A stretch of DNA of 32,000 nucleotides from contig CP060262.1 in assembly GCA_022646745.1 (NCBI GenBank), forward strand, positions 3,780,001-3,812,000, in the 5' to 3' direction. Shown here in pieces: positions 1-32,000 of this stretch. Positions within the stretch are counted from its first letter, which is position 1; each line of letters opens with the position of its first letter. This DNA is from Planctomycetales bacterium (GTDB lineage: Bacteria; 4484-113; JAFGCY01). The translations under genes were made by a program, and so were the position numbers. The notes beneath the pieces were generated by a model. That model was not told where the DNA came from and searched no databases. It saw only the letters and a list, made by a program, of their open reading frames with translations.

Positions 1-3000
1 CCTGCTGGCTGGCAGCGGCGTGAGTTTCGGGATGTATGTCGGCAAGACGCCAGAGCATGAGCGCGAAGTAAGCGGCAAGCGCATGAAGGCGGGCAGCACC
101 CGCGCGGACTACCTTGCTGCACTGGAGGAAGCCAGGAAGAAGGGCAAGGGCGACACGGTGCATCCGGTTGAGGAAATCTGCAGCCGAGAGATGATGCGCA
201 CGCCCGGCAGCCAGCCGCGCATCCTGCTGACGAACGTGAAGCAGCTGGAACTGCTGCTGACTCGGCAGAAGGACATCGAGCTGTTTGACAATGCCCGGCT
301 GGATTTCCTCGTATTCGACGAGGCACATACCTTCACCGGGATTAACGGCGCGGAGACGGCCTGCCTGATCCGCCGCCTGATGAAGTACTGCGACGGGGTG
401 ACAGCGCACACGACCTGCATTGCCACTTCCGCAACCATCGTGGACAAGAAGAACCCCCATGCCGCAGAGCACTTTGCTGAGCGATTCTTCGGTGTACCGG
501 CAAGTGAGGTTGCCTGCATCCATGAGGACTATGAGGCGGATGCCTGGCAGGATGAGCGCCGCAAGCCGGCGCAGCCGCAGGCGAACCTGTCCGAGCTTCT
601 GAAGCGGACACTGACAGCAGTAGACCATGCTGATGCGGACACTGAAGTGCGCGAGGTGTACCGGCAGCTGACTGGCTGGGAACTGGCCGCAGGGGATTGG
701 AGCGAGGCACTGTTTGATGCGCTTACAGCGAACGAACTTGCTTACCAGATTCGCCAGGCGATAGACAGGCCTCGTGCCCTGGAGAGCCTGCTGAACGAAC
801 TCTCCGCCCGTGCTGGACACGATGTCTGCGAAGAGGAGCTGCTGATATACCTGGCCCTGGGAGCAGCAGCCTTCAAGGTTGACAGGCCCGTGTTCAGGCC
901 GGTGGTGCATGCATTCATTCGAGGAGTGCCCGGCGCGGTTGTCAGCTTCCCTCCCGGCAGTGATGAGCCAAAGCTATATCTGAGCAGCGAAGACCAGATA
1001 AAGGAATTCGAGGGCCAGGGCAATATCTGGCGGCCACCGGTGTACGCCTGCACAACCTGCGGCCAGCATTACATGGTGAGCTGGCTGAAGGACTTCCAGT
1101 TCATCGGAGCAAGGCCGGATGGCGGCCAGCTGACTGAAGGTGGAAGCGGCTACTGGGAAGCCCAGACGGAAGAAACGGGTGGGCAGCGCGTTGTGCTCCT
1201 GGATCGCGTGATCGGCATGGATGATGACGAAGAACTCGGCGAGCATAAGCGCATGCACGAGCTTCACTTCTGCCGGCATTGCGGGTCAGCCTATGAAACA
1301 GAATCAGGCAGTTGCCAGGCCTGCTCGGCGACAGGCAGCAGGGTGAAACTGTATGCGCTGCTCAGCTCCAGGGACAACCCCGGCTACCTGAACTACTGCG
1401 TATCCTGCGGTTCCAAGGGTCGGCCCCAGACGGGCCGCTACCGTGAACCGATCCGCCCTGTGCGCGCGGTCAATGTCTCAGACGTGCATGTGCTGGCGCA
1501 GGATATGGTGCAGAACGCCCAGCGCAAGCGCCTGCTGCTGTTTGCTGACAACCGCCAGGATGCAGCATTCCAGAACGGCTGGATGAAGGACCATGCACGG
1601 CGCTTCCGCCTGCGCGGACTGATGAGCGAGGAACTGAAGAAGGGCGCAATCTCGGTCGGTGACATGGAGTCACGGCTGAATGACCTGCTGGCAGCTGACG
1701 AGGTGCTGTCGCGGGCACTGATACCGGAAGTCTGGCGGGCAGAACCCAGTGCAGGTGCAGCACATGACAACCAGAGGCGCTACTTCCTGCGCATCCAGGT
1801 GCTGCGTGAACTGACAATGGCAGCCAACCAGCAGATCGGCCTCGAACCATGGGGCCGGATGCGGGTGGACTACATCGGCCTGGACAGCAGCGGGCAGTTC
1901 TTCCAGAAGTGGGCCAACAAGCTTGGAATCCCTCCGGAGGACCTGCAGGGTGGCGTCGCAGCGGTGCTGGACCAGCGCCGCCGGCAGAGAATCCTGCACG
2001 ACCCGCACAAGGAGATATTCGGACGCTGGTTCCAGGACGGAGACATGGAGATCCAGCGCGGTTACATGCCTTCGCTGAACCGCGCTCCGCAGGGCATGCG
2101 ACTGATGCCGGAATCGAATGACAACAAGGCAAATGTTTCAGCCTGGTACAGCACGCACAACAACCTGATGAAGCAGATTGTGCATGCCTGGGGCGTGGAA
2201 GCTGCCGAGACGGACGAATTCCTGAAAGAACTGTGGGAGTACCTGACTGATGAAAGAATCGGGCTGCTGGTGCCGGTGCAGCTCAAGAGTGCCAAAGGGA
2301 AACCCCTGCCGAACTGCACCGGCGTGTACCAGATCAACAGCGAGAAACTGCGCATGGTTCCGAATACTGGTTTCCAGCGATGCAATCGCTGCCGGAGAAA
2401 GGTTGCCAGACGTACCCCACACAATCGCTGCATGGCATGGCAATGTCAAGGAACCATGAGTTACATTCAGGAGAACAAGGACGACTACAACGTTCAGCTA
2501 TTGGAAGAAAACTACAGCATGTTAATCCCAGCGGAGCATACGGCGATGGTGCCGCATGCGGAGCGGGAACGCATAGAGAATCAGTTCAAGGGTGACAGGG
2601 ACATCATCAACTGCCTGGTCTGCACGCCAACGCTGGAGCTGGGAGTTGACATCGGTGCGCTGGATGCAGTGCTGCTGCGAAATGTGCCACCGCTGCCTGC
2701 AAATTACTGGCAGCGGGCAGGCCGCGCCGGCCGCCGGCACCGCATGGCAGTCACGCTGACGTACTGCCGACCGACATCTCACGACAGGGCGTACTACAAT
2801 GACCCGCAGAAGATGCTGACGGGTCCAATTGATCCACCTTCATTCAACCTACGCAACCCCGTGATGGTGTCCAAGCATGTGCATGCCATCATGCTCACCC
2901 GCCTGTTCCAGCTGGCTCGCGAAGGCAGCGGATTGAGCGAAGCGGAGCGCACTGAGATATCAGATACCCTGCGCCAAATGCTGCCAAATACGGTGACGCC

Positions 3001-4930
3001 ATACCTGTTCAGGGACAACCTGGTGTTGAAGGAACCGTTTGACCTCACATTGCTGGAGTCTCTCGTTCGCAAGCACAGGGCAGACCTGCTGGAATACGTG
3101 ATTTCCACATTCCGGCAAAGCTGGCCACAAGATGATGCGCATGTGATCGAAGATGAAAAGCTGGGTACATACCTCGATACTGCCATTCAGCAACTTGATG
3201 AGGTTGTGAAACGGCTGCGCAAGCGGCTCAGTTGGGCGCATTCGGAGGTGCTGCGGTTGAACAAGATCCAGGAAACCCATGGTGCCCTGGAGTACGAAGA
3301 CAAGGCACACAGTGACAGGTGCGAGCGATACATCAGGCGTATGAAGGGCCAGGGGCAGCGCAGATCAGACGCTGAAGGGTTTGACGACATCAATACTTAC
3401 GGCGTGCTTGCTGCCGAGGGCTTCCTGCCAGGCTATGGACTGGAAAGTGGTTCGGTGGTTGGAATGGCGGAGTTGCCGTTCTATACAGGTGCGCGCGACT
3501 TCGCGCTGCCCAGACCGCCCAGCATAGCACTAAGGGAATATGTGCCCGGCAACCTGATTTATGCCAACGGACATAAGTTTGTTGCCAGGCGTTTCCAGCG
3601 CGGTGGCGACGAGGAGCAAAGCGAGATGCCCGTGTTCGAGGTGAACACAGAGAACCAGGCGATCCAGGAAACCCAGGCAGGGGCAGCTGTGGCCGCACTT
3701 GGAGCCAAGGTGATGCGTGCGATCAGTGTCTGCGACGTGGACCTGAAGCACAGCTCACAGATCAGTGACGAGGAAGAGACGCGCTTCCAGATGCCGGTGG
3801 CGGTCTATGGCCGGGAACTCGGCAGGCACAATGGCGGCATTAACTACAACTGGGGCAACAGGCAGCTGACGATCCGCGAAGGCGTACACCTGCGAATGGT
3901 GAACGTCGGCAGCTCTCTCAAACTGCCGGACGTTCTGGGATATCCAATCTGCACGGTCTGCGGGCAGAGCGTATCACCGCTTTCCAGTGAGAAGGAACAT
4001 GAGAGTTTCAGGGAGCGGCACAACCAGTATTGCGGCAAGCCTCCGGAGAATGTCGGCTTCTTCGCGGACATCGTGGCGGACTGCCTGGCACTGCCGGACT
4101 GCCTGGACAGGTCGCAGGCTTACAGCCTGTTGGAAGCGCTGCGCATGGGAGCGACGCAGGAGCTGGATATGCACCTTGAGGACCTGCAGCTGCTGGTGGT
4201 TGGACATGTTGACAAGGATGAAGTGGATGCTTTGTTGTGGGACCCGATGCCCGGCGGTTCAGGCCTGCTGCAGCAGATCCGTGACAACTTCGCGCGCGTG
4301 GTTGAAGCGGCAAAGGGGATCGTGCGCGGCTGCCCATCGGCCTGCGACACGTCCTGCATTGACTGCCTCCAGACCTTCCGCAACGGCTTCTACCACCAGC
4401 ACCTGGACCGGCACAAGGCACTCGAACTGCTGGAGCAGCTTGGCGACCGGCTGGAAGAAGTCAATGCCATGCCAGCCCAGCATCCCAAGGCGGCAGCCAG
4501 CGGGGAAGAAGGCATGCCGGTCAATGAGGCAGAGTCCAAGCTGAAGTTCATGCTGGAAAAGGCCGGCTTCTCAGACGGGCAGTACCAGGAGCAGATCCGC
4601 TTCCGGCATACGCTGAACTTCGGGCACGGCATCGGCAGCACAACCCCGGATGTGTTCTTCGAGGGCGACCCGGACCTGGACGAAAAGGGAATCTGCATTT
4701 ACTTGGACGGGATGAGCAAGCACATCCATGGCAATGCGCGGACGCAGGCCCAGGATGCGGCGATCCGTGGCTACCTGCGCAATGAGGGCTACGAGGTGAT
4801 CCAGATCACATATACCGAGCTGCATGAGAAGGAAGCCATGACGCGGCACATGAAGAAGCTCGGGAAGTACCTAGGGGCTGACAAATCCAAGCTCAAGCAG
4901 CTGTCAGCGGACCAGAGCTGGATGGGGTAA
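1..4930 (+). CDS. Giant SF2 DEAH-box helicase fused to a DUF1998 (MrfA-type Zn-binding) region and a C-terminal Vsr/DUF559-like endonuclease-fold module. It is 5'-truncated by the window edge and looks like Druantia DruE.
   Basis: The reading frame is open from nt 2 with no upstream stop. The GTG at 20 is therefore an ORF-caller start, and the N-terminus with Walker A lies off-window. SF2 motifs are visible: II LVFDEAHTF (~308-334), III TSATI, VI QRAGRAGRR (~2711-2737). There is a Cys-rich insert, CTTCGQ / CRHCGS..CQAC / CVSCGS (~1040-1420). A DUF1998-type stretch reads FLPGYGLESG..VPGNLIYANGHKF..CTVCGQ..CPSACDTSCIDCL (~3400-4400). The C-terminus reads PDVFF..ICIYLDG..H..GYEVIQI, resembling DUF559/Vsr-type folds. 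Stop TAA at 4928-4930. Confidence 0.85.
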   Translation, partial: LLAGSGVSFGMYVGKTPEHEREVSGKRMKAGSTRADYLAALEEARKKGKGDTVHPVEEICSREMMRTPGSQPRILLTNVKQLELLLTRQKDIELFDNARLDFLVFDEAHTFTGINGAETACLIRRLMKYCDGVTAHTTCIATSATIVDKKNPHAAEHFAERFFGVPASEVACIHEDYEADAWQDERRKPAQPQANLSELLKRTLTAVDHADADTEVREVYRQLTGWELAAGDWSEALFDALTANELAYQIRQAIDRPRALESLLNELSARAGHDVCEEELLIYLALGAAAFKVDRPVFRPVVHAFIRGVPGAVVSFPPGSDEPKLYLSSEDQIKEFEGQGNIWRPPVYACTTCGQHYMVSWLKDFQFIGARPDGGQLTEGGSGYWEAQTEETGGQRVVLLDRVIGMDDDEELGEHKRMHELHFCRHCGSAYETESGSCQACSATGSRVKLYALLSSRDNPGYLNYCVSCGSKGRPQTGRYREPIRPVRAVNVSDVHVLAQDMVQNAQRKRLLLFADNRQDAAFQNGWMKDHARRFRLRGLMSEELKKGAISVGDMESRLNDLLAADEVLSRALIPEVWRAEPSAGAAHDNQRRYFLRIQVLRELTMAANQQIGLEPWGRMRVDYIGLDSSGQFFQKWANKLGIPPEDLQGGVAAVLDQRRRQRILHDPHKEIFGRWFQDGDMEIQRGYMPSLNRAPQGMRLMPESNDNKANVSAWYSTHNNLMKQIVHAWGVEAAETDEFLKELWEYLTDERIGLLVPVQLKSAKGKPLPNCTGVYQINSEKLRMVPNTGFQRCNRCRRKVARRTPHNRCMAWQCQGTMSYIQENKDDYNVQLLEENYSMLIPAEHTAMVPHAERERIENQFKGDRDIINCLVCTPTLELGVDIGALDAVLLRNVPPLPANYWQRAGRAGRRHRMAVTLTYCRPTSHDRAYYNDPQKMLTGPIDPPSFNLRNPVMVSKHVHAIMLTRLFQLAREGSGLSEAERTEISDTLRQMLPNTVTPYLFRDNLVLKEPFDLTLLESLVRKHRADLLEYVISTFRQSWPQDDAHVIEDEKLGTYLDTAIQQLDEVVKRLRKRLSWAHSEVLRLNKIQETHGALEYEDKAHSDRCERYIRRMKGQGQRRSDAEGFDDINTYGVLAAEGFLPGYGLESGSVVGMAELPFYTGARDFALPRPPSIALREYVPGNLIYANGHKFVARRFQRGGDEEQSEMPVFEVNTENQAIQETQAGAAVAALGAKVMRAISVCDVDLKHSSQISDEEETRFQMPVAVYGRELGRHNGGINYNWGNRQLTIREGVHLRMVNVGSSLKLPDVLGYPICTVCGQSVSPLSSEKEHESFRERHNQYCGKPPENVGFFADIVADCLALPDCLDRSQAYSLLEALRMGATQELDMHLEDLQLLVVGHVDKDEVDALLWDPMPGGSGLLQQIRDNFARVVEAAKGIVRGCPSACDTSCIDCLQTFRNGFYHQHLDRHKALELLEQLGDRLEEVNAMPAQHPKAAASGEEGMPVNEAESKLKFMLEKAGFSDGQYQEQIRFRHTLNFGHGIGSTTPDVFFEGDPDLDEKGICIYLDGMSKHIHGNARTQAQDAAIRGYLRNEGYEVIQITYTELHEKEAMTRHMKKLGKYLGADKSKLKQLSADQSWMG

Positions 4931-5039
4931 GACAAATACCTGTAGACTCTGATGCCTTTTTATATGGATGAGTTCCCAATGAGTTGGGATCAGTCCGAAC
5001 AAGAATATCGTATTAGATCTGGCCGTCTTCTTCCTCCTT

Positions 5040-5393
5040 TCACTCGTCGCCAAAACCGGACGTCCCTGCGCGCTCAAGCACGTCCAGCAGATACTCAACT
5101 CTGCGCCATTTGTTGTCCTGCAGCCAGATCAGGTACTGCCTCAGCACCCTCAGAGTTCGTTGCACTGTGCGCGGTGCCAGCCTTTCTCCCCGTCTGCCCA
5201 GCAGCAGGGCATCGCTCTGCAGGAAGCGCTCGATCTGGTGCGGCATGATTTCCTTCACCTGCCGATACTTTTTGAGGAATTCCGCCGCCTTCATCAGGTC
5301 GATCCTGTACTGCATTACCGTATTGTTCTTGTAACCCCGCTCATGCAGGCTCTCCAGATAGGCTTCAACCGTGCTGATAATCAAAGACTTCAT
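5040..5393 (-). CDS. Stand-alone phage-integrase SAM-like (core-binding) domain protein with no catalytic domain; possibly a truncated tyrosine recombinase.
   Basis: The ATG at 5393 is preceded by GGAGGA with 4-nt spacing, and the longer track ORF start at 5459 has no such signal. VEAYLESLHERGYKNNTVMQYRIDLMKAAEFL..IERFL resembles the N-terminal core-binding domain of tyrosine recombinases. The ORF ends after 117 aa without an R-H-R-Y catalytic domain. Confidence 0.55.
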   Translation of the reverse strand: MKSLIISTVEAYLESLHERGYKNNTVMQYRIDLMKAAEFLKKYRQVKEIMPHQIERFLQSDALLLGRRGERLAPRTVQRTLRVLRQYLIWLQDNKWRRVEYLLDVLERAGTSGFGDE

Positions 5394-5479
5394 GTTGTCC
5401 TCCTCTCGACGTCCAGCGCCGATTGGCTGACAACATAACTCGATTCCACAGATTAGCAAGCACGCCCGTGAATACCAGT

Positions 5480-6040
5480 TCAGTCACGGTAGCGCCTGAC
5501 CCTGGGCCTGCCATCGAGCTGTTCCTGGGACACGATCTCCTTGCTCCAGAATTCTGGTGTGTAGACTTCCGGCAGCTTGGGCTTCAGGAGCTCAGCACTG
5601 ACGCTGTGCGCCCCCCAACCTCCCCAACCCATCCTGCCACCCAGCGCGGCATCAATCAGCAGCAGCGGGGCTGGATCACTCGCCTCAACAAGCATCACCC
5701 TGCTGCGTCGCAGTGGCGGACCAGCCTGCAGGAATCCGAAGATCAACTGGGGATGAGTGAGGTTGGCAGGATCAACCTTGGCCATCAACTCATCGAAGAC
5801 CTGCTCAGGCGACTTGCATCTATCCAGAGGATGCCCAAGAGTGGAATACTCTGGGTGGTAGAAGCAATATAAGGCCTGCTGCTTCACGAACTCATTCTTC
5901 TGTATCTGATACCAGATACCCGCAGGTCCCTTAGGCAGACTTGCACCTTCCGGAACGTCAATGTCCCACCACTCCAGTAGAAGTCGGACCTGCTTGATGC
6001 TGGACCTGGCATAGTCCCTGCTGTTTCTGACAAACTCCAT
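5480..6040 (-). CDS. Hypothetical protein (186 aa) in the recombinase operon.
   Basis: The ATG at 6040 is preceded by GGGAGGAG. It is co-directional with the recombinase module and has ordinary amino-acid composition, unlike the overlapping plus-strand ORF 5423..5872. I recognised no family. Confidence 0.6.
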   Translation of the reverse strand: MEFVRNSRDYARSSIKQVRLLLEWWDIDVPEGASLPKGPAGIWYQIQKNEFVKQQALYCFYHPEYSTLGHPLDRCKSPEQVFDELMAKVDPANLTHPQLIFGFLQAGPPLRRSRVMLVEASDPAPLLLIDAALGGRMGWGGWGAHSVSAELLKPKLPEVYTPEFWSKEIVSQEQLDGRPRVRRYRD

Positions 6041-6072
6041 GTACTCCTCCCGAGAAATTTTCTAAATTGTCT

Positions 6073-6615
6073 TCAGTCGTCACTGAACAAGGTCATGGTC
6101 CTAGAGGCCTGCGAAGCTGTTGGCCTGGGTTTCGCTCCCCTACTTGAAGTCGCTGCGGTCGCAACAATGGGTTGAAGATTTCCCGCCGGTTTGCCGTCCT
6201 CCGCATCCGCCGCAGTGGTGTTGTCAATCCCGCAATTGTTTCCTGTCTCCCTCGGCGCAAAGCCATACTTCCTGCGCTGCTCATCCCAGTTAAGCGGCAA
6301 TCCCTTCTGCAGCTTTGCCAAGCTGGTGCCGGAAGGTTCCCGCCCGTGGATGATCTGCTCAACAATATACGGGTCCAGCAAGGTGAGATTGAGAATACGG
6401 GACAAATAGGAGAAATCCACATTAAGATGCTTGGCAAGGGCGTTCATGTTTTCAAACTCGCCGGCATCCAGCTTCTCCTGCCATGCAAAAGCAAGGGCGA
6501 GGCTGACCAGCAACGGCTTCTGGGCACGCCAGTCCGCCTTGAAATCTTCCTTGGCAACTTTGATTTCGCGCTTGCCGCCGCGCTTCTTCATTTCGAATGG
6601 AACACGTATCAACAT
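6073..6615 (-). CDS. Recombinase-associated helix-turn-helix accessory protein.
   Basis: It starts 3 nt after the recombinase stop. RGGKREI..LALAFAWQEKLDAGEFENMNALAKHLNVDFSYLSRILNLTLLDPYIVEQIIHGREP..LPLNWDEQR matches, from memory, small HTH proteins routinely encoded just downstream of large serine recombinases. Confidence 0.7.
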   Translation of the reverse strand: MLIRVPFEMKKRGGKREIKVAKEDFKADWRAQKPLLVSLALAFAWQEKLDAGEFENMNALAKHLNVDFSYLSRILNLTLLDPYIVEQIIHGREPSGTSLAKLQKGLPLNWDEQRRKYGFAPRETGNNCGIDNTTAADAEDGKPAGNLQPIVATAATSSRGAKPRPTASQASRTMTLFSDD

Positions 6616-6618
6616 CCC

Positions 6619-8148
6619 CTACTCCACCGAGATGATCTCGGTACCAGCCTTTCGGATCTCCCGCACCAAGGAAGCAAGCCCATCATCCAGTAGCTCAATC
6701 AGGACCTCCCCCTTGGACACCGTAACCGACTTCACCAGAAGTTTGGCAATCCGTTCCTGCTCACGTGGGAACAGGTTCTCCCAGATCCGGTCGAAAACCT
6801 GTAACTCATTGGCAACTTCGCCTTTGGTGATGGGAGCCAGTTCAATGCGGTTAAATTGAGCCTTAACTTCGTTAAGCTCAATCTCCAGCTGCTTCTCACG
6901 ACCGGATTTCCGGTCACCCTCGCCGGCCTTCAATGACCGAATCTGAGCCTCCAGCTGGGTCTTGCGGTGTTTGAGCACTTCCAGCATTTTGTCCCGCTCT
7001 GAATTCAGCTGCCTTAGTATGGTCAAGTAGATCTCGTCGGTCCTCAGCGCAACTCTGATCTGTTCGACGACGAGTGCTTCCAGCTGCTTTGCCGGCACTG
7101 ATGGATTAGGGCAGAAGCGGTAACCTCTGCTTCGTGCCGTACGGCAGACATATTCGTAGTACGCCCGCTCACGAGGTCCTGCGTACTTTGGGGACATGGG
7201 TTCGTTGCAGGCCTCACAGAATACTATGTGCTTCAGCAGAGCCTGTATCTCGCTGCGCTCGCGGCTCTGCTTAATGTGCCTGTTTTGATTCAGCATGCTC
7301 TGGACCTTCTCGAAAAGCTCCTTACTGACAATCGGCTCATGCAGTCCAGTAAACACTTCACCCGTCCGGTGGTACTCCTCCTCCCCAATGTATGTACGAT
7401 TGGCGAGTAGCCGCGAGATGTATGACAAGGTGAAGGGACCAGGATCATGATATGTACCATCACGCATTAACCATGTCTTTCGAGTCTTACCTTCGGCGTT
7501 AAGCTCGCGAAACAGTTCTCCTTTTTTGGGGTTATCCGCGAAGCGCTGGAAGATCTCCTTTACCAGCTTCGCTTCATCATTGTTGACTTCGTACTGCTTG
7601 GTGACCGGGTGAATGTCGTATCCAAGAATTGGCCGGCCTCCAGTACGAATTCTGCGCTGTCGCATGGAATATGCCTTGTCACGCTGGCGTTCGCATGTTT
7701 GATCTAGTTCGAACTCGGCAAATGAAAGTAGTACATTAATCATCAATCGGCCTGCCGCCGTAGACCCATCCAAGTCCTGTGTGACTGAGACTAGGTCAAC
7801 TTGGTTTGCTTCGAGCAAAGGATACACTCTTTGAAACTCAGCCATCCTGCGAGCAAAGCGGTCCAGCTTATATACGAGTAAGACGTCAAACTTGTGATCT
7901 TGAACATCCTGAAGCAGTTGCTTGAATTGAGGTCGGTTGTCACTTTTTGCGGAAACACCGGCCTCGCGGTATTCATGCACAAATTGCCAATTGCTCTCCT
8001 GCTTCTTGTCAATCGCCTTCAAGCACCGAGAGAGCTGGTTATCCAACGACGTAAACTCAGTCTTAAGCCCTTCTTCACTACTGACCCGTGTGTAAACGGC
8101 ACACCGTTTTTTGTCGTTGGAATCTGGTTTCTTCGAAAACATACTCAT
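6619..8148 (-). CDS. Large serine recombinase (resolvase/invertase N-domain + recombinase domain + Zn-ribbon + coiled coil).
   Basis: The N-terminal KRCAVYTRVSSEEGL carries the catalytic-serine signature. DRFARR and resolvase-type core motifs are present. The Zn-ribbon reads CEACNEPMSPKY..YEYVCRTARSRGYRFC. The C-terminus is a long charged helical region. Total length is 509 aa. Confidence 0.92.
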   Translation of the reverse strand: MSMFSKKPDSNDKKRCAVYTRVSSEEGLKTEFTSLDNQLSRCLKAIDKKQESNWQFVHEYREAGVSAKSDNRPQFKQLLQDVQDHKFDVLLVYKLDRFARRMAEFQRVYPLLEANQVDLVSVTQDLDGSTAAGRLMINVLLSFAEFELDQTCERQRDKAYSMRQRRIRTGGRPILGYDIHPVTKQYEVNNDEAKLVKEIFQRFADNPKKGELFRELNAEGKTRKTWLMRDGTYHDPGPFTLSYISRLLANRTYIGEEEYHRTGEVFTGLHEPIVSKELFEKVQSMLNQNRHIKQSRERSEIQALLKHIVFCEACNEPMSPKYAGPRERAYYEYVCRTARSRGYRFCPNPSVPAKQLEALVVEQIRVALRTDEIYLTILRQLNSERDKMLEVLKHRKTQLEAQIRSLKAGEGDRKSGREKQLEIELNEVKAQFNRIELAPITKGEVANELQVFDRIWENLFPREQERIAKLLVKSVTVSKGEVLIELLDDGLASLVREIRKAGTEIISVE

Positions 8149-8157
8149 CGCAATCCC

Positions 8158-8613
8158 CTAGGTGGGAATCCCCCACCATTTCCTTCCATTCTTCCTATTT
8201 CCTGCAATGACGGATGCTGCTGCTGAAGGAGACAGGTACTTTTTCCCGTTGACATCCACCCCCCGGTCAAGGATTGTCAGCGTGTATTCCTGCCCTTTAT
8301 GGACCCTCTTGTATTTGGTCCCCGCCGGCGGCAACCACCGCTTTTGTTGTTCAGGCTTTCCCTTCTGAAGAAAGGTGAAGCCGTCAAGCGGATCAACTCT
8401 TTGTTCTTCCAGCGCGCGGTGTAATTGCCCCCTGAGAACCTCGGAAACAGCACCATGCATGAGTTCCTGAACTCGGTAGCTCAGGCGACGAATGAGATGG
8501 CTGCGGGAGTACGCTGGTGGCTCTGTTCCCATCAGTTCAACCCAACGGATCTTCAGATCTTCTGTTGAAGATTTTTCCAGTTCCGCCAACGCAACCAGCA
8601 CCTTGTCATTCAT
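8158..8613 (-). CDS. DUF2924 domain protein, the canonical upstream partner of large serine recombinases.
   Basis: LKIRWVELMGTEPPAYSRSHLIRRLSYRVQE..GTKYKRVHKGQEYTLTILDRGVDVNGKKYLSPSAAASVIAGNRKNGRKWWG fits the DUF2924 pattern as I recall it. The ATG at 8613 is preceded by GGAGGA. The track start at 8661 is less likely. Confidence 0.8.
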   Translation of the reverse strand: MNDKVLVALAELEKSSTEDLKIRWVELMGTEPPAYSRSHLIRRLSYRVQELMHGAVSEVLRGQLHRALEEQRVDPLDGFTFLQKGKPEQQKRWLPPAGTKYKRVHKGQEYTLTILDRGVDVNGKKYLSPSAAASVIAGNRKNGRKWWGIPT

Positions 8614-8881
8614 GACATCCTCCGACATTATTGCCATGCAATGAACGCTCGCGGTCGCCAATCAAGTCAAGTGCTTCGGTCGGAGAATTCTGCGAATCTG
8701 CGTAATCGGAGGCGGTGTTATTCAGTCCTTCGGATCTGAGGCGAACCAGAGCACGAGAGAGAAGCTGCCCGATTTCGATGACACGATCCGAGGAAGTCAT
8801 TACTCCAGGTGGAACCTGGCTAACACTGCCAACCCCGAGATCGTCTGGGGAATCCGTTTTACCCGTAGAGTTCTTTCGCAC
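8606..8881 (-). CDS. Possible small hypothetical protein upstream of the DUF2924 gene.
   Basis: It is the only ORF in the 8614-9128 gap, is co-directional, and overlaps the DUF2924 start by 8 nt. It has a GTG start with no clear SD and no recognisable family. Confidence 0.25.
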   Translation of the reverse strand: MRKNSTGKTDSPDDLGVGSVSQVPPGVMTSSDRVIEIGQLLSRALVRLRSEGLNNTASDYADSQNSPTEALDLIGDRERSLHGNNVGGCHE

Positions 8882-9128
8882 CCGAAAGTAAACCGGCAGC
8901 TGCGGGAGCAGGAGATAAAATTACACTCGATGAGCAACTGGCACGGATTCCATCCGTGCTCGCTAACAGATAGAGGAGCTTGGCGCATCATTAGTGGAGC
9001 GAATGCAGTTGACGATGTGAGTGCCAAGAGTCTGGCGCACACACGTTCTTGGGCCAATGCCCTTAACGCTTCTTGTTCTGGAGATCGAGTCGTTGATTTC
9101 CAGTTGTTGAGGATGGTGGCGACCAGCG

Positions 9129-9857
9129 CTACTGCAGAATTGCCTTAGTGTTCTTCTGGCGAGCCAAACTCAGACCGGCGCGAGTCCCCTTCACCAGTTC
9201 GGTATGATTGTCAATCAGCAATTCAGGGGTCAGATGTTCACGCTGCCAGCGAGATACCCAGGCCAGAATTGTCTTCTTCGTCGGCATCTTTTCACCTTCA
9301 GCGAGTACGTCTTCTGCCCGCAGCTTCTTCTCTTGGAAGCGAATCAGCTTATAAAAATCGTACCCTGTTATGCTGCAGTCTGGTGATAGTTGAAGATACC
9401 TGACCTGGAATCTAATCATACGAGCCGATTTTCCATTTTTGATTGATGGGAGCTTTGTGACATTCCACAACTCCCTTTCAATGAGACCATTCGCGTTCAG
9501 ATCTTTAATCATAGCCAGGAAATGAAGGTAGTCACGCAAACAGCAGATCAGCATCATTCCACGCCCGCTGCTGATTTCCACTTTCAGTTTGTAGGAGTTT
9601 GCTGCCCCACGGTTTACCTGTATATACAGGTAATCCATACACCTGATTCCACGTGCCCTTGCATCGTTTAAGACAGCCTCCGCCATAACGGCGGTGAAAG
9701 ATGTCAGCAGGGCTCCCATGCCTGGCCCAACAATTCTTCCAAGTTTGGCAACCCTATGGGTGTCAATCACTAGACCATCAACCTTTAGATAAGGGTTTGC
9801 ACCCAGGCTCGCCCGGAACTTAGCAAGTTGTCGCTTCTGAAATGGAGGTCGTCGCAT
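9129..9857 (-). CDS. Hypothetical protein (242 aa).
   Basis: This is a clean 729-nt ORF. There is no SD, but TTGACA-N16-TAAACT-N6 sits directly upstream of the ATG, which is a leaderless geometry. No family recognised. Confidence 0.6.
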   Translation of the reverse strand: MRRPPFQKRQLAKFRASLGANPYLKVDGLVIDTHRVAKLGRIVGPGMGALLTSFTAVMAEAVLNDARARGIRCMDYLYIQVNRGAANSYKLKVEISSGRGMMLICCLRDYLHFLAMIKDLNANGLIERELWNVTKLPSIKNGKSARMIRFQVRYLQLSPDCSITGYDFYKLIRFQEKKLRAEDVLAEGEKMPTKKTILAWVSRWQREHLTPELLIDNHTELVKGTRAGLSLARQKNTKAILQ

Positions 9858-9863
9858 GACGAA

Positions 9864-9891
9864 AGTTTAACGGTCCAAGCAATATTGTCAA
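9864..9891 (-). promoter_or_regulatory. Candidate sigma70-type promoter producing a leaderless mRNA for the 9129..9857 gene.
   Basis: On the minus strand, TTGACA (9891-9886) is followed by a 16-nt spacer, TAAACT (9869-9864), 6 nt, then the ATG at 9857. There is no SD between them. Confidence 0.3.
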
Positions 9892-11053
9892 TTGATTTCT
9901 TTGTCTCGAATAACATCCAATAATACAATTGAAGAATTGCGAGTGCATGCATTTCCTCCTATCATAACCTGGCAACGCACAACTAATAAAGATATGTCTT
10001 TCGAACTGCAGTTAATAGGCCAACCTCTTGACCAGCATGAACACTTGCCTCAGGGCACTTGACTCACACGGCGGTCGTCAAGAGCTTTTGGAGCACACTG
10101 CCTGAAATTCCCCCGAATTGCACCCATCTGACTGCCTGGGGATGTGATCGCGTCAAGTGCTTTGAGTGGTTGACCATCTAGTGCCCGGCCTTGTCCCCGG
10201 CAGCACGGGACGCATTGCATAGGGTGGAATTGCCGGTTACGCAGATGCCCGCGCACCCGCACTACTCGACAAGTACATTGGTGGGCCTTGCTCCACGAGC
10301 TTCGAACCTATTTCGAGGATAGCATGAATGACATGTAGAAAGTCAACTCCCTTGTCATTCAACTGCTTCTGATGGCTCGTATCTGTGCCTTCCACGAGAC
10401 CATGGCGGACGAGAGGAAACTTGAACCTCTTGCCTACGTGGACATCATGCATGCACCTGCTAGTCTCAGTACACTCACCTAGAATTCTCCGGTTCGTAGT
10501 GGTCCCAGGACGGCCTCTGAGGACCTGATTCCGTCCTGGTTTACCTATTCCTAAGGGTATTCTTAGGCTAGGAATAGGCAGTGCTTCACGTAAACCCGCT
10601 TCCAGACTGTGTAAACAGGCTGTTGCTCCCATCCAAAATGAACCCGACTCCGCCCCTCCCGCCGCCTGCATCACAAGCAGTCTCTGGTCGGGCTGGCGAG
10701 GCCGTGGAATACGGCCTTGAATTCGCCAGCACTTCGTGGCGGGTCGGCGGTGAATTCGCGCGGTAATGAGTACCGCGCGAGCCGACTGTGCGCGGGAGTT
10801 TTGGGTTGTTTGTTAGTTTTAGAATTTAGTTGGTTTGAAGGAATTGAATTGAATGAATGCTTGCCCACATCTCCACGGCACGGATACTCTTGCCAGCTTG
10901 CTACGAGATTATTCAGGTCTCTTCGCTGGCGCTGGCGCAACTGCCGTGGATATAACCGCCTGCCGGCTGACCGGCTGGCTTGGACAAGGAGTGGTTTAAC
11001 CTCGTGTAAAATTGTTATGCTGTGTCCTTTCTAAGGAATTGCTGACATCAAAA

Positions 11054-12409
11054 ATGCGCTTCATTGATCTATTTGCAGGCTTAGGTGGATTTAATCTCGC
11101 CCTGACATCGCTGGGACATGAGTGCGTGTTTGCGTGTGAAATTGAATCGCATCTTCAAGACTTGTACGAAGCAAACTTTGGTCTCCGGCCCGCTGGAGAT
11201 ATTCGGTCAAAAGGTCTTATTGCTTCAATTCCCGAGCACGACATACTTTGTGCTGGCTTCCCTTGTCAGCCCTTTTCCAAGGCTGGCGAACAGAATGGAC
11301 ATGATTGCCCTCAGTGGGGAGACCTTATTAACTACGTTCTCGAAATTCTAAGCACCCATCAACCAAGCTATGTGATCCTCGAAAACGTCCCCAACTTGGA
11401 GAAGCACAGAGGAGGTGAAACTTGGCGTCAACTAAAGAAAAGGCTTGAGCATTGGCGACGCGGATCTTTCACGATAGACAGTAGGATACTCTCACCTCAT
11501 TCCTTTGGAGTACCGCAAGTTCGTGATCGTATGTTTATAGTGGGCTCACGACATGGCTTGGAACACTTCAAATGGCCTTCAGGCGAAGGCTACCCAACTC
11601 CTGATCTGAAGTCTATCCTGGACACAAATCCACCCGAAGCAAAACCGCTATCAGCCGAAGCTATCCGCTGCTTGGATGTGTGGCAGGAGTTCTTGTCTGC
11701 TTTTCCCACATCAGAGGGGTTGCCATCCTTCCCAATATGGACAATGGAATTCGGCGCTGATTACCCATTTGAAAAACGTGCTCCATATTCTTATGGAAGA
11801 GCCTACTTGCAGAAATTTCGCGGATCATTTGGTCAACCGCTAACCTTACTGCCAGCCTCTCGTGTCATGGATGGTCTTCCACCTTATGCAAGACAAGCTG
11901 TTGACAAGTTTCCAGAGTGGAAAATCACTTTTATCAGGCAGAATCGTAGTTTCTATCAAAAACACCATTCTTGGTTAGATGACTGGCTTCCCAAGATACG
12001 TGAGTTTAACCCTAGCTATCAAAAGCTTGAATGGAACTGCAAGGGCTGCCCCCGAAAGATCTGGGACTATATCATTCAGTTTCGTCCATCAGGGGTTCGA
12101 GTCAAACGACCGAATACATCACCAAGCCTAGTGGCAATGACGACGAGTCAGGTGCCTGTTATTGGCTGGGAAAAACGCTTCATGACTCCACGTGAAGGAG
12201 CAAGACTCCAGAGCATGGATGAACTTAATCACTTGCCAGACGCTAGTACCCGTGCATACGAAGCTCTTGGCAATGCACTCAATGTGCAACTCGTCAGACT
12301 TATAGCGAAAGCGCTAGTACCCAGCGTTGATCAGCCCACAACAGTTACTGTGGGCGAGAACTCTGCAAAGGACTTGCCAATTAAGGTAGGAGAACGAGCT
12401 GCCCTATGA
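11054..12409 (+). CDS. DNA (cytosine-5)-methyltransferase.
   Basis: C5-MTase motifs appear in canonical order: I DLFAGLGGF, IV GFPCQPFS, VI LENVPNL, VIII GVPQVRDRMFIVG, then a long variable (target-recognition) region, then TPREGARLQS and GNALNV. The start is placed at the ATG 11054 (MRFIDLFAG), not the track start 11012. Confidence 0.92.
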   Translation: MRFIDLFAGLGGFNLALTSLGHECVFACEIESHLQDLYEANFGLRPAGDIRSKGLIASIPEHDILCAGFPCQPFSKAGEQNGHDCPQWGDLINYVLEILSTHQPSYVILENVPNLEKHRGGETWRQLKKRLEHWRRGSFTIDSRILSPHSFGVPQVRDRMFIVGSRHGLEHFKWPSGEGYPTPDLKSILDTNPPEAKPLSAEAIRCLDVWQEFLSAFPTSEGLPSFPIWTMEFGADYPFEKRAPYSYGRAYLQKFRGSFGQPLTLLPASRVMDGLPPYARQAVDKFPEWKITFIRQNRSFYQKHHSWLDDWLPKIREFNPSYQKLEWNCKGCPRKIWDYIIQFRPSGVRVKRPNTSPSLVAMTTSQVPVIGWEKRFMTPREGARLQSMDELNHLPDASTRAYEALGNALNVQLVRLIAKALVPSVDQPTTVTVGENSAKDLPIKVGERAAL

Positions 12410-13974
12410 ATGCTAGTCCACACGAAGATGTAGGTGGCACGGTTGGGATTCGACCCGGTGTCAGCATCTTGTCCGTGCTTCGACATCTCAACTATCGGCC
12501 TTGGTATGCCATAGCTGAATTCGTTGACAATTCACTCCAAAGCTATCTAGCACATAAATTAGCGCTGCAAGACGGAAGGCAAGCAATAGAAGCATTGCGA
12601 GTGGAAATCAGTCTTGAGAATGACCCTGAACCACGACTCGTAATTACCGACAACGCCGCTGGAATTTCCGCCCTCGATTTTCCAAGAGCATTTAGGCCAG
12701 CTGCAATTCCAACCGACACAAGCGGTCTGTCGGAATTTGGCATGGGAATGAAAAGTGCTGCCTGCTGGTTCTCACCTCGATGGATCGTCCGAACTAAAGC
12801 ACTTGGAGAACCAGTTGAGAGAATTGTGACATTCAACATTGCTCAGATCATTAAAGATGAGATTGAAGAACTGGCTATTGAAACTCGGCCTTCAAAACCA
12901 GAACATCACTTCACTGAGATTCAATTGTTGGATTTGCACGAACCTCCGCAGGGTAGGACAGTTGCAAAAATCAAGGAACACCTTGCAAGTATCTATCGTA
13001 TGTTCATCCGAAATGGTGAAATGAATATCTTCTACAAAGACAAAGAACTTAGCTTTGACAATGTGGGCATTCTAAATGCACCTTATTACAAAGAGCCGAG
13101 TTCTGATCCAGTTACTTGGTTCAAAAAAATAGACATGGATTTTGGGGCTGGTCATCGAGTAACAGGATTTGCCGCTTTGCGTGACCCAGGCAGCACTACT
13201 CATGCTGGTTTTGCGCTTTTCCGGCGCAACCGATTAATTCAAGGCAGTGCAGATGATGGCTATAGACCGTATCAAGTGTTTGGCGCTCCAAATAGATACC
13301 CGTACCAGCGTCTCTTCGGTGAACTGCATATGGAGGGATTCGAAGTTTCCCACACTAAAGATGGGTTCCGCTGGGACGATGGACTAGAGGATACTTTCCT
13401 TGAGCTGCTAAAGGAAGAGCTAAACAGCGCTCCACTTCCACTAATTACGCAAGCAGAGAATTTCCGAGCTCGGAAGTATAAAGCCGATTGGCGCTCTGGG
13501 GCTGAGAAGGCCGTTGCCAATACAGCAGATACCCTTGAAAAAGAGGCGATACCAGTCTTAGAAACGGAACGTGAGACACCCCCTTCAATTTCCGAGTTGC
13601 CTAGTGAGTTAGATGAACGCACATTGGTAACTAAGCAAGAACGCACGCTAGAATTCCGCAATGATACTTGGCAAGTCACTATTGAGCTTACTTCAGATGC
13701 AGCAGTTAGTGACTGGTTAGAGATTAGGAATAATGAACAACAACCGGTTACAGCTGATGGAAGAGTTGTCAGACACCTTGGAATTCGAATTTCTTTGGAG
13801 CACCCATTCATGCAGAGGTTTTGTGGGTTGTCATCCGATGAAATGGAACCATTGATTCGCTTGGCAGTTGGTATTGCTCTTTCCGAGGTTGTAGCTAGAG
13901 AAAGTGGTGTCCTTCAAGCGGGGACATTTCGCAGGGTATTGAATGACTTACTTGCCAACGCTCTAGCATTATAG
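12406..13974 (+). CDS. GHKL-superfamily ATPase (HATPase_c_3 / prokaryotic MORC-like).
   Basis: The Bergerat-fold boxes are present: AEFVDNSLQS (N box), ITDNAAGIS (G1) and SEFGMGMKSAACW (G2). There is an ATGA stop/start overlap with the methyltransferase at 12406-12409. Confidence 0.85.
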   Translation: MNASPHEDVGGTVGIRPGVSILSVLRHLNYRPWYAIAEFVDNSLQSYLAHKLALQDGRQAIEALRVEISLENDPEPRLVITDNAAGISALDFPRAFRPAAIPTDTSGLSEFGMGMKSAACWFSPRWIVRTKALGEPVERIVTFNIAQIIKDEIEELAIETRPSKPEHHFTEIQLLDLHEPPQGRTVAKIKEHLASIYRMFIRNGEMNIFYKDKELSFDNVGILNAPYYKEPSSDPVTWFKKIDMDFGAGHRVTGFAALRDPGSTTHAGFALFRRNRLIQGSADDGYRPYQVFGAPNRYPYQRLFGELHMEGFEVSHTKDGFRWDDGLEDTFLELLKEELNSAPLPLITQAENFRARKYKADWRSGAEKAVANTADTLEKEAIPVLETERETPPSISELPSELDERTLVTKQERTLEFRNDTWQVTIELTSDAAVSDWLEIRNNEQQPVTADGRVVRHLGIRISLEHPFMQRFCGLSSDEMEPLIRLAVGIALSEVVARESGVLQAGTFRRVLNDLLANALAL

Positions 13975-13983
13975 GAACTTACA

Positions 13984-16185
13984 GTGGATAACGATGTTAT
14001 AGAGGTAATTGAGGAGCAGCCAAGCCCATACTCCAAATGGTCACCTAGACAGGGGCGAAACACCCTTGCATTATTGGCGCGACTGTTTCCAGAGGATCAG
14101 TCTGCACGTGAGAGATTGGCACAGGAAGCAACTTCCGTCTTATCCTGCTGTATACCTCCTACGCAGTCTGATGGCGTGGACACGGGATTAGTTATTGGAT
14201 ACGTACAGAGTGGCAAAACCGCCAACTTTACCACCATTGCTGCATTGGCAGCGGATAACGGTTACAAACTAGTCATAGTGATTTCAGGCGTAGTAAGAAA
14301 CTTATTCAATCAATCCTGTGACAGGCTTCGGGATGACCTTGGTGTAGCTGAAGGCAATCGAGGTTGGTTATATCTACAGAATCCTACTCGTGCTCGAGAT
14401 GCAGCATCATTGCGAGCTGCGCTCACATCTAGACCACTAGCAGGAATTGAGCCTAGAACCACTTTGATAGTAACTCTAAAACACACTTCTCACATTCGAA
14501 ATCTCACGAACCTTCTGGCTAGCATTGGTGAGAATTCAATACCAACCTTGATAATTGATGATGAAGCTGACCAGGCTAGCTTGAACAATCGTGTAAGGCA
14601 GGGGGACGTTAGTGCAACATATCGCAGTATTGGTCAGTTGCGAGCAACGTTGCGCCAGCATACTTTCTTACAATTCACGGCCACGCCGCAAGCCCCTTTG
14701 CTCATTAGCATTTTAGATGTCTTGTCTCCGTCGTTTGTAGAGCTTCTAACGCCAGGCGACGAATATGCTGGAGGCAGGACATTTTTCGAAGACGAACGAC
14801 AGGCAAGGCTCATAAGAGAAATCCCGCCTTCTGATATTTCGACAAGAAATAATCTTCTGACGAGCCCTCCTCGAAGTTTACTCAGCGCTTTGGAGTTTTT
14901 TTACATAGGAGTTGCAGTTGGAATTTTCAGGGGCGAGCAAGCTTACAAGAACAGATCAATGTTGGTTCACCCAGACAAGAGTACTTCATCACACGCTCAG
15001 TATGCTAGATGGATTCTATCTACTCAGGAGGAATGGCGACGAATTCTTGAAGCTCAGGATACTGATGCTGACAGAATAGAGAGATTATCATTGTTCGAAC
15101 GAGCTTTCAACGATCTGCTCAATACAGGTATGGAATCGCCACCTTTCTCGGAATTGATTCCATATATTCAGTCCGCACTTGCAATCACGCAGGTTTGCCA
15201 AGTAAATTCAACACCTGCCAACCTTGAACCGCAATGGCGACAAGAATATTCCTGGATCGTGGTTGGAGGTGACAAGATCAATCGCGGCTACACCGTTGAG
15301 GGACTTACAGTAACATACATGCCTCGCGGGATTGGTGGCAGCAATGCTGACACAATCCAACAACGGGCACGATGGTTTGGTTATAAAGCATCATACCTTG
15401 GATTTTGCAGGGTCTATCTGACCCAAAACGTACGGCAAGCATATGTGGATTATGTAGAACATGAGGAAAGTGTCCGTAGAGCGCTTCACCAGCATCGGCA
15501 ACAGCGCTTGAGCGTACGCGATTGGAAGCGATTATTCCTGTTGTCAGCGAATTTACGTCCAACGCGTGATCAGGTAATCGACAGTCCGTACTTCCGAGGT
15601 GGACAGCCAAATTCTTGGTTCAAGATTTCTACTCCTCTTTACGACATTCAAACTACAGACCAAAACAGAGATGCTGTCAACAATTTGCTTAACAGCCTTG
15701 ATTTAACAGAACTAAGTGGAGATCCCCGCAGAACCAAAATGCAAACGCCCAAAGTTGGCAGATTATCAATGACTGAAATTCTCGAAGGGTTTTTTGCTGA
15801 GCTTACGTGGCCTGATCCAAGCGATGCCCTCCAATTCAATGGAATACTGTTCCAGATTGGCAACTTCCTTGATACCAATGCAGATGAAGACGTAGTAGTA
15901 TATGAAATGGCAAACGGCAAAAGTAGAATGCGCCCGGTCAATGCGCAAGGTCGAATCACATCCAACCTTCACCAAGGTGAAAATCCTCCCTCAAGAGGTG
16001 ACCAAATCAGTCGAGGCGAAGTCTATCCAGGTGACGTTGCCATCAGGGACAGCAATCAGCTTTCAATTCAGATTCATTGGCTTGATCTAGAACAGAATAA
16101 AGTCAATGTTGCACGTCGTGTTCCGGCTCTCGCGATTTGGCTTCCGAGGAGAATAGCGAGAAGTTGGGTCGCACAGAATCAGTAA
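13984..16185 (+). CDS. Z1-domain P-loop NTPase.
   Basis: Walker A is GYVQSGKTANFT and Walker B is TLIIDDEADQASLN, followed by FTATPQA. This is the pattern I associate with Z1-domain proteins. It has a GTG start 9 nt after the preceding stop, with AGGA upstream. Confidence 0.8.
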   Translation: MDNDVIEVIEEQPSPYSKWSPRQGRNTLALLARLFPEDQSARERLAQEATSVLSCCIPPTQSDGVDTGLVIGYVQSGKTANFTTIAALAADNGYKLVIVISGVVRNLFNQSCDRLRDDLGVAEGNRGWLYLQNPTRARDAASLRAALTSRPLAGIEPRTTLIVTLKHTSHIRNLTNLLASIGENSIPTLIIDDEADQASLNNRVRQGDVSATYRSIGQLRATLRQHTFLQFTATPQAPLLISILDVLSPSFVELLTPGDEYAGGRTFFEDERQARLIREIPPSDISTRNNLLTSPPRSLLSALEFFYIGVAVGIFRGEQAYKNRSMLVHPDKSTSSHAQYARWILSTQEEWRRILEAQDTDADRIERLSLFERAFNDLLNTGMESPPFSELIPYIQSALAITQVCQVNSTPANLEPQWRQEYSWIVVGGDKINRGYTVEGLTVTYMPRGIGGSNADTIQQRARWFGYKASYLGFCRVYLTQNVRQAYVDYVEHEESVRRALHQHRQQRLSVRDWKRLFLLSANLRPTRDQVIDSPYFRGGQPNSWFKISTPLYDIQTTDQNRDAVNNLLNSLDLTELSGDPRRTKMQTPKVGRLSMTEILEGFFAELTWPDPSDALQFNGILFQIGNFLDTNADEDVVVYEMANGKSRMRPVNAQGRITSNLHQGENPPSRGDQISRGEVYPGDVAIRDSNQLSIQIHWLDLEQNKVNVARRVPALAIWLPRRIARSWVAQNQ

Positions 16186-16203
16186 AGGTCTCCGGGGTCT
16201 TCC

Positions 16204-17220
16204 GTGCAACTTAATTTCTATGATAGATTTTTGGAATTGAAACCACCAGAGTCCTCGCACACTTCTTCATCGTATTCTGTGATTGAGTTACCAGATATTC
16301 CAGACATTCGTATTGGCAAGAGCCGGGATCTCAAACCAGCGATTCTGATTAATCTCTCTCTTCAATCAGAATTGTCAACTCCAGTGCCACCTATCAGACT
16401 TCGCCATATTGAGATTTACTCTAATTCACTCTGCCGCATACATTTACAGAATGGTGCAACCAGTGAAGAGAGACTTGCCTTAGTAGTTTGTCGTTCTGAT
16501 GACATCCAGCTTCAGTCTTATTTCCTAACAGTTCTTCCGATGATATTCGCAACTCACTTCGAAGCACAAGCTAATGACAATATAAATTCTGCCTTGTCTT
16601 CAGTTGCAGAATTGTTCAAGTTGATCGAAGAGCCGCCTCACAAATCAGTGCAAGCAATATGGTCTGAGCTACTTCTCATTGAGAGATCGAGCGATCCCTC
16701 TCGAATGTTGTCTGCCTGGAGAAATGGAGTCCATGATAAATACGACTTTTCAGATGGGATGAACAGACTAGAAGTAAAGTCCTCATCTCGTGGAGTAAGA
16801 ATTCACACGTTTAGTCTTGACCAACTCATGGCTCCACCCGATGTGACAGTCGTCATTGCTTCACTGTTAGTGAGAGAACTAGCAGGTGGAAGCTCAATAC
16901 GAAACTTGGTCAATGGGATCAGAAAGAAATGCTCTGACCCAACACTTTTGCTGAAGTTGGAAACTGTCATAACAAGAACGCTAGGAGCTTCCACTCCACA
17001 GGCTATTGAGGTTACGTTCGATCTGCCATTCGCCTTGGATGAGTTGCGTTACTACAATGCAACAATAATACCTGCTGTGAATCCTCCAATTCCAGGAGGT
17101 GTAAGCAATGTGCGTTTTGATTCTGACTTGGCATTTTGCTCTGTCTTAGTCCCATCAGCACTGTCTAACGACGAGAATTGTTTAACATCATTACTTACTA
17201 AGCCCAACAATATTATCTAG
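16204..17220 (+). CDS. PD-(D/E)xK motif protein (DUF4420-like predicted nuclease).
   Basis: DKYDFSDGMNRLEVKSSS gives a D..(E)xK nuclease core. The gene lies immediately after the Z1 gene, as in the recurrent dcm/HATPase/Z1/DUF4420 clusters. It has a GTG start and no in-frame ATG near the N-terminus. Confidence 0.7.
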   Translation: MQLNFYDRFLELKPPESSHTSSSYSVIELPDIPDIRIGKSRDLKPAILINLSLQSELSTPVPPIRLRHIEIYSNSLCRIHLQNGATSEERLALVVCRSDDIQLQSYFLTVLPMIFATHFEAQANDNINSALSSVAELFKLIEEPPHKSVQAIWSELLLIERSSDPSRMLSAWRNGVHDKYDFSDGMNRLEVKSSSRGVRIHTFSLDQLMAPPDVTVVIASLLVRELAGGSSIRNLVNGIRKKCSDPTLLLKLETVITRTLGASTPQAIEVTFDLPFALDELRYYNATIIPAVNPPIPGGVSNVRFDSDLAFCSVLVPSALSNDENCLTSLLTKPNNII

Positions 17221-17905
17221 CTTGTTGAGTTTCAGCCCAAAGACCGCCCCAGAAACCAACTTCTAAAGCGATCATATCATGCGTCCCCAACTTGACTAAC
17301 TCCTGGTTTTCTGAAGTCTCAACCCAAGGGGCAATGGCTCTCATAATGTCTGAGTAGTGATCATCGTCCCATTCTGCATGTACAAGCCAGAATTCCACAT
17401 CCTTTTCTGTCAACCCCCTTTTCATTAGCCCTTCTGCAATTAATTTGTACTCGGGTGCCGTAAAATACTCGGTACCTGGTCCAAGCGCTCCTAGACCCGT
17501 TAGGAAATGCGTGTCACGACAAACAGAAATCATTTTCTCTACGTAACCTAGGGTTAATGTTGTCGGAATATAGGTGTTTAACTCATCTACTGATACGCCA
17601 ACAGAATGTGCGAAACGCTTGAATAGATTTCTGTGCGAATTGCTGATATCACCACTTCCATGCTCTTCCCAAAGGTTGGTGATTAATATAGAGCGAGTTT
17701 CATCATCGGGAACGTTTGCCGCCACAAATGCAACACCCTTAACAAAACTTGTAGAAACGAAGTAGTATTCCCGAGTAAAAAACTTAAGAGCCTCTGAAGA
17801 GAGTTCGTTTCTATTTATTGCTTTTATAAAAGGATGATCAATTATGTCTCTGGATAGATTCGTTGCATACTCTTCTAGCTCTATCACAAACTCTTGCGCA
17901 TTCAT
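17213..17905 (-). CDS. Heme-oxygenase-like di-iron / iron-containing redox enzyme family protein (CADD/PqqC-like fold).
   Basis: LKFFTREYYFVSTSF..ITNLWEEHGSGD..SHRNLFKRFAHSVG..EFWLVHAEWDDDHYSD supplies the Glu/His ligand pattern typical of CADD/PqqC-type helical di-iron proteins. There is a 6-nt gap after the ALDH gene. Its stop overlaps the convergent DUF4420 gene by 8 nt. Confidence 0.75.
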   Translation of the reverse strand: MNAQEFVIELEEYATNLSRDIIDHPFIKAINRNELSSEALKFFTREYYFVSTSFVKGVAFVAANVPDDETRSILITNLWEEHGSGDISNSHRNLFKRFAHSVGVSVDELNTYIPTTLTLGYVEKMISVCRDTHFLTGLGALGPGTEYFTAPEYKLIAEGLMKRGLTEKDVEFWLVHAEWDDDHYSDIMRAIAPWVETSENQELVKLGTHDMIALEVGFWGGLWAETQQAR

Positions 17906-17911
17906 GCCTCA

Positions 17912-19411
17912 TTATCCTCCTTGAGACTCAGAATAAGGGAACCACCAATCGCGCTTTGCTTCAGTAGTTAACTCCAATGAAATATGCTTTGGACGGCAAT
18001 ACTGCCTGATTGCATGCTGTGAAAGCTCAAATCCAACTCCACTTTGCTTAGTTCCACCCCAAGCTGCCTGTGGGAACGCCACGTTGATGTCATTTATCCA
18101 GACCATCCCAACTTCTAGCTTTCTTGCCACGCTCTCAGCCAACGATAAATTAGAACTCCACACTGAAGCCCCAAGGCCATAATTGCTAGAATTGGACTTT
18201 ATAACTGCTTCATCAATAGTATCGAAGACATTTATAGGCATTACGGGTCCGAAACACTCCTCAGTCATAATACGCGACGTTTCAGGAACATCTGAAAGAA
18301 TTGTTGGAATATAGAAATTTCCATCTAAGCTCAGATTCTGACTTCCCCCATGTAATAACTCTGCACCGTTAGTAATGGCATCAGCAACAAAGTCTTTTAC
18401 AGAGTCCATTTGCTTGCCTGATATCAGAGGACCAATATCAACTCCTAGCCTAAGTTGAGCAGTCTTCTCAACAGCGGACTTAATAAACTCTTGTGCAATA
18501 CTGCGATGTACAAAAACTCGCTTCGGCCTGACACAAACTTGACCTGCATTGCAGAACGCCCCCCAAACTAGCCCATTTGTTGCTAATTCCACATCAGCAT
18601 CAGCCAACACTATTGCTGCGTCATTTCCACTAAGTTCTAGGTTGTACTTACAAAGTCGAGATGCACAATGTGACGCGATCTCAAGTCCCACTGGCACACT
18701 ACCGGTGAAGCTAACTACATTAACTCCAGGATGTCTGGCCAATACAGCGCCTGTTGTGCCGTCTCCGAGAACCATGTTGACAACACCTGGTGGAAAACCA
18801 GCCAACTCAAACAATCCAACGAGAAAACTTGCAGTTTCGGAGGAGTGCTCCGACGGTTTCAGAATTACGGTATTCCCTGCAACCAATGCAGGGCCAATAG
18901 ACCAAACAATCAATTCCAATGGGTAATTCCAAGCCTTGATTAAGGCTACTACTCCGAGAGGCTCCCACTGGTGCTTACTTTTCTTACTCGGCCAGATAGT
19001 TTCATCTAATTCAAGAATTTCATCCGTAATTTCACTTTCGGCAACCTGCACCATGTACCTAAACATGTCTACACTTTCCATCACTTCTATATCTGCTTCA
19101 GCAAAAACTTTGCCCACTTCTCTTGTGATCAACTTCTTCAAATCTGTTCTTTCAGAGGGAGACACAAATTGCTCATCAAGCAAATCTGCCACCTTATCCA
19201 AGTAGGAACACCGTTCGACAACCGATAGGGATTGCCACGCAGGAAGAGCTGCCTTTGCGGCGGCGACAGCCTCGTTAATCTCAATTAAACCGCCTATTGG
19301 GAGCTGTGACTTGGGCTCTCCACCTCCTGGCAGTTCGATCTGAACCCAATCAACCTCTGTACCCGAGGTCCAATTGCTATTGATAAAATGGCGTAGATGC
19401 TTGCGTTGCAT
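17912..19411 (-). CDS. NAD(P)-dependent aldehyde dehydrogenase family protein.
   Basis: ALDH signatures are present: LELSGNDAAIV (general-base Glu motif), FCNAGQVCV (catalytic Cys), EECFGPVMP and GTKQSGVG. Length is 499 aa. Confidence 0.9.
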   Translation of the reverse strand: MQRKHLRHFINSNWTSGTEVDWVQIELPGGGEPKSQLPIGGLIEINEAVAAAKAALPAWQSLSVVERCSYLDKVADLLDEQFVSPSERTDLKKLITREVGKVFAEADIEVMESVDMFRYMVQVAESEITDEILELDETIWPSKKSKHQWEPLGVVALIKAWNYPLELIVWSIGPALVAGNTVILKPSEHSSETASFLVGLFELAGFPPGVVNMVLGDGTTGAVLARHPGVNVVSFTGSVPVGLEIASHCASRLCKYNLELSGNDAAIVLADADVELATNGLVWGAFCNAGQVCVRPKRVFVHRSIAQEFIKSAVEKTAQLRLGVDIGPLISGKQMDSVKDFVADAITNGAELLHGGSQNLSLDGNFYIPTILSDVPETSRIMTEECFGPVMPINVFDTIDEAVIKSNSSNYGLGASVWSSNLSLAESVARKLEVGMVWINDINVAFPQAAWGGTKQSGVGFELSQHAIRQYCRPKHISLELTTEAKRDWWFPYSESQGG

Positions 19412-19417
19412 ACTGCT

Positions 19418-19423
19418 ATTATA
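19418..19423 (-). promoter_or_regulatory. Perfect -10 hexamer positioned for a leaderless ALDH mRNA.
   Basis: The minus strand reads TATAAT (19423-19418), then 6 nt (agcagt), then the ATG at 19411. There is no SD and the -35 is weak. Confidence 0.3.
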
Positions 19424-19495
19424 CTGTATGTGCCCACCGAAGGCGAGTAAGCCTCTTCACGCTTCGGAGGTTAGTTGTAATAATTGGTGATAGAT

Positions 19496-22270
19496 ATGTC
19501 AAATGTCAGAAAATTGGCGCACATCCTACACTTGTCTGATATTCAGTTTGGAAAATTTCATCGATTTCCAAATGGTTCAAATCGTGTTCAAAGCCATCAA
19601 GACTTAGATACAACGCCTTTATCTGAACGATTAGTCGAAGATATTGAGAAATTATCAAGTGTGTACAATATTCAGCCAAACTTTCTGATCTTAAGCGGCG
19701 ATGTAGCTGAATGGGGTCTTATGCGTGAGTTTGAAATGTGCAAACACCTTATTGAGGCACTAATCGCGTCCAGCTCGACAGATCTTCAGCCTGAACGAGT
19801 GATTATAGTACCAGGTAATCACGACATCAACAGAGACCTGTGTCAAGCATATTTTCTTGAATGCAAGGCAAATCAAGCCGAACCTGAACTACCTTATTTG
19901 CCAAAGTTCAGGTTCTATGATAACTTTGTAAACTCTGCTCCATCATTCTTTTCATCAGCAACCGGTGATAGAAATCCAGTAGTTTCTAATTACATACAGG
20001 ATTTTGGCCTTATTGTCACGGCATTCAACTCTTGTCTTAAAGAAAGTCATAAGCCTGAAGATCATGTTGGCTATATCGGTAGGCAGAATGTCCGACAAGC
20101 CATTAAAAAGATACAAGAGTTAGATCGAGAACATCAAGCGATTCGGATTGCTGTTCTTCATCATAATGTTATTAGGAATAGTGGAGAAGATAATCAGCAC
20201 CTTATAGACTGGAACGAGGTTCGAAGAGATATGTTATCTACATTCGATATCATTCTTCATGGTCACCGTCATCATGCTGAGCACCAGATATTGCAACTCC
20301 CTCAATCTCACCACGTTCTCATCTCTGGTGCCGGTAGTGTTGGACTATCTTTGAATCAAACATCAGGTATTCAAAATCATTATCAGCTAATTTCTATAGA
20401 ACAGGATATTGCAACTATTAGGGGACGTACTTACGAACTGCGTGGGGCAAGAGCAAACGAAACCTATGGGGAATTTACTGCCAAATTTGAGCAGGGATCG
20501 GAAGTCGTCGAAGTGAAACTGCGTAACTCCTTATCAGCGAACACCACTTCACAGGCAAGTTCAACAATTGATATCAGAGAATATTTAAACAACTCTAGTA
20601 AGTCTTTGCAAAGCGTAATTGAAAGGTCTTTAGACAGGATTGGCTCACACATTCCGTTGGAATGTGATTTGATATTATCAGGTGGCAAACGACAAGATCC
20701 TAGTGGTTCATTTAGTCTAGAAGAGTATTTTAACGATTGGTTAGGCAACACAAGCAATAGGCTTATATTGATTGCGGGTGCGGGCGGTGGAAAAACAACC
20801 TTTGCAGTCAATGCTGCCAAGCTACTTTCTACCAACTATTTAGATACCAATTCGGGAATTATTCCCATATACATAGATTTAAGTCTCTATAATTCTGAAG
20901 AGAGCATACTATCTATATTACTGGCAAATTTCAGAAGTAAGAGAGTGTCTTGTACCACTGAGGCAGTAAAAGAAGTGCTCGCAACACAAGAGATACTTCT
21001 CTTTTTAGATGCATTTGATGAGTACGATATTGGTCCAACATCAGCTTCATTCATCCGTGAGTTCATTGATTTCCATGAAATAGAAAAACCAAATATTAAA
21101 ATTGTAATCGGTTGTCGAGACAATCACTTCAGGAGTGTTGAAGATATACTAGTTCGTGAATCACGGCAAGGATTTCAATTGTGCCCTGTTTACGCTACAG
21201 TGATTAAATTGAAACCATTATCTTATGAGATAATCAATGAAGTACTCTCGCCATTATTGGGTGAACATAAAGTTTCAACCTGGATATATGATGTTGTATC
21301 CAATCCCTTGACCCTAAAGATGGTGGTATCCCTTCTAAAGTCTGGCAGCATTCAACCTGCCAATTTGTCAACATCTCAATTGACTCGTCATGAGTTGTAT
21401 GAGCAATTCATTACAAATATGATAAATTGGGATTTGCGGAAAAAAACTGCCCCCCATCTTCTTGATCAAAGGAAAATCAGAAAAGTGCTCATTCGAATTG
21501 CTGAAGTGCTGTTGGATCGTGGAGAAGCTTCACTTATGTTAGATCATTTCGACATAGTCGTCGAAGCTGAACTTGGCAAAGAAATTGCATCGAGTGAAAT
21601 CCAATTCCTACATGAACTGGCTGTTCTAGGATATGAAGGGGGAAGAATAAAATTCGTACATAAAGCTTATCGCGAATACTTGTATGCTAGAAAGATTGCC
21701 AATGATATTGCCATTGATGAGCGAGATTTTCAACTTCATTGGTTTACTCGGAATGAACGACACTTCATTGTAGAAATGTTAAGTGAGACAGAGATAGAAA
21801 CATTGTTTGACTGGTTGTCTGACCACGGCAACTGTCCTGCTAGTAACTATGCTGCGTTTATTCTGGGAGGAGTTGCTAAATCCAATGTTGAATCAGCCCT
21901 TAGAATGGCTCTCAACCGGTCGGACGACCCATTGTTAAAAATTAACTGCTGTAACTCATTAGCAGGTCTTGGAGTTTCAGACATATGCTCTCAGTTATTG
22001 GGAGCTGTTGCTGGTCATGCATTGGAGGAGGGGTTAATTGATCAAATGCCTGAACAAGGTTCTGAGGAATCAAAGGATTGGTTTAAAGAATTGCAGATAA
22101 AGTATGAGCGACGTTCTGTAATGATTTTACACTTATGTGAAATGATCGAAGCATTAGGTTTTTGTGGTTTGGACTTGTGTAAAAATGTGTTGGACTGTTT
22201 AAAGCTACACGAAAATCAATTGGTTCGAGAGGAAGTAAAATCGACCTCCAATAAGCTGTTAAATTGCTAG
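19496..22270 (+). CDS. STAND NTPase with an N-terminal calcineurin-like metallophosphoesterase, a central NACHT-type P-loop and C-terminal HEAT-like repeats.
   Basis: MPE motifs are HLSDIQFG, SGDVAEWG, VPGNHD, VLHHN and LHGHRHH. The NACHT part has Walker A LIAGAGGGKTTFA (~20776-20799) and Walker B ILLFLDAFDEY. HEAT-like repeats read AAFILGGVAKSNVESALRMALNRSDDPLLKINCCNSLAGLG..VREEV. The ATG at 19496 with GGTGA 5 nt upstream is preferred over the TTG at 19484. Confidence 0.85.
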   Translation: MSNVRKLAHILHLSDIQFGKFHRFPNGSNRVQSHQDLDTTPLSERLVEDIEKLSSVYNIQPNFLILSGDVAEWGLMREFEMCKHLIEALIASSSTDLQPERVIIVPGNHDINRDLCQAYFLECKANQAEPELPYLPKFRFYDNFVNSAPSFFSSATGDRNPVVSNYIQDFGLIVTAFNSCLKESHKPEDHVGYIGRQNVRQAIKKIQELDREHQAIRIAVLHHNVIRNSGEDNQHLIDWNEVRRDMLSTFDIILHGHRHHAEHQILQLPQSHHVLISGAGSVGLSLNQTSGIQNHYQLISIEQDIATIRGRTYELRGARANETYGEFTAKFEQGSEVVEVKLRNSLSANTTSQASSTIDIREYLNNSSKSLQSVIERSLDRIGSHIPLECDLILSGGKRQDPSGSFSLEEYFNDWLGNTSNRLILIAGAGGGKTTFAVNAAKLLSTNYLDTNSGIIPIYIDLSLYNSEESILSILLANFRSKRVSCTTEAVKEVLATQEILLFLDAFDEYDIGPTSASFIREFIDFHEIEKPNIKIVIGCRDNHFRSVEDILVRESRQGFQLCPVYATVIKLKPLSYEIINEVLSPLLGEHKVSTWIYDVVSNPLTLKMVVSLLKSGSIQPANLSTSQLTRHELYEQFITNMINWDLRKKTAPHLLDQRKIRKVLIRIAEVLLDRGEASLMLDHFDIVVEAELGKEIASSEIQFLHELAVLGYEGGRIKFVHKAYREYLYARKIANDIAIDERDFQLHWFTRNERHFIVEMLSETEIETLFDWLSDHGNCPASNYAAFILGGVAKSNVESALRMALNRSDDPLLKINCCNSLAGLGVSDICSQLLGAVAGHALEEGLIDQMPEQGSEESKDWFKELQIKYERRSVMILHLCEMIEALGFCGLDLCKNVLDCLKLHENQLVREEVKSTSNKLLNC

Positions 22271-22599
22271 CGGACATCCATTGTGAAAGAACACGAAGGA
22301 CAATCTATATGCTTCGGGTGATGCAGACACTTAGGACAACGACCGTAGTAATTACCAGGGCGAGAGTATCCGCATTCACACTTCCAAGCCCCCAACAGTT
22401 CTATTGTATGCCCGCAGAAGCGACAAACCAAATGTTCATGTGCCAGTTGCCGGAACCGGCGAGTAGCTGGAACCCTCATGCAGATGTAGTCATACAGGTA
22501 TAGAAAGAAGCGAGACCACAGGATTCCAGACGCAATTTCCCAGAAAGACTTGAGCCCCTTCTGGGCTTCCTGCACTCCATGTTGAATCGGATCAGCCAT
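22267..22599 (-). CDS. Small Cys-rich (4x CxxC-type) double zinc-ribbon protein with a hydrophobic N-terminal segment.
   Basis: The Cys pairs are CRFCGH..CECGY..CPKC..CPSC. The ATG at 22599 is preceded by GAGG at 8-nt spacing. It overlaps the Replic_Relax stop by 8 nt. Confidence 0.6.
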   Translation of the reverse strand: MADPIQHGVQEAQKGLKSFWEIASGILWSRFFLYLYDYICMRVPATRRFRQLAHEHLVCRFCGHTIELLGAWKCECGYSRPGNYYGRCPKCLHHPKHIDCPSCSFTMDVR

Positions 22600-23554
22600 T
22601 GTCAAACCTCAGTGCATCCAGCAGACTCAAGCGTTTGATATCAGTAATCTCGGCCTGCTTTAGCACCTGCTCATTGCGTAACCTGTACAGGTCAGTCCCA
22701 CGCACCCACAGCTTGGCTAGTGCGGAGTCTGGTGCAATCCCATCAAAGGTCGTAAACCAATACCCACGCCTGCCGCCAGAGGCGACTGTTTTTTCCGCGA
22801 TGGAGACCAGCCGCTTCTCGCTGGTGGTTACGGTTAGCAGTATAGCCCAGTGTGAATGCCACTTGGCTTCCAATTGCGCACTTTGCGTAAATTCTCGATA
22901 GACCTCTACCTTTTCCTGCCAGCGTCCGGTGGACATAGTACCCCGATCAACCTCAATGAAGTACACGCCATGCTCTCCCTCTGGTGGTTGCAGAAGTAGA
23001 ATCGCATCTGGGATGACTGACTTGTTGCGCCGGTGGCCGTCCTTGTCCATGAGCTGGACTGTCAGCTTGTGTTGCTTTGGATCTCCGCGAATGATGAGGA
23101 AGTCCTTCAGTTCGCCCTGGCTCTTGGCTCTGGTCAGTGCATGCTGGTACGAGATGAGCATGTCATTGATAGCAAGCAGGTGCTGGATATGAGTCGGTTG
23201 AACCTTGTTGAGATACCTGTTCCACTTTATTTGCTTGCGGTCTACGCCGTCATGTTCAGCCAGAAGGCCAGCACCTTTCTCGGTCATGGCATAAATCAAC
23301 CCTTCCTGTGAGGAAGAGACTGGGAGCTGGATTCTGTCGAGGTAGCCGTGATGGTAGAGATAGCGTAGGCGGACAGTCAGGTTCTTCTCGCTCGAATCAG
23401 GAAACAGCCACCAGACCTGCCGGGTGGAGAGGAATCGGTTTGAAAGCACTGCATGGAGTATCTCAAAGTCCCGCTCCACCAATGTGAAGCGAGGCGGATT
23501 CTTTGCCCGCTTTGTTCTCGGCAACCTTTTATCATTAGGTTTTTCTGGTGACAT
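22592..23554 (-). CDS. Replication-relaxation (Replic_Relax) family protein.
   Basis: The N-terminal wHTH-like region reads FTLVERDFEILHAVLSNRFLSTRQVWWLFP..LTVRLRYLYHHGYLDR..IYAMTEKGAGLL. It is followed by IPDAILLL..VYFIEVDRGT, typical of this plasmid/ICE family as I recall it. Confidence 0.75.
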   Translation of the reverse strand: MSPEKPNDKRLPRTKRAKNPPRFTLVERDFEILHAVLSNRFLSTRQVWWLFPDSSEKNLTVRLRYLYHHGYLDRIQLPVSSSQEGLIYAMTEKGAGLLAEHDGVDRKQIKWNRYLNKVQPTHIQHLLAINDMLISYQHALTRAKSQGELKDFLIIRGDPKQHKLTVQLMDKDGHRRNKSVIPDAILLLQPPEGEHGVYFIEVDRGTMSTGRWQEKVEVYREFTQSAQLEAKWHSHWAILLTVTTSEKRLVSIAEKTVASGGRRGYWFTTFDGIAPDSALAKLWVRGTDLYRLRNEQVLKQAEITDIKRLSLLDALRFDNG

Positions 23555-23577
23555 ATCTTAATAATACAAGAGTCAAG

Positions 23578-24798
23578 CTATCGCCAGACCCTTGCAGATG
23601 AAGCATCAAAATAGTGAAGATTCATACCTACTTCTCGTTTTGTGCCTTTTGCCGAGCCAGAACTTTGTCTTAGTCTATAATTCTGCGCGGCGCGTTTCTG
23701 GTTGAGTAACTCTCGAAGTGAAGCTATTCTATTTGCTTCATGAATGATTTGTTGATTCTCTGGAGCATTGCAGTCTCCATACAACCCGATAAACAACTCC
23801 TTGATTCGTCCATAAGCAATTGCATGTCTGATATGCTCATCATTGTCTTTGAAGGCTACTCCATAAGCAAACAATGACCCCGCTGCTTTGTTGCAGAAAC
23901 TTGAGAACGACCGAGCTAGATATGCATTGTGCAGGATTCTCTCACGCTTCTGTTCGTATTCTCCTTCACTCACTATAACGGGGTACTCTCCGTCAGCTAG
24001 CGCAGATGTTATCTGCGTGTGCAACGGCACATGTGTGCGACTCCAAGTTAACTTCTTGACTCTTTGCCCAGTATCAAACAAGTGTAAAGCCCCATGCAGG
24101 TACACAATGTCACAATCGTGACTACTTCCTAAATCCCACTCAACATAGTTCGTGTCTCCTTCTTCAGGTTCTCTGAATCCATCTCTGCAATTCAATCGTC
24201 CCTCTGCTTTCATGTATGTCCAGTAAAGCAGTAAGTCATAATTCAGAGAATATTTTGTGCCATTAAAATTTCCCAAAAAGCTTATACAACTTTCGTATTC
24301 TGTATCTTTGATATCAGTCGGCAGCGCTGGGTGTCTTTGAGTAATAGTATCTACTAGAATCCTCTGTAAGTTCTTTTCGTCTTCTTTTAGTTTGTTGACA
24401 AGCAACAGATTGGCTGGTTCATATAATTCAACTAGCTGGGCAGCATTCCTGATGTTGCGCATAACTACTTCAAAGTCAGTGGTATTCAATTCGTCAAAAG
24501 TCTTGCGTAACTCACCCTGAAGCTTCCCTGATTCAGTTGCTTCATCAAGTAGAGACCCATAATTAAACAGTTTGGGATTAAGAGCAAGACTGAACCCATT
24601 CCCCATTAGCAAATGTCTCTTGCCTTTGGATTCAGCGATATTCAACGCATTCTCAAATGACAGCACTTTCACTGATTCATTCATAGTCTTAAAAAGACTA
24701 GCATAAGCTAAGCCAGCCCGTCTTATGACCGGCTGACCTGCTTGCAGTAATCCTATGGGAATAACTTGAGCGCGGAATGCTCGCTTAAGCCTCATCAT
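23578..24798 (-). CDS. DUF4917 family protein (SIR2-like Rossmann fold, putative NAD-binding/NADase).
   Basis: LLMGNGFSLA, SLNYDLLLYW and VYLHGALHLF recapitulate the GxGxS / NYD / HG triad of SIR2-like domains and the DUF4917 pattern. The long start (24798) forms an ATGA overlap with the upstream gene. An alternative ATG at 24684 (MNESVKV) would give 368 aa. Confidence 0.75.
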   Translation of the reverse strand: MMRLKRAFRAQVIPIGLLQAGQPVIRRAGLAYASLFKTMNESVKVLSFENALNIAESKGKRHLLMGNGFSLALNPKLFNYGSLLDEATESGKLQGELRKTFDELNTTDFEVVMRNIRNAAQLVELYEPANLLLVNKLKEDEKNLQRILVDTITQRHPALPTDIKDTEYESCISFLGNFNGTKYSLNYDLLLYWTYMKAEGRLNCRDGFREPEEGDTNYVEWDLGSSHDCDIVYLHGALHLFDTGQRVKKLTWSRTHVPLHTQITSALADGEYPVIVSEGEYEQKRERILHNAYLARSFSSFCNKAAGSLFAYGVAFKDNDEHIRHAIAYGRIKELFIGLYGDCNAPENQQIIHEANRIASLRELLNQKRAAQNYRLRQSSGSAKGTKREVGMNLHYFDASSARVWR

Positions 24799-25286
24799 CC
24801 ATTGAGTTTCGCTTCCAGCTCCTTGATTCGCATCGTAGCTTGCTTTTGTGACATCTTGGAGATTACGGAGTAATCCGGTTCCTCTCCCAGTTGCCGGTGG
24901 AGGTAGCCCATGTAGCGGAGCTGTTTGTGTGTCAGCTCACGACCTGGGCTTCCTTTGACTTCATCCTCGCCGGCAGCTTCCCGCCGGTTAGGCTTCGGGT
25001 TGGAATCTGGTTCGACCACCTCGAACTTCTTCTTGCTCATGTATGGCCGACCGTTGATGTTGGTAACGTCAACGGCATCGAGGAAGCTCTGAACCCTGCG
25101 GTTCAGATTGGCTTCCACTTCCTTGAAGCATTCCATCGGAGTATCTTCCGTGACCTCAAAATCGTCTGAGACGACCTTGGCCAGGTAGAGCAGCATCGGA
25201 TTGACATCTTCAGCTGCCATCCCGAACATGTCAGGTCTGTGAAGGATGCCGAAACGAATAGCATGCTTGAGATCCTCATGCTGCAC
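24795..25286 (-). CDS. Hypothetical protein with a C-terminal DUF3072-like helix.
   Basis: The C-terminal LTHKQLRYMGYLHRQLGEEPDYSVISKMSQKQATMRIKELEAKL resembles the DUF3072 pattern (xQxxYLxxL..E....LTKAEASxxIdeL). It overlaps the DUF2958 gene by 11 nt. Confidence 0.6.
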   Translation of the reverse strand: MQHEDLKHAIRFGILHRPDMFGMAAEDVNPMLLYLAKVVSDDFEVTEDTPMECFKEVEANLNRRVQSFLDAVDVTNINGRPYMSKKKFEVVEPDSNPKPNRREAAGEDEVKGSPGRELTHKQLRYMGYLHRQLGEEPDYSVISKMSQKQATMRIKELEAKLNG

Positions 25287-25623
25287 GTTCTTTTTCCTCC
25301 ATCAGCTTATCCAGGGTGATCGGTTCCCAGTACAGGTCACGCTCGACTGGCAGGCCGAGCTTGCCCCGCACCCTCTCCAGCTCCGAGAGCCAGAAGTAAC
25401 CGAGTTCGACTTCGAGACCATCCACGAGGCCGAAGAACTGCACGTCGCCGGACTCTTCGTCCTGGCTGGCAGACACCGCATACCAAGTCCAGTTGGCATC
25501 TGGTGTAAACCACTTCGCCAGGACAAGTTCCTCATCCTTGCGCAGTTCGCGACCGGGGCCGGTCGGATGATACGGGTCCTGCGCCTGTAGTTTGCGCAGG
25601 AGATCTTTAGGCAGCAGCTTCAT
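25276..25623 (-). CDS. DUF2958 domain protein.
   Basis: AKWFTPDANWTWYAVSASQ..VQFFGLVDGLEVELGYFWLSELERVRGKLGLPVERDLYWEP is a close match to the DUF2958 consensus as I remember it. Confidence 0.85.
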   Translation of the reverse strand: MKLLPKDLLRKLQAQDPYHPTGPGRELRKDEELVLAKWFTPDANWTWYAVSASQDEESGDVQFFGLVDGLEVELGYFWLSELERVRGKLGLPVERDLYWEPITLDKLMEEKERAA

Positions 25624-25945
25624 TCTGCTTTACCTCCTTAGAGTATTGGGATTCGAATAGCTCAGCGGCCAGCTGGTCATCTGAGAACAGTTGAAGCTGT
25701 TCTCCGGACATCAGGTCTGGGGCTGAGATGGAAACAAGCTCCAGGCCACAGGGGGCGGGAACTATCTGAAGAGTGAATCCGCAAAGCGTCAGCTCTGCAG
25801 CTTGGGTTGGGACTCCACCGAGATCATCGAGGATCAGGTTTGTGAGATTGCCAAGATGCTCATCGTGGAGTTGTTGGAGCCTGGCTCTGCGACCGTTGTA
25901 CCAACGGCACAGCCAGATCAGGCTCTTGACGTCCTTGATAAGCAA
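25607..25945 (-). CDS. Hypothetical protein (112 aa), first gene of the minus-strand array.
   Basis: The TTG start at 25945 is preceded by a strong AGGAGG at 5-nt spacing. It overlaps the DUF2958 gene by 17 nt. Confidence 0.6.
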   Translation of the reverse strand: MLIKDVKSLIWLCRWYNGRRARLQQLHDEHLGNLTNLILDDLGGVPTQAAELTLCGFTLQIVPAPCGLELVSISAPDLMSGEQLQLFSDDQLAAELFESQYSKEVKQNEAAA

Positions 25946-26239
25946 TTAGTCCTCCTAACTGCGTATCAGGGCTGTATTGAAGCGAATGGACTATCAACGA
26001 GCGAAGAGGATTCTGCCTTTCAAGTATGCCAAAGAAGATGACTGTCGACAACTCCAGTATTGACAACTATGTCTGATTCTGTATCCTGAATGCAGAAGCC
26101 GCCGGCATTACCGGCGGCCTGCAACCTCAAATCCTTCATCAGCGTTGGCACGCAAGCTAAATGGCTCCCGCATTCGATGCCACTCGACTGCGTTGTTTAC
26201 GAGCTTGGGTGTAGGTGCTCGCTACCTAGACAACAGAAC

Positions 26240-26434
26240 TCAGTGATGCAAACAGTACAGAATGATCACGGCCAGTAGAAGTGCTACGAACACCCACGGC
26301 CTATATCGCCTGTCCGTTGCCCTGAGAACGGTCGGAAACAGCTTCAACAGCTCCTTCACGACCCAGTGTGTCAGGAACACGCCAATTCCGAACTTGATTA
26401 GTTCCCAGAAGAAAGCCATCCATTCTTGATTCAT
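26240..26434 (-). CDS. Possible small two-pass membrane protein (64 aa).
   Basis: It has two hydrophobic stretches, MAFFWELIKFGIGVFLTHWVV and PWVFVALLLAVIILYCL, separated by a basic loop. GGTGG lies upstream of the ATG. No family recognised. Confidence 0.4.
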   Translation of the reverse strand: MNQEWMAFFWELIKFGIGVFLTHWVVKELLKLFPTVLRATDRRYRPWVFVALLLAVIILYCLHH

Positions 26435-26558
26435 GGAGGTCCACCTTTCGGGGACGTAGCAAGGATTTTGAAGTAGCGCGCTCGCGTTTGGTGAGGAATC
26501 CCCGACCAGGAGCCATCCAACTTTGAAGGTACGAGAAGTGGCAACTGATTGTACCCCG

Positions 26559-26584
26559 CCCCCGGCCTAGCCGGGGGTTTTTTT
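26559..26584 (+). terminator. Rho-independent terminator, oriented for the plus strand.
   Basis: The stem CCCCCGG (26559-26565) pairs with CCGGGGG (26571-26577) around the loop cctag. It is followed by T7 (26578-26584). On the minus strand the hairpin is followed by cggggtac, so it is not bidirectional. Confidence 0.7.
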
Positions 26585-26898
26585 ATCATGCTTATGTGCT
26601 CATATGGGGTTCTGTAGAATTGGCAATCGGTGTATGCTGGTCTTACGCTCTGCCGGGCGCGGGGAGCTAGGGATTAAGTTCACCCGCCCAGAGTATCCTG
26701 CGTGTATCTGTCTCAGGTAGGCTGGCAGCCAAACCATAAGACAGACGCAGTACGGCGTTTCATTTCTCTACGCAGATGCCCTTTGGACTGGGCAGATGTG
26801 TCATCTCGGACCTTTTGTTACTTGTACTCTTTGTCTACATGCGGTGGGGAGGCTGTAGTTCTGGCAGAGCGCCAGCAATAAGCTCGAATAAATTCGTG

Positions 26899-26904
26899 TA
26901 TAAT
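26899..26904 (+). promoter_or_regulatory. Consensus -10 hexamer upstream of the DUF3892 gene.
   Basis: TATAAT lies at 26899-26904, 27 nt upstream of the ATG at 26932, with the AAGGAG SD at 26919-26924 in between. I could see no good -35. Confidence 0.3.
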
Positions 26905-26931
26905 CGTCTGGCACTTTCAAGGAGATTATAA

Positions 26932-27195
26932 ATGGCTACCTTCTTTGTTACGCGCTCAAGAAAAACGGACGGCAAATATGAGCATGAGAGGATTCTCGGT
27001 GTTTGTGACGGTGCATACTTCTATAGTAAGGAAACGGTGTACGACTCACTTAAAGACGGACATCGTTGGGTTGCGCATAGGGACGGATATCCGGATGTCG
27101 AAATCGTTCCGCACCTGCGTGAGGGTACAAAGTACATCCAGACTCATTCCGATCAATTTAAGCAGAACAACCTACTCAATCTTCCAGATTGCTAA
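26932..27195 (+). CDS. DUF3892 domain protein.
   Basis: The SD is a strong AAGGAG. ..HERILGV..W....V...L..G....V......KYIQTHSDQFKQNNLLNLPDC matches the DUF3892 C-terminal signature (..NNLLSLPEC) as I recall it. Confidence 0.8.
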   Translation: MATFFVTRSRKTDGKYEHERILGVCDGAYFYSKETVYDSLKDGHRWVAHRDGYPDVEIVPHLREGTKYIQTHSDQFKQNNLLNLPDC

Positions 27196-27205
27196 GTTGA
27201 GTTTG

Positions 27206-27544
27206 TTAAACATCGGTTGCAAGTTGATCCAGATGCAGGTCCAGTAAGTCGCCAAACTGCTCTCGGTTAAGATGATGCCGGATCGGGAACACTCCCCCAT
27301 CAAAAGCGATGCGAAGAATCTGATATGCCTCTTGCCTTTCCTCTGTTGATGCGCCGCGATACTTGCCAACGAACAGCTGGTAGCATTTTGCGATCTGCGC
27401 TAACTTGAAAAGCTCTTCCGCCGGATTGGTTGGATTGAGTGAGCTTAGGACAATATCATCCCAGCTTCGTAGTTCTATACCTTTGAGGCTCTTGAGAACT
27501 CGATTGACAGCTTGTTCAAACGCTCTGCTCATTTTAGTTGACAA
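27206..27544 (-). CDS. Hypothetical protein (about 108-112 aa).
   Basis: It lies downstream of, and co-directional with, the cysteine desulfurase gene. The track start is a TTG at 27544, and an ATG at 27532 (MSRAFEQ) is an alternative. Neither has a clear SD. Confidence 0.5.
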   Translation of the reverse strand: MSTKMSRAFEQAVNRVLKSLKGIELRSWDDIVLSSLNPTNPAEELFKLAQIAKCYQLFVGKYRGASTEERQEAYQILRIAFDGGVFPIRHHLNREQFGDLLDLHLDQLATDV

Positions 27545-27560
27545 CGGAATATTGCCAACA

Positions 27561-28703
27561 TTATATCAATCGAGAATTCGGGACCGATAATCCCAAGTTC
27601 TCCTCGAATCTGAACACATCATCAATCAGTGTTGACCAACCAAAACTAATCCGCAGAGTCTCTTCCGATGTCTTGCTATCAATCCCCATAGCTTCCAGCA
27701 CATGACTGACCTTGTTATTGCAGCCTGTACAAGCGCTTCCTAGTCCAACAGTGAATCCACTGCGATCCAAGTCTTTTTGCTTCCTGCGTGCTTTGATGCC
27801 AGGAATTGCAAAGCTGCAAATGTGAGGAGCACGATTGGTGTCAATCCCATGGATGACAATCTGCTGGTTTTGCGAGAGGAGAGATGATTCAAATCCTGAT
27901 CGGATGGAATGTAAGAAGTCTGATTTTTCCGAACTCTCCTCGGCAAGCTCCAGCGCCGCAATCATGCCGGCGATTCCGGCAAGATTTTCTGTTCCTGCCC
28001 GGCAGCCATGTTCCTGCGGTCCACCGCAGATGAGGGATGGCAGGTTATGGCCGCGTTGGATAAGCAAGCCCGTTCCTCGCGGCCCACCGAACTTGTGAGC
28101 TGTGCAGGTCAGGAAGTCGATATCTGGATTGCGCAGTACTTCACGGAAACTGTGGCCAAAAGCCTGGACAGCATCGCAGTGAAACAGGATTTCATGCTCA
28201 CGGCAAATTCGAGATATCTCCCCTACCGGCTGAACGACTCCGGTCTCATTGTTGACGGCCATCACGGAGACCAGGTCCGGTCTTTCAGATGCGATTAGCG
28301 TTTCCAGGTAGTCCAGCTGAACGACGCCGTTGCCATCCACCGGGATGATAGTTTGTCTGCCTCCAAGTTGGGTCAAGCGTTCCGCCGCATGCAGACCTGC
28401 TTTATGTTCCACAGCGGAAATGGCAACATGTACCGGCTTCTTCAGCAGCAGAAGGCTGCCGACGATTACATGCGAGTTGCCTTCACTGGCCCCGCTATTG
28501 AACACAACGTCATTGCTCTTGCAGGCGAAAAATGCAGCAGCCCGGTCATGGAACTGCTCTAACAACCTTGCAGCTTTGAAACCTTCAGCATGCTGGCTGG
28601 AAGGATTACCCATCAGTGCGGAATCCTCCAGGAATGGCAGCATAGCTTCCTTGGCTTCGGGACGCAGTGGCGTAGTGGCGGCGTGATCGAGGTAGATGCG
28701 CAT
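27561..28703 (-). CDS. Cysteine desulfurase (NifS/IscS-like class V aminotransferase).
   Basis: MRIYLDHAATTPL is at the N-terminus. The PLP-lysine motif is CTAHKFGGPRGTG and the catalytic-Cys loop is GLGSACTG. Length is 380 aa. Confidence 0.9.
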   Translation of the reverse strand: MRIYLDHAATTPLRPEAKEAMLPFLEDSALMGNPSSQHAEGFKAARLLEQFHDRAAAFFACKSNDVVFNSGASEGNSHVIVGSLLLLKKPVHVAISAVEHKAGLHAAERLTQLGGRQTIIPVDGNGVVQLDYLETLIASERPDLVSVMAVNNETGVVQPVGEISRICREHEILFHCDAVQAFGHSFREVLRNPDIDFLTCTAHKFGGPRGTGLLIQRGHNLPSLICGGPQEHGCRAGTENLAGIAGMIAALELAEESSEKSDFLHSIRSGFESSLLSQNQQIVIHGIDTNRAPHICSFAIPGIKARRKQKDLDRSGFTVGLGSACTGCNNKVSHVLEAMGIDSKTSEETLRISFGWSTLIDDVFRFEENLGLSVPNSRLI

Positions 28704-28705
28704 GT

Positions 28706-29266
28706 TTAGTCACTCGAACCAATCGGATCAGCGGGCTGTGGTAATCCCTGCCCCATGGATGGTCCCATATCCGGCGGACCAGCAGGTCCCTGCATCCTGG
28801 GTGCGCCATGATACGGCAGGCTAGGTTGGAGGTCCATCAAAGGATCGCGCTCCTGCTGCTTGCTGGGGTCCATTGCATCCGCTACTCGCATTGGATCAAC
28901 TACGTAGCTCACTGAGAAGTCCAGCATCTCACCAAAAGCCGGACGCGGCCACTTATCCTCATCTCCATCCAGCTCAGGTGGGATCAGGGGCTGGTCGATG
29001 TCTTCCAGCTGCTTGAAGACCTGCCTGAGTCCAGCACTCCACAGTTCGTTGAATGCCTTACTTGTCACCTGCCGGTAGTGTGCAGCCAGTACACGCTTGA
29101 GTGGAGCCTTGCCCTTGCGAAAGCCTGGTACGTCCTTGTCCTTGCGCACGTCCGTTGCGGCCTTATTGAGGGCGAAGTCCACGTCATACGCCCCGACCCG
29201 CAGGTGCAGAATCCGGCTGGAAACTCCAAGCCGCTCCAATCTGAACTGCAGTTCGTTGATCTGCAT
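28706..29266 (-). CDS. Trigger-factor N-terminal (ribosome-binding) domain protein with a Pro/Gly/Met-rich tail.
   Basis: VPGFRKGKAPLKRV equals the trigger-factor GFRxGxxP signature, and the flanking pattern (MQINEL..FSVSYVVDP) parallels the TF N-domain. The ATG at 29266 is preceded by AGAGG at 5-nt spacing. There is a 2-nt gap to the NifS-like gene. Confidence 0.75.
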   Translation of the reverse strand: MQINELQFRLERLGVSSRILHLRVGAYDVDFALNKAATDVRKDKDVPGFRKGKAPLKRVLAAHYRQVTSKAFNELWSAGLRQVFKQLEDIDQPLIPPELDGDEDKWPRPAFGEMLDFSVSYVVDPMRVADAMDPSKQQERDPLMDLQPSLPYHGAPRMQGPAGPPDMGPSMGQGLPQPADPIGSSD

Positions 29267-29501
29267 AGCCACCTCTGACTAACTTATATAGAGCAGTATA
29301 ACGGGAATGTTACAAAGATTTGGGGGTTTTTTGGGATTTCCCTTGACACTGAAATTTACTTCGGGTAAAAACTTTCTGCTGAGCAGGTTGCCAAGAAGAG
29401 GCAGAGGTTTGGCAGGGGTTTTTTGTTGACAACGGAGTCTGTGGAGAAGACACAGCTTCGGCGGGTTTTCTTGATACGCGCACGAGGCGCTTTAGGCAGA
29501 G

Positions 29502-32000
29502 ATGGCTAATTCGGGGATTGGAATCAAGTCATGGAGGAACTACCACTCCAGCTCACTCTTTTCGGGACAGCGTGCTGACAGGAACACACGGATCTCGATT
29601 GACACCTATTCCGGCAACCTCAATGTCACTGCCATCGACTGGAACGTTGCTGCCCGCCTGCCTATCTCCATCTCGCGCTCATACAACCATCAGGACAACA
29701 CTGCCAACCTCGACCGCCCCTTCGGACCAGGCTGGAGCTGGCAATATGACCAGAACCTGTACGGCACCCTCTCCGGTGGCAGTGGGACTGTCACCTGGAA
29801 GGATGGCACTGGCAATGAGTGGGAGTTCTCATATGCTTCCACTTCCGGTGGCAAGGATCACTACACCTCATCGGCTGGAATGCACAAGTATGTGCTGACC
29901 CGCGATACTACCAGCGGGGACTTTACGATCAAGATGCTGACCATGGAATGGTCCTTCGTGGTAAACAGCACAGACAGCCTTGCCCGCCTGATGTACATCC
30001 GTGACGCTTTTGGCAATGGCCAGGAGATTGACCGCTCCCTGGATGGCAACTCCGAACCGGAGATGACCATCAACAACATCCAGATCCGATACCACAACGG
30101 CTCCAGCTGGACTACGCAGGACACGATTACTCCGACATACACAAGCGATCTGATCACACGGCTTGATGTCAAGTACTGGAATGAATCCGGTTCGACCACC
30201 AGTACTGCGTACAAGATCTATTACTCATACACCAGCATTGATTCAGCAGATCGTCTGACCAAAGTGGAGCCCAAGGATTCGTCAGACACGGCCCTCAACA
30301 TGGAGGTAGAATACGACTACAACGCTTCCGACGGGCTGGAAATGACGAAGATCTACGACACAGAGGGTAGCAAGGCGGGAACGCCCTACTACTGGAGTGT
30401 CAGCTATACCAGTGACAAGGTGACCAGCCTGGTTTTCCCGATTGAAAGTGGTACAACCGGCACCGTAGGCTTCGACTACTCACCGACTGCCCCTACCGGA
30501 TGGCCCGGCAGCGGCGCGCTGACCGAAGTGACGGACGCCCGCAGCAACTCCTGGTGGTATGACCATGACACCAGTGGCCGTGTGACCTATCAGGCGGATC
30601 CGCTGTGGACCCAGACCACGCATGAGAGCCACATCATCACAACCTGGGATTCTGACAACCAGGTAACCCAGGTGGACACGCCCAAGCCCAACAACCTGTC
30701 GGGCAGGCTGACCACCAAGAACTTCTACAACTCTGACAAGAACCTGGAAGTGACCCAGGACCAGTATGGCTTCCTGAGCTTCTACAAGTACGGCACCCGG
30801 GCCAGCTACGACACTTCTGGTACCGACGCTACGGTTGATGACATCATTGGCATCTTCACCCCGATGCCCAACCAGAAGGCATATGCGGATGGAGACTACA
30901 CCTCCAGCGAAACTACCGCACCGTCCAGCCCGGACATCACGGATGTGAGCTGGGATAACACCAATGGCTACTGGTACTACACGGATGCGGCGGGTTCACC
31001 AAACACCATCAAGCTGGTTCGCACTGTCAATGATCCGACGTATGCTACAGGAACCGGCCAGCTGACCGAGATGTTGTCCTGTTCGCCGGAAAATTTTGGC
31101 GATGGTGGCAATCCGCCGACATATTCGCTGACAACATCATCTGCATGTAACAAACAGGAATATGCTTCTACGACTGGCGATCTGTCCAAGAGCTACACTC
31201 CCCGCCAGTTCCAGAATTCCAGCCTGAAGTGGACTGCCTTCACATATGACCAGCGCTACGGCGTGATGACTGAACAGGAGAATGCAGACAGCCTGGCCGC
31301 GACAGCGAATAAGAAAACCAAGTTCTATTACAACGACACCCGCACCAAGAGGACCAAAGTTGAGCTGCCTGAGGACAACACCAACCAGTGGACAGTCACA
31401 GTTTACGATGACCGCGAGTTCGTTGTCGGGACGCAGAAGCCGGACATTCAGAGCTGGAGCGTCAATCCCCAGGTAAATGTACTTGAGTATGACTACAACG
31501 GCAACCTGGAGAAGGTCTACCAGGCGGACCCGGCTGCGGTCGGCACCAGGTGGAATGGTAATACCGCAAATGGCTACTACCACCTGAACACCTTCTACTA
31601 TGACCGTATCAACCGGCAGATCCAGAGTGACACGCGCGTGGACTGGGACCAGGATGCCACGGTTGAGACCCTCTCCACGTACATGACCTATGACGAGAAT
31701 GGGAATCTGGAGCGCGTCAAGGGACCACAGTACGATGTCGGTGGAACCGGTTATTACAGTTACACGTTCAAGACATATGACAAATTGAACCGCATTGAGT
31801 TGTCATACCTGACCGAAGCTAGCACTAATTCCAACCTTACAACTCCTAGTGGTTCGTACTCCGAGAATACATATAGCGTTAGTGGAAATGTAGTTACCGT
31901 CACCGATCCACGTGGCAATGCAACCACTCTACTCAGTGATTTCCGAGGAGCCGGAGTACAGAACAGCAAGGCATACACACCCGGAGGTGGTGGATCTGCC
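29502..32000 (+). CDS. RHS/YD-repeat protein, 3'-truncated by the window edge.
   Basis: It is absent from the ORF track because it has no stop. I translated the frame with codons starting at 29502 by hand and found it open through at least ~30360, and it is again in phase at 31923-32000. The product reads MANSGIGIKSW..ISIDTYSGNLNVTAIDW..ISRSYNH.., with YD repeats such as WWYDHDTSGRVTYQADP and VTDPRGNATT. In-frame stops lie upstream at 29472 and 29493. Confidence 0.9.
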   Translation, partial: MANSGIGIKSWRNYHSSSLFSGQRADRNTRISIDTYSGNLNVTAIDWNVAARLPISISRSYNHQDNTANLDRPFGPGWSWQYDQNLYGTLSGGSGTVTWKDGTGNEWEFSYASTSGGKDHYTSSAGMHKYVLTRDTTSGDFTIKMLTMEWSFVVNSTDSLARLMYIRDAFGNGQEIDRSLDGNSEPEMTINNIQIRYHNGSSWTTQDTITPTYTSDLITRLDVKYWNESGSTTSTAYKIYYSYTSIDSADRLTKVEPKDSSDTALNMEVEYDYNASDGLEMTKIYDTEGSKAGTPYYWSVSYTSDKVTSLVFPIESGTTGTVGFDYSPTAPTGWPGSGALTEVTDARSNSWWYDHDTSGRVTYQADPLWTQTTHESHIITTWDSDNQVTQVDTPKPNNLSGRLTTKNFYNSDKNLEVTQDQYGFLSFYKYGTRASYDTSGTDATVDDIIGIFTPMPNQKAYADGDYTSSETTAPSSPDITDVSWDNTNGYWYYTDAAGSPNTIKLVRTVNDPTYATGTGQLTEMLSCSPENFGDGGNPPTYSLTTSSACNKQEYASTTGDLSKSYTPRQFQNSSLKWTAFTYDQRYGVMTEQENADSLAATANKKTKFYYNDTRTKRTKVELPEDNTNQWTVTVYDDREFVVGTQKPDIQSWSVNPQVNVLEYDYNGNLEKVYQADPAAVGTRWNGNTANGYYHLNTFYYDRINRQIQSDTRVDWDQDATVETLSTYMTYDENGNLERVKGPQYDVGGTGYYSYTFKTYDKLNRIELSYLTEASTNSNLTTPSGSYSENTYSVSGNVVTVTDPRGNATTLLSDFRGAGVQNSKAYTPGGGGSA

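Follow-up and report, generated by a model that had tools for sequence, protein, structure and literature searches.

Background

Heme-oxygenase-like di-metal oxidases (HDOs) are a young enzyme class, and almost every characterised member (BesC, SznF, UndA, AetD, CADD) gave unexpected chemistry. BesC, the 4-chloro-allylglycine synthase, is an HDO whose reaction breaks up the side chain of an amino acid, with release of formaldehyde and ammonia; CADD is a self-sacrificing Fe/Mn p-aminobenzoate (pABA) synthase. The residue sacrificed by CADD and converted to pABA is Tyr27 (PMC9522330). An HDO-domain protein, DtpC, forms an operon with the catalase KatE in Acinetobacter baumannii, where the operon is associated with protection against desiccation and oxidative stress (PMC13232832). 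Among anti-phage systems, DS-8 (DefensePredictor; PMC13092281) is a single metallophosphatase-NACHT protein that works without accessory enzymes, and nothing ALDH- or HDO-like is described with it.

Here we consider an aldehyde dehydrogenase (ALDH) and an HDO encoded side by side in the window, i.e., the whole 32,000-nucleotide stretch of DNA that was analysed. A preliminary description placed this pair between two immune modules and proposed that it forms a three-gene system with the neighbouring MPE-NACHT gene, or else is an unrelated cargo operon. In the literature we covered, nothing relevant connects anti-phage systems with an HDO or an ALDH.

Results

The features on which the argument depends are as follows.

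11012 to 17220, plus strand: Dcm-GHKL-Z1-DUF4420 four-gene operon (Pfam Dcm, HATPase_c_3, Z1, DUF4420), converging on the HDO gene
17213 to 17905, minus strand: HDO, a heme-oxygenase-like di-metal oxidase, CADD/BesC-like, 230 aa (Pfam Haem_oxygenas_2, PF14518, 7.6e-24)
17912 to 19411, minus strand: ALDH, an NAD(P)-dependent aldehyde dehydrogenase, 499 aa (Pfam Aldedh, 2.7e-141)
17915 to 17922, minus strand: Shine-Dalgarno sequence of HDO, AAGGAGGA, within the last ALDH codons (direct sequence read)
19412 to 19495, no strand: ALDH/MPE-NACHT spacer of 84 bp; its elements are pattern matches (sequence read and consensus scan) of presumed function
19496 to 22270, plus strand: MPE-NACHT STAND gene, 924 aa from the ATG (Pfam Metallophos 6.3e-10; NACHT 0.001, weak)

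The two reading frames were found where the preliminary description had drawn a two-gene minus-strand operon, and the gap between them is indeed 6 nt. The distance from AAGGAGGA to the HDO start codon (ATG, 17905) is 9 nt, with the ALDH stop at 17912-17914; this placement of the Shine-Dalgarno sequence inside the end of ALDH indicates that the two genes are translationally coupled. The 8-nt overlap with DUF4420 is also real (the convergent frames share 17213-17220), and the 84-bp divergent spacer holds for the MPE-NACHT ATG at 19496, becoming 72 bp if the TTG at 19484 is the start. On the minus strand of this spacer a TATAAT (19423-19418, consensus match) lies 6 nt ahead of the ALDH ATG, and no Shine-Dalgarno sequence precedes ALDH in it, which together suggest a possibly leaderless ALDH mRNA. 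The spacer also contains a plus-strand promoter-like site (19456-19484, consensus match) and an imperfect inverted repeat (19437-19445 / 19460-19467).

The Aldedh match (PF00171) spans residues 23-477 of ALDH, a full-length domain. The catalytic motifs described earlier as intact are so: Cys293 (GQVC) and Glu259 (LELSGND), together with N162, K185, G237 and G242, occupy columns invariant across 28 subfamily members, which also have a C-terminal RxWW(F/Y)PY motif. The general-base Glu, the oxyanion Asn and the NAD(P) site of the superfamily are present along with the catalytic Cys. Among the best 25 of 43 NCBIfam matches, no named equivalog (BADH, SSADH, ABALDH, StyD, SafD, PhnY and others) scores above its cut-off, BADH being the best with 366 bits against 668.6. 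ALDH is equidistant from many characterised ALDHs in the PDB (matches at ~1e-82), and no substrate is assignable. A metagenome scan seeded with the subfamily alignment gave, among the matches listed, mostly generic ALDHs of 31-39% identity, and 0 of the 80 loci among these matches has an HDO; a counter-example is L066, whose element also carries ArdC-N and NikA and whose ALDH has 49% identity but no HDO partner.

The AF2 model of HDO consists entirely of helices (pLDDT 97.5), and Foldseek aligns it to BesC, CADD, FlcD, HrmI and UndA with TM 0.8-0.9. The ligands E81, H91, E146, H176, D180 and H183 are invariant among 58 aligned family members, and this set of three histidines and three carboxylates aligns to the ligand positions of CADD, in agreement with the Glu/His ligands reported initially. 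By sequence and AF2 model, HDO thus has both the helical heme-oxygenase-like fold and the full metal-ligand set of the superfamily. In a PDB profile search BesC (7twa) ranks highest at 7.5e-21, followed by the CADD-type 4-aminobenzoate synthases 9pj4, 1rcw and 8va9 (~1e-20 to 1e-18); identity to these nearest characterised relatives is 21-23%. The second Pfam match is TENA_THI-4 (3.5e-13).

None of the named identities holds, all scores being far under the curated NCBIfam cut-offs: 70.6 bits against 200 for the CADD folate-related family (TIGR04305, the top match, 1.3e-19), 54.7 against 500 for BesC (NF042919), 25.5 against 130 for TenA and 15.7 against 240 for PqqC. A CADD-type pABA synthase is rejected on a second count as well, the sacrificial Tyr27 being replaced by Ile26 and by Ile, Leu or Val throughout the family. 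The window HDO falls in a small, as yet uncharacterised subfamily of only 13 clusters (E<=1e-30, 1.84 billion representatives searched), a rarity that agrees with the earlier view of small-molecule enzymes rather than core metabolism. Among the distant relatives of HDO are fusions to two-component signalling domains. Neither the neighbour-joining tree of HDO nor that of ALDH groups the window copy specifically with the linked pairs from other loci.

Relatives of HDO fall into three conserved settings, and the MPE-NACHT neighbour is absent from all three. The first is an importer operon: 42 of the 45 close genome homologue loci, in Saprospiraceae, adjoin parts of a TauABC/SsuABC-type ABC importer, all three parts being present at 33 of the 45, typically in the order SBP-permease-HDO-ATPase. 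Another homologue adjoins a sodium:solute symporter; these transporter neighbours point to a small imported solute as the substrate class.

In the second setting ALDH and HDO recur at five other independent loci (L008, L009-11, L146, L147/148, L154), with the same order, the same two subfamilies and the same tight spacing as in the window (48-50% identity for ALDH, 40-43% for HDO). An unrelated conserved gene, X, lies upstream of ALDH in 5/5 of them and encodes a membrane-anchored protein of ~500 aa. X has no match in Pfam, NCBIfam or the PDB, nothing better than E 0.049 in PADLOC, and no homology by hhalign to the MPE-NACHT or NB-ARC/TPR proteins. Downstream of the pair, L008 and L009-L011 carry a macrolide-type glycosyltransferase and a SnoaL-like protein, and L146 a methyltransferase. 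We found no published description of this X-ALDH-HDO trio.

The third setting is a cassette of HDO, peroxiredoxin, a STAND protein (2TM-NB-ARC-TPR) and an APH-type kinase at four loci, the HDO-peroxiredoxin pairing being that of L012, L152 and L153. The ALDH-linked HDO of L154 is 68% identical to the STAND-linked HDO of L152. PADLOC applied to 57 neighbours of the related cassettes gave scattered matches of regulator or mobile-element type (CapP/CapH, RmrA, mad) and no clear defence islands.

In the window, phmmer and tblastn detect no X frame or remnant. No peroxiredoxin, NB-ARC/TPR or APH gene is adjacent to HDO, and no significant remnant of peroxiredoxin, NB-ARC, APH, glycosyltransferase, SnoaL or ABC parts was found there, the nearest approach being a weak peroxiredoxin-like tblastn match 8 kb from the pair (E 0.003). 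Neither bes pathway genes nor folate, thiamin or PQQ genes were seen near the pair; the neighbours are defence and mobile-element genes.

The pair is carried by an integrated element (large serine recombinase, DUF2924, Replic_Relax) in the chromosome of its host, a Planctomycetales MAG. The shared AT-rich composition noted at the outset is borne out: GC is 0.42 for HDO, 0.455 for ALDH, 0.43-0.48 for the Dcm operon and 0.39 for MPE-NACHT (0.39-0.48 overall), against 0.51-0.53 for the backbone genes of the element and 0.52-0.59 for the flanks. This supports the assignment of ALDH-HDO to the low-GC cargo of the mobile element. The same island occurs in six other metagenome contigs as essentially identical DNA with a single mismatch in total, so these copies provide no independent test of linkage or selection. 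Among plasmids, the pair had no match at the nucleotide level, and the HDO and MPE-NACHT proteins had distant matches only (22-29% identity); viral contigs scanned for MPE-NACHT and for the HDO family yielded neither.

As for the neighbours, PADLOC assigns cytosine-methylase models to the Dcm gene (best DruM) and Helicase_II and MzaC to the Z1 gene; MPE-NACHT matches PDC-S60 (3e-14) and, in NCBIfam, DS9_1 (1.5e-26) and DS8 (9.5e-22), both far under cut-off. Of the MPE-NACHT-HEAT architecture proposed earlier, Pfam recovers the metallophosphoesterase part and, weakly, the NACHT part, while the HEAT part is not recovered. No PADLOC-DB 2.0 model matches ALDH or HDO at E<=0.01.

Discussion

We believe that the pair is probably, if by no wide measure of confidence, a self-contained small-molecule oxidation operon carried as cargo and independent of the MPE-NACHT system; the alternative of an unrelated cargo operon, already named in the preliminary description, fits the data best. 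ALDH and HDO would perform two consecutive oxidations of one small polar metabolite. HDO would use O2 at a di-metal site (Fe/Fe or Fe/Mn) to oxidise or fragment a small substrate bearing an amine or acid, and ALDH (Cys293, Glu259, NAD(P)+) would convert an aldehyde involved in this reaction to a carboxylate; this reaction order and substrate type, as well as independence from the STAND gene, are what we infer. The window pair would be a deep-branching copy of the X-ALDH-HDO module lacking X, a module found elsewhere in variable or mobile-looking contexts, and was presumably acquired, as were its neighbours, as low-GC cargo. The defence genes would then adjoin the pair through the common cargo bay of the element, the pair being no subunit of MPE-NACHT.

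Several points stand against this reading, among them the lack of an independent test in the near-identical island copies and the lack of an assignable substrate. X, present in 5/5 other loci, is missing here even as a remnant, hence the window pair may be incomplete; the position of X directly upstream of ALDH is held, 84 bp off, by the STAND gene; HDOs of the same subfamily occur with another STAND NTPase in the conserved four-locus cassette; and the window copy is not grouped specifically with the linked pairs in the tree of either protein.

One rival is the three-gene system, in which MPE-NACHT took the place of X. A small molecule made or removed by ALDH-HDO would then arm or trigger the STAND protein or be consumed by it; it could be a ligand, for instance, or else the phosphoesterase's own substrate or product. 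The STAND gene sits exactly where X sits elsewhere, and the divergent spacer holds an inverted repeat. The subfamily is repeatedly tied to a large sensor-like protein (X at five loci, the 2TM-NB-ARC-TPR STAND at four), the 68% identity between the L154 and L152 HDOs suggests that one enzyme serves both partner sets, and the two-component fusions of distant relatives point the same way. Against it, a STAND or MPE-NACHT neighbour occurs at 0/5 other ALDH-HDO loci, admittedly a small sample, all five having X, and no second independent locus joining the pair to any MPE-NACHT was found; pairs without a STAND or defence neighbour, named beforehand as the observation that would count against the link, are largely what these five X-bearing loci provide. 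Apart from their common STAND class, the NB-ARC/TPR and MPE-NACHT proteins are unrelated, and X is homologous to neither. PADLOC has no model matching ALDH, HDO or X. The pair and MPE-NACHT are on opposite strands, and GC3 is 0.33 for MPE-NACHT against 0.38-0.40 for the pair, which resembles the Dcm operon. Finally, the metallophosphatase-NACHT architecture defends as a single protein, DS-8 being sufficient alone (PMC13092281). We consider the three-gene system unlikely on balance; the NB-ARC/TPR cassette with close HDO relatives at four loci nevertheless means that a functional link between HDO and STAND proteins may exist.

It is slightly harder still to accept that the pair is a leftover of an X-ALDH-HDO(-tailoring) module, stranded by recombination or by the insertion of MPE-NACHT, with intact sequence and no role in the host. 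The absence of the X found in 5/5 other loci suits this explanation, as does that of the downstream tailoring genes, HDO abutting the convergent operon, and the island is pieced together from low-GC blocks that were acquired separately. It is opposed by the state of the genes: both frames are full length and keep every invariant residue, the Shine-Dalgarno sequence and coupling are intact, and just ahead of the pair stands a putative -10 element. Moreover, HDO occurs in the ABC-operon setting without X or ALDH, which argues against an intrinsic dependence on X.

Doubtful, and in our view a little more so, is the broader idea that the HDO subfamily is a dedicated small-molecule partner of large sensors, making or removing a metabolite sensed by STAND NTPases or by X. 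The HDO-peroxiredoxin-NB-ARC/TPR-kinase cassette may be one example, and the window pair with a DS-8-like MPE-NACHT replacing X another. If true, this would be the first case in which an immune or conflict module of the STAND kind is coupled to an O2-dependent pathway with a di-iron oxidase.

That HDO is a known vitamin-pathway enzyme (CADD-type pABA synthase, TenA thiaminase II or PqqC) with an incidental ALDH is very improbable: the top NCBIfam match and the fold (TM 0.85-0.90) do lead to CADD, and the Saprospiraceae operon (NMT1-type SBP, permease, TENA/PqqC-superfamily protein, ATPase) has what we take to be a ThiXYZ-TenA-like salvage layout, but the six metal ligands are invariant, whereas TenA and PqqC are not metalloenzymes, and no folate, thiamin or PQQ genes were found nearby.

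Returning to the cargo operon, we note that this rare, uncharacterised subfamily keeps all its metal ligands and that its three conserved settings differ sharply from one another. This points to one reaction on one small metabolite that is put to use both in transport-linked metabolism and in mobile modules with a possible role in conflict. The locus also calls for caution in mining defence islands, since shared cargo space can account for a tidy enzyme operon flanked by immune genes; the usual partner of the pair elsewhere is X, a gene different from the STAND neighbour.

Comparison with known systems

The MPE-NACHT neighbour shares with DS-8 the layout of an N-terminal metallophosphoesterase and a NACHT-type NTPase; it differs in scoring 76.6 bits against the DS8 cut-off of 790 and is thus a remote relative rather than a member. 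Compared with the X-ALDH-HDO trio, the window lacks X and the downstream glycosyltransferase, SnoaL-like protein and methyltransferase. The DtpC-KatE operon is similar in gene pairing to the STAND cassette (L012, L152, L153), with an HDO-domain protein beside a peroxide scavenger; DtpC is, however, a different and larger protein than the window HDO, and the pair has no adjacent peroxiredoxin or catalase.

CADD (Chlamydia CT610, PDB 1rcw/8va9) has the same size, fold (TM up to 0.90) and six ligand positions as HDO, which departs from it in the replacement of Tyr27 by Ile/Leu/Val, in a score under the family cut-off and in the absence of a folate gene context in the window. BesC is separated from HDO by an identity of 22-23%, and bes-type halogenase and pathway genes are absent from the window; it is nonetheless the best profile match (7.5e-21) and the best Foldseek match (TM 0.81-0.84), with the same helical heme-oxygenase-like fold. 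By analogy, the release of formaldehyde by BesC would loosely fit an ALDH beside HDO, and a small soluble substrate is expected for the window HDO, as for BesC.

Results

Both ORFs of the preliminary description, an aldehyde dehydrogenase (ALDH) and a heme-oxygenase-like di-iron/di-metal oxidase (HDO), are present, and their coordinates match exactly. Pfam also agrees with its account of the neighbours: Dcm, a GHKL ATPase, Z1 and DUF4420 on one side and a metallophosphoesterase-NACHT STAND gene (MPE-NACHT) on the other.

Features of the window
6619-8661: large serine recombinase with DUF2924 (Pfam)
17213-17905, minus strand: HDO, 230 aa (Pfam Haem_oxygenas_2, 7.6e-24; TENA_THI-4, 3.5e-13)
17912-19411, minus strand: ALDH, 499 aa (Pfam Aldedh, full-length, 2.7e-141)
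Divergent from ALDH: MPE-NACHT, 924 aa (matches NCBIfam DS-8 and DS-9A, both far below cut-off, and PADLOC PDC-S60)
22592-23554: Replic_Relax gene (Pfam)
23578-24798, minus strand: DUF4917 protein (PADLOC candidate PDC-S21, strong match, 8.9e-109)

The ALDH stop is 6 nt from the HDO start, and the sequence reads AAGGAGGA within the last ALDH codons, 9 nt ahead of the HDO ATG; the two genes therefore constitute one translationally coupled operon, which encodes two intact, co-translated enzymes. The convergent DUF4420 ORF shares 8 nt with the 3' end of HDO. From the ALDH start it is 84 bp to the divergent MPE-NACHT ATG and 72 bp to an upstream TTG of that gene. Pattern matching, and nothing beyond it, gives three elements in the spacer (19412-19495): TATAAT 6 nt ahead of the ALDH ATG, which lacks a Shine-Dalgarno sequence; a site resembling a promoter for the MPE-NACHT strand; and the imperfect inverted repeat CCGAAGGCG/CGCTTCGG (19437-19467), which may be an operator. 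Judging from the position of TATAAT and the absent Shine-Dalgarno sequence, the ALDH transcript may be leaderless.

Cys293, Glu259, Asn162 and Lys185 of ALDH occupy invariant columns in the alignment of 28 subfamily members. The enzyme gives no clue to its substrate: it is equidistant from ALDH1A3, BADH, AMSDH and others. Its subfamily is large and mostly devoid of HDO linkage; one member (49% identity; locus L066, 8797-12285) lies without HDO near genes for an ArdC-N-like protein and NikA, so the subfamily is also carried by another mobile element without HDO.

In the PDB, the HDO family profile best matches BesC (7.5e-21), followed by CADD-type pABA synthases (about 1e-20 to 1e-18). The AlphaFold model of HDO, built from 58 homologues, reaches a very high confidence (pLDDT 97.5) and superimposes on BesC and CADD with TM 0.81-0.90 at 21-23% identity. 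The six predicted metal ligands (E81, H91, E146, H176, D180, H183) are invariant in the family, as are Arg71 and Arg92, two candidate residues for binding an anionic group. NCBIfam scores fall short of the cut-offs for CADD (70.6 bits against 200), BesC (54.7 against 500), TenA (25.5 against 130) and PqqC (15.7 against 240); by this profile comparison HDO is placed outside every named family. The subfamily is small: among 1.84 billion representatives, searched exhaustively with HMMER, 13 clusters reach E<=1e-30 and no relative is more than 50% identical to the window HDO. Distant relatives with 29-32% identity (P0272, P0315, P0373, P0274, P0295) combine HDO with signalling or redox domains in one protein, as REC-Hpt-HDO, the hybrid histidine kinase HNOBA-HisKA-HATPase-REC-Hpt-HDO, rubredoxin/PCP_red-HDO and HDO-cupin-globin.

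Relatives of HDO occur in three gene settings. The first was established on 45 close homologues from species-representative genomes, almost all of Saprospiraceae and Chitinophagales: 42 of them adjoin parts of an ABC importer of the SsuA/TauA (taurine/sulfonate) type and 33 adjoin all three parts, usually in the order binding protein-permease-HDO-ATPase; in one exception HDO adjoins a sodium:solute symporter. These operons (loci L007, L013-L055 and L061, e.g., L007 7361-11540) encode a binding protein with a C-terminal OmpA-like domain. The preliminary suggestion that the pair encodes small-molecule enzymes is supported.

The second setting is a trio found in five independent loci (L008, L009-11, L146, L147/148, L154), where ALDH-HDO is preceded in every case by X, a membrane-anchored protein of 500-540 aa with 47-50% identity between loci. 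X has a C-terminal coiled coil, two TM helices and DGxWG-like motifs reminiscent of alpha/alpha-toroid repeats; it has no match in Pfam, NCBIfam, PADLOC or PDB. The trio ALDHs fall in the subfamily of the window ALDH, with which they share 48-50% identity, and the trio HDOs are 40-43% identical to the window HDO. Downstream of the trio, L008 and L009-L011 encode a macrolide-type glycosyltransferase and a SnoaL-like protein, and L146 encodes a methyltransferase.

The third setting is a four-gene cassette in four diverged loci (identities of 32-60%), for which we found no published description: HDO, a peroxiredoxin (AhpC/BCP type), a STAND protein of about 1000 aa (two N-terminal TM helices, coiled coil, NB-ARC, TPR) and an APH-family small-molecule kinase. 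The order is rearranged in L065 relative to the other three, and the L012 cassette adjoins Replic_Relax/TrwB mobile-element genes. The HDOs of L154 (trio) and L152 (cassette) are 68% identical; thus, the same enzyme is used with different sets of partners.

Genes in homologous loci
X: L008 6811-8427; L146 279-1868; L147 3319-4830; L009 11-931; L154 3-425
HDO-STAND cassette: L012 7341-12756; L152 5859-12270; L153 1132-6713; L065 14-2927

The host genome, a Planctomycetales MAG, has a contig of 4.11 Mb. Backbone genes have GC of 0.51-0.53 versus 0.39-0.48 for cargo genes (HDO 0.42, ALDH 0.455, MPE-NACHT 0.39); the DUF4917 gene (0.425) is a low-GC insert amid backbone genes of about 0.53, and housekeeping genes begin at about 27.5 kb. 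The left edge of the island is probably the region of a 1636-aa DEAD/Helicase_C protein that carries a Zn-binding domain of the MrfA type (MZB) and has host-like GC of 0.59 (20-4930, plus strand) and an adjoining 139-aa fragment of a tyrosine integrase, confined to its N-terminal SAM-like domain (5040-5459, minus strand). For a 242-aa ORF without a Pfam match (9129-9857, minus strand), tblastn gives a weak alignment, of thioredoxin-fold/peroxiredoxin-like character, with the peroxiredoxins of the cassette (71-77 aa, E 0.003). Six metagenome contigs also carry the island; they show a single mismatch altogether and, being essentially identical DNA, add no independent information.

Discussion

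We lean towards the view that the pair is an independent ALDH-HDO oxidation module, an X-less version of the mobile X-ALDH-HDO cassette carried as cargo. HDO would activate O2 at its di-metal site and oxidise or fragment a small metabolite, polar and probably exogenous in view of the importer context and the invariant Arg71 and Arg92. ALDH would then oxidise the resulting aldehyde or, instead, supply a carboxylate substrate.

The preliminary description proposed a three-gene system with the STAND sensor, which is not supported. We consider it unlikely that ALDH-HDO works with MPE-NACHT, although the latter occupies the position held by X elsewhere, the four-gene cassette demonstrates that a STAND NTPase can be a hard-wired partner of the HDO subfamily, and response-regulator, Hpt and hybrid histidine-kinase modules form fusions with more distant HDO relatives. 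MPE-NACHT, like any other STAND gene, is absent from the five other ALDH-HDO loci, all of which contain X; since the pair thus occurs elsewhere without STAND neighbours and inside another recognisable cassette, most of what that description named as speaking against its proposal is what we observe. Moreover, DS-8, whose metallophosphoesterase-NACHT architecture is exactly that of the window protein, is a validated single-protein system (PMC13092281). PADLOC has no model matching ALDH, HDO or X, and our literature searches found no connection of ALDHs or HDOs with anti-phage defence. No mutual homology was detected among X, the NB-ARC/TPR protein and the MPE-NACHT protein.

Neither an X gene nor a remnant of it was found in the window; that the pair is a stranded fragment seems to us slightly less probable still than a coupling to MPE-NACHT. 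A known vitamin-pathway enzyme is a most improbable identity for HDO.

We believe that the window HDO represents a new form within the HDO class that has yet to be characterised, and that the conserved gene partnerships of its subfamily are undescribed. The layout of the importer operon recalls the ThiXYZ-TenA salvage operons; however, the enzyme in the Saprospiraceae and Chitinophagales operon is a predicted metal-binding oxidase. CADD has a sacrificial Tyr27 (PMC9522330), whereas this position is occupied by Ile, Leu or Val across the family of the window HDO.

Follow-up and report, generated by a model that had tools for sequence, protein, structure and literature searches.

The Calcineurin-CE family of metallophosphoesterases (MPEs) was reportedly defined by Nicastro et al. 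(NAR, 2023). Defence proteins that join a phosphoesterase to a NACHT ATPase have been validated only very recently. The metallophosphatase-NACHT protein DS-8 of E. coli (WP_032203427.1) was bench-tested as an anti-phage protein and operates as a single protein; its defence requires the Walker A Lys as well as ligands of the MPE site and is lost in D52A, N84A or K375A (DefensePredictor; DeWeirdt et al., Science 2026; PMC13092281). PUA-Cal-HAD (DS-9) is a 'Calcineurin-CE' anti-phage system that depletes dNTPs; the Cal domain of PUA-Cal, whose motif I reads D207-x-H209, converts dNDP to dNMP and NAD+ to NMN and AMP (bioRxiv 10.64898/2026.01.15.699771).

We compared with these systems a STAND gene found in a bacterial DNA stretch of 32,000 nucleotides (hereafter the window). 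By homology its product is distantly related to both. Like DS-8, it joins a metallophosphatase at the N-terminus to a NACHT ATPase on one polypeptide of about 1,000 aa, and the DS8_antiphage model (NF053861) aligned over aa 54-517 (E 9e-22, 76.6 bits, far below the equivalog cut-off of 790 bits). Unlike DS-8, for which no aldehyde dehydrogenase (ALDH) partner has been reported, it adjoins an ALDH gene, and its C-terminal half did not align. Like PUA-Cal, it would place a phosphoesterase in the effector role of an anti-phage system: positions 195-478 of the DS9_1 'anti-phage phosphoesterase' model matched its MPE domain at E 1.6e-26, making this the best-scoring domain relative. For the DS-9A/PUA-Cal equivalog (NF053862) the score, confined to the Cal domain, was 93 bits, far below the cut-off of 420. 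PUA-Cal differs in its PUA-like sensor, in forming a filament rather than a NACHT oligomer and in having a HAD phosphatase rather than an ALDH as partner; a search for a PUA domain in the window protein and for a HAD gene nearby found neither. Both tested relatives carry D-x-H in motif I, unlike the D-x-Q of the window protein, and a 744-bit relative of DS-8 begins with the canonical HISDLH. An earlier sequence-only reading of the window had taken MPE effectors to lack an experimentally characterised example, a statement that DS-8 and PUA-Cal-HAD have put out of date. The phosphoesterase-NACHT output thus already has tested relatives; what is new here is a STAND lineage tied to a rare ALDH of defence islands.

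Results

Domain architecture of the STAND protein

The ORF of the STAND gene is intact, and its start codon was backed by orthologue alignment (Table 1). The AF2 model of the 924-aa protein had a mean pLDDT of 88 and a pTM of 0.73. From its sequence and this model, the protein is predicted to consist of a two-metal phosphoesterase at the N-terminus, a complete NACHT ATPase and a short HEAT-like solenoid at the C-terminus. The effector-NTPase-repeat layout on a single ORF proposed in the sequence-only reading was therefore borne out by Pfam, profile and fold matches, as were its HEAT-like repeats. Scans for promoter-like sites, including that of the intergenic region between the ALDH and STAND genes, and for terminator-like sites yielded nothing beyond what shuffled sequence yields.

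Table 1 Features of the HDO-ALDH-STAND locus in window coordinates
Feature	Position	Strand	Remarks
Haem-oxygenase-like di-iron oxidase (HDO) gene	17213-17905	-	CADD/BesC-like; 6 nt downstream of ALDH; optional accessory
ALDH gene	17912-19411	-	rare WW[F/Y]PY-tail subfamily (WWFPY here); adjacent to STAND gene
Divergent intergenic region, ALDH/STAND	19412-19495	.	84 bp
STAND gene, MPE(D-x-Q)-NACHT-HEAT	19496-22270	+	start ATG 19496; 924 aa; stop codon 22268-22270
MPE domain, calcineurin-like, probable 'Calcineurin-CE' type	19517-20518	+	aa 8-341; Pfam, NCBIfam and fold matches
Motif I, D15-I16-Q17	19538-19546	+	Gln codon CAG 19544-19546; S14-D15-I16-Q17-F18 encoded at 19535-19549
Motif II, G68-D69 (bridging Asp)	19697-19702	+	invariant, n = 60 sequences
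Motif III, G107-N108-H109-D110	19814-19825	+	invariant, n = 60 sequences
Motif IV, H222-H223	20159-20164	+	invariant; aligns with LHHP of Rv0805
Motif V, G256-H257-R258-H259 (GHxH)	20261-20272	+	invariant; profile alignment with Rv0805
NACHT nucleotide-binding domain	20753-21130	+	aa 420-545
Walker A	20777-20800	+	GAGGGKTT, aa 428-435; K433
Walker B	20996-21025	+	LLFLDAFDEY, aa 501-510
Sensor-1			R541
Helical and winged-helix domains of NACHT module	21131-21718	+	aa 546-741; NPLTL 603-607; His722 at 21659-21661
HEAT-like repeat domain	21719-22267	+	aa 742-924; presumed sensor or partner-binding part; profile matches

With a single sequence as query, the Pfam NACHT match was sub-threshold (E 1e-3, 19.4 bits against 26.7). 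A single-sequence PDB search of the protein gave marginal matches only, so that a profile search was required. The profile matched NLRC4 at 5e-15, and the predicted fold matched NLRC4, NOD2 and NLRP3 at 1e-11 to 1e-8 (NLRC4 4e-11), both kinds of match reaching through the helical and winged-helix part. The features that mark the NACHT clade (Walker A and B, sensor-1 Arg, winged-helix His and NLR fold) are all present, and NPLTL and His722 are invariant in 10 homologues of the chassis. The protein thus shares with NLRC4, NOD2, NLRP3, bNACHT and Avs a common NACHT fold with all its motifs and the effector/NTPase/repeat-sensor logic; it differs in that its repeats are HEAT-like rather than LRR or TPR and that an enzyme gene, the ALDH, is its neighbour. 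None of the Avs1-5/bNACHT family HMMs of PADLOC v2 matched it. The PADLOC matches were PDC-S60, a generic 'Effector' model (E 3e-14, covering only positions 3-512 of 1,027), and weak ones to GajB and PDC-M36B.

For the C-terminal domain, single-sequence Pfam gave a weak HEAT match (E 0.012). Profile matches of aa 742-924 to alphaRep/HEAT proteins ran from 6e-26 to 1e-7 and included alphaRep itself (6e-26) and the HEAT repeat protein 6veh (5e-9); deoxyhypusine hydroxylase followed at 3e-5. Ten paired helices were modelled by AF2 at residues 752-923. A word-based search using the C-terminal region recovered just one further orthologue, whose sequence is identical to that of the L005 protein.

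We consider it rather probable that the product of the gene is an NLR-like (STAND) protein that acts against phages with a nucleotide-hydrolysing phosphoesterase as its output, working within an imported HDO-ALDH-STAND module. At rest the protein would be an ADP-bound, autoinhibited monomer. The HEAT domain would read an infection cue, upon which ATP-dependent oligomerisation through the NACHT module would gather the phosphoesterase domains and switch them on. By analogy, the active enzyme might hydrolyse dNDP/dNTP, NAD+ or a signalling nucleotide, and phage replication would then collapse (abortive infection).

A rare aldehyde dehydrogenase accompanies the NACHT-HEAT chassis

The neighbouring ALDH gene belongs to a rare subfamily, found in 2 of about 1,225 species genomes (~0.2%); sampling the genomes of three large phyla yielded one new ALDH locus, and a scan of IMG/VR for the subfamily returned generic ALDHs only, at no more than 34% identity. 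Catalytic residues were invariant in all 123 subfamily members (123/123), and the ALDH is thus predicted to be catalytically intact. A literature search found no paper linking an aldehyde dehydrogenase to defence islands, and none appeared in the DefensePredictor tables.

One alternative is that the window protein is a stand-alone, single-gene NLR of the DS-8 kind, the ALDH and the di-iron oxidase being unrelated cargo of the island. DS-8 indeed works as a single protein, the ALDH and STAND genes diverge in the window and are not co-transcribed, and relatives of the ALDH occur without any NACHT partner at L088, L089, L090, L171, L173, L174 and L185. Because such relatives exist, dependence between the two is at most one-way. 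Together with the rarity of the ALDH, three observations nevertheless render a lone sensor unlikely; the sequence-only reading of the STAND gene had linked no ALDH to it. First, the ALDH lay within 3 kb at all seven informative orthologue loci (7/7), where the STAND orthologues share 31-39% protein identity and stand in three gene orders. Second, locus L172, which was reached through its ALDH alone, carries beside this same rare ALDH an Mrr_cat-NACHT protein homologous to aa 414-921 of the window protein (E 2e-53), so that the chassis, including the HEAT-like domain, is conserved there under a different effector. Third, the tail of the ALDH covaries with the type of partner, NACHT-linked ALDHs ending in WWFPY (8/8) and those with other partners in WWYPY (8/8); a further 17 ALDHs bear the WWFPY tail.

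These counts are not fully independent. Since five of the seven ALDH-linked loci fall into one clade of the ALDH tree, the separate STAND/ALDH associations number about 4 rather than 7. In the window the ALDH and STAND trees disagree, which suggests from the phylogenies that the ALDH was replaced in this lineage while the adjacency was retained. We infer that the ALDH works together with the NACHT-HEAT chassis as its partner, and that HDO, ALDH and STAND probably form a multi-gene module. The ALDH might provide or clear a small-molecule ligand, or might itself be what the HEAT domain watches. The swapping of MPE and Mrr effectors on a common chassis resembles that of animal and bacterial NACHT NLRs, and the ALDH partner persists through such swaps as well as through gene rearrangements.

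A broader reading, which we hold tentatively, turns this relation around: the intact ALDH subfamily with the WW[F/Y]PY tail, not the NLR, may be the constant core of undescribed defence-island systems. Its outputs may then be a NACHT-HEAT protein with phosphoesterase or Mrr nuclease, a ~500-aa protein with two C-terminal membrane helices, or a ~370-aa family, and its swappable, aldehyde-related accessories may be either of two single enzymes, the di-iron oxidase or a pyruvoyl decarboxylase, or else a pair formed by a B12-radical SAM enzyme and a ~290-aa protein. The HEAT domain may take its immune signal from a metabolite, aldehyde or acid, or from the ALDH protein by way of the C-terminal tail of that enzyme. 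If true, anti-phage immunity would gain aldehyde metabolism as part of its chemistry, a role that no paper in the literature searched describes; and should the ALDH turn out to be the source of the ligand or the protein under guard, the module would be one of the few in which genome data suffice to trace what a bacterial NLR senses.

The locus lies in a defence island with accessory enzymes

The genes around the locus include a DruE-like helicase, a Dcm-MORC-Z1-DUF4420 cassette, PDC-S21/DUF4917, a serine recombinase and Replic_Relax. The STAND gene has a GC content of 39% compared with 61% for the genome, and a search of 18 relatives found it in none of them. By composition and distribution it is low-GC cargo of a defence island and probably part of a small imported module of HDO, ALDH and STAND (17213-22270). 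Elsewhere, all loci examined were surrounded by genes of defence systems or mobile elements (Hachiman, Kiwa, SIR2-HerA, Shedu, GmrSD, Druantia, type ISP R-M, TIR) and not in the mainly housekeeping contexts that the sequence-only reading had named as counter-evidence. Its proposal of an NLR-like immune protein is thus supported by the island setting, by the low GC of the gene and its absence from the relatives searched, by homology to the tested DS-8 and to the phosphoesterase domain of PUA-Cal, and by the chassis with a swapped Mrr effector.

The accessory enzymes invite a non-immune alternative, in which the STAND protein regulates or joins a small-molecule or RiPP-like pathway and its phosphoesterase acts on an intermediate. 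ALDH, B12-radical SAM, di-iron oxidase and pyruvoyl decarboxylase are typical tailoring enzymes. The pyruvoyl decarboxylase (PvlArgDC) was seen at L088, L171 and L185, the ALDH-HDO pair recurs at L090 and L174, and the HDO resembles BesC/CADD. The radical SAM protein had its best match among RiPP C-methyltransferases (6e-42, below the cut-off), and a defence-model search on the operon partners matched none save a weak PDC-M51A. The ~290-aa protein of the orthologue operons modelled poorly (pLDDT 62), with weak TIM-barrel matches (E of at least 3e-3); the genome of the window has a gene neither for this protein nor for the radical SAM protein. Against a biosynthetic role stand the defence and mobile-element surroundings just described and the exchange of MPE for Mrr, which suits an immune effector but not a biosynthetic step. 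Moreover, homologues in the MPE clade are fused to STAND, TIR, trypsin, CHAT, HipA_N, WD40 and TPR domains, and the clade is homologous to validated defence proteins. We regard a biosynthetic role as improbable.

The phosphoesterase carries a Gln at a metal-ligand position of motif I

The N-terminal domain of the putative immune protein modelled as an MPE fold, as the sequence-only reading had expected. Pfam Metallophos (PF00149) covered aa 9-260 at E 6e-10 (40.3 bits, gathering threshold 21.5), a weaker E-value than that of the DS9_1 phosphoesterase model of NCBIfam given above. The closest solved folds were Rv0805 (Foldseek E 1e-9, TM 0.75), Lmo2642 and GpdQ, whose ligands align one-to-one with the domain. 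These class III cyclic-nucleotide phosphodiesterases or glycerophosphodiesterases consist of one domain, have housekeeping functions and carry His in motif I, in all of which they differ from it; they share 15-18% identity with it. Four of the five MPE motifs (D-x-H, GD, GNH[DE], H, GHxH) are canonical; motif I is the variant D-x-Q, and in the profile alignment Q17 falls on His23 of Rv0805.

The sequence-only reading gave D-I-Q and its Gln codon exactly and was right that one metal ligand is substituted. Its description of the motif as atypical for a single protein did not hold up in the homologue survey that it had proposed: 175 of 262 related domains carry Gln and 81 carry His, so that D-x-Q prevails across a large clade, in whose tree Q and H replaced each other about 17 times. 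Degeneration as a private mutation was rejected on these figures. D15, D69, N108, H222/223, H257 and H259 were kept in at least 95% of the 175 D-x-Q domains. Because the other ligands are conserved and Q and H have interchanged so often, Gln17 is judged functional rather than a defect; on the sequence evidence, Q17 appears to be a variant ligand at a kept site and a trait of the clade. Coordination of the first metal most likely persists by way of the Gln17 amide oxygen, perhaps with a shift in metal preference. Elsewhere in the MPE superfamily, Gln serves as a natural metal ligand in the E. coli 5'-nucleotidase UshA.

That D-x-Q has killed the activity and left a scaffold or ligand-binding module is very improbable: Gln does replace a canonical ligand that characterised relatives keep as His (PUA-Cal and the DS-8 relative), but ligand conservation of the kind seen here is rare in dead enzymes, and the repeated interchange and the UshA precedent also speak against loss. 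With His exchanged for Gln by nature at a metal ligand across a large clade, the lineage offers a way to probe how conflict-effector phosphoesterases use metals and catalyse their reaction.

As to its chemistry, the sequence-only reading had proposed a phosphodiesterase or nuclease of the SbcD/CpdA superfamily. The superfamily fold stood, but the nearest characterised chemistry is hydrolysis of nucleotide pyrophosphate or phosphate bonds and not an SbcD-type nuclease: SbcD/Mre11 matched at E 1e-6, far behind the cyclic-nucleotide/phosphodiesterase folds and the DS-9 Cal domain, and was rejected as the closest analogy.

Architecture of the STAND protein and its tested relatives

The STAND gene of the window is unbroken, and orthologue alignment favoured ATG at 19496 over an upstream TTG as its start codon. 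A metallophosphoesterase (MPE), a NACHT module and HEAT-like repeats had been read in this single ORF from sequence alone, and each part was recovered. Pfam detected Metallophos over threshold (aa 9-260, E 6e-10), with NACHT, NPHP3_N and HEAT_2 sub-threshold only, and the set of NACHT motifs was full (Table). In an AlphaFold2 model (60-sequence alignment, mean pLDDT 88, pTM 0.73), the predicted N-terminal domain matched the folds of Rv0805 (TM 0.75), Lmo2642 and GpdQ, and the central part matched the NACHT modules of NLRC4, NOD2, NLRP3 and NLRP9 (E 1e-11 to 1e-8). The sequence profile reached Rv0805 at 4e-17 and NLRC4 at 5e-15. For a profile built from aa 742-924, hits included alphaRep/HEAT proteins (6e-26) and deoxyhypusine hydroxylase (3e-5).

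The sequence-only reading proposed an NLR-like immune sensor with a phosphoesterase effector, which architecture, homology to validated systems and island context support in part; it named no characterised example with an MPE effector, and two tested systems now exist. DS-8 of E. coli carries a metallophosphatase and NACHT in one polypeptide; its defence is abolished by D52A, N84A and K375A (PMC13092281). The effector of DS-9, studied as PUA-Cal-HAD, is a 'Calcineurin-CE' (conflict effector) phosphoesterase (Cal): the HAD partner converts dNTP to dNDP and Cal then dNDP to dNMP, resulting in dNTP depletion and abortive infection, and the PUA-Cal phosphoesterase also cleaves NAD+ in vitro (10.64898/2026.01.15.699771). 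The STAND protein was matched by NCBIfam DS9_1 on its Cal domain (1.6e-26), by NCBIfam DS8 on aa 54-517 (9e-22) and by the PADLOC candidate PDC-S60 (3e-14). Because all three scores fell far under member-level cut-offs and the Avs and bNACHT models gave no match, the protein belongs to no named system and is only distantly related to this known type. The DS-8 family model also scored over its cut-off in one control genome, Bacteroides thetaiotaomicron, and this family therefore extends beyond Enterobacteria.

A glutamine in the first metal-binding motif

The first MPE motif (motif I) had been reported as D-I-Q with its Gln codon at 19544-19546; CAG stands there, and 19535-19549 translates as S-D-I-Q-F. 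In the profile alignment Q17 fell opposite Rv0805 His23, a metal ligand, and GD, GNHD, HH and GHxH matched one to one. Of the 120 homologues that the first search listed, the 45 closest carried HLSDxQF almost without exception and regardless of architecture, and remoter ones carried HLSDxHF. An exhaustive search with the MPE domain alone returned 3,051 cluster representatives at E 1e-3, 725 at 1e-10 and 190 at 1e-30; 137 of its best 150 were new, and 122 of these 137 had Gln. Motif I across 262 aligned domains held Gln in 175 and His in 81. D15, D69, N108, H222, H223, H257 and H259 were conserved at 95% or more in both groups alike, and an extra signature was private to the Q group (H22 in QFGxxHRF, E72, K137, E183-S184-H185, H190, N224). 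Gln17 is tolerated and is probably a functional metal ligand, not a lesion, because Gln and His switched about 17 times on a domain tree built without the motif I column, the other ligands are conserved, and the two codons lie one third-position transversion apart. Our search for a characterised D-x-Q member found none: motif I keeps His in PUA-Cal (D207/H209) and in a near-cut-off DS-8 relative (744 bits, N-terminus MKCAIVHISDLH), unlike in the STAND protein. Since it is clade-wide, D-x-Q by itself is of modest interest. Four proteins (P0131, P0132, P0133 and P0135; 661-702 aa) carry two phosphoesterase domains in tandem, the first usually D-x-H (D-x-Y in one) and the second D-x-Q in three of the four, with D-x-H in P0131.

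An aldehyde dehydrogenase accompanies the NACHT-HEAT chassis

More surprising than D-x-Q are the partnership of an aldehyde dehydrogenase (ALDH) with the NLR chassis, that is, the NACHT and HEAT parts carrying an exchangeable N-terminal effector, and the broader set of defence-island modules centred on an ALDH; our literature search found neither described. Full-length STAND orthologues were few and remote (31-39% identity). An ALDH of 489-499 aa lay near STAND, in three gene orders, in 7/7 loci with enough flanking DNA to be informative (L092 was too short to tell). Pairwise identity of the STAND-linked ALDHs was 44-51%; across the subfamily the catalytic Asn, Lys, Glu and Cys were invariant (123/123) and a WW[F/Y]PY C-terminal tail was present in 122 of 123. 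About 150 other loci with a D-x-Q phosphoesterase on other chassis had no such ALDH, which ties the ALDH to the NACHT-HEAT chassis and not to the effector. Just 3' of the orthologue operons, L005 encodes a TIR protein and a nuclease-TPR protein, and L091 a second, separate metallophosphoesterase.

Seven ALDH homologues chosen purely by ALDH similarity (L088, L089, L090, L171, L172, L173 and L174) all had defence or mobile-element surroundings. The Mrr_cat-NACHT-HEAT protein of L172 was 28% identical to STAND aa 414-921 (E 2e-53), a homology spanning the HEAT domain and an invariant WFTRxER motif. On this alignment it is the STAND chassis with a nuclease replacing the phosphoesterase, and the ALDH is again adjacent. 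The flanks of this L172 protein hold Kiwa and a ubiquitin-like (Multi_ubiq/E2/ThiF) and TIR cluster. The remaining ALDHs had a partner from one of two families. Members of the ~500-aa family (37-58% mutual identity) lie directly 5' of a WWYPY-tail ALDH in defence islands and have two predicted C-terminal membrane helices; Pfam returned nothing significant for them (best E 0.013, sub-threshold), and they are candidate membrane effectors of an ALDH-centred module. The ~370-aa family, with no Pfam domain on record, shared 62-80% identity among three loci and 27-31% with the 463-aa protein of L174.

Table. Coordinates and gene orders (nt unless marked aa; HDO, haem-oxygenase-like di-iron oxidase)
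Locus	Feature	Position	Remarks
Window	DruE-like helicase	20-4930	1,636 aa; PADLOC DruE1 2e-85; MrfA Zn-binding domain; truncated by window start
Window	Large serine recombinase	6619-8148	
Window	Dcm-MORC-Z1-DUF4420 cassette	11012-17220	
Window	HDO	17213-17905 (-)	next after ALDH
Window	HDO/DUF4420 convergent overlap	17213-17220	8 nt
Window	ALDH	17912-19411 (-)	divergent from STAND, 84 bp apart
Window	STAND	19496-22270 (+)	924 aa
Window	STAND NACHT motifs	aa 428-435; 501-510; 541; 603-607; 722	Walker A (K433); Walker B; R541; NPLTL; His722
Window	STAND/112-aa ORF convergent overlap	22267-22270	4 nt
Window	Replic_Relax	22592-23554	
Window	DUF4917/PDC-S21	23578-24798	
L002, L003/L004, L005 (Dehalococcoidia MAG), L086, L087	ALDH immediately 5' of STAND		same strand; gaps 2-34 nt; ~290-aa protein 3' of STAND in L002, L004, L005, then B12-binding radical SAM enzyme in L002, L005; L003 stops within 290-aa gene, L086 and L087 shortly past STAND
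L005	TIR protein; nuclease-TPR protein	8347-8793; 9924-13280	nuclease-TPR at least 1,119 aa, continues past locus end
L091	STAND, 105-aa ORF, 502-aa protein, ALDH, 290-aa protein, radical SAM enzyme		
L091	Second metallophosphoesterase	14714-15466	
L088	521-aa protein, ALDH, PvlArgDC		on mobile element
L089	ALDH		adjoins Hachiman
L090	503-aa protein, ALDH, HDO		between type ISP R-M system and SIR2-HerA
L171	ALDH, PvlArgDC		near MORC-like ATPase and GmrSD
L172	Kiwa, ALDH, Mrr_cat-NACHT-HEAT	8567-10666 (Mrr_cat-NACHT-HEAT)	94 nt 3' of WWFPY-tail ALDH
L173	ALDH		near Shedu
L174	463-aa protein, ALDH, HDO		adjoins integrase and DruA
L088; L090; L091; L185	~500-aa partner	5383-6948; 5477-6988; 8318-9826; 9905-11401 (-)	
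L089; L171; L173; L174	~370-aa partner	5157-6269 (-); 9124-10236 (-); 5806-6948; 1316-2707	

The tail residue followed the partner, being WWFPY in 8/8 NACHT-linked ALDHs and WWYPY in 8/8 with other partners; L185, a later find by independent genome search, has WWYPY and fits this rule. The Phe tail arises at about a dozen places on the ALDH tree, and 17 further Phe-tail ALDHs lie outside the 8 + 8 comparison. On that tree the ALDHs of L002, L003, L005, L086 and L087 formed a single clade (support 0.999) with those of the window, L091 and L172 outside it, and the window's ALDH grouped with the HDO-linked ALDH of L174. On the STAND tree the window fell between the L002 group and L086 (support 0.78-0.89). 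These placements suggest that the ALDH was swapped out in the window lineage with adjacency to STAND retained, and the independent ALDH-chassis associations number about four. The subfamily is rare, found in 2 of ~1,225 species genomes from four sampled phyla, one already known, with only three ALDH candidates scored per genome in these large samples.

Proposed mechanism

Beyond the established three domains, intact motifs, homology to validated systems, island context and conserved ALDH adjacency, we propose that the STAND protein would rest ADP-bound and autoinhibited until a trigger causes NACHT oligomerisation and switches on the phosphoesterase. By analogy with PUA-Cal, the output would be nucleotide hydrolysis leading to abortive infection. 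The HEAT domain may be functionally tied to the ALDH, via a metabolite or by touching the ALDH tail directly. Approached from the sensor's side, the evidence favours a link between the sensor and the ALDH-HDO pair. Each accessory enzyme, whether the di-iron oxidase, the pyruvoyl decarboxylase, or the radical SAM enzyme together with a protein that may be a TIM barrel, might act in the synthesis or conversion of small molecules with an amine or aldehyde group.

Defence island in the window

Defence and mobility genes surround the STAND gene. GC content was 39% for STAND, 42% for HDO and 45.5% for ALDH; individual genes of the window span 39% to 59%, and the island lies well under the 61% of the whole genome. 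STAND and ALDH were each sought in the other 21 of the 22 species genomes sampled from the phylum, and neither was found. The HDO-ALDH-STAND block overlaps the stop codons of convergent neighbours at both ends, and terminators have no room there.
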